Source: Dipteris shenzhenensis (taxonomy: Eukaryota). From it: a stretch of 64,000 bases of DNA. Positions 1-64,000 of this stretch are shown in pieces. The notes under the pieces were generated by a model. It did not search any database, was not told the DNA's origin, and saw only the letters and a program-made list of their open reading frames with translations. How positions within the stretch are numbered: the stretch's first letter is position 1; the number at the start of each line of letters is the position of its first letter. The position numbers were made by a program, and so were the translations under genes. The stretch lies in the NCBI GenBank assembly GCA_047967505.1, contig CM106538.1; one strand, given 5' to 3'.

Positions 1-1236
1 GAACTTATTGCTCTCTTGCTGAGTGAAGAGCAAAGGAATGGTGGTTCAGCCACCTCAACTTCTCAAGAGACTGCTTTCTACTCGAATACAGGTAGAGGCA
101 GGGGTAGAGGAAGAGGCCGTTTTGGTGGCCGTGCAGGAAATCAGAACCAACAGCAACAACAGGAAAACCAGTCCTATGGAGGGGGACGTGGTAGTTCTAG
201 AGGCAGGGGGAGCCAAAGAGGCCGTGGTTCATGGCAAAGGAACCAGCAAGTAAATAGCAGCACAGAATGCTATTATTGTGGAAAGCCTGGACACAAGGAG
301 AATACATGCTATAAAAAGCAGAATGACATCAAAAGTGGGAAGTTGCAGCAAAGCAACTATGCATCATCAAGTGGGCATGGTGATGACAGAAATGAGCACC
401 TTTTTGTGATGCAGCATATGGTTAACTCCATGTCAGGAGATGCTGCAGCTTGCAATGATGTTTGGTATGTTGATTCAGGTGCCTCTAACCACATGACCAG
501 TCATGGTGAGTGGTTTCATGATGTTAGAAATTTGGATAAGCCAGGTTATGTTGAAACAGGTGATGATACTGCGCACCCAATTACGCAGGTTGGTAAAGTG
601 CCATTGGCTATGCAGGATGGCAAAACGAAGTACTTGGCAGATGTACTTCATGTTCCAAAAATCACTAAGAACCTGGTTTCAGTTGGCCAATGGTTGAGCA
701 AGGTCTGCAGGTTAGATTTAATCCTAATGGATGCTTTGTTGAGGACTTGAAAAATAAGTGCCGCTTGATTGCAAAAGGCAACAAAAATGGCAGAATGTTC
801 ACCTTGGATGTTGATATGCCTGAGGTGAAAGCTGCTATGTTTGCGCATGGGAGAGGTGTCATTGCAGATATTGAGATATGGCACAAGCGCATTGGGCACG
901 TGAATATACAAAGGCTGAAATCTATGCAAACGAAAAACATTGTTGCAGGTTTGCCTAAATTTAGAGTTGAGGGAGAAGTAGGACGGGCGATCTTGAATGA
1001 GAAAAACATGCCTGATTATTTTTGGGCTGAAGCAGTAGCAACTGCTGTTTATATTATGAACAGAACCCCCACTGCAGCTGTCCATGGCATGACGCCTGAA
1101 GAAATGTATACAGGCCAAAAACCAGATATTTCTCACTTGAAGGTATTTGGTTGCATAGCTTATGTTCATGTTCCCGATGAGAAGAGAACAAAGCTGGATC
1201 CAAAGGCAGAAAAATGCATCTTTATTGGATATACTC
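1..1236 (+). pseudogene. Ty1/copia gag-pol fragment (gag C-term, zinc knuckle, protease, partly deleted integrase); outer element
   Basis: CYYCGKPGH knuckle, WYVDSGASNHMT protease, WHKRIGHVN pre-integrase, FWAEAVATAVY and LDPKAEKCIFIGY integrase C-term. Frameshift near 690. Integrase core missing near 975 relative to the sister copy at 54603-55257. Confidence 0.95.
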
Positions 1237-1407
1237 TGTGTGGGGTTAAAGGTCACTGTGCCTTAACCCCAGTTATGTACAATACTCAAACACATATATA
1301 AATGAATGAAAAAGAAGATTAGGGTGGTTCTGCACCCACCAAACTTGTGTGGCTCTCTGTCTCTCTCTCTCCTTCTTCCATTCTTGCTTCCGTTGAGAGC
1401 ACTCTCA
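1237..1407 (+). mobile_element. Short (about 170 bp) 5' LTR of a second copia element inserted in the integrase
   Basis: Starts TG where the KCIFIGY homology stops, contains tatataaa, and ends CA two bases before the PBS. Start is uncertain by a few bases. Confidence 0.8.
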
Positions 1408-1409
1408 AC

Positions 1410-1421
1410 TGGTATCAGAGC
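1410..1421 (+). promoter_or_regulatory. Primer binding site, tRNA-iMet
   Basis: TGGTATCAGAGC directly after the LTR end. Confidence 0.9.
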
Positions 1422-2849
1422 CCGGGTGATCTAGCTGAGCGTGCGTGAATGCTTGGAAGCTCAGCAGCTCTGTGGGAGGAAGGAGAAGCTCTGTGGGAAG
1501 CTTTGTGGGTGACTTTACTTGCATCCGAGTGTGCAGAGACCTTGGAGGAACCTTTGGAAAAGTCACTTTGGCTTTGCGAAGTGGTTTTGAGAGCCTGTTA
1601 AGAGCTTTCAAAGAAAAAGTCGTTTTTTGAGCTTTTCCCTGTTCCGTTCGATGACAGAGACTCCGTATTGACTTGTAGAGGCAACTATTGCTTACTTTTG
1701 GTGTCCACTTCACTTCAGGAGCTTGGAAACACCTTCATTCTTGAATCTGGGATCATTTCATTGGATTTCTGACTCACTGTGTCAATTCCTGCGTTTTTTG
1801 CTTGGGAGTTGAAACTCAAGTTTGGAGCAACCATTTGCAGATCTGTCAGTTCCGGTGGACTCAGGAGGTCCTAAAACTTCTATGTTGCTCATCATTTGCA
1901 CTCCGGTGGAGTTTACAGATAGCTCTATTTCCAAAAACGTTTTTCAGTCCGTGTGTTCCAGACCCAGTGATTGAGACCACGGTTTCCAAAACCATCTGTC
2001 CCATTGCGTTCCGGACGCCCAAAAACCCCTACCTATCAGTTCTTGCGTGATTCGGTGGAGGATTTTCAGAGTTATAAATCTCTGTGTATTCGATTTCGTC
2101 TCTCTGTTATGCATTTTTCATGCTAAGGTTTTGAAACCTTAGATTTATGCCACATGGCAGTGGATAAGTGTTGACTCCCATTTCTCATTCATCGGTTGTG
2201 ATTTTGGAGTTCTGGCAGAAGAGAGATATTTGCAGATTTTCTTGCTGGTTCCGATTATGCAATGGCGCCCATGTTTTGAGGCATCTCAGGTTCTATTTTC
2301 AGTAGCGCTCATTACCGTGGGACTATGATTTCTTGAGCATACCTTATGCAGATCACTCTGGTTGCAGTTTGAGCAGTGTGCGCTCATTCGTGGTATGCAT
2401 TGGGTTGCAATGGATGATTTATAGGCCATTTGGATGCATTGCGGTCCTTGTTGGATGCGCTGATAGGCCCAAATTGCCTTGTGGGATGCTATTTTTTATG
2501 GACGCTTTGCACATGGATGCTATTTTATGCTGAGGGACAGCTTTGAAACATTGCAGGTGATGCACTGATAGTGCTATGCTCTCTTGGATGAGACATTATT
2601 GATGCATATGCCAGTGGACAGTGTTTATGCTTGAGTCATTTGGCACTTATTGGCATTTTCTTTTGGGCCAGATTTGCTCATATGGATGCATAGTATATGG
2701 CATGAGTCAGATGCATCTTTTGATGCTTTGAGCTTTGAGTTTTTTGTGATATTTCAGTCTATTGTGGCATACACATTTGGGTGCACCTGGTATTTGGTGT
2801 GACTCTCTGTTGCAGGGACTAGCATTTGGGATTTTGTTTCATTTGCATC

Positions 2850-5048
2850 ATGGCATCCTCTTCCATGTCTGAAAAGGAGTTTTTTAGCATTAAAAAGTTT
2901 GATGGGACAAACTTTTCTTTGTGGAAAGAACAAATAAGGGATGTGCTTATTCAAAAGAAGCAGATTAAACCCTTGGCAGGTATTGAAGCTAAGCCTGCAA
3001 ATATGTCTGAGGATGATTGGAATGAGTTGGATGCATTAGCAAAGTCTACTATTAGACTTCATCTTGCAGAGTCAGTTTATTTCACAGTAGTAAATGAGCA
3101 GACTACAGAAGATTTGTGGAAGAAATTGTGTGCCACTTCACATGGCAGTCCTGATAGTGTTGTGCAGGTATCACATAAGGGAAAAGAAAAAGTGGACCAT
3201 GCTCCAGTGTGTGATGTGTCTACTGGTAGCTCTCATGTTGATGGAGAGTCAAGTGGCTCTGAAATGAGCCTTGATGAGGAACTTGGGATTCCTTCTGTTG
3301 TTACACCTGGTGCAAGGAAAAGCAGGCATGATTTAAAGACTCCTGCAACTGATCCAGTTGTACGGAGGTCCACTCGTATTAAGTATCCAGTTGACAGGCT
3401 GAGATATGATGGGTATACAGCACATCACTATGCTTATATGGTCAAGGTTCTAGAGGAGCCAGAGCCCACATGTTTTGAGGATGCAGCAGGGCATAAAAAT
3501 TGGGAAGCAGCTATGGATGAAGAGATGGCTGCCTTGGATGCAAACCACACTTGGGATTTGATGCCTTTGCCTCATGATAAGAAGGCTATTGGCTGCAAGT
3601 GGGTTTACAAAGTAAAGCACAATGCTGATGGGTCTGTTAGCAGGTACAAGGCAAGATTGGTTGCCAAAGGTTTTGCGCAGACATATGGAATTGACTATGA
3701 GGAAACTTTCAGCCCAGTTGCAAGGATGGCAACCGTGAGAGCAGTAATTGCTATGGCTGCTGCAAAGGGATGGTCTTTGCATCAGATGGATGTGAAAAAT
3801 GCCTTCTTGCATGGTGATTTGCAGGAAGAGGTTTATATGATGCAGCCAGAAGGTTATGAGGATAATTCACACCCCGATTTTGTATGCAGGTTGCGCAAAG
3901 CCTTGTATGGCTTAAAACAGGCGCCGAGGGCATGGTCAGACAAGATAGGGCGATATCTTGTCACTATTGGATTTCATATTTCCAATTCAGATTTTTCACT
4001 TTATGTGAAAAGGACAAACAGAGGGATTGTGCTTATAGTCATCTATGTTGATGACTTGATTATTACAGGTGATAGTGATGCAGACATTAATAAAGTGAAG
4101 CTGCTGTTGAAGCAGAAATTTGAGATGAAGGATTTGGGAGAGCTGCGTTACTTCTTGGGCATTGAGGTTATTAGATCCCCGAGTGGGATATGGCTGTTGC
4201 AAAGGCAATACGGTTTGGACATGCTGTCCAAATATGGGATGACAGGCTGTAAGCCTATTTTTGTTCCATTGGAGCAGAATGTGAAGCTCAATGCAGAGAC
4301 AGGTGAGCTTCTTGAAGATATTACTATGTACAGGTGCGTAGTAGGTAGCTTGATTTACATGACTATAACCAGACCAGATTTGAGCTATGCTGTGGGGCTA
4401 GTGAGTCAGTTTACGCAGGCACCGAGGAAGCCACATTTGGATGCGGCTAGGCGCATACTGCGGTATGTGAAGTCCACATTGCATTATGGACTGTTTTATG
4501 AAGCTGGGTGTGCATTACAGGTACATGGATACACAGATGCTGACTGGGCTGGTAGTGTCTCAGACAAGAGATCTACTAGTGGTTTTATGTTTTCCCTTGG
4601 GAGTGGTGCCATAAGTTGGAGCAGCAAGAAGCAGCCAACAGTTGCCTTGTCGAGCACAGAGGCTGAGTACAGGGGTGGAGCAATGGCTGCATGTGAGGTA
4701 GCTTGGTTACGGAAGCTACTTGCAGATATGGGACAGTCAGTTCATGCAGCAGTTGTCATTCATTGTGACAACATTAGCAGCATCATGCTTGCTAATAACC
4801 CAGTTTATCATGCTAGAACGAAGCACATTGAGGTGCATTATCACTTTGTGAGAGAGAAAGTTCTAGCTGGGGAGATTGATCTTGTCTATGTCAGCACTGA
4901 GGAGCAGGTGGCTGATATTTTTACGAAGGCATTGGGTACCGAGAAGCTTCGCAGATTTAGGAGCTTGCTTGGTGTACGTGAGATGGATTTGAGCTTGAGG
5001 GGGAGTGTTGAGATATCAAGCTCTACCCCCGATATATCTCCTGGATGA
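2850..5048 (+). CDS. Chimeric copia ORF: gag N-terminus fused in frame to reverse transcriptase-RNase H
   Basis: KFDGTNFSLWK gag start, then after about 3135 a linker, YKARLVAKGF, QMDVKNAFLHG, YVDDL, YTDADWAG, RTKHIEVHYHF and ADIFTKAL. No protease or integrase. Confidence 0.9.
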   Translation: MASSSMSEKEFFSIKKFDGTNFSLWKEQIRDVLIQKKQIKPLAGIEAKPANMSEDDWNELDALAKSTIRLHLAESVYFTVVNEQTTEDLWKKLCATSHGSPDSVVQVSHKGKEKVDHAPVCDVSTGSSHVDGESSGSEMSLDEELGIPSVVTPGARKSRHDLKTPATDPVVRRSTRIKYPVDRLRYDGYTAHHYAYMVKVLEEPEPTCFEDAAGHKNWEAAMDEEMAALDANHTWDLMPLPHDKKAIGCKWVYKVKHNADGSVSRYKARLVAKGFAQTYGIDYEETFSPVARMATVRAVIAMAAAKGWSLHQMDVKNAFLHGDLQEEVYMMQPEGYEDNSHPDFVCRLRKALYGLKQAPRAWSDKIGRYLVTIGFHISNSDFSLYVKRTNRGIVLIVIYVDDLIITGDSDADINKVKLLLKQKFEMKDLGELRYFLGIEVIRSPSGIWLLQRQYGLDMLSKYGMTGCKPIFVPLEQNVKLNAETGELLEDITMYRCVVGSLIYMTITRPDLSYAVGLVSQFTQAPRKPHLDAARRILRYVKSTLHYGLFYEAGCALQVHGYTDADWAGSVSDKRSTSGFMFSLGSGAISWSSKKQPTVALSSTEAEYRGGAMAACEVAWLRKLLADMGQSVHAAVVIHCDNISSIMLANNPVYHARTKHIEVHYHFVREKVLAGEIDLVYVSTEEQVADIFTKALGTEKLRRFRSLLGVREMDLSLRGSVEISSSTPDISPG

Positions 5049-5303
5049 CTATCATTTATGTCACCGCCTATGTTAGTTGTACTCGTGGTGTAGTTAGACT
5101 ACCACGTATGTTTTTGGTTTGGGTTCACATATGAACCACGTATTCTAGGTTTTGACATATAGGGTATTTCCCTCTTCTATTGTATGGTTGTTGTGTGCAA
5201 AAGTGAAGAAAGGCTTCACCCTCCAACCTTGTGTTCTCTCTCTTTTGTGTGTTGTGAAGAAAGCTGAACTTGAGTCTCCTATCTCTCTCCCTTATTCTTT
5301 ACA
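5006..5303 (+). mobile_element. 3' LTR of the outer copia element (PPT GAGGGGGAG immediately upstream)
   Basis: TGTTGAGATATC...TTTACA after a polypurine tract. Similar to the LTR at 52477-52815 and not to 1237-1407. Confidence 0.9.
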
Positions 5304-7100
5304 AGAGAGGGGGGGGCAGCTGCGGCGGCAGCGAGAGAGGAGGGGGGGAGAGAGAGAAGGGGGGCCGCTGCCGCGGCAGCGAGAGAGGAGAGGGGGGGAG
5401 AGAGAGAAGGGGGAGGCGCGGCAGTGCGAGAGAGGGGGGGAGAGAGAGAGAGAGGGGGGGGAGGCCACGACACGCTGTCACGACAGCGGAGAGAGGGGGG
5501 GAGAGGGAGGAGGGGAAGGGGGGAGAGAGAGGAGGGGGGGCTGCCGCAACAGCGAGAGAGGAACGGGGGGGAGAGAGAGAGGGGGGGCACGAGAGAGAAG
5601 GGAGGGAGAGAGAGAGAGGGGGGGCCACTGCCGCGGCAGCGAGAGAGGAGGGGGGGGAGAGAGAGAAGGGGGGGCAGCGAGAGAGAGGGGAGGGAGAGAG
5701 AGAGAGGGGGGGCCACTGCTGCGGCAGCGAGAGAGGGAGGGGGGAGAGAGAGAAGGGGGGCAGCGAGAGAGAGGGGGGGGGAGAGAGAGAGGGGGGAGAG
5801 GGAGGGGAAGGGAGGGGAGGGGAGGGGAGAGAGAGAGGGGGGAGCCACTGCCACAGTAGCGAGAGAGGGGGGGGGAGAGGGAAGGGGGGGGGAGAGGGAA
5901 GAGAGAGGGGGGGCCGCTGCCACAGTAGCGAGAGAGGAGGGGGGGGAGAGAGATAAGGGGGGGCAGCGAGAGAGAGGGGGGGAGAGAGAGAGGGGGGAGA
6001 GGGAGGGGAGGGGACAGGAGAGAGAGAGGGGGGGCTGCTGCCGCGACAGCGAGCGAGGAGCGGGGGGAGAGAGAGAAGGGGGGGATGCGAGAGCGAGAGA
6101 GGGGGGGAGGGAGAGAGAGAGAGGAGGGGGGGCCACTGGGGGGGGAGAGGGAAGAGAGAGGGGGGGCGCTACCACGGCAGCGAGAGAGGAGGGGGGGAGA
6201 GAGATAAGGGGGAGCAGCGAGAGAGAGGGGGGGGAGAGAGAGAGAGGGGGGAGAGGGAGGGGAGGGGAGAGGAGAGAGAGGGGGGGGCCGTTGCTGCGGC
6301 AGCGAGAGAGGAGCGGCGGGGAGAGAGAGAAGGGGGGGGATGCGAGAGCGAGAGAGAGGGGGAGGGAGAGAGAGAGAGGAGGGGGGGCCGCTGCCGCGGC
6401 AGCGAGAGAGGAGGGGGGGAGAGAGAGACAGGGGGGAGGCCACTGCCGCGGCAGCAGAGAGAGGGGGGGGGAGAGGGAGGGGGGGAGAGGGAAGGAGGGG
6501 AGGGGAGAGGAGAGAGAGAGAGGGAAGGCCACTGCCGCGGCAGCGAGAGAGGAGGGGGGGAGAGAGAGGGGGGGCGGCAGCGAGAGAGAGGGGGAGGGAG
6601 AGAGAGAGAGAAGGGGGGGCCGCTGTCGCAGCAACGAGAGAGAAGGGGGGAGAGAGAGAGAATGGGGTGCGAGAGGAGGGGGGCGACAGAGAGAGAAGGG
6701 GAGGGGGGGGCCGTTGCCGCGGCAGCGAGAGAGAGGGGGAGGGAGAGAGAGAGAGGGGGGGCCACTGCCACGGCAGCGAGAGAGAAGGGGGGGAGAGAGA
6801 GAGAAGGGGGGGAGGCGCAGCGAGAGAGAGGGGGGAGAGAGAGAGAGAGGGGGGGGCCGCTACCGTGGCAACGAAAGAGAGGGAGGGGGGGAGAGAGAGA
6901 GAGAGGGAGAGAGAGAGAGAGGGGGGGAGGCCGCTGCCGCGGTAGCGAGAGGGAGAGAGGGGGGGAGAGAGAGAGAGGGGAGGGGAGAGAGAGAGAGGGG
7001 GGAGGCCGCGGCAAGTGAGAGAGAGAGTGGGGAGCGCAAGTGAGAGAGAGGGAAAAGGTGAGGAGAGAGGGAGAGAGAGAGAGAGAGAGGGGAAATGAAG
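5304..7100 (+). repeat. GA-rich satellite with palindromic GCTGCCGCGGCAGC cores
   Basis: Runs of G and (GA)n punctuated roughly every 45-100 bp by variants of cgctgccgcggcagcg. Confidence 0.95.
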
Positions 7101-7194
7101 AGAAGGGGAGAGAGTAGACTAAGATGAGAGGAAACGTAGATGAGAGCGGAGAGGAAAGAGAGAGAGAGAAGAGTGAGAGAGATGGATGAGAGAT

Positions 7195-7615
7195 GAAAAT
7201 TTAGAGAGGGAGGACAAAGAGAAAGTACGATCGAGATAGAAAATCTTACCAATGAAGAGGAGAAATGAGTGGGCGACGATCGAGAAAAGATAAAGGAGCT
7301 ACGATCAATGAGGCATATGAGAGGAGATTGGTGTGTGATTTAGTCGAAAGATTTAGTCGAAACTTAAACAAACAAAACTATAAACCTTGGTGTTTGATGA
7401 AAATTTAGAGAGGAAGGGCACAAGAGAAAGTACGATCGAGATAGAAAATCTTACCAATGAGGAGAAAAAATGAGTGGGCGACGATCAAGAAGAGATAAAG
7501 GAGAGACGTTTTGATGGAAGAATTTGGGAGCTACGATCAATGAGGCATATTAGAGGAGATTGGTGTGTGATTTAGTCGAAACTTAAACAAACAAAACTAT
7601 AAACCTTGGTGTTTG
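7195..7615 (+). repeat. Tandem duplication of about 200 bp
   Basis: gatgaaaatttagagag...aaactataaaccttggtgtttga occurs twice. Mirrored at about 23290-23710. Confidence 0.85.
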
Positions 7616-9009
7616 AAAAGAGAAACGTGTGGAAACTAGAATTTCAAATTTCTCGCCTTTTTTTAAACTATGAATCCTTGTGTTTGAAAAGATAAACATG
7701 TGAAAACTTGAAAATTGTGATAAAAGACAACCTTGTGTTTCAAAAGACAAATGCATGGATGTGAAAAGACAAATGTATGCTAAAAGCAAAACTTGTAGAA
7801 ACTTGAATCTTAAATTTTTCTTTGTTTTTGAATTTAAAATGAGTTTCACTTTCATTTTCAATTTACTAGTTTAATTTAGACTATAATGCATTTTGTTTTG
7901 GAATATAAAAAGTATAATTTTAATTTTATTACATTTTAAATTAAAATTTTAAAAGTAGTTTAACTTACATTCGTTATTATTACTTTAATTTATTTCTTTT
8001 TTGGGAGAATTAATATATTCTTCTAGATAAATATTAAATTTTTAATTTTAAGTCTTGTTTTCTTTATTTTACGTTATTTTTTCATAAACTTTAAGTTAAA
8101 CTTTAAGTTAAACTACTTTATAGTTTTTATTATTTAAATTCAAATTTATTAAGATTTTAACTTCTTATTAATGTGAATGTTCAATTCTTATGAGTTGTAA
8201 GTAAATTAGTTTTTGAAAATATAAATTTTATCTTTTTTAAAATGAGAAGGGGGAGGGAGAGAGAGAGAAGGGGGGGGCCGCTGCCACGGCAGCGAGAGAG
8301 AAGGGGGGGAGAGAGAGAGAGAAAGGGGTGGGAGGATGGGAGTGGGAGAGGGAGTGGGAATGGGGAAGGTGAAAGAATGGACGTGGGCGTGGGAGTGAGA
8401 ATGGGGGAGGTGGGGTGGGAGGATGGGGGCGGCAGCGAGAGAGAAGGGGGGGGGAGAGAAGGGGGGGAGAGAGAGAGAAAGGGGTGTGAGTTTAAAAAAG
8501 ATAAAATATAAATTTTATCTTTTTTAAACTCACAACCTTAGTGTATTAAAAAGAATAATGGAAAATAGATTATTTTTTGCTTTTAATTCGCAACCTAAGG
8601 ATATTAAAAAGAACAATGGAAAAGAAATTATTTCTTGCTTTTCTTCGCTTCGACGGTTGGTGTAGTCTAGATTAGCATAGATTAGTTTGTCCTTAGAGGA
8701 GAGAACTCCAAAAAAACCAATCAAAGCCATGCTAAAAATTTCCCGACTAGTTCCTAATCGGAGTCAGTCCATTCGTTCACATTCGGTTTCATAGTCACAA
8801 CAACCCTACCATTTAAGCAACGATTAAGGTTTTTAAACTTTCAAGATGATTGAAAGTTGTATTAGTGGACATGACAGACACAGTTGTGAAAGTTGACAGA
8901 GCATTTTACACTTATATCAGTTGCGGGAGTTGATAGAGCATTTTGCACTTATATATGACAGACTTCAAATTTGTATTCAGGGATCATTGTAAATCCTTAT
9001 TTTTTTTCA

Positions 9010-9104
9010 CATTTATGCTCTAAGCCTTGTAAAGCCTTTTAGGCTATTCCCAAAGCATTTATGCTCTAAGCCTTGTAAAGCCTTTTAGGCTATTCCCAAA
9101 GCAT
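9010..9104 (+). repeat. Tandem duplication of about 46 bp
   Basis: tttatgctctaagccttgtaaagccttttaggctattcccaaagca twice. Mirrored at about 21827-21921. Confidence 0.9.
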
Positions 9105-9236
9105 GAAATTGATACTTATATGATTGGGAAGAATAAAAACTTGAGGTGTATTAATGGGACTCATTGTACTTCTGATTTTTCAAAGTAATTGTAGTTTGTC
9201 AAAGTACTTAAAATTTGTGTTATGCTTGAATACAGG

Positions 9237-12200
9237 ATGGATCTTAAGGCTACAGCATTTGTCAATGGTATGACACTGAAATACAATGGAAGAATTTATG
9301 CCCCAAATGACTTCACAAACTGGACAGTTGTTGACACAACAAAGAAAGCATGGTTCTTGGTCTTAAGTAAAGGAAATCTCATTCTAGTGATGACAAAGAG
9401 AGAGTTGGAGAAAGATGAGTGGGCATCAAATGTATCTTTCTCAAAGAGCAATTTGATTCAAGGGGGCACCTTAGTAGGAATAAAAATTGAAAAAGACAGC
9501 AGTACAATGATGATTTACACAAAGTCAAGAATGAGCAACAGATCATTTCTTCTTTCTAAGAAAGATGCAATGCACTTTGTGATGCCGCTGCCAAAAGCAC
9601 CTATATTTCCTGAATTGGTTCCTACATTGGAGATCCTTCAACATGTGTGGGAGGAATTTCCCATTGAGGAAGCAAGAAAAATGCAGTCAAAGATTATCCT
9701 TGAATACTTTCAGGGTGTCATCCAACAAGGTTCAACTTCATTGGAGGGACCTAAGGTGCAATAATCCACACATGAGAAAGGAATTGATGAGACACGCCAT
9801 GTAGACCTGGTTTATGGTAATACAAATGAGAGAGGAAGTGGAGTGGATGAGACAGAACACATTGTAGCAATGGATGAGGGTCTTGTACATGTGGATGCTT
9901 ACAAGGGATCTACATCTGAGACAGGAATTGAATTGGCGGAGACCGGACATGCACATGCATCTCAGACAGAAATTGAATTGAGTGAGACACGACATGCATC
10001 GGATAAGACAGGACATGCACACACATCTCTTGTTCATGGTATTACTCACTTAGATGGTGTAACTCATGAAGTTGATGGAATAACAGAACAAGTGAAGCCC
10101 TTAAGTATACCTGAAGTTGAGGCAATAGAAGAAGAAGTAGGGCGATCTAAAGCAGTTCACATTGAGCCCTTAAAAAATAAACCTCGACGTCAAATGCAAA
10201 AGGCAAGTACTTCACGAGCTACAGTTCCAAGTCCTATAACTGGAAAAAGAGGTCGTTCATATACAAAGAAAGGGCAAAGAAGAGAAGAGGAAGAACATGA
10301 AGAGGATGTGGAGGGTCTTGAAATGGAGTCACATCTAGAAGCAAAAATGTTATCAATGAAGAACCTAAATCTTCGCTTGAATGAGGCTGTGACAGATGAG
10401 GATCCAGGATATATATGGGGCCAGAAGACTCAAGTTATACATGCTTCAACAGTGGTCAAAGCAAGTGTCTTCACCAACAGTAGGACCTTAGATACAGCCT
10501 ATGCTGAAAAGATTTTTCAGGCTTTGATTGATGGAAAAAAACCAATTGTTTCTAATTTGGTACTCCGTCCAAGAACATTTTGGCTAGTCATGGGAGATTA
10601 TAGTCAATCCATCAATTTCTCTTAGCCTATAGATTTTGAGATGCAATTCACTAAGTTCCTCGGAAAACAAGTTCCCTCACTTCAAGAAGGACAAAGTTCA
10701 GTGAATGATCCAGAACGACATATAAGGGATGCCAAGAGAAATTTCTTAGCTCATTGTACATTTGAGGCAATAGATGGTCAGCACTATGCCTATGCTTGCA
10801 ATGAGCGCTCTAGAGATACATACAAGAAAGGAGAAATTACTTATCGAACCTTCGCGAGTGTGCCTCAATTTCACTACTATTCTGCATGCATTTGTATCTT
10901 CAAGAATGAGAAAAAATATTTGATTGAGTCGGAAAGACTTAATCATGACACTTATGCACTACGAAAAATCACCTCCACTTCAGAGATGTTGCTCAAAGCT
11001 AGGACCATATGGAAAAGTTTTAATTCTCTTTTGACCACTCTCAAAAGAACTGCAACTAAAGTGGAAGCGGATAATCTTGTTGACTTCTACACATGCTTGA
11101 GTGCCATTGTACCAAGGGGAAAGCAGGAAAGAGCAGAGGTGATTACAAGCTTTAAGATAGTAAGGGATAGGTATCAAGACTACACAAGCATACTTTTCCG
11201 TAGTGATGAAGTTTTTCATTAGATCAAAGACGTGTGTCTTACATGTGAGAAAGGAGATGTCACATATGAGGCTCCATCATTGATTAAAGAGAAGGCAAAG
11301 AAGATTGAGAAAAAAGAGATGACAGCTCGGATGTGGAGGCCTTTAAGAAACCTACCAGACAAATACGCAAGTCTTGCTGCAGAGAAATTAATGTCCAAAG
11401 AATGGTTTTTTGGCAAAAAGGATAAAGATCATTGCATGGAAGATTGCATCATCCAACAGGTCAAGCGTGATGCAGTAAAGAGTGCAATTGAATATTTATT
11501 GGGAGAAAAAAATATTCCAATTAGCCAATGTAAAATTGATCATAACATTGTGAGGCAGATGGCATCAGCTTTACCGTCAGCTAAATAGAAGGCTTGGGCG
11601 CATAAATGGGTGAAGGTAGAAGATGATGGATCTGAAATTACTCCCTCTATGAGAAGTGACATTCCGGAAAATGTGTATGCATATGCACAAAAAGTCATCA
11701 ATAACCACACTCTTAGAAAAGAAAAAACTTTGAACAAGGGCTTTTATTTCATACATGAAATCATTTCAGAGTCTGGAAAGAGTGTTGAGTGCAAGGGAGT
11801 TTCATTGAATGATTTTTTGTCCGACGACACTGCTTGGGAGAGACCTCAGCTTTTCTTTGTCTATGAAATATCACCGGATGACATCCGTCAACTCCTTGAC
11901 AGAATATTACATACCACTATTGGTAGAGTGGGACAATGTAATATAGTCATATTTGCTGATAAAGATGACAAGGAACAAATGTCTGCTACCCTAGAAAAAC
12001 AATATGGCAATGAGCTCAAGATTTACAATGGGATATACTCAAGAAAAAGGGACAAGAGAGAATGTGGTCTCAAGATACAGAGTCTAGAAACCTTTTTCTT
12101 GTGCATGAAGAGCCCTTACAATGATCACTCCTTACAAAACAATATAAGAGGGAATGCAAAGAGATTGCAACTACTGCTAGAAGAGCATGAAGCTCCAAAT

Positions 12201-15068
12201 CCCCTCCATCGCAATGCAAATCACTATGAAAGGCCAGCAAAAAGTGTTGATCTTTTAATTAGTATGATGGAATTTTTGCTACCGTCCGAATGGGAAGTCA
12301 CATTGTGCCGAAAGGGACATCTGTTTGAAGCTCTTATCAGAAAAGGACACAATGTAAATATTATTGAGAGCCCTGCTTGCTTGGAATACCTTGATACCGT
12401 GGCCTCTCTCACAATAAAGTTTGATAAGAAAGGTCCGATCTCACATGAAGAGGATGACATAGAGATGATCATGTATGATGAGAGCAAGAAAGATGATGAA
12501 AATGATCAAAGCTCTGGATATAATAGTGAGGACACGAGCGATAGCAAGGAAGCAGAAGAAGATGGATATGACACTGACCTTGCCTCTGAAGGTTACATAA
12601 AAAGACCACGAAGATATGTAGAGGTATGAAAACTTATGTTTAATTTTCTTTATTCATTTAAAGGTCTTTTTAAATTTATAATTAATTTAAAATTTTGAAT
12701 CTCATAATTATTTTATCCTTTTATAGGAGAAGGGAGAGGAGGAGGATGAGGAGGACATAGCTGGAGCAGAGAATATAGAAAGCTCATCTCAAGAAAGCAA
12801 AGCTGCTCTGGGGCTATCCGTCGGATGACTCTAGAAAATAATCATACATTGCAGCAAATGGAGAAGTCATTTCAAGTTAGGTTTCAAGTTCGAGAACAAG
12901 CTCTTACTTTTATATTCAATGAAGAGGACATTTCAATCCTCATAAACTTCAAGAAAGAGGTCAATGACAAGGTCATAATAGCCATCCTCAGGTTTGACAC
13001 AAACTTTTTACTGACTTTATGCTTTTTCCATTGGATCAAATGAACTAATATTCTTTTCTTTTTATTGCAGTATGGTTTTACAATAGCTTCCGCTATATAT
13101 ACAAAGATGTGCATATATGGTCGATCCTCTTGTTTCTAGTGTACTTAGCAATAAGCAGAAGACCATAGATGATGTTTTTAAGTGGTTGCAACCTATTGAT
13201 TTGACTGCGTCACGAGTTATCTTTACCGCATATCACGAGGAGTGAGTATCAATCCCTACCTAGCTTATCTCTTACATTGTGGAAAATTATATCAAATAAT
13301 AATTATTCTTAATTGATAATGCAGCTTGCATTGGAGCTTGGTAATTGTAGACATCTTAGCCAAGCAATGCTTCTTTGTCAATTCAATAGCATCTATCCAT
13401 GGTAGTGTGTCAGAGTAAGTATCACCTACTTGTGTCATAATTATGTCAATGAGATGCATCCTATGCAATGCGCACATTCATTTATGTTTTCTATTTTGAT
13501 ATGTAGATCTGCTCGAAAGTTGGTAGGTGCTATAGATGCACTTATGCAAATGGAGGGTGACTTGGAAGATCAAATAGAGTATGTAACATGCCCTGCAGCA
13601 AAGCAAAATGATGACCACAGTTGTGGGTGGAGAGTCGGATATAACTGCTTTTTGCTCCTTGCTCAAATTTTTAATTTGAGAGGCGGTGAAACCTCATTGT
13701 CCACATATACAGACTTGCATCTATATGCATTTATGTCATCTATCATTAAGGCATTTATTGATAACATGGTGGAGCATCTAGAGGAAACATTGGTTGCTAC
13801 GCCCATAAGTTGTCCTAATGTAACCGCTGTATTGGACGAAATGGGGAGCTCTTCTAAGGTTAGGGTCATCATTAGCAAGCAACCTCATGTTTTGACTTTT
13901 GGTAGCGAGGAAGTTACAATCCTCTCTGACCCTTTGAAAGAGGCTAATGACAAAGTCATGATGGCCATCCTCAAGTTTGATATGAACATCTCTTGGCTTG
14001 ATACTTCAATCATTTGATTCAATCTGCTTCTAACATTTGTTTATTTATTGCTGCAGTACGGTTATATCTCATTTTCCTAAATCAGTACAGAATCGCGTCT
14101 GTATGCTCGATTCTCTTCTTTCAGCTGTACTTAGTGATACCAAGAAGACAGTAGATGATGTTTGTTCAATTCTACAACCTTTAGACTTGGATGGCATACT
14201 ACTTGTCTTTATGCCATACTATGAGAAGTAAGTATGGTCTCAATCTTTCTTTTACTCTCTTATTTATAATATTGTGTCAATTAATACTTAATATTGTGAT
14301 AAATCTTATCGCTCTTTATTGGTGATGTAGTTCACATTGGAGCCTGATAGTATGGGACCTTGATGACAACCATTGTTGGTTTGTCAACTCAATTACAGGC
14401 TTTCACGGGGTGTTCAGGTAAGTGTTCTTTTATCATATCATTATGAACATGCATCTTACTATTTACTACACAAATTCACTTTGTCATATGTCATGATGGA
14501 CAGGTCTGCAAACAAGTTAGTTTTTGCGATTATGAAAATCAGGGAGCATCAAGACCAACCAAATTTCCAGACACGCCTCGCAGTGGAGCAGAAAGACATG
14601 TTTAGTAGTGGGTGGAGAATTGCCTACAACTTCATGTTGTATCTCAATGAAATTTTTGAACATGTCTCCATAGAAGCATATACCAAGCTCGAGCTACAAG
14701 ATTTTGTGGCTAAGACTGTTCACTATCTAACTGCTATCATTGGGAAACAACATGATGGACTCAATGAAGAACCTGAGGGAGCCAAAGAAAAAGAAGAGAC
14801 AATTCAGTCTCCTTCTGTATCACAGCCTCAAGTAGAAGCATTACAGTCTACACTTGAATTAGAGACTCAATGCATTCTTCCCACACAAGAAGTGGAAACT
14901 CAATGTGCATCTACAACATCACATCTTGTAAAGGAGGAAGAGATTAAGTCTATCCCGATTGCACCAGAAGTAGAATCTCAATGTACACCATCCACACAAG
15001 TAGAGACTCAATGTACTCTTAGAGAATCCCAGCCTCAAGAGGACTCATCAGACTCTATTCAGTTGTAA
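9237..15068 (+). pseudogene. Large multi-exon cargo gene, copy 1: ParB/Srx-like region, possible degenerate N4/N6-MTase fold, two Ulp1 (C48)-like protease domains
   Basis: ORFs 9222-12629 lie in one frame separated by single stops (9762, 10623, 11220, 11586). GT-AG introns at about 12624-12727, 12991-13070, 13242-13324, 13417-13508 and again in the second repeat. Motifs FEAIDGQH, HWSLVIVD...QNDDHSCG and HWSLIVWD...QKDMFSSG. Confidence 0.75.
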
Positions 15069-15219
15069 AACATGTAGAAAGAAACATGAGTCCTTGAAGA
15101 TTTTTATCTTGTTTGTATTGATTAATGATAGTGTTTTTAAAACTTATGTTAAATGTTGCAATACATTAGGATATTTTATGATATTTATTCATTACAATAC
15201 ATTAGGTTTTACTTTTTTG

Positions 15220-15500
15220 AAAGTCTAATTTATTATGTATAATAAATATCTTATGATGAGAATCTAATAATTATATCATTCTTATGTTCCATCACTTTAT
15301 TTTATAGATTTCAATGTACTCAAAATCTATCATTTATTATGTACAGCAAGTCTAACTTATATTATATTAAAAGAATATCTCATGATGAGATTCTAATAAT
15401 TACTAACTTATATTATATTAAAAGAATATCTCATGATGAGATTCTATTAATTATATCATTCTTGTGTTCCATCATTTTATTTTATAGATTTCAATGTACT
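15220..15500 (+). repeat. AT-rich imperfect tandem repeats
   Basis: Recurrent tctaacttatattatattaaaagaatatctcatgatgagattcta and ttatatcattct...tagatttcaatgtact. Confidence 0.8.
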
Positions 15501-15639
15501 ATCACTATCTTACATGTCTCAAATGTCTCCCATTATGGTCTTGCATCCCATCATTTTATTTTATAATGTCTCGCATTACGGTCTTGCATCTAGTCATCTC
15601 GCATTACGGTCTTGCATCTGTAGTTCTATAAATTCCCTA

Positions 15640-16090
15640 GTAGTCGTTCATCTTCTATATCTCACCCGCAGCTGCAGCAGAGACTTCTTCCACTTTGCTC
15701 TTCTTACCTTACTCCTCTCCTCAAGCTTGCTCCTTCCTCTCCTCAAGCTTGCTCCTTCCATCTTGCCCGCAGCCTTGCCTCCTCTTCTCAAGCATACTCC
15801 TTTCATCTTGCCTTACCTCCTCTAGTTACCTTCCTCACTCTCGTTATCTTCCTCACCTCGTTCGTCTTCTATATCTTTCCTCACTCTCGTTACCTTCCTC
15901 ACCTCGTTCGTCTTTTATATCTCACCCGCAGCAAAAACTTCTTCCACTTTACTCTTCTTACCTTACTCCTCTCCACACTTCTTCCAGTACTTTACTCTTC
16001 TTACCTTACTCCTCTCCTCAAGCTTGCTCCTTCCATCTTGCCCGCGGCCTTACCTCCTCTTCTCAAGCATACTCCTTTCATCTTGCAACC
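15640..16090 (+). repeat. CT-rich imperfect repeats
   Basis: Repeated ctcttcttaccttactcctctcc, caagcttgctccttcc and cctcacctcgttcgtct blocks. Confidence 0.8.
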
Positions 16091-16093
16091 TTT

Positions 16094-16519
16094 ATGGATC
16101 TTTTTAAGGTAATCGATTCTGTCGAGCAAGCCATTAGCAGCCTCAAAGAATGGATTGTCGAGAACCAAGGAAAGTAGAGAAAGCAAAATCCAGCTCCATT
16201 AACCCAGTACGAGAAGGATGACTTTGCTTGTCAGAAGGGCTTAGAGAAGGAAAAGGAAAGAAAAATAAGTATGGCTACTACTAAAATAGATAAATTGCAG
16301 TCATATAGGAGAGAGTTGATAGACTTTCAAAGTGAGATATCTTCGCGTGTGGCTCGTTATGGAAGATTTTCCCCCGGGGAAGCGCAAGCCATTCGGAATA
16401 AACAAAGTGTTATGCAGGAGGAAATTCATCAATCCTTACTTCTCTTCTATAATTTTAACTACATCGATGAGGAACAGATGAGCTCAGCTCTTGAATGGGT
16501 TGAATTTAGGCTGACTTGA
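16094..16519 (+). pseudogene. Small helical or coiled-coil protein of unknown function (about 141 codons, one in-frame TAG)
   Basis: MDLFKVIDSVEQAISSLKEW... continues in frame through TAG 16175 into ORF 16271-16519. Confidence 0.45.
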
Positions 16520-16818
16520 AAATAGAAAATTCATCAAATTGAATGGCTGTAGTCATGAAAATCTCAGGCTTAACTTTTGAAGGTGTTTATTAACACCATT
16601 AAATATTAAGAGAGTTTACAACAACCGATTCTTATTTTTTCATGTAACTTATCTAGGCTGCGTTAAATTTTATAATTTTAGTTTCATGTCCTTAAAAAAA
16701 TATATAAAAAAATGCTTGTGTTTATGTTTTTATATGTGCTTTGAAGATTGGGTTTTTCTTAAATTTTATCTGAAAACTAGTCCAAAAGTATATGTAAAAA
16801 TGAATTTGTACATTGACA

Positions 16819-16844
16819 AGTCCAAAATTAATGAAATAAGTGTT
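16819..16844 (-). mobile_element. Left TIR of the Sola-like element (AACACTTATTTCATTAATTTTGGACT), next to TSD GTAT at 16845-16848 (minus strand)
   Basis: Identical 26-mer at 32847-32872. Both copies abut the same codon position of the CACTA transposase. Confidence 0.85.
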
Positions 16845-17615
16845 ATACAATCATTACGGCAAGCATGGATGGTATCATAATCCATACCCACCATTGTTAG
16901 CATCTTTTTCGCTTCATCTCTTGATGCGGGCATGGTATTTGGTGCACGCAACATCTTCTGGAGCAACCTATGACAAACACAATATCCAAATGATGATTCT
17001 CAAAACAAACAATATACAAATAATGAGTCAAATTAATGCAAGGGCTAACCTCATTAAGGCCGAGACACTTGTATCTGACCACCCATACTGTACTTGTAGA
17101 TTCAAGATTGAGAGACAAGCACGTAGTTTAGACATCCTAGCACCCTCGTACAATTGTGTTGATTGCAACTCTCGCATTTTGACCTCAGACTCTGACATCA
17201 CGTGTACGTGGGATGTAGTGCCCCTAAAAATGGAATCCATCATGTCGACCATACCTTCGTCATCATCCGAGAGACTATATTCATGCTGAAAGTGAGAAGG
17301 TATATGTGTACCCTCGTCACCCTCCTCATCCTGTTTTAAGATTTCGTGTAAATATAAGATCTTCTATTTCCTAGTATAAGATTGCGAACTTAAATAGCTT
17401 TGACTTACCGATGAGCCATCAACATGTGCAACACCAATGGGGGGTACTGGTTCCGGTTCCTCCCCATACATCCGCAAGTGGCGCATGATAATACGACGTT
17501 GATGTCGTACTTCTCGCTTGCAATGAGTGCAATGACAGTATAACCTTTCCATAAGCCACTTCGTGCTCTCGGGCATTGGTGCATCATCGGACGAGCTTCC
17601 ACTCGTCCCTTCCAT
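16845..17615 (-). pseudogene. CACTA/En-Spm transposase 5' exons
   Basis: LYCHCTHC...RHLRMYG transposase-associated motif, LYEGARMSKL...GWSDTS, and GMDYDTIHACRNDCI. GT-AG introns at about 17331-17408 and 16968-17049. Confidence 0.9.
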
Positions 17616-17719
17616 CTACACTTATAAAATCACAACATAAGCATGAAGAGGACATATTGACAATTATCAAAAAGCATGTTTGAGCTTCTCTTGATGCCAC
17701 ATCAAAAAAATGACAGTAA

Positions 17720-17825
17720 GCGTCGCTATATAGCGACGCTTTCCTCTGTTCTATCGCTATATAGCGACGTTTTTAATTAAAAACATCGCTATATAGTGGA
17801 TTAACATCGCTATATAGCGACGCTA
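17720..17825. repeat. Cluster of palindromic TCGCTATATAGCGA repeats (CACTA subterminal-type)
   Basis: Four copies or variants here. The same motif clusters at 36310-36380 next to the CACTA terminus. Confidence 0.85.
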
Positions 17826-18679
17826 TGGATTAAAACCCGAAACGTCGAAACGCGCGGCGTTTTGCTCATTCCATTCCCTAATCTCTCAAGTAAGCAACCC
17901 AAAATCTCCTCCCACCTATTTTCGATGACCTCCCACCTATTCTCCTCACCCTTCTCCTACCTCTTGTACTCCCTCTCTATCCTTTTCCCTCTTTGGTTTC
18001 TTGAAAGAAAGTTCTTCAAGAGGTGAGTTTGTTTCAACAATGTAGGTTGTTTGTTTGTTAGCTTTAGTTTTGTGAGTGTTTGCTAAACCTGTAAACTAGT
18101 TTTCATGCTTGTTTTGAAAGGATTGAAACAAAAAACGAGATTTCAATAAAGAAAGAAAACTCACCTCTTTTTTCTATATTTCTCTTCCTTCTCTTTCTCC
18201 TTGTCTCCTCAATCTCCTCCCTTCAAGAAGTTACTTTTGTAATCTCCTCCTTCCACTAACATCTTATTTGAAAAAATGGGTTGTTTTCTCTCTTTTGTAG
18301 GGCCAGTCCACTACACCAAGTGGGACATACTATTTCAGGTAAGTGCTTCCTCTTTTTTCCATTTATTATTTTTGTTATTTGCATTGGCCTGCAGCTAGCT
18401 CCTTAAGCGCTAGCTGCAGTGATGGGCGTAGGAACCCTCTCTTCCCCTCCCACTCTTTCCTTCTTCCCCCTTCTCTTATTCTCTTTTTTCCCCCTTCTAT
18501 TTTTTCCCTCTTCTCTTATTCTCTCTTTCCCCCTTCTCTATTTCCCCCTCATCTCTTTTCCCTTCTCTCTTTCCTTTCCCTCTTATTCTCTATTTCCTTT
18601 CCCTCTTATTCTCTTATGCTTATGCTTCTCTCATTCCCCCTTCTCTCTTTCCCCCTTCTCTATTTTCCCCTTCTCTCAT

Positions 18680-18853
18680 TCGCATAAGCTCATACTCATG
18701 CATGAGCATAAGCATGAGCTTACGCTTATGCTAATGCTTAAGCATAAGCATAAGCATAAGCATAAGCTCATGCTTATGCTCATGCATGAGCATGAGCTTA
18801 TGCTTAAGTTTCCCCCTTCTTTATTTCTCTATTTCAACATAAGCATGAGCATG
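18680..18853. repeat. CATAAG/CATGAG/CTTATG hexamer repeat tract at the rearrangement breakpoint
   Basis: gcataagcataagcataag and gcttatgctcatgcatgag runs. Confidence 0.85.
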
Positions 18854-21694
18854 ACTCTATATCTTGAGACCGCTTTCTCTCTTGTCCCTTTTTCTTGAGT
18901 ATATCCCTTTGTAAATCTTGAGCTCATTGCCATATTGTTTTTCTAGGGTAGCAGACATTTGTTCCTTGTCATCTTTATCAGCAAATATGACTATATTACA
19001 TTGTCCCACTCTACCAATAGTGGTATGTAATATTCTGTCAAGGAGTTGACGGATGTCATCCGGTGATATTTCATAGACAAAGAAAAGCTGAGGTCTCTCT
19101 CAAGCAGTGTCGTCGGACAAAAAATCATTCAACTCCCTTGCACTCAACACTCTTTCCAGACTCTGAAATGATTTCATGTATGAAATAAAAGCCCTTGTTC
19201 AAAGTTTTTTCTTTTCTGAGAGTGTGGTTATTGATGACTTTTTTTGCATATGCATACACATTTTCCGGAATGTCACTTCTCATAGAGGGAGTAATTTCAG
19301 ATCCATCATCTTCTACCTTCACCCATTTATGCGCCCAAGCCTTTTGTTTAGCTGACGGTAAAGCTGATGCCATCTGCCTCACAATGTTATGATCAATTTT
19401 ACATTGGCTAATTGGAATATTTTTTTCTCCCAATAAATATTCAATTGCACTCTTTACTGCATCACGCTTGACCTGTTGGATGATGCAATCTTCCATGCAA
19501 TGATCTTTATCCTTTTTGCCAAAAAACCATTCTTTGGACATTAATTTCTTTGCAGCAAGACTTGCGTATTTGTCTGCTAGGTTTCTTAAATGCCTCCACA
19601 TCCGAGCTGTCATCTCTTTTTTCTCAATCTTCTTTGCCTTCTCTTTAATCAATGATGGAGCCTCATATGTGACATCTCCTTTCTCACATGCAAGACACAC
19701 GTCTTTGATCTGATGAAAAACTTCATCACTACGAAAAAGTATGCTTGTGTAGTCTTGATACCTATCCCTTACTGTCTTAAAGCTTGTAATCACCTCTGCT
19801 CTTTCCTGCTTTCCCCTTGGTACAATGGCACTCAAGCATGTGTAGAAGTCAACAAGATTATCCGCTTCCACTTTAGTTGCAGTTCTTTTGAGAGTGGTCA
19901 AAGGAGAATTAAAAGTTTTCCATATGGTCCTAGCTTTGAGCAACATCTCTGAAGTGGAGGTGATTTTTCGTAGTTCATAAATGTCATGATTAAGTCTTTC
20001 CGACTCAATCAAATATTTTTTCTCGTCTTGAAGATACAAATGCATGCAAAATAGTAGTGAAATTGAGGCACACTCGCGAAGGTTTGATAAGTAATTTCTC
20101 CTTTCTTGTATGCATCTCTAGAGTGCTCATTACAAGCATAGGCATAGTGCTGACCATCTATTGCCTCAAATGTACAATGAGCTAGGAAATTTCTCTTGGC
20201 ATCCCGTATATGTCGTTCTGGATCATTCACTGAACTTTGTCCTTCTTGAAGTGAGGGAACTTGTTTTCTGAGGAACTTAGTGAATTGCATCTCAAAATCT
20301 ATAGGCTAAGAGAAATTGATGGATTGACTATAATCTCCCATGACTGGCCAAAATGTTCTTGGATGGAGTACCAAATTCGAAACAATTGGTTTTTTTCCAT
20401 CAATCAAAGCCTGAAAAATCTTTTCAGCATAGGTTGTATCTAAGGTCCTGCTGTTGGTGAAGACACTTGCTTTGACCACTGTTGAAGCGTGTATAACTTG
20501 AGTCTTCTGGCCCCATATATATCCTGGATCCTCATCTGTCACAGCCTCATTCAAGCGAAGATTTAGGTTCTTCATTGATAACATTCTTGCTTCTAGATCT
20601 GACTCCATTTCAAGACCCTCCGCATCCTCTTCATGTTCTTGCTCTTCTCTTCTTTTCCCTTTCTTTGTATATGAACGACCTCTTTTTCCAGTTATAGGAC
20701 TTGGAACTGTAGCTCGTGAAGTACTTGCCTTTTGCATTTGACGTCGAGGTTTATTTTTTAGGGGCTCAATGTGAACTGCTTTAGATCGCCCTACTTCTTC
20801 TTCTATTGCCTCAACTTCAGGTATACTTAAGGGCTTCACTTGTTCTGTTATTCCATCAACTTCATGAGTTACACCATCTAAGTGAGTAATACCATGAACA
20901 AGAGATGTGTGTGCATGTCCTATCTTATCCGATGCATGTCGTGTCTCACTCAATTCAATTTCTGTCTGAGATGCATGTGCATGTCCAGTCTCCACCAATT
21001 CAATTCCTGTCTCAGATGTAGATCCCTTGTAAGCATCCACATGTACAAGACCCTCATCCATTGCTACAATGTGTTCTGTCTCATCCACTCCACTTCCTCT
21101 CTCATTTGTATTACCATGAACCAGGTCTACATGGCGTGTCTCATCACTTCCTTTCTCATGTGTGGATTATTGCACCTTAGTTCCCTCCAATGAAGTTGAA
21201 CCTTGTTGGATGACACCCTGAAAGTATTCAAGGATAATCTTTGACCGCATTTTTCTTGCTTCCTCAATGGGAAATTCCTCCCACACATGTTGAAGGATCT
21301 CCAATGCAGGAACCAATTCAGGAAATCTAGGTGCTTTTGGCGGCAGCATCACAAAGTGCATTGCATCTTTCTTAGAAAGAAGAAACGATCTGTTGCTCAT
21401 TCTTGACTTTGTGTAAATCATCATTGTACTACTGTCTTTTTCAATTTTTATTCCTACTAAGGTGCCCCCTTGAATCAAATTGCTCTTTGAGAAAGATACA
21501 TTTGATGCCCACTCATCTTTCTCCAACTCTCTCTTTGTCATCACTAGAATGAGATTTCCTTTACTTAAGACCAAGAAGCATGCTTTCTTTGTTGTGTCAA
21601 CAACTGTCCAGTTTGTGAAGTCCTTCGGGGCATAAATTCTTCCATTGTATTTCAGTGTCATACCATTGACAAATGCTGTAGCCTCAAGATCCAT
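18853..21694 (-). pseudogene. Cargo gene copy 2, 3'-truncated
   Basis: Near-identical to copy 1. Shares the stops at 21167 and 20306 and has its own frameshifts near 20025 and 19130. Confidence 0.85.
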
Positions 21695-24600
21695 CCTGTA
21701 TTCAAGCATAACACAAATTTTAAGTACTTTGACAAACTACAATTACTTTGAAAAATCAGAAGTACAATGAGTCCCATTAATACACCTCAAGTTTTTATTC
21801 TTCCCAATCATATAAGTATCAATTTCATGCTTTGGGAATAGCCTAAAAGGCTTTACAAGGCTTAGAGCATAAATGCTTTGGGAATAGCCTAAAAGGCTTT
21901 ACAAGGCTTAGAGCATAAATGTGAAAAAAAATAAGGATTTACAATGATCTCTGAATACAAATTTGAAGTCTGTCATATATAAGTGCAAAATGCTCTGTCA
22001 ACTCCCGCAACTGATATAAGTGTAAAATGCTCTGTCAACTTCCACAATTGTAATCTGTCATGTCCACTGATACAACTTTCAATCATCTTGAAAGTTTAAA
22101 AACCTTAATCGTTGCTTAAATGGTAGGGTTGTTGTGACTGTGAAACCGAATGTGAACGAATGGACTGCCGATTAGGAACTAGTCGGGAAATTTTTAGCAT
22201 GGCTTTGATTGGTTTTTTTGGAGTTCTCTCCTCTAAGGACAAACTAATCTATGCTAATCTAGACTACACCAACCGTCGAAGCGAAGAAAAGCAAGAAATA
22301 ATTTCTTTTCCATTGTTCTTTTTAATATCCTTAGGTTGCGAATTAAAAGCAAAAAATAATCTATTTTCCATTATTCTTTTTAATACACTAAGGTTGTGAG
22401 TTTAAAAAAGATAAAATTTATATTTTATCTTTTTTAAACTCACACCCCTTTCTCTCTCTCTCTCCCCCCCTTCTCTCCCCCCCCCTTCTCTCTTGCTGCC
22501 GCCCCCATCCTCCCACCCCACCTCCCCCATTCTCACTCCCACGCCCACGTCCATTCTTTCACCTTCCCCATTCCCACTCCCTCTCCCACTCCCATCCTCC
22601 CACCCCTTTCTCTCTCTCTCCCCCCCTTCTCTCTCGCTGCCGCGGCAGTAGCCCCCCCCCTTCTCTCTCTCTCCCTCCCCCTTCTCATTTTAAAAAAGAT
22701 AAAATTTATATTTTCAAAAACTAATTTACTTACAACTCATAATAATTGAACATTCACATCAATAAGAAGTTAAAATCTTAATAAATTTGAATTTAAATAA
22801 TAAAAACTATAAAGTAGTTTAACTTAAAGTTTATGAAAAAATAACGTAAAATAAAGAAAACAAGACTTAAAATTAAAATTTTAATATTTACCTAGAAGAA
22901 TATATTAATTCTCCCAAAAAAGAAATAAATTAAAGTAATAATAACGAATGTAAGTTAAACTACTTTTAAAATTTTAATTTAAAATGTAATAAAATTAAAA
23001 TTATACTTTTTATATTCCAAAACAAAATGCATTATAGTCTAAATTAAACTAGTAAATTGAAAATGAAAGTGAAACTCATTTTAAATTCAAAAACAAAGAA
23101 AAATTTAAAATTCAAGTTTCTACAAGTTTTGCTTTTAGCATACATTTGTCTTTTCACATCCACGCATTTGTCTTTTGAAACACAAGGTTGTCTTTTATCA
23201 CAATTTTCAAGTTTTCACACGTTTAACTTTTCAAACACAAGGATTCATAGTTTAAAAAAAGGCGGGAAATTTGAAATTCTAGTTTCCACATGTTTCTCTT
23301 TTCGAACACTAAGGTTTATAGTTTTGTTTGTTTAAGTTTCGACTAAATCACACACCAATCTCCTCTAATATGCCTCATTGATCGTAGCTCCCAAATTCTT
23401 CCATCAAAACGTCTCTCCTTTATCTCTTCTTGATCGTCGCCCACTCATTTTTTCTCCTTATTGGTAAGATTTTCTATCTCGATCGTACTTTCGCTTGTGC
23501 CCTTCCTCTCTAAATTTTCATCAAACACTGAGGTTTATAGTTTTGTTTATTTAAGTTTCGACTAAATCACACACCAATCTCCTCTCATATGCCTGATTGA
23601 TCGTAGCTCCTTTATCTTTTCTCGATCGTTTCCCACTCATTTCTCCTCTTCATTGGTAAGATTTTCTATCTCGATCGTACTTTCTCTTGTGTCCTCCCTC
23701 TCTAAATTTTCATCTCTCATCCATCTCTCTCACTCTTCTCTCTCTCTCTTTCCTCTCCGCTCTCGTCTATGTTTCCTCTCATCTTAGTCTACTCTCTCCC
23801 CTCCTCTTCATTTCCCCTCTCTCTCTCTCTCTCCCTCTCTCCTCACCTTTTCCCTCTCTCTCACTTGCGCTCCCCACTCTCTCTCTCACTTGCCGCGGCC
23901 TCCCCCCTCTCTCTCTCTCCCCTCCCCTCTCTCTCTCTCCCCCCCTGTGTCTCTCTTGCTGCCGTGGCAGCGGCCTCCCCCCCTCTCTCTCTCTCTCCGT
24001 CTCTCTCTCTCCCCCCTCCCTCTCTTTCGCTGTCGCGGCAGCGGCCCCCCCTCTCTCTCTCTCTCCCCCTCTCTCTCACTGCGCCTCCCCCCCTTCTCTC
24101 TCTCTCCCCCCCTTCTCTCTCGCTGCCGCGGCAGCGGCCCCCCCTCTCTCTCTCTCCCTCCCCCTCTCTCTCGCTGCCGTGGCAACAGCCCCCCCTCCCC
24201 TTCTCTCTCTGCCACCCCCCTCCTCTCCCACCCCCTTCTCTCTCTCTCCCCCCCTTCTCTCTCGCTGCTGCGGTAGCGGCCCCCCCTTCTCTCTCTCTCC
24301 CTCCCCCTCTCTCTCGCTGCCGCGCCCCCCCTCTCTCTCCCCCCTCCTCTCTCGCTGCTGCAGCAGTGGCCCCCCCTGTCTCTCTCCTCTCCCCTCCCCT
24401 CCCTCCCTCTCCCCCCCCCTCTCTCCACTGCCGCGGCAGTGGCCTCCCCCCCCATCTCTCTCTCCCCCCCTCCTCTCTCGCTGCCCCCCCTCCTCTCTCG
24501 CTGCCGTGGCAGTGGCCCCCCCTCCTCTCTCTTTCTCCCTCCCCCTCTCTCTCGCTCTCGCATCCCCCCCCTTCTCTCTCTCCCCCCCGCTCCTCTCTCG

Positions 24601-25590
24601 CTGCCGCGGCAACGGCCCCCCCCTCTGTCTCTCCCCTCCCCTCCCCTCCCTCTCCCCCCTCTCTCTCTCTCCCCCCCTCTCTCTCGCTGCTCCCCCTTAT
24701 CTCTCTCCCCCCCTCCTCTCTCGCTGCCGTGGTAGCGCCCCCCCCTCTCTCTTCCCTCTCCCCCCCCCAGTGGCCCCCCCCTCCTCTCTCTCTCTCCCTC
24801 CCCCTCTCTCTCGCTCTCACATCCCCCCCTTCTCTCTCTTCCCCCTGCTCCTCTCTCGCTGCCGCGGCAGCAGCCCCCCCCTCTCTCTCTCCTGTCCCCT
24901 CCCCTTCCTCTCCCCCCTCTCTCTCTCCCCCCCCTCTCTTTCACTGCCCCCCCTTATCTCTCTCCCCCCCCTCCTCTCTCACTGCCGCGGTAGTGGCCCC
25001 CCCCCTCTCTCTTCCCTCTCCCCCCCCCCTCTCTTGCTACCGTGGCAGTGGCTCCCCCTCTCTCTCTCCCCTCCCCTCCCCTCCCCTCCCTCTCCCCCCT
25101 CTCTCTCTCCCCCCCCTCTCTCTCGCTGCCCCCCCTTCTCTCTCTCCCCCCTCCCTCTCTCGTTGCCGCGGCAGCGGCCCCCCCTCTCTCTCTCTCCCTC
25201 CCCTCTCTCTCGCTGCCCCCCCTTCTCTCTCTCCCCCCCCTCCTCTCTCGCTGCCGCGGCAGTGGCCCCCCCTCTCTCTCTCTCCCTCTTTTCTCTCTCG
25301 TGCCCCCCCTCTCTCTCTCCCCCCCCCTTCCTCTCTCGCTACCGCGGTAGCCCCCCCCTCCTCTCTCTCCCCCCTCCCCCTCCTCCCTCTCCCCCCCTCT
25401 CTCCGCTGCCGTGACAGCGTGTCGTGGCCTCCCCCCCCTCTCTCTCTCTCCCCCCCTCTCTCGCACTGCCGCGCCTCCCCCTTCTCTCTCTCCCCCCCTC
25501 TCCTCTCTCGCTGCTGCGGCAGCGGCCCCCCCTTCTCTCTCCCCCCCCCCTCCTCTCTCGCTGCCGCCACAGGTGCCCCCCCTCTCTCTC
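18853..25590 (-). repeat. Right arm of the 6.8-kb inverted repeat
   Basis: Reverse complement of 5304-12084. Confidence 0.95.
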
Positions 25591-26130
25591 TCTCCCTACC
25601 CCTCTCTCTCGCTGCTGTGGCCCCTCCCCTTCTCTCTCCCCCCCTCCTCTCTCGTTGCCGCGGTAGCGGCCCCCCCCTCTCTCTCTCCCCTGCCCTCCCC
25701 TCCCTCTCCCCTCCCCTCTCTCCACTGCCGCGGCAGCGGCCTCCCTCCCCTTTCTCTCACTGCCCCCCCTTCTCTCTCTCCCCCCCCTCCTCCTCTCTCG
25801 CTGTGCCACAGCCCCCCCTCTCTCTCTCTCCCTCCCCCTCTCTCTCGTTGCCGTGCCCCCCCTTCTCTGTCTCCCCCTCCCTCCTCTCTCGCTACCGCCT
25901 CTCCCTCTCCCCTCCCCTCCCCTCCCTCCCCCCCTCTCTCCGCTGCCGCGGCAGCGGCCTCCCCCTCCCCTCTCTCTCTCCCCCCCCTCGTGGCTTCCCC
26001 CCTCTCTCCCCTCTCTTCCCCCCCCTCCCCCTTCTCTCCTCCCTCCCTTTCTCTCCCCTCTCTTTCCCCCCCCTCTCTCCTCTCTCTCCCTCTCTCTTTC
26101 TCTCTCTCTCTTTTGCTTCCGAGGCAGCAA
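23800..26130 (-). repeat. GA-rich satellite (CT-rich on +), uninterrupted copy
   Basis: Reverse complement of 5304-7100, extending about 0.5 kb further. Confidence 0.95.
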
Positions 26131-26223
26131 GACTCTCTCTCTTATATTCTCTCTCTAAAATCTTTCCTTCACTTTTCTCTCTCTATAATAAAATTTCAAA
26201 GAATACAAATTTTTAAAAAAGTA

Positions 26224-26430
26224 CCTGGAAAAAAGTTGAAATCTATGCTTGTGCTTGCTTTTGCTCTTCCTCCTCTTTTTGCTTCTCCTCTTGCTCTTCC
26301 TTGTTGAAATGAGAGAAACAATGAGAGAAGGAGAGTATATATAAGAAAAACTAGGGTTTTAAGTGCTTCTCTCTCATTGGTCCTTCTATAGCATTATCTC
26401 CTCTCCCATTGGCCTCTCTATTAGATTATC
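26224..26430 (-). promoter_or_regulatory. Putative promoter and non-coding first exon of the cargo gene
   Basis: On the minus strand: two CCAAT motifs, AAACCCTAG telo-box (26351-26360), TATATA (26336-26343), then a CCAG|GTAC donor at 26224. Confidence 0.45.
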
Positions 26431-26442
26431 TTCTCTCTCTCT

Positions 26443-27385
26443 CCCACCCACTCCCATCCTCCCACCCCATTCCCACTCCCACTCCCACCCCCATCCTCCC
26501 ACCCCACCTCCCCCATTCTCACTCCCATGCCCACGCCCATTCTTTCACCTTCCCCATTACCACTCCCTCTCCCACTCCCATCCTCCCACCCCACCCCACC
26601 CACTCCCACCGTCACCCCACCCCCACCTCCCCCATTCCCACTCCCACTTCCACTCCCATTCTCCCACCCACTCCCTTCCTCCCACCTCCACCTCTCACTC
26701 CCACTCCCATCCTCCCACCCCCACCCCTCCCCCCCCATTCCCACTCCCACTCCCATTCTCCCACCCTTATCCTCCCACCTCACCCCTCCCACTCCCATCC
26801 TCCCACTCCCTCTCCCACTCCCATTTTCCCACCCCCCCACCTCCCCCATTCCCACTCCCACTCCCATTTTCCCACCCCCCCCACCTCCCCCATTCCCACT
26901 CCCTCCCCCATCCTCCCACCCCACCCCTCCCACTTCCACCCCCACCTCCCCCATTCCCACTCCCATCCTCCCACCTCACCCCTCCCACTTCCACCCCCAC
27001 CTCCCCCATTCCCACTCCCTCTCCCACTCCCATCCTCCCACTCCCACTCCCACTCCCATCCTCCCACCCTCACCCCACCCCCACCTCCTCCATTCCCACT
27101 CCCTCTCCCACTCCCACTCCCATTCTCCCACCCCCACCCCCACCTCCCCCATTCCCACTCCCTCTCCCACTCCCACTCCCATTCTCCCACCCCCACCCCC
27201 ACCCCCACCTCCCCCATTCCCACTCCCTCTCCCACTCCCACTCCCATCCTCCCACCCCTACCCCCACCCCCACCGCCCCATTCCCACTCCCTCTCCCACT
27301 CTCCCTTTCTCCCACTACCACCCTCCCACACTCCCTTTCTCCACTTTCCCACTCTCCCTTTCTCCCACTACCACCCTCCCAACTA
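26443..27385 (-). repeat. G-rich minisatellite (GGGAGT/GGGAAT/GGGGGT units on minus), G-quadruplex-prone
   Basis: cccactcccactcccattctcccacccccacc repeated on +. Confidence 0.95.
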
Positions 27386-27457
27386 TCAATTCCACTATTA
27401 CTTATGAATTCTAATTAAAACTATTACTTAAATAAATGATATTACTTGAAAACACTC

Positions 27458-28320
27458 ATAGGATTTAAGGTTTAGGATGTCGTGGTTTGGGTTTAGGATT
27501 TGGGGTTTGGTGAGTTAGGGTTTAGGGTTCAAGGTTTGAGGGTTAGGGTTTAGAGTTTGGTGGTTTAGGGTTTAGGGTTTGGGGGTTAGGGTTTAGGATT
27601 TAGGGTTTAGGGTTTAGGATTTAGGGTTTAGGGTCTAGGGTTTGGGGGTTAGGGTTTAGGGTTTAGGGTTTGGGGGTTAGGGTTAGAGTTTAAGGTTTAG
27701 GGTTTAGGGTTTGGGTTTAGGGTTTAGGGTTTAGGGTTTGGGAGTTAGGGTTTAGGGTTTAGGGTTTGGGAGTTAGGGTTTAGGGTTTGGGGGTTAGGGT
27801 TTAGAGTTTAGGGTTTGGGGGTTAGGGTTAAGGGTTTAGGGTTTAGGGTTTAGGGTTTAGGAGTTAGGGTTTAGGGTTTAGGGTTTCGGGGTTAGGGTTA
27901 AGGGTTTAGGGTTTAGGAGGTAGGGTTTAGGGTCTAGGGTTTAGGGTTTGGGAGTTAGGGTTTAGGGTTTGGGGGTTAGGGTTTAGGGTTTAGGGTTTGG
28001 GGGTTAGGGTTTAGGGTTTAGGATTTAGGGTTTGGGAGATAGGGTTTAGGGTTGAGGAGTTAGGGTTTAGAGTTTGGGGTTTAGGGTTTAGGGTTTGGGG
28101 TTTAGGGTTTGGGAGTTAGGGTTTGAGGTTTGAGGGTTAGGGTTTAGGGTTTAGGGTTTGGGGGTTAGGGTTTAGTGTTTAGGGTTTAGGGTTTGGGAGT
28201 TAGGGTTTAGGGTTGTTATTGGTTAGGGTTGAGGGTTGAGGGTTTAGGGTTTAGGGTTGTTTTGGTTTATGGTTTAGGGTTTAGGGTTTAGGGTTGTTAT
28301 TGGTTTACGGTTGTTATTGG
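27458..28320 (+). repeat. Interstitial degenerate plant telomeric repeat array (TTTAGGG)n
   Basis: About 850 bp of TTTAGGG mixed with TTTGGGG, GTTAGGG and TTTGGGAG variants. Confidence 0.97.
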
Positions 28321-28396
28321 TTAGTGTCTAATTAAATTTTCAAACAAGTTCTGGATTTTTAAATCATTAATAAAGTAGATTATTGAGAAGAGACTA

Positions 28397-31300
28397 ATGT
28401 TCTTTATAATGGTTGTTACAGCTTGTTTGCAAAGGAAACTCACAAAGGAGATGGCTACAAAATTTATTTCGGGGATGGAGGTGATTTTATGTTGCAAAAG
28501 AGAAGTAGTTGCATTTGCTACAATCCATGAAAGTGATCCAAATTCTATTTGTCACTTTAGAAGACTTGGCGAAGATAAGGTGGCGGTTATCGTATCAAGG
28601 ATTCTTAGTGCACATGTTGAGCTAAAGCATAAGTGTGGGGATATGGAAATCCTTGGAGATGTTATGCCCTATAATACTTCCAACAAAGCATTTATTGCAT
28701 GGGACAGAGATGAGACTTATCCAACACATGTCATCAGGAATACAAAGTGCATATCTTTGGATTTTAGAGTGGGAGATATTTTACAAATGTTAATCATTTA
28801 CAAATAAGTATGTAGCAGAAGGTCAAGTCTTGGGATTTGAACAAGTTGAACACTGGACATTTGTGCAAATGAGAATTCAAAAAGTTACTGATGATGGTAT
28901 GGATGATAACTCAATGTCATTGGATGGTCCCTACTATGAGGTAGGTAAGGATTTGAGATGGAGCATGCAATTTTTAAAGATTGGAAAGACTCGGCATGTG
29001 GTTTTTAATGATAAACATAATGTATACTACAACATCAAAGAATTGAAAGAATATGCCAATGTACCAAGCTCTATTCCTTCAGAGATGGATGATTCCAATG
29101 CACTCAACTATAGCACTGACGTCTTATCAGCAGATGTCGATGAGTTCATTGGTACCGAGAAAGAAAAATATTTCACAAGTGATGCCTTATCCGGGGTGGA
29201 TGAGTTCATGCACATTGAGAACTTGGGCAAAGATGTCAAAAGTGTTATATCTTCAAGCATGGATGGCTTCATGGATACTGATAAAGTTCTTGGAGTCAAA
29301 GCAGGTAACTATGGAATTATGGAAATCATGCACGATAGTATAATGAGTGATGTTCTCTCTGGAGTAGAGGAGTTTCAAGACTATGGAGTTATGAAATCCA
29401 TAGAAAGTGCATCAATGAGCGATGTTCTTTCAGGAATAGATGAGTTTGAAGATCATTCTGGACACTCTATCACCACTAACTATGGAGTTATGAAATCCAT
29501 AGAAAGTGCATCAATGAGTGATGTTCTCTCAGGAATAGATGAGTTTGAAGATCATTCGGGACACTCTAATGCCATTGTGACAAGTGGTTCTACGATTGTA
29601 TTAAAAGCAGGGATGAGATCAACAAAGGACTATTCGGTGTTTGACTTTGATTGTGAACTTGTAAATGTTACAAATGGTTTGAATGTATCAAAACCAAGGA
29701 GGACATCAACAAAGGAATATTCAGTATTTGACTATCAGAGTGATAAGATCAAGGATGCAACATCTCATGAAAACAACGTGACAAATAAATCTTACAAGGA
29801 GAACTACACAAATCCAAATAAGAATGTACAGAAGGTCCCAAAACGGACATACAAATGCATGAAAAGACAACGAGTGCAGGAAGATCCAGAAAAGCAACCA
29901 AAGAGAATAAGAGTAATGAATGAAGATGTTATGCTAAAAGCAATGCGATCTACATGTTGTAAGCATACATGTATGCGATCCATTAACTTACATGACATCA
30001 AGGGTTGTAGAGAACATGTCTGGCAAAGGAAAGGAAGCAGAAGAAATGAATACCTACTCACGAGATTGTCTTGCTTTCTTGTAAATGATAAGAGAAGGCG
30101 AAGTTCAGGACATCAAATAAGGCCTCTTATAAATGGAAAAAGTATATGCAATAATGCATATCGCATTATTACAGGATTATCACATGGCACATATTGGAAT
30201 TTGGCTAATAAAGCAAAGTATGGAGTTAAATTTAACATTCATGGAAACATAGGAAGGCCCAAAACAAGAGCCTCAACGGTTGCGGCAACAGCAATTTTGA
30301 AAGATTACATTTATGAAAATGCTTTACCGCAACCCCACCTATCAGAAATGCATCTTCCGATAGGTTTGACCAAAAAAGAAGTATTTAACTCTATTGGAGA
30401 AACACAGAGGCAAAGAGGGCATGCACCGCGGCATCTTTTCATACTTTGTATACTCTTTGGAAAAAAAGCTTTGGACATGTTAAAATCCCAAAGAGGAAAA
30501 AAATGTCAAAGTGCAACGACTGTGATGATCTAAAGTGAGCACTTGAGAGTGCAACATCTCCAGAACAAAAAGAAGCTTACAAAAGAAAGAGAGAATTTCA
30601 TCATGGACTTGTTTGACATTCTAGAATAAAATATGCATTTTGGAAGGAGCAAGCTATTTCTCACCCAAATGAGTACATGTGCATTATTGTAGATGGTATG
30701 GATCAAAATACAACAACATTACCTCGATTCGTTAACACTCCACCTAAGCTACAAGGCAAATACTTTTTAAAGACACATCTATGTGGAGTGTTAGTGCACG
30801 GATTTAAGTTTTTTGCATACATATGGATTGATTCCTTGCATCTACACGATAGCAATCAAGTTGTAACATCCGTTATGAAGGCAATTCACAATGTACATGT
30901 AGAAAAAGGTCGCCTACCAGCAACTTTGAGAATATAAGCAGACAATTGCGGACGAGAGAATAAGAATGTACTCTTCTTTGCATTTTGCTCAATGCTAATC
31001 GCTCATAGAATCTTCAATGAGACTGAAGTTGGGTTTTTGTTGGTTGGGCACACACATGAGGATATCGATCAGGTATTTAGCACAGTTTCAAAAGAACTAA
31101 AACACAAGGACATGGAGACAATGGATGACTTGATAAGAAAATGTGGGAGGCAAGTTGGTGGCCGTAAGGAAGGAACAATATGCTCAATGGTTGAGAGGAT
31201 GTATGATTGGAAGAGCTTTATTCTACCTTTCATACAAAAAGGTGGTGATGCCCTGATTGGTCATAGCGCTCCACACTATTTTCGATTTTTCTTAAAGGAT

Positions 31301-32161
31301 GAAAAACCAGTGATGCAATGGCAACACTATTCTCTTGATACAAAATGGGAACCTGAAGAACCTTACTCTCTCTTAACTTCAATCTCGAGCAAAGAAATGC
31401 ATCCAACATGGGCTCCTATAAAAGAATTCAGCGAGAAATCCAAAGGTGAAATAGAAGGCTTAAAAGCTTTTATTGCATACAAAGAGGAAATGCTCCGGAG
31501 ATTTCCTGATTGGAAGCCCTCTTGGAAGGAACACACTACTGTTGTAATTAGCAAGACCTACCAATTGATAAAGGACCTTGCAAAAATGCGAGAAGATGAT
31601 ATTAAGGCAGAACGGTCTTTATTTTGGCCAAATGTTGGTAATGACTTGCGTCCAGCATGTGGTCTCTTTGAAAATGAGTTTGAATCGTTGCTCCCACGTC
31701 CATATTGTGGACCCAAGAAGAGAGAGTTTATGCCACAAATAGACATAGATGTCCATTGTTTTGTTGCAGTTTGACCATCGGATGATGAACATGAGAACAT
31801 GAAATTTTGGGTTGCAAAAGTAGTTGACGTGAGCATGGATGACCGGGGGAGAGCTACAACATTTACAGCAGTATGGTATGAGCCAAGGGGCAGGAAGGAG
31901 AACCAAGATAACAGTACATTGTATAGTAGTTGTTTGAAAAAGGAATGGGTCCCAAACCATGAAGCAATTTCAAGACTTTCCATAGAGACAGTCATAGTAT
32001 CCTGGAAATCAAGGTCAAAGAAAACAAAGAAGCACATGGGGTATGATGTAGAAGACAAAATAAAATTACCGCAACCAATTATTACGCACATTACAGAGTT
32101 CACAAAGATGCTCGCCCGGGAGGAAGTAGAAGGAGATAGCACAAATGAAGAATGCCCATGA
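28397..32161 (+). pseudogene. Sola-like DDD/E transposase gene, disrupted by stops and frameshifts
   Basis: CCKHTC, INGKSICNNAY, HGN, VKIPK...SKCNDC, IIVDGMDQ, LPATLRI*ADNCGRENKN, FLLVGHTHEDIDQVFS, and C-terminal FWVAKV...WYEP. Superfamily assignment is from motif memory. Confidence 0.75.
29381..29568 (+). repeat. In-frame 99-bp tandem duplication
   Basis: YGVMKSIESASMSDVLSGIDEFEDHSGHS twice. Confidence 0.9.
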
Positions 32162-32846
32162 TAACACCATTCAAATATCGAGAAAGAGTGAAGGTGGTGG
32201 TGGTTGTCAGATGAGAGTGAATGAAGATGGCACCCAAGCGACAAGTGACAACAGAAAGGACATTATCTGAACAAGCAAATGTTTGGATCGCCCATTTGTA
32301 CTAAACTCATTGTAAAGGAAAAATTAAATTATTGAAAAGGCCACAGGAGATCCTTTGTACAAAGACTCATCCAGAGCAATATTTTTTGTAAAACTTATGA
32401 CATGATAATGTAAAATTGCAAGCATAGCTATTGCTATTTTTTGGAGTACAAAAGAGGCTTCCATCATGTCTCATGTGTATATAAACCTTTTAATAAATTC
32501 TTGAATATTCAAGAGTGTTATAGTTTTCTGCATTGAAAGTAAAAAGAGTCTTACAGGTCTCTTATGTATACATTTTTAAAATGTTGTGAATCCTCAATAG
32601 CATGGTTTTTCATGGATTTAAACTAATAACTCGGATTTTTTATTTTAAGAATATGATTCTTATAAACAAGAAATACAAATTTAGGATTTAATAGTAGTTT
32701 TTGTATTATTTGTACAACATTGTAGAGAGATATTTTGTAATGTCTTATGTGAAAATGATAGTGCCAGAAAGTAAACTTTTGATTCTCCTAAAGTAAACTT
32801 TTCAGTTGGGAAGGATTTTAAGGAATAGTCCAAAAGTAGACATATG

Positions 32847-32872
32847 AGTCCAAAATTAATGAAATAAGTGTT
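32847..32872 (+). mobile_element. Right TIR of the Sola-like element, followed by TSD GTAT (32873-32876)
   Basis: AGTCCAAAATTAATGAAATAAGTGTT, then gtattctctttcgt resumes the CACTA transposase (CILFRREH). Confidence 0.85.
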
Positions 32873-35800
32873 GTATTCTCTTTCGTCGTGAGCATGGAGA
32901 TTTGGCTAGTTGTCCAAAGTGTGGGGAACAACGATATAGAGATGACTTGCAGGGTGAGTGGATATCGGTAAAGGTCTTGAGACACTTTCCCATTATTGCA
33001 AGAATACAACACATGTTTCGATGCAAATCCATAGCGGAGTTGATGACATGGCATGCATCTCATCGGTCCACTGATGACACATTGAGGATTCCCGCAGATT
33101 GTGTAGCTTGGAAGCACACAGATAATCAGTGACCAGACTTTGCGAGGGAGCCACGCAACTTACATCTTGGGCTAGCCATGTATGGCGTGAATCCTTTCGG
33201 GTTACGCTCGACATCTTGGTCGACATGGCCCATAGTCATGGTGAATTACAATATCCCACCATGGCTAACAATAAAAAAGGGACACCTCATGCTTGCACTA
33301 CTTGTGCCAGGAAAGTACAAGGCAAAAAACATGGATGTGTACATGGCACCTTTGATAGAGGAGTTACAGATATTATGGAGAGGAGTGCAGGTCTTTGATA
33401 TTTCCAGAGCTCCTAGACATACCAATGATATTTTGGTCAGGGGTATCTTGATGTGGACCATGCATGACTACCCAGGGTATGGAGAGTGCAAAGGTACGTG
33501 GTTGTGTCTTTACATGTACAATGAGGGATTATGCTTTTTTTACTCTCTTTTGCATGCATGTCTTGTACTAACACATTCATGCACGCGTGCAGGACTTGTT
33601 CCAAGTGGGTACCATGCTTGTCCTATTTGTGGACCGGCTCTAAAATCGCTTGCACGCTACTCCAAACATATGAGGAAAAATGTTTATGAAGTTCATGCTC
33701 GATACCTTCCGCTCGACCATCTCGCACGTGGAGGTCAGCTTGATCCACCACCATCATATTTGAAGGCAAGTGATTGGATTCAAGCTTGGAGGGCAAATGG
33801 AGAGGAACCTCCTCCTGGTATGAAGAGGCTATCGATCTTTCACGAGCTTCCTTATTGGGGTCAGTTAAAAATCAACCATCTCTTGGATCCCATGCATATC
33901 TTCAAGAATGTGGGGGCTACTATTTGGGCACACTTGGTTGGTTCCAAGGACTCGAGAGGAGTGCGAGAAGACTTGCGTGCTATGAATAGGATGTCTCGTT
34001 TGTGGCCCCAAGTGCATGCTTCGGGAAAAGTTGTCCTCCCGAAAGCAATGTGGATCCTCTCTACGAGGGAGGAGGCAACAGTCAAGGCAGACATTGCCTC
34101 TTTTCAAACACCGACAGGTTACATGCGTTGCTTGAAAGGAGCATTTTCAAAGGACAATAAGCTTAGTGGCCTCAAGTCCCATGATTGGCACAAGGTCTTA
34201 CAGGTATTCTAAGTAGAATTAGTGTACTGATGATAGTGATGCGTTGGCGTAATTATTATTATGTTATATTGTTGACATGACTTCATTGTTGCTTTGATAG
34301 TTCATCCTCCCAATTACAATAAAAGGGTGCTTACAAGAAGATGTTAGAAATGCTATATTCAAGATCTGTGGTATTGTGAGGTATGCTTACTATCAAATCA
34401 CATTATGTATTTTCTTCATGGACATGTGAAATAGGTGGATATCTCAAATATCTTACATATGCATGGACATGTGAAATAGGTGGATATCTCAAAAGAGATC
34501 TCTATATCGAGCATCGAGAAGGCTAGGGTGGAATCCATCGAAGCCGTATGCTTGCTTGAGAAGCACTTTCCCTCGAGCATTATGACAACTCAAGTCCACT
34601 TGCTTGTGCACATAGTTGATGAGGTGGCTATAGCAGGTACCGTTCATAGTCGATGGATGTTTTTTCTCGAGCAATTTATGAAAACTTTAAAGGGGTTTGT
34701 AAGACAAAGAGCAAGACCAGAAGCAAGCATGGTAGAGGGATGGCTTGTGCAAGAGTCATTAGTATATATCACAGAGTTTCTTGCATCCACGGATCCTGAT
34801 ATGCCGCAAGCTTGGCATAACAAGGATGATGATCGCATCGTTGGCGAGGTTCCTCAAGGAGAAGGGATTGAAAGAAAGATGAGCGAAGAGCAAATGGAGA
34901 AATTCAGTAAGTTTTGTATCCTCAATAGCCCTGAGATGCAGAAGTGGAGTGAGAGATATGAAGTGGCCAAAGCAGAAAGAATAAATGCAAGGACGAGATT
35001 CAGAGTAATGTACAGGCGATCACAACCATATCCACGAGATCTGGCTCTTCTCCCTACTCACATGTCACTTGATTGGCTACAACTGGCTCTACGTAAAGCC
35101 GAACGTGATGGAGAGACAATAAGCGAGTGCGAGCGAGAGTTATCATCTGGATGTATGGTGCAAGTTTCTTATCTCTTGACGTAATTAAGTAATTATTTGT
35201 GGCAATATATGCTATAAAATAGGTGCATCTTCATTGTTTTAATGATGCTCTTTTACAGTACAAAAAGTACAGTGCATTATGGTCATATGGACGACATTCT
35301 CGTGTGGAACGCATTGATTCAAAGAGAGTCACATATGATTGTGGAGTCATGGATAACTTCACACAAGATAGCCGAGCAAGTGCTTCAGATACCAATCTTC
35401 TCTCCTCACAGTTGGATTATTGTGGAACCATATGCGACATCTATGAAATTGATTTCAGATGATTTACTATTTTCATTCTTGATGTAAAATGGTTTAGAAC
35501 TACTTACAACGGTCCCCATGCGACAGTGAGAAAAGATAGTAGCGGTCTCTTTGCAATAGACTCCACCAAACATTGGACCAATGAAAGTGATACTTTTGTT
35601 CTTCCCGAGCACTGTGAGCAGGTGCATACTAATGATTTAATTAGTCGAAGCTTTCGTTTTTAAAGTCCATTGATATATATATAATTGACGACATTTGGCA
35701 CCCATCTTCAATATAGGTGGTTTTTCATCCGGATCGTTCTGATCCAAGATGGTGGTACGTGATCCAAGTTGCACCACGAAGTAAGCAAATTTTTGAAGAT

Positions 35801-36135
35801 CGAGATGTGGATATGGAGATCCCACTACCAATGCCGGATCCAATTGATGAATCTAGCGAAGAAGATGTAGATCACCATATGAGCCAAGAGGAAGATGCGC
35901 ATAATGACATCACACGGGAGCAGGATGGAGATCATGATATTGACGAAGAAGACAACAATCATCAAGATCAATCACCACACTTAAGCTTTATTGAAGAAGA
36001 TGATCAAATACCTTTAGGTGAACGTGCGATGCTAGAGATATAGGAGATCAACTCGGTATAGAGTTGGAGATAGACTTGCTTGGCACCTTAGACTTGGCTC
36101 AAGATGAAACAATTGATGTAAATGCTCTTATTTGA
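32873..36135 (+). pseudogene. CACTA/En-Spm (Tnp2-type) transposase, main and 3' exons
   Basis: CPKCGEQRY, GVNPF, YNIPPW, MHDYPG, HLLDPMHIFKNV, GLKSHDWH, VHLLVH, RWMFFLE, PEASMVEG, DTFVLPEHCEQVVF. GT-AG introns at about 33494-33592, 34204-34300, 34381-34479, 35164-35258 and 35622-35716. Confidence 0.95.
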
Positions 36136-36309
36136 TTTTTCTCATCTCAAATTTGGACATGAATATATGAGCTTCAAAGGCTTGATGTACATGCTCTCAT
36201 TTTTTTATTCTCTATGAGTTCAAACATGTATGAAAATTTAAAAAAATTTGTCATTGGAAAAAACTAACTTTTCAGGCCTTTAAAAAAAAAAAAAACATCT
36301 CTGTAAAAA

Positions 36310-36474
36310 CGTCGCTATAATATTTTGTCTCAGTGTCGCTATATAGCGACTTTTTCTAAAAAGTCGCTATATAGCGACGATTTACGAAACCCACTTTTTA
36401 TACCGACGATTAGCGCTAAGTGGGTGCTAAACATCGGTACGTAAACGTCGTAATAGGATCCGCGTGTAGTAGTG
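36310..36474 (+). mobile_element. CACTA 3' terminus with subterminal repeats
   Basis: Ends GTAGTAGTG (reverse complement CACTACTAC), preceded by gtcgctatatagcgac repeats. Sequence switches to cargo-gene homology at 36475. Confidence 0.9.
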
Positions 36475-39400
36475 AATCCTTGAATACTTTCAAGGTGCCA
36501 TTAAACAAGGTTCAACTTCATTTGAGGGACCTAAAGTACAAGAATCCACACATGAGACACCTAAGGTGTAAGAATCCACACATGAGAAAGGAAGGGATGA
36601 GACACGCCCCTAAAAAATAAACACCGATGTCAAATGCAAAAGTTCATGAGCTATAGTTCCAAGTCCTATGATAGCTACAAGTACTGAAAAAAGAGGTTGT
36701 TCATCTATAAAGAAAGGGTGAAGAAGAGAAGATGAAGAACATGAAGAGGATGCAGAGGGTCTTGAAATGGACTCAGATATAGATTCAAATTTAGAAGCAG
36801 AAATGTTATCAGTGAAGAACCTAAATCTTTGTTTGAATAAGGTAGTGACAAATGAGGATCTAGTATATATATGGGGCCAAAAGACTTCAAGTTATACATG
36901 CTTCAATAGTGATCAAAGCAAGCATCTTCACCAATAGCAGGACCTTAGATATAGTCTATGTTGAAAAGATTTTTCGGGCTTTGCTTAATGGAAAAAAACC
37001 AGTTGTTTCTAATTTGGTAATCCGTCCAAGGGCATATTGGCCAATCAAAGGAGATTCTAGTCAATCCATCTCTTTTTTTCAACCTCAAGATTTTGAGATG
37101 GAATTCACTAAGTTCCTCGAAAAACAAGTTCCCTCACTTCAGGAAGGACAAAGTTCAGTGAATGATCCACAACGACATATGACGGATGCCAAGAGAAATT
37201 TCTTAGCTCAATGCACATTTGAGGCAATAGATGGCCAGAACTATGCCTATGCTTGTAATGAGCATCCTAGAGAGGCATACAACATTTAAGGAGAAATTAC
37301 TTATGAAACCTTCGTGAATGTGCCTCAATTCCACTATTATTTTGCATGCATTTGTATCTTCAAGAACGAGAAAAAATATTTGATTGAGTCGAAAAGATTT
37401 AATCATGACATTCATGCATTACGAAAGATCATCTCCACTTCAAAGATGTTGCTCAAAGCTAGGACAACATGGAGAACATTTAATTCTCCTGTGACCACTC
37501 TCCAAAGAACTACTACTAAAGTGGAAGCAAAAAATTTTGTTGACTTCTATACATGCTTGAGTGCGATTGTACCAAGGGGAAAGCAGGAAAGAACAGAAGT
37601 GATGACAAGCTTTAAGACAGTAAGGGACAGGTATCAAGACTACACAAGCATACTTTTTCGTGCAGTGATGAAGCTTTTAATCAGATAAAAGAAGTATGTC
37701 TTGCATGTGAGAATGGAGATGTCACATATGAGGCTCCATCATTGATTGAAGATAAGGCAAAGAACCAACTCATCATCAATGCTCTATTCTGAGCCACTGG
37801 AGCACAAAAAATCATCAATGAGCACACTCTCAGAAAACCAAAAACTTTGAACAAGGGCTTTTTTTCATACATGAGATTATTTTGATAGTTTGAAAAGAGT
37901 GTTGAGTGCAAGGGAGTTTCACTGAATGATTTCTTATTTGATGACACTGCTTGGGAGAGGCCTCATCTTTTCTTTGTCTATAAAATATCACCTAATGATA
38001 TTTGTCAACTCCTTAATAGTTTATTACATACCACCATTGGTAGAGTGGGACTATGTAACATCATCATACTTGCTGATAAAGAAGACAAGGAAAAAATGTG
38101 TGCTACCTTAGAAAAACAATATGGCAATGAGCTTAAGGTTTACAATGTTATATACTCAAGAAAGAGGGACAAGAGAGAATGCAGTCTCAAGATATAGAGT
38201 CTTGAAACCTTTTTCTTGTGCATGAAGGGCCCTTACAATGATCACTAATTATAAAACAACATAAGAGGGAATGCAAAGAGATTTCAACTAATGCTAGAAG
38301 AGCATGAAGCTCCAAGTCCCCTCCATCATAGCACCAATCACTATGAAAGGCCAACAAAAAGTGCTGATCTTTTAATTAGTATGATGGAATTTTTGCCGCC
38401 GCCCAGATGGGAAGTCACATTGTGTCGAATGGGACATATGTTTAAAGCTCTTATCAGAAAAGGACACCCTATAATTATTATTGAGAGCCCCGCTTGCTTG
38501 GAATACCTTGATATCGTGGCCGCTCTCACAATGAAGTATGATAAGAAAGGTTTGATCTCACATGAAGAGGATGCTGACATAGAGATGGCCATGTATGATG
38601 AGAGCAAGAAAGAGGATGAAAATGTTGAAAGCTCTGGATATGATAGTGAGGACACCAACGGTAGTGAGGAAGTTGAAGGAGATGGATATGACATTGACCT
38701 TACCTCAAAAGGTTACATAAAAGGACCACAAAGATATCTAGAGGTATGAAAGCTTATCCTTAATTTTCTTCATTTATTTAAAAGCCCTTTTTTTAATATA
38801 ATTAATTTAAAATTTGAATCCCATAATTATTTTATCCTTTCATAGGGGGAGGAAAAGGAGGAGGATGAGGAGCACATAGCTGGAGTAGAGAATATAGGAA
38901 GCTCATCTCAAGAAAGCAAAGCTGCTCTAGCTATCCATTAGATGAGTCTAGAAAACAATCATACCTTGCAGCAAATGGGGAAGTAATTTCAAGTTAGGTT
39001 TCAAGTTAGACAACAACCTCTTACTTTTGTATTCGATAAAGAGGACATTTCAATCCTTTTAAACTCCAAGAAAGAGGTTAATGACAATGTAATAATAGCC
39101 ATCCTCAGGTTTGACACAAACTTTTTCTTGACTTTATGCTTTTTTATTTCCATTGGATCAAGTAAACTAATATTATTTTCTTTTTATTATAGTATGGTTT
39201 TAGAACCACTTCCCCTATATATACAGAGACATGCAATATATATGGTCGATCCTCTTGTTTCTAATATACTTAGCAACAAGCAAAAGACCATTAATGATGT
39301 TTTCAAGTGGTTGCAACCTATTTATTTTACTGAGGCATGAGATATCTTTACTGCATATCACAAGGAGTAAGTATCAATCCTTACTTAGCTTATCTCTTAC

Positions 39401-39723
39401 ATCGTGGAGGATTATGTCAAATAATAATTATACTTAATTGATAATGCAGCTCGCATTAGAGCTTGGTGACTGTGGACATCTTAGCCAAGCAATGTTTCTT
39501 TGTTAATTCAATAGCATCTATCCATGGTAGTGTGTCATAATAAGTATAACCTACTTGTGTCACAATTACTTCAATTAGATGCATCATATGCAATGCGCAC
39601 ATTCATTTATGTTATCTATTTTGATGTGTAGATCGGCTTGGAAGTTGGTAGGTGTTATAGATGCACTTATGCAATTGGAAGGTGACTTAGAATATCAAAT
39701 AGAGTATGTAACATGCCCAGCAG
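36475..39723 (+). pseudogene. Cargo gene copy 3, older and more diverged, with internal deletions
   Basis: Colinear with about 9695-13597. Deletions near 36610 and 37765, many stops, same intron positions. Confidence 0.9.
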
Positions 39724-40578
39724 TGAACTTACAATCAGCAGTAGCTCTCAGCTCATACTCGTTTCTACAAACTTACAGTCAGCAGTAGCTCTCGGTTCGT
39801 TATAGCAACATCTGCCCACGTGCAGTTTACAGATCTCCAATATTTATTTATTTTTAAAAAAAGAGCCTCCGGTTTTGGGAGAAGGAGCCGAGCAGCACAG
39901 AATTCTATAGAGACCTTGTCTCTCTTCTGCTACACGACCACTCCACGACCACATCAGTGGACGTGCAGTCCTACAACCTCATCATAGCGGCCACTTCTTT
40001 TGTTTCTGCCAATTACACGTCGCGTAAAAAATTGAAGGCTTGTAGAATGACAACGAATTAAGTCAAAGGAAAATCCTTTGACTTCAAATAAAGGTACCCT
40101 AAAGTGAAAAGGCCCTCAAAAGGGATTCATTTATTTTTTTTAAAAAAAAGAGACGTTCTTTTTTTTCCCCTTTCCTTGGCGATCTGCAACACAAAAGTGA
40201 GAGGCCACTCCACCGACCATCAAAGGCATATGAAAAAAAAAAGAGAAGAAGAAGACCATAGTCAAAATTTGAACGCTTCAATCAAGAAGGCGATTGGAAC
40301 CACGAATCACCAAGCAATTAATTGGAGATCAGTTGAGCACAAGACAACTACAAGAGACATCATCGATCACATATCTCCCACTCTAGTCTTTTCTACCTCC
40401 AAATCAAAGAGCAAGATAAGTGATTTCTTTGCTTTATATTTCATACACTTAGTATCTTCCGCCGTCCGTTGTCTTACCATACACTTGAATCACATCTTTA
40501 TTTCATCCGCTTAATTCTCATACATTTAATATCTTTATTTTTCCTCCATTTTGCTTTATTTGTATTTATTGCATTATC

Positions 40579-43500
40579 ATGGCACATCAGCCGCAACCAT
40601 CCACGCTCCAAGTGCAGTTAGATACACTTCAAGCACAGTTGGCCGATGAGCATGAGCATAGGGAGAGATTGGAAAAGAAAATCAATGGTAAGAAGAGGAA
40701 GAGACATTCATATGATGATTAGTCATCCGACAATGACACTATTATCAGGACAGTCAAAGCCACACTAAGAGCACAAAATTCGAGGAAGAAGAGTAAGATA
40801 AGTAGAAAAGCTTTCTCATTTCAAAATTTTGATGGAAAGAAAGAAGCATGCAGTGTCTTGTCTTGGATTTGTCAGCAGCTAGATGATTATTTTTCAGGGG
40901 AGAAATTCTCTAAAAAAGATAAGATTAAATGTGTTGCAAATCATTTAGTAGAGAGTGCTGCACTTTGGTGGAACATCACTAAGCACAATAAAAGGCGATC
41001 AAAATCTTGGAAGTTTTTTCAAAGGCTCATCAAGAGAGATTTCCTTCCCTCACATTTCAAAATCAAAAGCTAGACAACTATGGGATACTTTTAGGTAGTT
41101 CGATAAGCAAACAATCTCCACATATACTGATAGATTTTTGCAAATGTTGATCCAACTACAATCCTTAGAGAAAGTTAATGAGCGAGATCAACGTAGAAAG
41201 TATGTGGTAGGTCTAAAGTCTAAGTTGAGAGCCGAGATTAACATGTTTCATCCTCGCTCACTGAGCTCAGCAATTTCTCTTGCAATGAATTGTGAAAGGA
41301 AGAATGGGATCCCAAAAGAAGGGAAAGATATAGAACGGCATGTATCTTTCCATAAGAAAAAGAGATTTGATAAAAAGCCTTTTTTTAAATCTAAAAATGG
41401 TTTTTCTCCACAGAGGACAGATTCTTCTTCAAAGCCAAATGGTGGGAACTTTCCAAAGAAATAAATAAGGTGCTTCAAGTGCAACAAGGTGGGACACATA
41501 GCCACTGAGTATCTTGAAAGAAAGAAGACCTCGACAATGAAAGTGCACATGATTGACGACGAAGCAGCCAAGCAAGAGGGAGGTAAGTATAATTGTCATG
41601 CTCTTCTAAAGATGAAAGGTTTCATTAATGGCAAAGAGGTGGTTATTCTACATGATGATGGTAGTACTCATGATTTCATTTCAGAAAGAACCTTAGCAAA
41701 GCTAAACGTAGAGTTTTTCCCATCTAACTGTAAGGTCAAAGCTGCTTTTACCAAAACAAAGTACAATTGTACTAGAGAAGTCAAGAATCTTGAAATCTCA
41801 ATCAAACCTTACAAGGATACATGAGACTTTCTAGTGGCACCCCTACAGGGAGTGGACATCATCTTAGGAATGCCATGGAGGCATCAATACAATCCTAAGA
41901 TAGACTACAATTCACATCAGATGTGGATTGAGAAGGACAGACAAGAAATATGTCTAAACAGCTCAATGAAACCTGAGATCAGTCCTTTAATCAACCACAC
42001 ACAAGCCAAAAGATCAATTAGAAAACGTGAGAAGACATATCTAATTTTGGTAAATACAGTAATGATTACTCAGTCAAACACTAAGCCTATGCACCGAAAA
42101 TTTCTTTCTTAAATTTCTGATTGTTTCTTAGAGGATTTACTGCCTGGACTACCATGTTCTTGACCTGAAGATCATAGGATATAAATCATACTGGGCAATA
42201 CTCCACCTTGCAAAGCTCCTTATAGAGTCAATCAACCAGAACAAAAGGAAATTCAAAAGCAAGTGGAGGAACTAATAGAGAGAGGATTGATAAGGCCCAA
42301 TAGTTCTCCTTATGGAGCACGCGTCTTATTAGTCAAAAAGAAAAATGGAACCTACCTAATGTGCATAGACTATCATGCACTGAACAAAATCACAGTGAAG
42401 AACAAATATCCAATCCCTAGGATTGATGATCTTTTGGACAAATTGAAAATGGCCAAGGTCTTCAGTAAGATAGATCTCAAATCTAGCTATCATCAAGTTC
42501 ATATGGTAGAAGAGGATATATACAAGACTACTTTTAGAACTCAAACGGGACATTATGAGTTCCTAGTTATGCCTTTTGGGCTAACTAATGCTCTAACTAC
42601 TTTTAGTAGAATGATGAACCAAATCCTTCTTAAACACCAAGATTGTGTGGTAGTATTTTTCGATAATATTTTGGTGTTTAGCAAAGATGTTGAGGAGCAT
42701 AAAGAACATCTGAAGCTAGTCTTTTCACTCTTGAAAGAAAATCAATTGTACATAAATCTTGAAAAGAGCAATTTCTTTCAAGATCAGATAGAGTATTTGG
42801 GTCACATTGTATCCATTGATGGGATTCAAGTAGATCCAAAGAAGATTGAGTGCATAGTCACATGGCCTAAACCCCACGATATACATGAATTGAGATCATT
42901 CTTGGGATTGTGTAGCTTTTATAGAAAGTTTGTCAAGAATTTCGCATACATTGCACATCCATTGATAGGCCTTCTTAGTAAAGCTAAGCATTTCTTATGG
43001 ACTAAGCATTAAGATAAATCTTTTATAGCTTTGAAAGAAGCTCTCACACAAGCACTTGTGTTGCAACTACCCGATTTCTCTAGACCATTCTTTGTAGTTG
43101 TAACTGATGCTAGTGGATATGGAATTGGAGCTATACTTATGCAAGATGGACATTCAATAGTATATGAGAGTCGAAAATTAAAACCAAAAGAATGCAATTA
43201 TAGTACATATGATAAAGAATTAACCACTATTGTGCATGCCTTACGAATGTGGAAACATTATTTGATGGGATTTGAGTTTCTTATCAAAACCTATCAGCAA
43301 AGTATCAAGCATTTGTTGACTCAGCCACTTACATCCGATAGGCACATCAAGTAGGCATCATTTATATAGAGTTTTCAACCCTGATTCAGTATCAACCTGG
43401 AAAGGAAAATGTAGTTATTGATGCTCTTATCAGAAAGACAAGTATTAATCACATCACTGCTATAGAGACCCAAAGGAACTTTTAAAGGTATGAAGAATTC

Positions 43501-43726
43501 TTATCAAGGGGATCCAGACTTCTCCGATATATGGAAAAAATTAGAGAATAACAATTGGAATCCTATGTTGGACTATTCATGCAATGATGGATACCTCTTT
43601 TATCAAAAGAAATTATGCATCACTCGACCCTTTAGACAAATTGTAATGGAGGAAATGCACCAACCACCATATATGGGACATAGGGGAGTGACTGCCACTT
43701 TACAAGTGATAGCAATTACATTCTAG
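40579..43726 (+). pseudogene. Ty3/gypsy (chromovirus-like) gag-pol, decayed, truncated in the integrase
   Basis: ESAALWW gag, CFKCNKVGH knuckle, DDGSTHDFIS protease, YPIPRIDDLLD and VMPFGLTNA RT, TDASGYGIGA RNase H, HQPPYMGHRG integrase start. 39724-40578 is probably its 5' UTR; no LTR identified. Confidence 0.92.
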
Positions 43727-43966
43727 TACCATAATTATTTGCCATCAACAATGAATTACATTATGTACATACATCAGATATGGAAGTAAATAATACACTA
43801 CAAGATTCCACATGAAAATGAAAGCTCAAAGTTGAAAATCTACAAGAAAAATACTTTCCAAAGGATTCTATTACAAAAAATATTTACAACCATCTTTGCA
43901 CAAAATTGCTTTTGACAACCAAAATTGGTGTCCATAGTGAATACAACAAAAAATCTTATCTATGGC

Positions 43967-44756
43967 CTAAGTTGAGGGTCTTCTCTGATCCGCCTTGCCA
44001 GCCAGCAGCTGCATGTCTTTTGCCATGATCGTAACCCTCTTGGCATGGATTGCACACAAGTTTATGTCCTCAAGAAGAGTTACGATCACCACTTCTACTG
44101 CTTCTTGTATGGCAGCTAGTACGATTGATTGAATACAATAATCATCCCTGTAGGACTGCATAATCTCTTTCACCAATCGAGCGAACGGAGCTCTTGGAAT
44201 TAGAAGGTTCATGCTACTTTGATACTTTCTTATCTCTTGAAGTGCCTTCCTTTCAGGATTTCTGTGGTGTCTTCTAGGGACTCCACCTCCTCCTCCATCT
44301 CGCCTACTGTGAGCTTTGCCTTTTCCTTTTGTTGTGTGATGCAATTCTGGCAAAGATTTTCCACCCTTTCTAGAATGTGGAAAGTCCTGAGGAGCATTGT
44401 GCCATGCGGGTCATCATTGTTGGCTCTCCATTTGTGCCCTTTGTTGTTGAGCCAATTGAATTTGCATTTGTGTGGCATCTTCTTGTCCTCTGGCCCATTC
44501 TTCTAATCTGCATCTTTTGCGCTCCTGTTCTTCTGGTCTACTTTTTGGATCTTGAGGTGCCTCGGGCTGACTTTGAGGATTGGATTGCTCCCCATGATCT
44601 TCTTCATCATCATCTATTTGCTCATTGGTTTCTGTCCTCTCCTCCTTCTCCTCCTCCTCTTGCCTCCTCTTCCTTCTCTCTTCGATCATTGCATTGTATA
44701 CATCTGGAGGGATTGGGAGCTTTAACCGATCTTCCAGTTTGCTTTGTTCTTGCCAT
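43967..44756 (-). pseudogene. Divergent histone H3-like gene with a long acidic/Gln-rich N-tail insertion
   Basis: ATG at 44756 gives MARTKQTGRS. Histone fold [28 protein letters not shown]...[22 protein letters not shown]. One frameshift near 44713 and two adjacent TGA near 44411-44416. TATATATA about 100 nt upstream. Confidence 0.88.
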
Positions 44757-45297
44757 GTCGGTGATGGTGGGGCTATGGGAAATGTGACAGTAGGAAGGAA
44801 TGTACTAGTATCGGAGAGTACTGGTGGTTCTGAGAAAATGAAGGTATTTGCATATATATAGGGGTATATTTATTTTGTGCATCATTATTAGTTAGCCCCA
44901 ACCCTCTTCCCACTTTACCCCCCTTCAACCCCTCCTTCCCCCCCCCCTATTTGTCATCGTCCCCTCGGGGGTTAACCTCACAAAATTTTAGTGTACCACG
45001 TGCATTGTAAAGAAGTGATATTTATCAAAAAAATTACTTAGTTCATTAAAACATTGGGTTTTTTCATTCAACTTTAGGAAAAAATATGTAAAGAGGGGTG
45101 TTTGTTTTGGGGAAAAAAACTTATTTAAGGGGTTTTTGAAATTCCCCTTGAACTCCCGTGAGGTTACTCCCCCAACCTTTTCTCATCGCCCGCCATTGTT
45201 GGGACCACAAGTACAAAATTTAACACTTGTTTTTAAAAAAAAGAGCCAATTGATCAAATGTCCACAAGAAATATTGAAGTGCAATTTTAATTAACAT

Positions 45298-45670
45298 CAA
45301 AGTGCATTTGGTTTAGCGATCCAATGCTTTCCGACATGACTTCTGGTTGCTATCCAACTTCTATGTTTTTGGGAAGCTTGTGAAGATATCCATGAATGCC
45401 TTCTTTTACTCATTTGAGTTTGATGAACTACTTGGGCTAACTCCAGTTGCAAAGCTTTATTCCTTGCATAGGAGGACTTGACTATACCACAATAGAACCA
45501 CTTGAACATCTCATGAAGAGCATTACTTTCATTAATCCCCCTCCATGCTGCGTACTCTTGAAATAAGCACCTTTAGCTCTATAATGAGACTTTTCCATCC
45601 CTTGGGCACTCCAAGCATTCAAAGAACCATATTGGCAAAAAAACCATGGATCATGAGCATAAAGAATGTG
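45298..45670 (-). pseudogene. RAG1/Transib-like transposase, last exon
   Basis: AG acceptor at 45671, then HILYAHDPWFFCQYGSLNAWSAQGMEKSH, which resembles RAG1 [29 protein letters not shown]. Confidence 0.75.
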
Positions 45671-45712
45671 CTGCATACATAGAAAAAACACATGAGGTAA
45701 ACAAGAATAAAT

Positions 45713-48700
45713 TGTTAGATATCAATGCTCCACTCTCATGTAACTACATGGGAACCAACTAACTCTAATTGTAAGCCTCCCATATGAGGAGAAGGAATTT
45801 GAGTAGCTCAGTTATCTAGTAAGTCCTGGTTTGGACACCAGATGGGGGCCATGTGTGGCCTAATGGCTAGACAGCTTCAAATAGAGTTGGCACACTACCA
45901 ACTAGGCTACATGCAAGTGCGGGAAGGCATCCCATGACTAACCACACTGAGGGTAGATGAAGCATTTCCCGGGGCAGCCCACTCTCGGGTTGCCGGGCCC
46001 GTTTGGAGCCCAGATGATCCCAGAACGGTGACCATAGGTCAATTTCTCTAGTTTGCACATGGTTCTATCGTGTGGTCAGTGGCCTATTTCAGGACTAAAT
46101 CCCAGCCGGTTGTTTTGGGCAGACTGGGTCAGTCACCCAATTGGGTCTGACCGACTACGATTGGTGGCTATATAAGAGCAAGCCTGTGAAGCCCACCATC
46201 TATTGTATCAGTTTTACAGTAATCAAAATTTTGATTCTCCATACTATCAGCTTTTCTCTCTTGCATACGAGATCCTGTTATCTGTTGAGCAGAGATGTTG
46301 TATTGTTTTCTTACATGGTATCAGAGCTTGGGCTCTAGCAAGAAGATTTGGTAGTGTGTTTCTATTTGTGAGCAGATTGTGAGAGATGGCCCAACCCGCA
46401 AGACTACGAATCGCAACCCGCAAGACTACGAATCCCACCATTCAGCAAAAGTGGAAAGTTGGACGACACTAAATATCCACTCTGGAAGTTCAAGATTAAG
46501 ACCATCTTAAGCACATATGAGCTTTAAAATACCGCTATTAGGGTGGATGTGAAGCCGATTGTGAGACCGAATCCAACCAATGCAGGACAACAAATAGTAC
46601 CAAATGCAAATGAGATTCTTGCGTGGACAAGAAGAAATGCAGATGCGCTGTGTTCTATTGTCTACAGTGTAAGTGACTCTGTCATGGCGTTAATTCAACA
46701 TGTCAACACAGCGGAGGAAGCATGGACGGTCTTGAAAAATCAGGTCGAGGCCACAAATCAGACACGGATTCAAAATCTAGAGACTCAATTCGTGAACGAG
46801 AAACTGTTTGAGCCTGAAGCGGTAGAGAAGTTCATTACCATGGTGAAGAATCTATGCGATCAGATGACTGTGATTGGCATCACCATCACCAACGAGAATC
46901 TAGCATGAAGGTGCATACAGATTCTCCCACCAAAGTACGACGGTCTTGTTATGATGCTGAATATGCAGAACAGAAATCTGCCCCTCAACTTTGAGGATTT
47001 CAGCACGATGCTTCTGGAGGAGGAGATGCATCAAAAGACAAGGACTGGAGAAGATTCGGCTTTCTCAGCTGGATCAAAGAAAGGTAAGGGTAAGAACTCT
47101 AGTAACCCATCTTCTTTTGATGATAAAAAGAGAAAGAAGAAGATCAAGTGCTTCTATAGCAACAAGGCAGGGTAGTAAAGAAAGAGTCTAGCAACAGCGT
47201 GCAGGTAGTACCAGTAGAGCTGTTTGTAGCAATTGAGGAGATTTGCATAGAGGCAGTTCATGTACCTGCAGATGAACCTTGGATTATTGACAGTGGTGCA
47301 TCGCCACATGACCAATCAGAAGGATTGGTATACCTCTCTACATCCGGTAGGAAATGACATCCTGGTAGCAGTTGGCAATGATGCAAAATGTCCAACAAAA
47401 AGGAAAAGGTACGATTGCTCTCAAGTCAGATGGAGTTGTAAAACAGTTGTCCGATGTTCTTTATGTGCCAGATATCAAGAGGAACTTGTTTCCGTTTCTG
47501 CAATCACGGATCGGGACCTCAAAGTTCAATTCGATAAGAATGGTGCACAGATTTTGGATCGTCAAGGAAAGGTCATTGGTAAAGGTACACAGCACAACAA
47601 CATCTACGAACTCTCAACTTTCAATGCTCGAGCCGATGTGAAGAACACTAAACTGTGGCATGAGAGGTTTGGTCATCTAAACCTTAGTTCTTTAAAGGAG
47701 ATGCATAAAAGTGGAATGATTGCAAACCTACTAGAAATTATAGATCTGCCTGATGTTTGTGAAGCTTGCATGATGGGGAAGCAGCATCGACAGCCCTTTC
47801 CTAAAGAGGCTAGTAGGGCAAAGGCTCCTCTAGAGCTCGTTCACACAGACCTCTGTGAAAAGATGGAGACAGAAGCTTTGGGTGGTTCCTACTACTACAT
47901 GATGTTGATCAACGACTACAATGGAAGGATATGGATATCCTTCCTAAAGACTAAAGATCAAGCTTTTAGTAAGTTCAAAGAATGGCATGTAATGGTCGAG
48001 AAAGAAATGGGAGGAAGGTGAAGAAGTTGAGATCAGACAGAGGTGGAGAGTTCACATCAAGTGAATTCGAAAGTTACTACAAAAGTCATAGGATCAAGAG
48101 GCACAAACCCTCGCCACATACATCATAGCAAAATGGAGTAGCAGAGCACAAGATGCGCATCATCTGTGAAATGGGTAGAAGTATGATGAAAGGAAAAGAT
48201 TTGCCAAAGACTTTCTGGGCTGAAGCATGTAACACGGCAGTTTACATTCTGAATCATAGCTACACGAAGGCTGTGAATGGGATGACTCCATTGTAGGCCT
48301 TTTTTGGTAAGAAACCTTCAGCTGCACATTTTAGAGTTTTTGGATGTGACTGTTTTGTGCATGTCCCTAATGCTAACAGGACCAAATGGGAACCAAAGAG
48401 CCGGAAGTGTATTTTCTTGGGCTAGAGTGAAGAGGTGAAGGGTTACCGTGTCTATAACCCTGTTACCAAGAAGGTAATAGTAAGTCGTGATGTGGTCTTC
48501 TCAGAATAGCCACATCAATTGGAGGAGGATGCTTCCCTCACAAACAACCAGGACCAAGATATCCATCCAGTACAACCACCAACAGCAAACCGAACTCCCC
48601 CAACGGTGCTTAGGAGGATTCAAGATAAAGAAGAGGAAGAAGAGCTTGTGGAACCACAATGGCAATGCCATTCCCAAAGTGGGTAAAGCAGCTTTTGGAT

Positions 48701-51113
48701 GGCAGAGAACCTCCAGCCATTGAGAAGGAACCATCCAAACATTGCCGGTCCAAGAGATTAGAGGAGCAAAGAAGGGTGCAGGAACACTTGGTCAACTATG
48801 CTTTGATGATAGAAGTGATCCATCCTGAAGAACCCAAGTGTCCTGAAGAGGCACAAGGTGATGATAGGTGGATGGAGGCTACGCAGTCAGAGTATGGCTC
48901 CATAATGAAGAACAACACTTGGGACCTTGTGGATCGACCACCAAAATGCAAGGTAATCGGAACCAAGTGGGTGTACAAGACCAAGTAGAAGTCCGACGGC
49001 ACGTTGGATAAGTACAAGGCTTGGCTCATGGAAAAAGGATTCGCACAGGTACATGGTTTTGATTATCAGGATACTTTTTCTCCCACAGCTCGACTAATCA
49101 CAATTCACAGTGTTTTGGCTATAGCAGCACAAGAAAGTTGGCCCGTGTTTCAGATGGATGTAAAATCTTCCTTTTTGAATGGAGATCTCAAGGAGGAGGT
49201 ATACGTGGAACAACCACCAGGTTTTTTTATCTCCGGTTTAGAAGGTAAAGTTTGTAAACTGAAGAAGGCATTTTATGGGCTGAAACAGGCCCCACAAGTG
49301 TGGTACCGGCAGATTGATGCCTACTTTCTATAAAATGGGTTCAAGAGGAGCCCATTTGATGCAAATTTGTATAACTAGAGAGAAGGAGGGAGGTGTATGA
49401 TGGTGGTCCTTTATGTGGACAACCTTGTCATAATAGGAAACCATGAAGAGAAGATCTCACAGACAAAGCATTTGCTAGGAAGAGAGTTTGAAATGACAGA
49501 CCTCAGACTGCTGATGCATTTATGTTTGGGGATTGAAGTTTGGCAAGAGCCAAAACAGATCTTCATCTCACAACCGAAATATGCTAGAGAGATACTGAAG
49601 GCATTTGGCATGGCTGAGTGCAAGACAATTGGCACCCCTATGGAGGTTGATGTGAAGTGTTCGAATGAGGATTCATCACCACTGGTGGACGAAGCAAAGT
49701 ATAGAAGGCTTGTGGGCAGTTTGATTTACTTGTGCAACACACGGTCAAACATCAATTTTGCGATTGGTGTACTAAGCAGGTTTTCCAATAAGCCCCGAGA
49801 GAACCATTGGAGGGCAGGGATGCGGGTGCTGAAATACATCAAAGGCACACTTGATTATGGCATCACCTATACCAAAGGCAACATCTTGACCAGATTCTGT
49901 GACTCGGATTGGGTAGGAGACAACGAGGATAGCAGGAGATCAGTGACAGGCTACTGTTTCTCACTTGGATCTAGAGCTGTGTCATGGGTCAACAAGAAGC
50001 AACCCACATTTGCTCTTTCTTCTACCGAGGCTAAGTACAAATCAGCATGTTTTGCTTCTTGTGAGACAGTGTGGTTGAGGAGGATTTTAAGGGACATGGG
50101 TGCATTGCAAAACAAGCCTACGTAGTATCATGTGACAATCAGAGTTGCATGGCAATTGCAAAGAACCCTGTGTTCCATGCTCGCACAAAACACATTGAGA
50201 TTCAATATCACTTTGTACGCGAGCTCATCATGGATGGAGAGCTCGACTTTGTGTACTGTTCGACTATAGAGAATGCTACCGACATTTTCACGAAGGCTCT
50301 TGGAAGAGACTTGCTGGAGAGGCATCTTCATCGACTTGGCATTGGGCCAAAAAAGTAAGTTCACTTGTGAGTGGACATTGAGGGGGGGTGTTAGATATCA
50401 ATGCTCCACTCTCGTGTAACTACATGGGAACCAGCTAACTCTACTTGTAAGCCCCCCATATGAGAAGGCATTTGAGTAGCTCGGTTATCCGATAGGTCCT
50501 GGGTTTGGACACCAGATGGGGGCCATGTGTGGTCTGATGGCTGGACGGCTTCAGATAAAGTTGGCACACTACCACCTAGGCTACATGCAAGTGCAAGAAG
50601 GCATCCCATGACTGACTGCACTGAGGGTAGACGGAGCATTTCTCAGGGCAGCCCACTCTTGGGTTGCAGGGCTCATTTGGAGCGCCAGATGTGATCCCAG
50701 ATGGCTCTGGTCCGAACGATGACCATAGGTTAGTTGCTCTATTTTGCACCACGGTTCTATCATGTGGTCGGTGGCCTATTTTAGGACCGACCCCCAGTTG
50801 ACCATTTTGGGCAAAACGGTAACCCAATTGGGTCTAACCGACTACGACTGGTGGCTATATAAGAGCAAGCCTATGAAGCCCATTATTATCACTGGCTATA
50901 ACAACCCTATTTCTTTAGCATCCAGCCTCCGTCCTCTACTGTTTCCAACATGCCATCGATGCTTCTCTCACAGGAGTGCACGGCTGGGAGGCAGTGCCAT
51001 CTATTGTATCACTTTTACAGTAATCAAATTTTTGATTCTCCATACTATCAGTTTTTCTCTCTTGCATACGAGATCCTATTATCTGTTGAGCACAGACATA
51101 TTGTTTTCTTACA
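45713..51113 (+). mobile_element. Full-length decayed Ty1/copia element with two LTRs and TSD TAAAT
   Basis: 5' LTR 45713-46315, PBS TGGTATCAGAGC 46316-46327, gag-PR-INT-RT-RH remnants about 46386-50358, PPT before the 3' LTR 50389-51113. TAAAT at 45708-45712 and 51114-51118. Confidence 0.97.
46386..50358 (+). pseudogene. Copia gag-pol with many stops and frameshifts
   Basis: WIIDSGA, WHERFGHLN, CEACMMGKQ, LELVHTDLC, QMDVKSSFLNG, FCDSDWVG, RTKHIEIQYHF. Confidence 0.95.
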
Positions 51114-51160
51114 TAAATTGATGCAATTAAAATTTTAAAAATAGCAAAGACCAAACACAC

Positions 51161-52082
51161 CATGTAGTGAGTAATGTGTGATTCACCCCATCCATCTACT
51201 ACCATGGCTTCAATGAACTCATTCACGATGACTTTATATAGTTGCACATCATCATCGTCTATGGAAGGCTTCCTCAAGATCTTTACCAAAGTATCCAATT
51301 CTTTCCAAACACGTATTCTGAAGGTTCTGACATGAGGATCAGCTTCCAAATTAGTCGTGCAATCACATAACTTTTTCCAATAATTCCAATGCAAATTTAA
51401 TCGATGTTTTCCATGATTGGATAAAAACCTTTGTGCCTTAGAGCCTCCCATGGACACTTTATTTGGAAGATTTCCTAAATTTCCTGACAATTGTGTGTCT
51501 TTGATTAGCTTTACATTCCCCCCATGTAGACCCATGCTCAAGAGTAAAGCTTCAACCCTTGTTGCTATACATGATGCTGCTCTCTCCTCCGATTTCATGT
51601 TCCATGCATATACAATGTGCAAGTAAAGCAATTTATCAATGAGTCGCATCTCCACATGTAACACACAGAAATGCACTCTTTGTAATGGAATGTTTAAAAT
51701 TGGATCCCAATTTTTATCATTATGATCTCTGTTGGGTGAAGCATCCTGATTGCAGCTCATTACTCCATTGCTCCAATACATCCATTTGTTAGCCTCATCA
51801 TCTGTGATGTCATTCATTACATCTTTAGCATTCCCCAAAGTCTTTTCCTCTTTTTACTTGCTCTTTCCCTTTATGTATTCCTATGTTACTACCTTAAGTT
51901 TGGTGTGAGTGCATACAAACATTTGCATTTGCATGCAATTCCATTCCAAACGTACACTTCAATGCCTTAAGATCTCCTGCCATGTGCCATTCAACTTTAA
52001 ATGATCCAAACCCATCAACTTGAAGCAACTCTCCTTTTGTTTGCGCATCTATGACACTTGGAATTGGAGATCTATCAAATAA
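51161..52082 (-). pseudogene. RAG1/Transib-like transposase, central exon(s)
   Basis: FDRSPIP...WHMAGDLKALKC, WDPILNIPLQRVHFCVLHVEMRL and WGESHITHYM, followed by a GT donor at 51160. Confidence 0.75.
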
Positions 52083-52476
52083 TATTAGCCGGAAAAGAAA
52101 TCAGGACCAGAGGCTAGAGGCTAAGCATGGCGAAGCTTGAGGGCCATAGAGAAAAGGAGATCGTGAGGGCGAACCATTGTCATGGGAGGGGAAAAGGAAT
52201 TAGGATTGGAAGGAAGGAAGAGGGAGACTATGACACAAGGGGAAAAGGAGAGGGGGAAGAGAAGCATGTACATGATAGGAGGAGGAATGTAGAGATGGAG
52301 ACATCAAGGGAAGAGAACCATACTTTATTTGAAAGAAAGGATGAGAGGGAAATATCAAAATACTAGCTAGGTGGCTTTACAAGAATGAGCGTGTCTCATC
52401 AAAGAATAGCCCCCTCCTTTTATAGCCAAAAGAGGGGGTCTCTCCCAATTAATTTATCCTCCCACATGCATGGTGT

Positions 52477-55257
52477 TGTTGAGATATCGAGCTCCACTCG
52501 CGATATGCCAGGGTGACTGTTGTGCATTTATGTCACCGACTTGTTAGCTGGAGATGCGGTTGGTACACCGTCCACGATGACAGCTATCCTTATCTACTCT
52601 AGTTTGTGGCTCAGTTAGTATGCCACCTTAGTTAGTTGAGTTTGGTTTGAGACCCACATATAGGGTTCTATTTTCTTTGTACTAGAGTTCTTTTGGCTTT
52701 CACAACTAAGAAGAGGAAAATTGTTTTCAGCCTCCACCTTTGTGTGTATTCCCCCAATTGTTCATGTGAGAAAGCCACAAGTGAGACTCCTTCCCTCTCT
52801 CCCACTATCTTCACATGGTGTCAGAGCCTTGTTCGTGATAAGGAGCTCAAGAAAGCAAGCCAAGTTCGTGGTGTCCTGGTAAGAGGACCAGTGTTGCTTT
52901 CCTATTTCGAGTTTGGGAGCAAATCTCTGCAAGTAGCACAACTAGAAGTGCAAGAGTGCACTGTCTCAGATTGAGACGCCCTTCACGGTGTGGCAAGAGT
53001 GCAGTATATGCTGCGGGACAAGGCGAAGCCCTCGGTGACGTTATTTTTCTGATTCGAGGTCATTTCGGGGCCCGTTTTGGGGACGAAAGTTCGCCGCAGG
53101 CACTCAGAAAAAGGCCATGTTTTTGCTGTGCGACCACTGTTCTGCGAGTCGGTGAAAAGTTGCCTCAGAAATTGCATCATATGCCTTTGTGCAGAGATAT
53201 TGGGAGCTGCAGATTCATGCTTGTTGCCTGTTGATGCAAAATCGTCACTAGGAAGTGACTGTGTGGTGAAATACCACTTTCGTCAGTTTTGCAGTTCTGC
53301 CCATGTGAGGCAAAAGCTGTGTTTTTTGCAGTGACAGAATATTTTGCAGTGTTCTATAATGGCATCTGATTCTCTTTTCACAGATTGTCACTGAAAAGCT
53401 TGACAAGAACAACTTCCAGGCATGGAAGTTTAGAATGACGAATTTCTTGATGGGAAAAGGCTATTGGGAGTTCATTACAGGAAATGAAGAAGAACCTGTT
53501 CTTCCTAATGTTCTCAGTCAACAGGAAATGCAGGCATTCAAAGGATGGCATGAGAGAGCCAGGAAAGTTATGTACTGGCTGTCTATTAGTATTTCGGACT
53601 CCATGATTGTGCATATTCAGGATGCAAGTATGCCAAAGGAGGCATGGGATACTTTGGCAAAAATGTACAGCACAAATACGCAAGCCAGGAAAATGCAGCT
53701 CAAGCAGGAGCTACACATGTGCAGAGAGAAAACATGAGCATCAATGACTACCACATGAAGGTGAAGAAAATTGCGGATGCACTTGCTTCCATTGGGTCGC
53801 CAGTGGATGATGAGGATTTGGTTTCTGTGACCTTGAATGGTCTAGGAAAGGATTATGCACAATTCCGGACATCCATTGCCGTCCATGAAAAATTTCCAGA
53901 TTTTGAGGAGTTGATTGCTCTTCTAATTTCTGAAGAGCAGAGAAATGGGGGTGCATTTTCTTCAGCAGGAACTTCAAAAGAAACTATCTTCTACTCAAAC
54001 GCTGGCAGAGGTAGAGGCAGAGGTAGAGGAGGCCAATTTGCAGGCCGTGGTAGAAATCAGAATATGCAGCAAACGCAAGAAAACCAGTCCTATGCAGGAG
54101 GACGTGGTAACTCTAGAGGCAGTGGGAGCCAAAGAGGCCGTGGTGGATGGCAGAGAGGCCAAAATGCAAACAGCAATGTTGAATGCTACTATTGTGGCAA
54201 AATGGGTCATATGGCTAAGGACTGCTATAAAAATCAGAATGACATTATGACTAGAAAATTGCAGCAAGGCAATTATGCATCTTCTAGTAGGCAGGGTGAT
54301 GACAGAAATGAGCATCTATTTATGGTGCAGCATATGACCAATTATGTGACAAGTGCAGAAGAATGAAATGATGTGTGGTATGTTGACTCAGGTGCGTCAA
54401 ACCACATGATAGGTCATGCAGAATGGATGCAAGATGTAAGGAAAATGGAAAAACCAGGATTTGTGGAGATTGGTGATGATACTGCACATCCTATTGTGCA
54501 GATTGGCAAAATTCCTTTGTCTATGCAGGATGGGAAAAAGAAATACTTGTCTGATGTATTTCATGTCCCGAAATCACCAAGAACCTAGTTTCTGTTGGTC
54601 AGATGGTTGAGCAGGGCTTGCAGGTCAGATTTAATCCTCATGGATGCTTTGTTGAGGATATGAAAAATAATGGTCGCTTGATAGCAAAAGGAAAGAAGAA
54701 GGGCAGGATGTTTACGTTGGATGTGGACATGCCTGAATTGAGTGCAGCAATGTTTGCACATGGGACCGGTGTAGTTGCAGATATTGATATCTGGCACAAA
54801 CACATTGGTCATGTTAATATACAACGACTTAAATCAATGCAAGCCCAAAATATTGTTGCAGGATTGCCTAAATTCAAGGTTGTAGAAATGCACAAGGTTT
54901 GTGAAGCTTGTCAATTTGGGAAACAGGCAAGGAAACCTTTTCCTAGGCATGTTCAAGAGAGTAAAAAGCCATTGGAATTAATCCACTCTGATGTGTGGAC
55001 TACTAAAGCTGCATCTATTGGTGGCTGTCACTATTTTGTCACATTTATTGATGACTTCAGCAGAAAACTTTGGGTGTATTTTTTGAAAAATAAAAGTGAA
55101 GTGTTTGGGCACTTCAAAGCTTTCAAAGCTATGGTTGAAAAAGAAACAGGCTTGCAAATAAAATGCCTAAGGTCAGATGGAGGGGGAGAGTACCTCTCAA
55201 ATGAGTTTGTAAGGTTCTTGCAGGAGCATGGTATAAAGCAGCAATATTCATGCAGTC
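52477..55257 (+). mobile_element. Ty1/copia 5' half (LTR 52477-52815, PBS 52816-52827, gag-PR-INT from 53359), same family as 1-1236/5006-5303
   Basis: TGTTGAGATATC...TCACA, TGGTGTCAGAGC, LDKNNFQAWKF, CYYCGKMGH, WYVDSGASNHM, LELIHSDVW, LRSDGGGEY. Breaks off near 55255. Confidence 0.95.
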
Positions 55258-58200
55258 ATAAAATCTATGCCCCACTTCTGAAACGGATGGATGGACATCA
55301 CTGGGTGATGTTGCCCAGGATGCAAATCCTTCCTACCAAAGAATTGGCATGGTTCACAGGTTTTGCAATACAAAGTGACATCCTTGAACAAGGTTGGCCA
55401 ATAGTATCCAGCATGTAAAATCTTCTTAGCTATATAGTCACTGGCATAGTGGCCTCCACAAAATCCATCATGATAATGCTTCAATACCTTAGGCACTTCA
55501 TCTGCATCAATGGCCCATCTTAGTACCCCATCCATGCCTTGATGGTACAACACCCCATCAAGGAGGGTGTAGCGCCTACTATCTCTGCGGATCTTCTTTC
55601 TCTCATAGCTAGTACTTTCTGAAGGAAAGGAGAAAGCAGTCAGAAACTTGTAGATACCACCATACCATGGATCCCCAACTTCTATGGCTGCTACAAGGGT
55701 TACATCAAGGCACTCCTCTAAATCAATCAAAGCATTCTTCAAGTTGGAACAACCCCCTTTTACAATTTTGAAAGAAAAATCATATTCTTGTAGAACTGCT
55801 AACCATTTGGCCAACCGGCCCATGGGATTTGGTGATTGAAGCACCTGCTTTGCAAGACCAATGCTAGTGAGTATAAAGGACTTTCCAGCCACATAATGCT
55901 TAAATTTCTCAATGCAAAACACCAAAGACAAGGCATGCTTGTCAGCCTCTGAATAGCGTCGCTCAGTGTCGAGCAATTATCGAGAAGCAAATCGAATGGG
56001 ATACATGAACCGATCCTCCCCTTGCTGGAGAAGAATACCTGCCAGAGTGTGCTCACCAAACCCAAGATTGATATAGAAAGTCTTTGACCAATCTGGATTG
56101 CATAGAATGGGTTCTAAACCAGAGCATTCTTGATTTGTGCAAACGCATGATCACAATCCTCATCCCAAGAGAAATCAACCCCATCTTTTAATAGCACAGT
56201 CATGGGTCATGTCAAAGCAGCATATTGATCAATGAAGCGGCGATAGTATCCTACTAGATTGACAAATGAGCGTACCTAACGTTTGGTTGTAGGCAGGGAG
56301 AGCTTGAGGATGGCTTCTACCTTCTCGGCTTGATGCCCTCGGATGAGACAATATGTCCCAATAACCTCCCTTGAGTGGCTTCAATGGTGCATTTCTTAGG
56401 GTTGAGACTGCCATTTGCATCATTGACCCTTTGGAAGGCCAATCTAACCTTCATGACGTGCTCCTTACGTGACGAGAATATACAAAAATCATCTAAAAAC
56501 ACCTCCAAGAAATCTCCCAAATAAGGAGCAAACACCATCTACATAAATCTTTGAAAGGTAGCAGGAGCATTGGTGAGGCCAAATGGCATTACTTTGAATG
56601 CAAATGTCCCCCAGGGTGTGGCAAATGTGGTTTTAAGCACATCTTCTTCAGCAATTCTGATTTGATAAAACCCAGAGTAACCATCATAGAAAGTATACAT
56701 CTCATGACCACTTACCTTCTCAAGAATGAGGTCTTGAAAGGGCAGAGGATGATGATCCCTCTTGGTGGTGGCATTGAGTTTCTTATAGTCGATGTAGACC
56801 CGCCACTTGTTGTTTTTCTTTGGGGTGACTACCACTGGTGAAACCCATTCAGTATTGTGAACCGGAACAATAAACCCAATTTCTACAAGCTTCTGCAACT
56901 CTGAGCGCAAAGCATCAGTCTGCAAGGGCCCTAATCTCTGATACTTCTGAGCCACAGGCTTTGCATCAGGCTTCAGCTCTATCTTGTGCTCTATGGCAGT
57001 CACATGGCAAAGGTGGTGGTAGCTAGTTGCAAAGAGGTTAGGGAAATCTTTGAACATTTCTAGGAACTCATCTTTCTCACTTAGAGTGAGGTCTAGGGAA
57101 AGCATAGATTCAAGCTGTTGAGGACTAGCTATTATCTTTTCTGCAGGTGGCAGGGTTGGAGACACCCCCATCATGTAAACTTCCTCCTCTGAGAATTCCT
57201 CCCCCCCGTCTGATTCTTCCATGGACTCTGACACCGAGGATGAGAGAGTATCACTATCTTGCTCCTCTTCTTCTTCCGGTTCCATGGCACTAGGTTGCAC
57301 CGGGATCTTCTCCTTGGAAGCACCAAAAGACATGTGTCTTGTCTTCCAATAGCTGACTGCATCACTCTTTCTTAACCATGGTCTCCCAAGTATGGCTGGG
57401 TAACTTCTGCCTGTATCTTCAATGTCCACTACATAGAAATTGACAGTGGTGGTCAACCCATTGACAGTGATGGGCAAATCCTCAATGACTCCCAGGGTGG
57501 CGAGTCATCGACCATCTGCTACCTTGATTCGAGTGGAGGAACGCCTTGTACATTTCAAATTCAATTTCTTCATGATTTGGGGCACCATGATATTACATGC
57601 AGCTCCCCCATCAACACGCACATTTTTGACACGGCAATTATCTATGATGACATCTACTGTATGTGGGTGCCGATCAATTTCTTCAGAGATAGAAGATACC
57701 TCTCGTACCTTTCCCTTTTTCTTGCTCTTCCTTGTTGAGAGACCTTGCTACAGCTCACGTGTCACCTTAGGGCTTAATGCTATTAGTTGAGGGAGCGTGA
57801 TGCTCAAAGACCGATGAGCAAGGTCCTGAACGACTGAATAGTCTTCTTACCCTGAGCCGATGGGAAAATCCGAGGGTGACCACTTACTCCTACGAGATCT
57901 TTTAGTCTTCTCTATTGGTGGGTCTGCCATCTCAGCATCTGAGGGCTTTGAGAAGGACACCTTCTTCCTGGGGCGGCCCGGTCCATGGTTTGGAGAGGAG
58001 TCCGAGGTGGCACGACTTCTTTTCCTGAGGTCAAGGATCTCTACATCAGAATCCTCAGTGCCCGACTCACTTAGAAGATTCACCCTTGGAATATTGGGGC
58101 ATTCTGTGCGATAATGACCCTTCTGGTGGCACTCGTAGCATACAACATTAGCACGGTCTCTTGGAGGGCGGTTGGCTTGATTTCTGATGCCCACCATCTC

Positions 58201-59035
58201 AAGCCGAAGATCTCATTCAAGGCCTTGGCTAGGTCATTGACTCCAGGTTCTGTTGCAAGGGGGGCCTCTTTAGCTAGAGGGGCCGTGGGAGTAGAGAGGA
58301 GGGGGGCTCGTGGGTGAGGTTGGGGAAATCTTCGAGGCGGAGGGTGAGGATATACACCTTGTTGAGGGTAAGCATCTAAGGGAGGACCATACATTTGAGG
58401 TGGAGGTGGTGGATACATCCCTAATGAGGGGTGGGGGTATGGCCCTGAGTTAGACCCCCCAGGTTGTTGTTGCAGGAATTGAGGGGGTTGCGAAGAAATA
58501 ATCGTCTTCTTTGAAGCGGGGTCAGAGACTGAACTTTATCAAACTTTTGAGCAATCTCATGTGCTAGCACCATAGTTTCTAGATTCTCCTATTTAAGCTT
58601 GAGGTGGAATTCATCACTTGCTCCTGCTACAAGGTAGCCCAGCACATGTTGAGTCATTCCAGCTCAAAATCCAGCATTGTCCTCCTGTGTGGCAATCAAA
58701 CGGTCCAGGAGCACGGCCGCTTGATCCACATATCGACGTGCCGTCTCACCTTCTGACTGCTTCAAGTTTGCCACCTACAGGTACACATTCTTCGGCTCCT
58801 CTTCTTTGCCGAAATACTCAATCATCGCTACTGTCAACCTTGGCCAGCTTTGGCGAACGTCTTCGGCCTGCTTCCCATACCACACTTGAGCCAAACCCTC
58901 TAGAAATGTGGGAAGAACCAACAGCCATCTGTCTTCAGTAAGAAAGTTGAGAGAAACACAACGGCGCTTGAAGGCCACAAGATACTCATTTGGATTTTCT
59001 TCCACCCATCCACAAAACACGGGAATGTCAGCCAT
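55258..59035 (-). pseudogene. Gypsy gag-pol (gag, knuckle, protease, RT, RNase H, integrase N-term)
   Basis: FLEGLAQVWY, CYECHQKGHYRTEC, VDGGAACNI, DGYSGFYQI, VFLDDFCIFS, GRLAKW, HDGFCGGHY...CEPCQ, PFQKWGIDF. Confidence 0.93.
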
Positions 59036-59609
59036 GCTTGGAAGATGGAAAAGAGAGGCTTATCTATGGACAAACAATAGAAAGAGGAAGCTTGAACTGA
59101 AAATCGGGTGAAGATATATCCACAAAGCACACATAGGCAGGGTAGGGTGTGACTGGTGTAGTGTGAAATACTACACAGGAAGAATCTTCAGCATAGAATA
59201 GCACATAGACAATCTTAAAAGGACCAACCCTCATGATATCACATCCATCTTTGCAAACGAGGGTTAGAGGCATGGCGTTGCATGAGGTTGTTCATCAAGG
59301 CAAACAAGAATGCCATGACAAATGTCAACAGTTGGAGAGCTTGCACATCACCTTCAGCTTCTTCCAGTTCTTGTAGTCGCCATGCTATTTCTTCAAGGGG
59401 TGTGCGGTCTGGCATCCTTCTTTTGAGCAATGTCCTTGAGGACCTTTCTGATGATCTTCCGAAGTCGGTGAACTCGTATCAAGTATGTCCAACACTTAGT
59501 TTCATGATGACCACAACCTTTACATTCCTTACAAATGATCACCCTCCTTCATGGCTTGCAGCTTTGTTGGGGTGGTGCTTCCACTCGCATCATGCGTGAT
59601 TGAAGTACA

Positions 59610-59993
59610 AGTTTCACGTGCCAAGAAATCAGCAACTAGATTTTGAGCTCGAGGGATATGCTGAATTTTTACCTCTTCAAATTGCTTGCAAAGTTCCAAT
59701 GCTTGTTGATGTCATGGAACCAAGCCTTTGCTCCGCACCTTCCACCTTCCACTAACTTGTTCACAAACTAGTTGAGAATCTCCTTGCACTTCAAGTTGCT
59801 TGGCATGATGTTCTTGTGCCTTTTGTAGCCCAAAAATGAGCGCCGAGTACTCAGCTTGATTGCAAGTATTTGCAGGTGCAGACTTACTATAACAATACTC
59901 CTCACCATCTGGTGAAGTGAGCTTCACACCCATGCCAGCAGTCTTGGTCGAAGGTTTATAAGCTCCATCAAATTGAAGGATCCAAGATGTCAT
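59610..59993 (-). pseudogene. Stand-alone archaeal-type RNase HI (aRH) ORF upstream of gag
   Basis: WILQFDGA, TCNQAEYSALIFGL, VQGDSQLVCEQVSG, then past one TGA at 59712 HIPRAQNLVADFLAR. Confidence 0.88.
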
Positions 59994-60010
59994 CACACCA
60001 AGACTAAAAT

Positions 60011-60605
60011 TCAGACATCCCAAGTTTCTCGGTAGTCCAGGGGAGAATTCAACACTTGAGCCAAACGTTCAGCACCAAATAAACTTGCAATCCTTTGTTG
60101 ATAGTTTATCTTAAGACCAAAAAGAATTACAACTTGAAGCTCGAAATGAGGCACAAAAGGTTGATTAGGTACAAATGGATTCCTTGGTCGAAACATTACC
60201 AACCATAGCTGAGGCCTAGAAACCTTTGTAGTGAGATTGAGAATAAACCATTCAAGACGAGCTTATCCATAGGAATCAACAAGCAGATGCGCCAAATCTC
60301 CCCCAAGATTGGGGAGCATCCCACGCTTCGATGAAGGACACTGTTTTAATTACCTCTAAAGCAGCAAGTAGTTCGATCACTGCACAATGAGTAGAAGTAA
60401 AATCAAAGTTCTCCCAGCGTATCAGTAGTTCTTTACCATGAATCATCCACAGTGTATCATTCCACCCATCATCTCCTTGAACAATGCACTGGAAAATCAA
60501 CCGTTGAAGGTCGACATGAAGATCAAGGACGAGATCTTGTGCATTGGTAGCTGTAAGGTGCGGAGGACCAGGCACCAAATCCTTAAACACGTCGAGAAGT
60601 GACAT
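60011..60605 (-). other. Additional unknown ORF remnants in the gypsy 5' region
   Basis: Sense-strand ORFs 60276-60605 and 60011-60202 with no recognisable motif. Confidence 0.35.
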
Positions 60606-60931
60606 AAATGTCCACCTCCTCGTGTGGCATGCATCCGTGAAGTGAACTTAAAGAAGTTCTGAATTGGTGATCTAGCAGGAGATGTGAATAGAGCACATGA
60701 AATGAAGTACTTTTGCTTAAATTTACAGCAAGAGCAAACTCCCCATGGTTAGAGAGTTACAGTTGCCGAGATTTCAATATATAAACAAAAATCATTACAT
60801 TTTTACCACTTCCAACTTGTTGGCCCAATGATAAGTCTCCCTTTTGTGAAGGGGGAGGTCTTGGGTTCAAATCCTACTCTTTAATAAAAAGAGAGGAGAG
60901 GAGAGGAGAAGGAGAAGAGAAAGAGAAGGAG

Positions 60932-61417
60932 AAGAAGAGAAGAGAAGAGAGAGGGGGGCACGGGATCTACTGTTACAGTTTTGCAGGAACTCAGAAAACT
61001 GTCCGCGACCAGAAGATGCAGCAGCCGAGAAAACTATCGCACGGTCAAACACAGTAGATGCGCGAATCGAATGCGTGCGCAGTAGCTTAGAAGGAGCACA
61101 GATGGTACAGTTTTGCAGATGCGACCGGTTCGAGTAGAAGATTCACCACTAGCCGTGGAGATTTCGATCCCAGAAGAGAAGAGAAGAGAAGAGAGAGGGG
61201 GGCGCGGGATCTGCTGTTACAGTTTTGCAGGAACTCAAAAAACTGTCCGCGACCAGAAGACGCAGCAGCCCAGAAAATGATCGCATGGTCAAACACAATA
61301 GATGCGCGAATCAAATGCACGCGCAGTAGCTTAGAAGGAGCACAGATGGTACAGTTTTGCAAATGCGACCGGTTTGAGTAGAAGATTCACCACTAGCCAT
61401 GGAGATTTCGATCCCAG
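60932..61417. repeat. Tandem duplication of about 243 bp in the gypsy 5' UTR
   Basis: agagaagagagagggggg...gagatttcgatcccag twice. Confidence 0.92.
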
Positions 61418-61428
61418 CAACCACACCA
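61411..61428 (-). promoter_or_regulatory. Primer binding site, probably tRNA-His
   Basis: + strand reads ATCCCAGCAACCACACCA next to the LTR. As I recall, plant tRNA-His ends ATCCCAGCAGCCACA-CCA. Confidence 0.65.
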
Positions 61429-62418
61429 GTTCTATTAGCTGGAAAAGAAATCAGGACCAGAGGCTAGAGGCTAAGCATGGCGATGCTCGAGGGCCATAGA
61501 GAAAAGGAGATCGTGAGAGCGAACCATTGTCATGGGAGGGGAAAAGGAATTAGAAGTGGAAGGAAGGAAGAGGGAGACTATGACACAAGGGGAAAAGGAG
61601 AGGGGGAAGAGAAGCATGTACATGATAGGAGGAGGAATGTAGAGATGGAGACATCAAGGGAAGAGAACCATACTTTATTTGAAAGAAAGGATGAGAGGGA
61701 AATATCAAAATACTAGCTAGGTGGCTTTACAAGAATGAGTGTGTCTCATCAAAGAATAGCCCCCTCCTTTTATAGCCAAAAGAGGGGGTCTCTCCCAATT
61801 AATGTATCCTCCCACATGCATGGTGTGTGTGGAAAAGTCTCCCATGGGGACTAGGTGGTTACGCACTCTCAATTGTGTGCGACAACGCTTTGCCTCAATT
61901 TTCCACATAAATCAAGCCCCATACCTCAAGTCTATGATACTCCCTTGGTCTCTTCCCAATTTTATAATATGTTCAAACCTCTAGGGGGATAAGTGGAGGG
62001 TTGGCACAAGGAATCTTGCCACCTCATACTACTTTCCCCATTATTTAACTTGCTCTCTTGGACCTTCTATACCTCCCCCACATGGGCCTATCCCATATGG
62101 AGGGAATAATATAATATCCATTTCCACCTATTTTATATTACTTCTCCCATGGACTTTGAGCCATATCTCACTAAATGCAGCCTAGGTGGAGGGGTGGCAC
62201 ATGGAGGAACCATGCCACCTTACATTTTATAATATTACTATCATGGATTATGTACAACACACCTTATGGGTCCTCTTACATGGAAGGGTGGCACATGGTC
62301 ATGCCCTGCCACCTCAACCTTGGGCCCTATGCACACCATATTTTATTATACTATTGCCACATATACAAACACACACATATATTAATGCCTTTTTCCTTAG
62401 ACAATTTTATCCATAACA

Positions 62419-62631
62419 ATACCCATTTCAATAATGAGTGTGTCTCTTTAGGAAGTTCAAATGCAGCAAGCCACCAAATGTGCTTTTTCGATTGCACACT
62501 AAAATCTTCCCTAATTTCCTTATCTTTGGCATGTACGAGGGCTTTATTCATCAAAGCAATACTAACCCTCTCTAATTTTACAACCTCTCACTCATCCAAT
62601 TTGATAACGAATACTAACTTTCCTTCACAAT
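62419..62631 (-). pseudogene. RAG1/Transib-like transposase, upstream exon with first catalytic Asp
   Basis: AG acceptor near 62632, then CEGKLVFVIKLDE*...LERVSIALMNKAL...FSVQSKKHIWWLAAFELPKETHSLLKWV, which joins in frame to 52082. Confidence 0.7.
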
Positions 62632-62803
62632 CTGAAAGATTAAAAGATTTACATGATTAGAAAAGATTTCAATAAAAATTTGAGCTCTCTAAACAATATA
62701 ATTTTAACATATCCCATGCTTTCATGTTATAAAACTCCACCATTGTAGCTTGGACCCTACATACATCCAAAAAAACATTATTATGCCACAACAAGACAAA
62801 GAA

Positions 62804-64000
62804 CCCATAGACGCGCACACGAACGCATTTGCTGAACTAAATAAAAAAACTTACGGGCGCATCTATTTGTGCATCTATTAGTGCATCTGGAGACCCGCGT
62901 CTAACAGTGCGTCTATATAGGACACACACATGCGTATAGACATGCATATAAACGCTAAAATAGATGCTCTTATAAATGCGTTTGTAGATGCAAAAATAGA
63001 TGCTTGTCGATAGATAGACGTGTATATAGATGTGTTTATAGACGCACTGATAGACGCGCTTTATAATATTTTTTTTAAATTTACAGAATGCTGTGTATGT
63101 TGTGTATGCTATATAGTTACAAGAATCCCATTTCGACATTGTGTAATTCAATTCTTATAGCCAACCGCATTTTAATTACAATTTCAAATAAAACATTACA
63201 AGTCCAAAATGCAATAAAATTGAAAGCTCAAAAAGTGCTTGTATGTACATATAGCATGAAGGTAAGCCACGTCATGTGGCTTCAAGTACAAAAAATAAGA
63301 GGAGTGTGTATACAAGAGGCACGAAGCCAAGCCAATGGCTTTAAGTACAAAAAAGAGTAGCTAGCACTACTTCTACAACTAATCCTCGCTCCCTTCCATG
63401 CTCCCTTCCACGCTCCCTTCTATGCTCCCTTCTGCGCCTCCTTTCTCGTCTTCCTCATCATCTTGTGCACGGGCCTGTAAACAAGGGACAACATATATCA
63501 ATGTATGAAAAATCAAATCTTTACTTATAATATTGGCATTATTTAATTACTTTCAAATACCTCGGGGGCCGCTCCAGTAGCCCAGATATATTGCTCCTCA
63601 GTAATCAACCCATCATCAGAGAAGTTCCTCCATGTATCTCCTCTGCGATGGTGGCAGTGGTAGGCTGTGTCCATAGGAGTAGGGTATCTGCCCACGATCT
63701 CAAGTTGCAAGATGACACAATTTGCAGAGGGATTAGTACAAAAAAACAACCTCCTAATAAACTACATAAGCAATATAATTTGAGATTGATACTTACAAAT
63801 TAGGCCTCCCATGATTTAACACCCTCTGCTCCAAAATGTGCACTTCCATATTCCTCCATCTGGATCCTTCGTGCCTCCACGTGCTGCAGATTGGTGTCCT
63901 CCCTCGCTGACTTCATTGCTTTCTTCCACTCACTGCTTGTGAGCGATGTGGGGCGGGCCCCTTGGTGGTTGACCTCCCTCGATCCTTGCAAGCTCCGCTA
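62804..64000 (-). mobile_element. Probable end of another En/Spm-like DNA transposon (CCCATAGAC terminus, subterminal repeats, TnpA-like exons)
   Basis: Repeated ATAGACGC/ATAGATGC/GCATCTAT at 62804-63060. Spliced minus-strand exons HFGAEGVKSW...LEIVGRYPTP. Confidence 0.5.

Follow-up and report, generated by a model that had tools for sequence, protein, structure and literature searches.

The question raised by this locus is what the large gene at positions 9237 to 15068 encodes, and whether a transposon carried it. The window is the whole 64,000-nucleotide stretch of Dipteris shenzhenensis DNA that was analysed. The original prediction placed here a cargo protein with a ParB-like domain, a possible dead DNA methyltransferase fold and tandem Ulp1 proteases. 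The observation is confirmed in part and its interpretation is partly supported. There is about an even chance that the region, in common with two other decayed copies, represents a large accessory gene of, or near, a CACTA-type transposon, with a core that was once a ParB/Srx-methyltransferase fusion.

Gene structure and the tandem Ulp1 domains

The amino acid strings on which the prediction was built, NSRTLDTAYAEKIFQALIDG..NLVLRP..FEAIDGQH and RPAKSVDLLISMMEFLLPSEWEV..GHLFEALIRKGHNVNIIE, are present and lie together in the + strand frame 9195-12629. This single frame spans 1145 codons and is interrupted four times, by TAA at codon 190 and by TAG at codons 477, 676 and 798. At every one of these sites, one or more other copies of the gene have a sense codon, therefore the stops represent decay rather than recoding. 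Downstream of this first exon are seven exons with canonical GT-AG borders, extending to 15068, and splicing generates one frame with one stop. The features of copy 1 are as follows.

9195..12623, + strand: exon 1, long frame; stops at 9762 (TAA), 10623, 11220 and 11586 (TAG); GT donor after 12623
9765..10400, + strand: acidic/His-rich low-complexity stretch; not conserved, mostly absent in copy 3; dN/dS 0.94
10401..11060, + strand: domain D1 ('DGQH' domain), candidate degenerate ParB/Srx (DndB/DGQHR-like), from alignments, hhalign, model and fold searches
11061..11768, + strand: linker, mostly helical, conserved with distant relatives; WxRPL and KRxAVxxA motifs
11769..12416, + strand: domain D2, alternating beta/alpha, candidate catalytically dead beta-class N6/N4 methyltransferase fold
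12417..12623, + strand: acidic tail; dN/dS 0.93
12727..12991, + strand: exon 2, acidic linker and start of Ulp1 domain 1
13071..13241, + strand: exon 3 (Ulp1 domain 1); TAG stop at 13084
13325..13414, + strand: exon 4 (Ulp1 domain 1); HWSL (catalytic His), FFVNS (Asn at the catalytic Asp position)
13507..13974, + strand: exon 5, domain 1 KQNDDHSCGW (Gln, catalytic Cys), then start of Ulp1 domain 2
14057..14227, + strand: exon 6 (Ulp1 domain 2)
14331..14417, + strand: exon 7 (Ulp1 domain 2); HWSL, WFVNS
14504..15068, + strand: exon 8 (Ulp1 domain 2); EQKDMFSSGW (Ser for catalytic Cys), then E/Q/T-rich tail and stop codon

Exon 2 has a frameshift near 12826 in copy 1 and retains a single frame in copy 3. 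The predicted tandem Ulp1 domains, which are SUMO-protease-like, are borne out by splicing, by hhalign against Peptidase_C48 and by an Atlas search. The two domains are 41% identical to each other (82 of 202 aligned positions). Against a set of 15 bacterial PF02902 regions the spliced pair has an hhalign P of 2.6e-6 (probability 88.6%, 120 columns), with HWSL, the VNS/YDS site and Q..CG all in register. Peptidase_C48 is found on 26 of the 30 nearest clusters in the Atlas search, with a best score of 0.96. The catalytic Asp has become Asn in both domains, and in domain 2 the catalytic Cys has become Ser.

Copies of the gene and their transposon neighbourhood

Three copies of the gene are present in the window, copy 1, an inverted duplicate and a diverged third copy, and all are decayed; the copies in the window are dead.

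18773..21736, - strand: copy 2, truncated near codon 1000, with its own stops and indels
33075..35184, + strand: CACTA-type transposase remnant (Transposase_21 E 1.2e-47, DUF4218 E 1.8e-23), upstream of copy 3
36440..39723, + strand: copy 3, with its own deletions and stops

Copy 2 is contained in an inverted duplication, 5304-12084 against 25589-18853, of 95.9% nucleotide identity. Copy 3 has 86-88% nucleotide and ~77% amino acid identity to copy 1, a likeness that stops within Ulp1 domain 1. The dN/dS of the young inverted pair, copies 1 and 2, is 0.82; comparison with copy 3 gives 0.54 overall, 0.37 in D2 and 0.64 in D1. These ratios fit earlier purifying selection followed by neutral decay.

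The several decayed copies and their association with a transposon agree with the prediction, with copy 3 located 1.3 kb 3' of the Transposase_21/DUF4218 gene and on the same strand. No CACTA termini and no target-site duplications were found for a transposon in the window, therefore adjacency and copy number are the grounds for inferring that the gene was carried inside a transposon. Instead of cargo, the gene may just as well be an accessory ORF belonging to the element itself. Copies 1 and 2 have no adjoining transposase and together form a local 6.8-kb palindrome. The window is also crowded with unrelated copia and gypsy elements.

It is unlikely that the copies arose from a cellular gene by segmental duplication and pseudogenisation, or from a host gene captured by transduplication, and lie near transposons only because the region is rich in repeats. 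The missing termini and target-site duplications, the palindrome without its own transposase and the unrelated elements filling the window are all consistent with such an origin, as is the usual view of Ulp1 in plant transposons as captured host sequence, in the portions of PMC2528002 and PMC13317346 available. However, three copies of differing age (~96% and ~87% nucleotide identity) lie within 30 kb, one of them near the same-strand transposase gene, all of them are decayed, and the relatives of the gene are mostly short, repeat-like fragments on short contigs.

The core domains D1 and D2

The core is a member of an unannotated eukaryotic family. A phmmer search of 1.84 billion representatives gave nine matches to it at E ≤ 0.001, with one of the nine in a named cluster, that of a lycophyte hypothetical protein. 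Most of the relatives are short fragments on short contigs, as is typical of repeats. Two full-length relatives, P0009 (1097 aa, a phmmer match) and P0013 (1199 aa, from the cluster of P0008), are colinear with the window protein over D1, the linker and D2. No relevant match for D1 or D2 was found in Pfam (10 ORF pieces and 13 family members at E ≤ 10), in NCBIfam, PADLOC or PHROGs, or among PDB sequence profiles, and single-sequence HMM searches did no better than shuffles.

The motifs of D1 are GYxWG, TNxR, LxLRP, (W/F)E(P/A)(V/I)DGQH..AC, ESxRxN and KxRxxW. Its best profile match is to a set of 23 DndB/DGQHR sequences (hhalign score 25.1, P 0.014). None of 200 column shuffles reached this score (maximum 21.0), and the reversed control scored 14.5. 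A permissive alignment to this set runs colinearly through 196 columns and sets (W/F)EPVDGQH..AC on iiDGQHR, and three consecutive ParB/DndB motif sites are in the right order. Against ParB_N the P value is 0.038. However, unrelated pairs used as negative controls gave P values of 0.034-0.09, including a D1 subgroup against the methyltransferase set (0.034) and D2 against C48 (0.085), so that the 0.014 of D1 is barely outside the null. The conserved Arg of the ParB/Srx superfamily after DGQH is absent from all nine family sequences, with Y, V, I or F in its place.

In D2, EISP is found where DPPY is expected and CRKGH where FxGxG is expected. As predicted, both methyltransferase motifs are lacking, with no (D/N/S)PP(Y/F) and no FxGxG in any of five sequences. 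At the motif IV position the window has EISP, P0004 has NELQ, and P0013 and P0009 have LPPG/LPPS. By sequence the methyltransferase-like pattern does not exceed chance, with an hhalign P of 0.5 for D2 against the methyltransferase set. In the permissive alignment, which runs colinearly through 208 columns, RPAKSVDLL..LPSEWEV..GHNVNIIE falls on HPtxKPxxL..gdiVLDPFxGSGTT..R..igiE.

The AF2 models of both domains are poor (mean pLDDT 46.8 for D1 and 43.2 for D2), and fold-search matches at these values are unreliable. In Foldseek with the D1 model, ParB, Noc and Spo0J chains are among the weak rows. VIA aligns the whole N-domain of ParB/Noc/Spo0J to residues 23-173 of this model at Z 2.3-2.8, yet by model geometry ParB is not among the best 50 of 48,161 chains. 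The D2 model has alternating beta/alpha elements, and its first-ranked match in the PDB is M.RsrI (E 0.054, 245 columns). Of its PDB matches listed, 9 of 36 rows are N6/N4 DNA methyltransferases, of six enzymes, against none of the about 48 rows listed for D1. In BFVD its matches are headed by a 494-aa phage 'ParB/Sulfiredoxin' protein (E 0.017, 330 columns), with 'DNA methylase N-4/N-6' at ranks 4, 31 and 41. In VIA the methyltransferases (Z 3.3-3.6) fall below an unrelated chorismate mutase (Z 4.6), and no methyltransferase is among the best 50 of the 48,161 chains by geometry.

The fold-search rankings for both domains point in the predicted direction, and the folds are neither refuted nor proven. 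For D1, the DndB match and its shuffles speak for a ParB/Srx fold, but the match is marginal against the controls, the Arg is absent and the model is poor; the DGQHR-type pattern is slightly above chance and suggestive only. For D2, methyltransferase matches at the top of two structure libraries (E 0.017-0.054) stand against a profile comparison at chance level and the absence of motifs IV and I. That D2 may be a dead beta-class methyltransferase comes entirely from the fold-search ranking of a low-confidence model and is likewise suggestive only.

A tentative alternative, with rather less than an even chance, is that the gene was transposon-borne with tandem Ulp1 domains, but that D1 and D2 are lineage-specific folds, resembling ParB and methyltransferases by chance, in a core that is a TnpA-like accessory or DNA-binding protein. 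The empty library searches, the D2 profile result, negative controls nearly equal to D1 against DndB, the absence of key catalytic residues of both families and VIA Z scores no better than those of unrelated folds would all be expected from this. It accounts less well for methyltransferases heading two structure libraries for D2 and missing from the listed matches of the D1 model, for the three ordered motif sites and the shuffle result in D1, and for a D1-then-D2 order that is that of 13 natural ParB-methyltransferase fusions.

Proposed origin and known systems

In the favoured explanation, a decayed fusion in or near a CACTA-type transposon, the intact gene would encode about 1,700 residues in a plant-like genome. 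These would comprise an N-terminal region, the acidic/His-rich spacer, the core, the acidic tail and, in this lineage, two tandem Ulp1/C48 domains. The core, of about 700 residues (D1, helical linker and alpha/beta D2), is conserved in the distant eukaryotic relatives. Its ancestor was most likely a prokaryotic or phage-type protein in which ParB/Srx was fused to a beta-class N6/N4 methyltransferase. The ParB arginine, motif IV of the methyltransferase and the SAM-binding loop would have been lost since then. This would leave a DNA- or chromatin-binding module rather than an enzyme. The Ulp1 part may deSUMOylate, or bind, SUMOylated chromatin proteins, with domain 1 as a putative His-Asn-Cys protease and domain 2 as a probable pseudo-protease. 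The structure of the gene, its copy number and decay, its membership of the family and its homology to Ulp1 are established, whereas we infer both this ancestry and all function of the intact protein.

It is very improbable, and already disfavoured, that intact copies were active enzymes, with a ParB NTPase or nickase and a working D2 adenine/cytosine-N methyltransferase marking the element's DNA. The one point in its favour is the parallel in architecture with bacterial ParB-methylase fusions, one of which has a nicking ParB domain according to the available part of PMC5512222. Against it are the motif IV residues EISP, NELQ and LPPG/LPPS (window, P0004, and P0013 and P0009), the absence of the SAM loop FxGxG in five of five sequences and that of the ParB Arg in nine of nine.

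Fusions of ParB and methylase carried by mobile elements are known (PMC5512222, in the part available). The 13 natural bacterial fusions of ParB_N (PF02195) and N6_N4_Mtase (PF01555) recovered are ~410 aa long, with the N-to-C order of D1-D2. Bacterial and phage fusions, e.g. Bce_0392, share with the window protein an N-terminal ParB-like domain, a C-terminal beta-class-like alpha/beta domain and, in the same part of PMC5512222, carriage by mobile elements. The window protein differs in its linker (~240 residues against ~65), in lacking the ParB Arg, DPPY and FxGxG, and in being eukaryotic, with introns and Ulp1 domains. It has no significant profile similarity to the fusion set (hhalign P 0.45-0.55). 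With DndB/DGQHR proteins (PF14072) it shares the DGQH core motif and a long insert between ParB-like strands 2 and 3, but all nine family sequences have Y, V, I or F where DGQHR has its Arg, there is no Pfam match, and there are no dnd genes.

The movement of phage ParB-associated methyltransferases into eukaryotes has a precedent in ParB-linked adenine methyltransferases, as ParB-HTH plus Dam in chlorophytes and chytrids and as a haptophyte clade from ParB-terminase loci. As described in the available part of PMC4738411, which does not mention the D1/D2 family, these are members of different methyltransferase groups, with their catalytic motifs intact.

CACTA-ULP elements (Tnp2 plus ULP1) of grapevine and rice likewise place a Ulp1-like region with CACTA-type (Transposase_21) elements in plants. 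There, Ulp1 is joined to or beside the transposase, whereas here it forms the 3' end of a separate large gene that contains the D1/D2 core, and the account in PMC2528002, as far as available, mentions no ParB-like or methyltransferase-like part.

The KIU/Kaonashi genes (VANC-Ulp1) of VANDAL elements, non-TIR MULEs of Arabidopsis, also encode an accessory protein with a presumed DNA-recognising, non-transposase part and Ulp1/C48. Here, however, the neighbour is a CACTA-type Transposase_21 of another transposon superfamily, the ~1,100 residues of the N-terminal part belong to an unannotated and unrelated family, and Ulp1 is in two tandem domains, both of which have Asn at the catalytic Asp site, the second also having Ser at the Cys site. 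In the portion of PMC13317346 available, VANC proteins cause sequence-specific methylation loss at their own element family and VANC-Ulp1 (KIU) genes counter silencing. By analogy with these VANC/KIU genes, which is the basis for proposing a chromatin or anti-silencing role, the intact protein may have bound the DNA of its own element and so favoured transposition or countered silencing.

Gene structure, copies and decay

Exon 1 of copy 1, the gene under study, lies in a frame of 1145 codons (9195-12629, + strand) uninterrupted by any frame change, within which both of the amino acid strings quoted in the original prediction were located. It contains four in-frame stops, a TAA at codon 190 and TAG at codons 477, 676 and 798, and is closed by a GT donor directly after 12623. 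The further exons, all with AG/GT borders, are as follows.

Downstream exons of copy 1
12727-12991, + strand, exon 2
13071-13241, + strand, exon 3
13325-13414, + strand, exon 4
13507-13974, + strand, exon 5
14057-14227, + strand, exon 6
14331-14417, + strand, exon 7
14504-15068, + strand, exon 8

Once spliced, these seven exons form one frame, the sole stop being a TAG at 13084. Exon 2 is frameshifted in copy 1; copy 3 does not have that frameshift. Tandem repeats of approximately 51 and 178 bp are present at 15221-15500, immediately past the stop codon of the gene, and Pro/Ser/Leu-rich repetitive frames continue from these repeats to approximately 16100.

Self-comparison of the window shows that 5304-12084 recurs inverted at 25589-18853 with 95.9% identity. 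This inverted duplication, with arms of 6.8 kb and a 6.8-kb spacer that holds the Ulp1 exons, forms a large palindrome. Copies 1 and 2 and the adjoining G/A-rich satellite are all taken in by the palindrome. A third, older copy at 36440-39723 has 86-88% nucleotide identity and approximately 77% protein identity, and carries deletions. Copy 3 ceases to resemble copy 1 at 39723, within Ulp1 domain 1, the first of the two C-terminal protease-like domains. On the 3' side of this break (39723-43012) are gag-like zinc-knuckle and RVT_1 frames, and the sequence suggests a nested retrotransposon insertion 3' of 39723.

At each of the copy 1 stops, one or more of the sister copies has a sense codon (CAG, CAA or GAA); the sisters have different stops and indels of their own. 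These are therefore independently decaying pseudogenes, not recoded genes. Recoding of TAG is ruled out by the sense codons at the same positions in the sister copies, and the copies within the window are dead. The dN/dS ratio is 0.82 between copies 1 and 2 (1008 codons) and 0.54 overall against copy 3 (760 codons), the latter being 0.64 in D1 (the 'DGQH' domain, 10401-11060), 0.37 in D2 (the alpha/beta domain, 11769-12416) and approximately 0.93 in the acidic stretches. This pattern is as expected for elements that were formerly under selection and have later decayed. No RNA sequencing runs are listed for the region; there are three DNA runs, from two studies.

The core family and its two domains

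A phmmer search of 1.84 billion representatives found nine proteins at E <= 0.001, three of them at E <= 1e-10. Four of the matches are short fragments with 26-53% identity, and one of the nine clusters is named, as a lycophyte hypothetical protein. A distant group (P0006, P0008, P0009, P0010 and P0013, a cluster member of 1199 aa) follows the window protein colinearly over D1, the helical linker and D2, and is without Ulp1. The motifs held in common are GYxWG, TNxR, LxLRP, (W/F)EP(V/I)DGQH..AC, ESxRxN, KxRxxW, WxRPL, KRxAVxxA, LPSxW and (R/N)V..(E/D). None of 10 ORF pieces reached the Pfam cut-off, and 13 family members compared with Pfam, NCBIfam, PADLOC and PHROGs at E <= 10 gave nothing relevant. 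The core family is real and unannotated, and no description of it was found among the literature matches listed. The novelty lies in this unannotated conserved core family and in its fusion, next to a CACTA transposase, to a pair of atypical Ulp1 domains.

Word-indexed protein searches with residues 400-1100 of P0001 and with alignment A3 gave no match; the A3 search missed even known relatives, probably owing to an excess of acidic low-complexity words. A metagenome locus scan with the distant subgroup returned 126 pattern matches, none of which was confirmed. There was no match to phages by tblastn, and PDB sequence-profile searches returned only acidic-tail or chance matches. The predicted N terminus of P0013 is MARTKQTAR, like the histone H3 tail, and is either a real mimic or a gene-model artefact; it hints at chromatin mimicry.

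For comparison with D1 and D2, reference alignments were made from prokaryotic genomes, comprising 63 ParB_N, 43 N6_N4_Mtase (13 proteins having both) and 23 DndB/DGQHR sequences. The ParB/Srx pattern originally proposed for D1 is suggestive. In hhalign, D1 gave P 0.038 against ParB_N (PF02195), and a score of 25.1 with P 0.014 against DndB (PF14072). The permissive alignment of D1 with DndB is colinear over 196 columns and places the DGQH motif on DGQHR. In 200 column shuffles, which averaged 11.6 and peaked at 21.0, this score was never reached, and the reversed control gave 14.5. Against the pattern, control hhalign comparisons of unrelated pairs gave P 0.034-0.09, and the active-site arginine (GxxR / DGQHR) described as typical of the ParB/Srx superfamily (PMC5512222) is replaced after DGQH by Y, V, I or F in all nine aligned family sequences. 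In hmmsearch, single family members scored no better than shuffles against the HMMs for ParB_N, DndB and the methyltransferases.

The AF2 model of D1 (395 residues, 11 sequences) has a mean pLDDT of 46.8. Foldseek found no match to it at E <= 0.001, with Noc and Spo0J matches at E 2-3 and no N6/N4 methyltransferases among the matches listed. By VIA, the N-domains of Noc, ParB and Noc were placed on model residues 23-173 with Z of 2.8, 2.5 and 2.3 over 71-73 residues. In the wide VIA search with this poor model no ParB was among the best 50, the best Z being 4.5 on helical fragments. D1 more likely than not has a degenerate ParB/Srx-like fold.

The absence of DPPY and FxGxG from D2, noted in the original prediction, was borne out in five of five sequences, both for motif IV, (D/N/S)PP(Y/F), and for the SAM-binding loop FxGxG (motif I). 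The motif IV position is occupied by EISP in the window and copy 3, by NELQ in P0004, and by LPPG/LPPS in P0013 and P0009, where LPP is kept. The site aligned with DPFxGSGTT reads LCRKGHL, LYQMGFA, LVGLTNC or VQGLTAT. A permissive alignment of D2 is colinear over 208 columns and places RPAKSVDLL..LPSEWEV..GHNVNIIE on the HPxxKP..VLDPFxGSGTT..R..igiE block. Against the 43-sequence PF01555 set hhalign gave a score of 12.4 and P 0.5; at the level of sequence profiles there is no support for D2 as a methyltransferase.

The AF2 model of D2 (276 residues, 6 sequences) has a mean pLDDT of 43.2 and was built from a partly doubtful input alignment. In alignment A7, P0013 and P0009 are probably out of register over the first half of D2, which may have hurt the model. 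When the D2 piece was aligned by MAFFT with whole long relatives, D2 was smeared (alignment A6), and E-INS-i was poor in the C-terminal half. In the model, strands alternate with helices, and their order is the one expected of a beta-class enzyme (IV-VIII, target-recognition region, X, I-III). Foldseek against the PDB found no match at E <= 0.001, rank 1 being M.RsrI at E 0.054, and nine of the 36 matches listed are N6/N4 DNA methyltransferases: RsrI, an Mbo45V Mod subunit, BceJIV, HpyAVI, MboIIA and CcrM. RsrI is PF01555-type according to its PDB entry title, and we take the Mbo45V Mod subunit, BceJIV, HpyAVI, MboIIA and CcrM all to be of this type as well. The best BFVD match is a phage protein of 494 aa annotated as ParB/Sulfiredoxin (E 0.017, 330 columns), presumably a ParB-methyltransferase fusion from its length; the entries at ranks 4, 31 and 41 carry the label DNA methylase N-4/N-6. 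By VIA, HpyAVI and MboIIA had a Z of 3.6 over 127-128 residues and methyltransferases ranged over 3.3-3.6; chorismate mutase, an unrelated fold, stood higher with a Z of 4.6. The wide VIA search with the D2 model, also poor, had no methyltransferase and only generic alpha/beta folds among the best 50, the best Z being 5.5 on designed P-loop-like folds. The best Atlas score for the D2 ORF (0.85) was uninformative.

The proposal that D2 is a dead methyltransferase is suggestive: N6/N4 methyltransferases are placed high in the PDB and BFVD searches, and the hhalign result stands against it. We consider a methyltransferase origin of D2 more likely than not, to the same degree as the fold of D1. 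The two assignments are correlated, since fusions in which a beta-class methyltransferase follows ParB are known, and that both hold together is at best an even call. The ParB and methyltransferase folds were neither predicted with confidence nor excluded, and by the fold test set beforehand for the two domains the original prediction is not refuted.

The tandem Ulp1 domains

The tandem Ulp1 domains that had been read from the sequence are confirmed. In the spliced protein, domains 1 and 2 are identical at 82 of 202 positions (41%). Both together, compared with 15 bacterial PF02902 regions, gave an hhalign probability of 88.6% and P 2.6e-6 over 120 columns, in a register that places HWSL on HWSL, VNS on YDS and KQNDDHSCGW on Q..CG. 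In the protein Atlas, exon 5 has Peptidase_C48 (PF02902) on 26 of its 30 nearest clusters, with a top score of 0.96. With unspliced frames, Pfam hmmscan matched the HW exon only (E 0.18, 12.1 bits; cut-off 20.7 bits), and a word-indexed protein search with the Ulp1 exon gave no match.

The catalytic His is present in both domains, within the aligned HWSL. The catalytic Asp (yDS) is replaced by Asn (VNS) in both domains and in copy 3, and the change is therefore older than the internal duplication. Domain 1 keeps the oxyanion Gln and the catalytic Cys (KQNDDHSCGW) and might be functional with His, Asn and Cys as its catalytic set. In domain 2 the catalytic Cys is replaced by Ser (EQKDMFSSGW), and this domain looks like a pseudo-protease. 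Ulp1 regions have been reported in CACTA elements of grapevine and rice (PMC2528002).

Transposon setting and comparison with known systems

The window has the character of plant repeat DNA and contains copia and gypsy polyproteins. On the same strand 5' of copy 3 are a DUF7869 gene (E 3.4e-49) and then, 1.3 kb upstream of the copy, the remnant of a CACTA-type transposase (Transposase_21, E 1.2e-47; DUF4218, E 1.8e-23).

Other coding remnants in the window
28794-32161, + strand, DUF7869 gene remnant, near full-length match, just upstream of the CACTA transposase
43970-44410, - strand, histone H3-fold frame, 147 codons open, Pfam Histone E 2.2e-30

The DUF7869 gene, of which no mention was found in the literature searched, may be a third gene of the element to which the CACTA transposase belongs. 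Its 579-codon ORF (28794-30533) holds 1.9 copies of a 99-bp unit at 96% identity (29380-29568). No transposase was found beside copies 1 and 2, nor any Pfam family in 15069-18900. Pattern and inverted-pair searches for CACTA terminal inverted repeats with a 3-bp target-site duplication gave only pairs made by the palindrome; the ends may have diverged or been broken up by nested insertions. Since no CACTA termini were found and the view is that of the window, it is copy number, decay and adjacency that tie the gene to a transposon. The gene shows transposon-like behaviour.

Directly upstream of the DUF7869, transposase and copy 3 block is an interstitial array of approximately 119 TAGGGTT units (27459-28295), the plant-type telomere repeat (TTTAGGG)n, with 78% matches. 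Long purine-rich satellite arrays (GAGAGGGG.., GCAGCG cores) with periods of approximately 50-470 bp are found at 5327-7009, 23851-26106 and 26447-27315, together with their mirror image and an array of CCCACT type; GC rises as high as 0.71 and strand skew is extreme. The histone H3-fold frame lacks a Met, and its N-terminal part is divergent and rich in Gly, Arg and His; it may be an exon of a CENH3-like protein or of an H3 variant, or else a pseudogene.

The nuclease/NTPase residues of ParB, the methyl-transfer residues and the SAM-binding residues are all missing, and the core is for this reason read as a binding module: it would act as a putative binding module rather than an enzyme. Acquisition of ParB-linked methyltransferases by eukaryotes is on record for other groups of these enzymes (PMC4738411). 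A tentative reading of the whole, which we regard as rather doubtful, is of an old eukaryotic transposon-linked family derived from a phage or plasmid fusion of ParB with a beta-class methyltransferase, which lost all catalytic residues, now serves in DNA recognition and, in this lineage, gained two atypical Ulp1 domains, as the CACTA equivalent of VANC/KIU anti-silencing factors. If true, this would be a second independent design of transposon anti-silencing factor, and a pair of domains from prokaryotic mobile elements would persist in eukaryotic transposons as a scaffold without enzymatic activity. A family without an entry in Pfam, NCBIfam, PADLOC or PHROGs would also gain a name and a hypothesis that can be tested. 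With the copies dead and the fold assignments unproven, the immediate value is as a lead. The original prediction of a transposon-borne chromatin or anti-silencing factor was largely right in what it observed, and its interpretation is partly supported; the Ulp1 tandem and the transposon-like behaviour are shown.

Plant DNA transposons with Ulp1 domains are known. VANC/KIU is, to our knowledge, the one studied case, in which the elements thereby escape silencing by DNA methylation. The closest working analogy for the present gene is this VANC/KIU system of the VANDAL elements. VANC, a transposon protein that is fused to Ulp1 in some families, is described as recognising its own element and removing its methylation (PMC13317346).

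Follow-up and report, generated by a model that had tools for sequence, protein, structure and literature searches.

A probable RAG1/Transib-like DNA transposon relic with a downstream histone H3-like gene in the plant Dipteris shenzhenensis

RAG1, the enzyme that assembles antibody genes, is held to derive from Transib-type transposases, which are mainly known in animals. Which kind of element left a gene with RAG1/Transib-like motifs beneath a cover of retroelements in the genome of Dipteris shenzhenensis? We analyzed a window of 64,000 nucleotides of contig CM106538.1 (positions are counted from the first letter of the window). Most likely, the minus strand of 43,970-62,800 is a decayed, 5'-truncated cut-and-paste DNA transposon combining a transposase of RAG1/Transib architecture with a downstream histone H3-like gene.

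An initial annotation had assigned a series of motifs to one minus-strand gene, and all of them were recovered on this strand at or near the expected positions: VIKLD with the first Asp (62608-62594), KWV (62428-62420), FDR (52079-52071), AGDLK with the second Asp (51980-51966), CVLH (51667-51656), THYM (51172-51161), HILYAH as the H(4)H motif (45670-45653), and SAQGME with the Glu (45610-45593). Searching by tblastn with the relatives P0155, P0002, and P0018 located the most upstream recognizable transposase exon fragment at 62725..62800 (minus strand; ..HNNVFLDVCRVQATMVEFYNM), while the N-terminal ~190 residues of these relatives found no counterpart upstream of 62,800 in the same searches. 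The open reading frames (ORFs) at 63,380-64,000 belong to another reading frame, ending with an acidic tail and a stop. The exon with the first catalytic Asp (VIKLDE; 62420..62633, minus strand, Asp codon 62596-62594) contains an in-frame TGA at 62590-62588 right after this motif, where the relatives have Cys, Ser, Thr, or Met, followed by a deletion of three residues. The second catalytic Asp (AGDLK; Asp codon 51974-51972) is encoded in the exon part 51897..52079 on the minus strand, whose C(2)C site is decayed, with one Cys left ahead of a stop (..CMHSHQT, then stop) and a frame change before the next part. The central open exon of 231 codons (IPLQRVHFCVLH ... GESHITHYM; 51161..51853, minus strand) ends at a GT splice donor. 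The last exon (45297..45673, minus strand) comprises HILYAH, 20 residues, and SAQGME (Glu codon 45595-45593), is shifted in frame by 1 nt within a run of G near 45,530 (..STQHGGG / INESNALHEMFKWFY..), and terminates with the transposase stop codon at 45299-45297. It aligns to residues 557-600 of P0155 and also to P0098, P0140, P0141, P0142, and P0076, the C-terminal tail of the window transposase being collinear with the metagenome loci L011 and L001.

Two joins connect these parts. The first, THYM/HILYAH, had been proposed as a phase-0 join over an intron of ~85 nt, and its flanks (CACTACATG/gtgtgt ... tgtatgcag/CACATT) are indeed those of a GT..AG phase-0 intron. A copia-type LTR retrotransposon lies inside this intron (about 45,713-51,113, plus strand; Pfam RVT_2 and gag_pre-integrs), recognized by its LTR pair at 45,713-46,316 and 50,389 to about 51,114 (84-92% identity), its TG..CA ends, and a perfect 5-bp duplication, ATTTA, at 45,708-45,712 and 51,114-51,118. 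What is left is an intron of ~81 nt. The same intron position is found in L011, an intron-bearing plant-type copy on an environmental contig, with an in-frame intron that reads V...MQ; the read-through HYMV(S/R) in P0001, P0002, P0015, and P0046 agrees with that position. The second join, KWV/FDR, was likewise borne out, as the relatives align across it without a break: residues 137-250 of P0002 match 62782-62417 and residues 250-334 match 52079-51843 (tblastn), and P0155 behaves in the same way. The 10.3 kb in between (52080..62419) thus interrupt coding sequence and do not represent an intron. This block is a composite LTR-retrotransposon insertion. Direct repeats of 398 bp at 52,083-52,479 and 61,433-61,830 (97.7% identity) enclose a gypsy-type pol region on the minus strand (55.2-60.1 kb; RVT_1, RT_RNaseH, Integrase_H2C2, and RVT_3), and a copia-type gag/integrase fragment on the plus strand is located at 53.4-55.4 kb. 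The remaining part, 61,831-62,419, has no second copy, and the duplication at the insertion is ambiguous (a 4-nt overlap, TATT). The initial proposal of three LTR insertions is thus roughly right, with the intronic copia and its LTR pair, the gypsy-type pol, and the copia-type fragment inside the same block.

The window transposase gene is a dead, inactive copy. Its lesions comprise the stop after VIKLDE, another stop with a change of frame beyond the second Asp, the frameshift near 45,530, the 10.3-kb insertion in the coding sequence, and the lack of the N-terminal third. Given these stops, frame breaks, and retroelements within coding sequence, the copy is not under selection, and as a dead relic it carries no functional weight itself. 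The pseudogene state, the absent N-terminal third, and the H3-like gene downstream are three features that had not appeared in the initial annotation.

The gene is not a chance arrangement of motifs and belongs to a family. Among 1.84 billion proteins, the 231-aa exon has 138 relatives at E ≤ 1e-3 and eight at E ≤ 1e-30, which are numerous, diverse, and mostly fragmentary; P0098, P0140, P0141, P0142, and L001/P0155 are full-length members. Identity in the central exon amounts to 66% toward P0001 and 37% toward L001, L005, and L011. Plant-type relatives follow the layout D...D-C(2)C...H...H(4)H-20-E, exemplified by P0155 (D207, D304, C324/C327, H557/H562, and E581), in which C(2)C follows the second Asp and H(4)H lies ~20 residues before the Glu; the window gene has the same arrangement apart from its decayed C(2)C. 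Within alignment A4, conservation counted over covering rows only was 18/20 for the first Asp, 43/48 for the second, 85/95 for a His, 84/97 for a Cys, 93/101 for a further His, and 18/25 for the Glu, with Cys in 38 of 52 and 41 of 56 covering rows at the two C(2)C columns. Sequence comparison with known families gave no match. No Pfam family, including the RAG1 models, matched the window exons (five pieces) or nine relatives at E ≤ 1-10; no match to PDB sequences, RAG1/Transib chains included, was obtained at E ≤ 10 either with P0098 (phmmer) or with the 23-row profile A3. A word-index protein search for longer relatives returned none, and a scan of viral contigs with the family alignment yielded no relative.

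A structure was predicted for the relative P0098, which is 29% identical to the window exon and belongs to a subgroup devoid of the C(2)C and H(4)H residues. The prediction displays the RAG1-type succession of a pre-RNase H region, an RNase H-like DDE core, a helical ZnC2/ZnH2 insertion, and a C-terminal domain. A best hit to some other fold, or to one of the familiar plant superfamilies, would have contradicted the initial annotation by its own criterion; the best PDB match was RAG1, and the outcome thus favored the annotation. Structural alignments with the mouse RAG1 core (4wwx), BbRAGL (6b40), and HzTransib (6pqn, 6pqx) show ~13-16% identity. Language-model neighbors of P0141 and P0155 serve as a lead only: the named families among the nearest clusters listed are RAG1 domain families, including an arthropod PF26100 cluster (scores of 0.94-0.95, with 175-195 of 256 features in common), one more listed neighbor carries DUF1280 on 16% of its members, and no CACTA family is among the neighbors listed for these two proteins.

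Taken together, the transposase is a member of a divergent and probably still unnamed family of eukaryotes that has the RAG1/Transib architecture. Its RNase H-like DDE core is interrupted by a large helical insertion, placed after the second Asp and before the Glu, and is joined by a C-terminal domain; the plant-type members add the C(2)C...H(4)H zinc-type motif. For an intact element, this fold and motif layout suggest an enzyme that would attach to the transposon ends as a dimer, would nick them and form hairpins on the flanking DNA in the manner of RAG1, Transib, and hAT enzymes, and would then integrate the excised element. From known RAG1, RAG1-like, and Transib proteins (Kapitonov & Jurka 2005, PMC1131882) the family differs in its lack of any HMMER or Pfam link, in its occurrence in plants and with introns, in an H3-like companion in place of a RAG2-like partner or no partner, and in a P0098-type subgroup without zinc residues. 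To our knowledge, there is no solved structure among the transposases of CACTA, Chapaev, Mirage, Plavaka, ESTA, and Lanisha elements, and a best PDB match to RAG1 consequently cannot separate Transib from the rest of the clade. According to PMC12730594, the CACTA-Mirage-Chapaev-Transib (CMCT) clade as a whole has D, D, C(2)C, H(3-4)H, and E motifs, and in the present family, too, the defining C(2)C and H(3-4)H lie after the second Asp and before the Glu. Since these motifs are common to the whole clade, the proposed intron-containing plant member of a RAG/Transib/Chapaev-related group is supported at the level of the group, by fold as well as by motif layout, whereas the narrower assignment to Transib proper exceeds what they distinguish.

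The family might be identical to the Lanisha superfamily, a cut-and-paste lineage of the CMCT clade from the moss Ceratodon purpureus (GenBank MT647524), reportedly described by Maumus et al. in Repbase Reports in 2020; we consider this possible rather than probable, and it would change the name and not the mechanism. Apart from EnSpm, no other CMCT lineage of plant origin is named in PMC12730594 (Kojima 2025), and Lanisha has C(2)C and H(3-4)H; Carey et al. 2021 (PMC8245031) report it as a previously undescribed superfamily in moss; the intron-bearing, plant-type L011 would fit such an identity. Lanisha is said to resemble EnSpm, whereas our family lacks an EnSpm-type Pfam match at E ≤ 1-10, and its nearest language-model neighbors listed are RAG1 families. 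Less likely by a clear step is a divergent CMC transposase of EnSpm/CACTA, Chapaev, or Mirage type instead of a lineage on the Transib/RAG1 side. CACTA elements are common CMCT members in plants, the D, D, C(2)C, H(3-4)H, E series is common to all CMCT lineages, and the PDB contains no CMC structure able to outcompete RAG1 in a fold search. Against this stand the lack of any match to Pfam Transposase_21/Tnp2 or DUF4218 at E ≤ 1-10 in the five window pieces and nine relatives, and language-model neighbors listed from RAG1/Transib clusters and not from CACTA. CACTA transposases have H(3)H, whereas our family has H(4)H followed by GP. The latter is also seen in Transib sequences of the PMC9435367 supplement.

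Plant assemblies have been linked to Transib before, as Tao et al. 2022 (PMC9435367) claimed 39 "Transib-like proteins in plants". Their report thus already claims RAG1/Transib relatives in plant assemblies, and by eye the Transib proteins of its supplement resemble the present family in the motifs LHAxIRxxExxLH, GNTARRFF, and HKLLIHGP...SEEAxES. They nonetheless constitute a different sequence family: the plant examples printed in that supplement, from Capsicum, Hordeum, Corrigiola, Arabis, and others, have the canonical Transib signatures (KWGCDGSSG, MIDGK..C..C, HK.LIHG..SEEA.ES.NK) and come from contigs of 2.8-4.5 kb. Searching with a degenerate form of the Transib motif KWGCDGSSG gave eight chance matches in short ORFs of the genome contigs and none in viral contigs. 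The RAG1 fold, the spliceosomal introns, and the residence in a plant genome beneath old retroelements together widen the known range of RAG1/Transib-type transposases to plants as long-standing residents, and the family assignment gives a place to a set of "hypothetical proteins".

What is new here is a histone H3-like gene that starts with MARTKQT and lies downstream of the transposase on the same strand (43970..44756, minus strand; Pfam Histone, E 2.2e-30). It begins with MARTKQTGRSVKAP at 44,756 (reading MARTKQTGRS), proceeds through a charged linker with stops or frame changes, and ends in an open histone-fold ORF at 44,410-43,970 that includes IMAKDM; both an H3-type histone fold and the start of the H3 N-terminal tail are present. 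In L001 and L005, the ORFs that closely follow the transposase on its downstream side are 44% identical to it (tblastn) and match Pfam Histone with E-values of 5.6e-26 and 7.3e-34, respectively. The companion protein of L005 has H3 and CENP-A type chains as its best PDB sequence matches (E 3e-28), and the copy of L001 contains an in-frame stop. The pairing occurs in two of the 15 metagenome loci (L001, L005), corresponding to two of the five in which 600 nt or more follow the transposase match. The other three of these five, L011, L004, and L015, have no H3-like gene. All three copies have LLIP(R/K)APF(A/S)R, AKDM, and a long loop 1, the canonical H3 counterparts of the first two being LLIRKLPFQR and PKDI. 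The variant keeps the ARTKQ/K4 tail start and lacks the ARKS K9 context.

Could the H3-like ORF be an unrelated neighbor, for instance a host H3 variant pseudogene placed there by chance? Its presence in only 2 of 15 loci and the decayed linker of the window copy would be compatible with such an adjacency, and no element ends were found that would place the gene inside. We rate this explanation as improbable, slightly more so than a CMC transposase, because order, strand, and close spacing are identical in the window, L001, and L005, the transposases of which are only ~37% identical, and because the departures from canonical H3 are common to all three copies. A domesticated host pair of transposase-like and H3-like genes instead of a mobile element would agree with the intron position kept in the window, L011, and several fragments, and with a contig depth on the last exon that resembles low-copy DNA nearby, the retroelements being far deeper, yet it is very improbable in view of the stops, frame breaks, and retroelements in the window coding sequence, the many diverse and mostly fragmentary relatives, and the stop in the H3-like copy of L001.

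Based on conserved position and strand in three loci, the element carries the H3-like gene downstream of its transposase. A DNA transposon with an H3-like gene is also found in Pyrenophora tritici-repentis (PMC3538342, PMC6710886); this element belongs to the hAT superfamily and is described as an amplified captured housekeeping gene, and not as an old partnership with a RAG1-like enzyme. Among the papers listed by a literature search that did not extend to Repbase Reports and many subscription journals, none described a RAG1/Transib-type transposon with a histone gene. A conserved H3-like companion would be unusual cargo for a DNA transposon and points to a connection of a RAG1-like enzyme with chromatin that experiments could probe. 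Our best guess is that it acts on chromatin to the benefit of the element: it may mark the element's own nucleosomes or shield them from silencing, or it may direct the transposase. Going further, we tentatively propose a deep-branching RAG1/Transib-like lineage that may have moved for a long time together with its own H3 variant as a working partner, in land plants, where it has introns, and in microbial eukaryotes. If this were true, an H3 variant marking or shielding the chromatin of the element or guiding its enzyme would parallel, on the transposon itself, the way in which V(D)J recombination couples the PHD finger of RAG2 to the H3 tail.

Transib elements generate a 5-bp target-site duplication and have terminal inverted repeats (TIRs) starting with a CAC heptamer-like sequence. 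The window copy of the transposon is cut short on both sides. Comparison of 62.6-64.0 kb with 36.0-45.3 kb gave no TIR candidate, the best inverted matches being 12-13 nt long with E-values of 0.16 or worse, and no inverted repeats were detected in L011, L003, L004, L006, L007, and L008. A target-site duplication of the transposon was found neither in the window nor in the 15 metagenome loci. The DNA contigs of two RNA runs, which are short and mostly <95% alike, held neither further copies nor element ends. In these two runs, only partial reads with loose ends fell on the window; those at the histone fold (44,006-44,058) probably stem from another H3 gene, and the remaining reads lie on a retroelement at 42.5-42.7 kb.

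On the minus strand of the window, all motifs that the initial annotation had assigned to a single RAG1/Transib-like transposase gene are found at, or a few bases from, the positions claimed, namely VIKLD (62608-62594), KWV (62428-62420), FDR (52079-52071), AGDLK (51980-51966), CVLH (51667-51656), THYM (51172-51161), HILYAH (45670-45653), and SAQGME (45610-45593). The two joins proposed to connect them hold as well. THYM|HILYAH, described as a phase-0 intron of about 85 nt holding a copia element, is a GT..AG phase-0 intron measuring ~81 nt without the copia; its position recurs in the metagenome locus L011, where the intron is in frame, and is implied by the read-through HYMV(S/R) in the relatives P0001, P0002, P0015, and P0046. 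Across KWV|FDR the relatives align unbroken (spanned by P0002 residue 250 and P0155 residues 266-268), and therefore the 10.3 kb from 52,080 to 62,419 are inserted in the coding sequence.

The copia within the intron lies on the plus strand, with LTRs at 45,713-46,316 and 50,389-51,114 (84-92% identity), Pfam RVT_2 and gag_pre-integrs matches, and, as read from the sequence, termini of the form TG..CA flanked by the exact 5-bp duplication ATTTA. The 10.3-kb block hosts 398-bp direct repeats (52,083-52,479 and 61,433-61,830; 97.7% identity), a gypsy-type pol on the minus strand, as well as a copia-type gag/integrase fragment on the plus strand, and its last 589 bp (61,831-62,419) are without a second copy in the window. 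The suggested number of three LTR insertions is about right, but the large block is composite rather than simple.

The transposase gene has decayed into a pseudogene. Immediately 3' of VIKLDE, its reading frame is interrupted by a TGA codon at a position occupied by Cys, Ser, Thr, or Met in relatives, next to a 3-residue deletion; the C(2)C zinc-type site after AGDLK has one Cys left, followed by a stop and a frame change, and a 1-nt frameshift near 45,530 is located in a G run between ..STQHGGG and INESNALHEMFKWFY.. Upstream of 62,800 the window has nothing corresponding to the first ~190 residues of full-length relatives, the ORFs at 63.4-64.0 kb not being part of the relic, and a gypsy-type element at 42185-43351 (+) forms its downstream boundary; the relic is therefore cut short at both sides. 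Inverted repeats linking its two flanks were not found in the window. The boundary element, a fourth retroelement with gypsy-type RT (RVT_1, E 9e-35) and RNase H, shows a contig depth in the thousands in two DNA runs and has a very high copy number. Just upstream of the relic, ORF pieces with an acidic tail (..DDEEDEKGGAEGSIEGSVEGSMEGSED, then a stop) at 63382-63761 (-) were assigned to no family in a Pfam search and look like the 3' terminus of another, unrelated gene.

The central exon (231 residues) gave no match in a Pfam search and 138 relatives at E<=1e-3 within 1.84 billion representative proteins, most of them fragments ending at the HYM intron. Full-length relatives are of two types, an intronless one without the Cys and His residues (P0098, P0076, P0110, P0131, and P0140-P0142) versus a plant-like one possessing them (P0002, P0150, and the loci L001, L005, and L011, the 699-residue L001 ORF being P0155). 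Pfam families were detected in none of nine relatives tested, and sequence searches with P0098 and with a 23-row profile matched no PDB chain. In the family alignment, the conserved columns are the three acidic and the metal-type residues: among covering rows, the catalytic columns hold D in 18 of 20 and 43 of 48 and E in 18 of 25, the two Cys of C(2)C occur in 38/52 and 41/56, and the H, C, and H of H-x-C-x-x-H in 85/95, 84/97, and 93/101, with counts after the intron being diluted by read-through fragments. Two kb downstream of its apparently intact plant-type transposase gene, L011 contains tandem units of ~89-95 bp with CGAACGACGCGATATAGGCGCC, plus inverted copies (5030-5400 and 5960-6088); a 423-residue ORF on the opposite strand between the transposase gene and these units (3819-5090) belongs to no Pfam family.

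An AlphaFold2 model of the intronless relative P0098 was computed from a 139-row family alignment (mean pLDDT 80.2, pTM 0.75). Searched with Foldseek against the PDB, ranks through 49 among the matches listed were all RAG1, amphioxus RAGL, or HzTransib (best E 1.9e-11), with Hermes at rank 50 (E 5.1e-4). The model scored 21.0 against the RAG1 core (rmsd 4.3, 388 aligned; model 73-514 to RAG1 550-1008), 18.9 against HzTransib, 18.8 against BbRAGL, 13.0 against the P element transposase, and about 7-8 against Hermes and ISCth4; a non-Foldseek search of 48,161 chains returned the same order of matches. Its D118, D208, and E465 lie a few residues from the RAG1 catalytic positions expected from a simple offset only, for which we assumed the RAG1 residue numbering. 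Language-model neighbours of P0141 and P0155 were RAG1 domain families and an arthropod RAG1_RNase_H cluster (scores 0.94-0.95), with no CACTA families among those listed, a neighbourhood to be considered as a lead, not a proof. Compared by eye with Transib proteins printed in supplementary material to Tao et al. (2022; PMC9435367), LHAxIRxxExxLH resembles LHAFVRIVEKIVH of the family, GNTARRFF resembles GGAKARKFL, and HKLLIHGP...SEEAxES resembles HILKVHGP...STQGMERS. With RAG1, RAGL, and HzTransib on top of the structure search, the RAG1/Transib-like reading is supported at the level of this group. Alignment and model together show a DDE-type enzyme family with conserved catalytic columns and a predicted RAG1/Transib fold.

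This fold match puts the family in the CMCT (CACTA-Mirage-Chapaev-Transib) clade, nearest to the solved RAG1/Transib members; because, to our knowledge, only RAG1 and Transib structures have been solved in this clade, one of its unsolved lineages may fit as well. C(2)C and H(3-4)H are described as common to all CMCT lineages, and HHpred ties at least ESTA to RAG1 (PMC12730594). The family may correspond to Lanisha, a superfamily originally reported from a moss, Ceratodon purpureus (PMC8245031). Tao et al. reported “Transib-like proteins in plants (39)”, but the plant examples printed there are canonical Transibs on small contigs, from which the present family differs (PMC9435367).

The transposase is linked to a histone H3-like gene. 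On the same strand, ~540 bp beyond the stop codon of the transposase, an ORF starts at 44,756 with MARTKQTGRSVKAP; its charged stretch is broken by stops or frame changes and gives way to an uninterrupted histone fold at 44,410-43,970 (Pfam Histone, E 2.2e-30). In L001 and L005, too, the transposase is followed immediately by such a gene in the same orientation (starts MVRIKECANR and MGRVKQCAKR; Pfam Histone 5.6e-26 and 7.3e-34), with 44% identity to the window ORF (tblastn, E 1e-17 and 2e-15). Their transposases are only ~37% identical to the window exon and yet show the same pairing, which is therefore old. Relative to the canonical H3 sequence as we assumed it, all three proteins depart by LLIP(R/K)APF(A/S)R and two of them by AKDM; those of L001 and L005 have a long loop 1. 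Searched by sequence against the PDB, the L005 protein matches H3/CENP-A-type chains best. Of the loci, five extend 600 nt or more past the transposase match on its downstream side; among these, the gene is present in two (L001, with an in-frame stop, and L005) and absent in L011, L004, and L015. Farther downstream, a short, conserved third ORF starting MVR(R/V)K(I/K)TP(R/T)R.. is cut by the contig ends (L001 3077-3238, L005 2713-2856); its start is somewhat like an H3 tail, and the element may thus far have one more gene here. Our literature search found no RAG1/Transib-type transposon paired with an H3-like gene; the nearest case found is a fungal hAT element carrying one (PMC3538342, PMC6710886).

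By analogy, intact elements would move by cut-and-paste, forming hairpins on the DNA that flanks them, as RAG1 and Transib do, and the histone variant could have a role in the chromatin of the element itself or in targeting. The copy in the window is inactive, and the weight of the finding lies in the family and its histone partner rather than in this dead copy.

Elsewhere in the window, G/A-rich arrays (GAGAGGGGGGG..GCTGCCGCGGCAGC) at 5327-7009 and their C/T-rich complement at 23851-26106 are paired low-complexity satellite blocks in inverted orientation (GC 0.71) with an extreme GC skew of -0.71. A CCCACT-type array at 26,447-27,315 adjoins an interstitial array of ~119 copies of TAGGGTT (27459-28295), which we take to be the plant telomere-type repeat.
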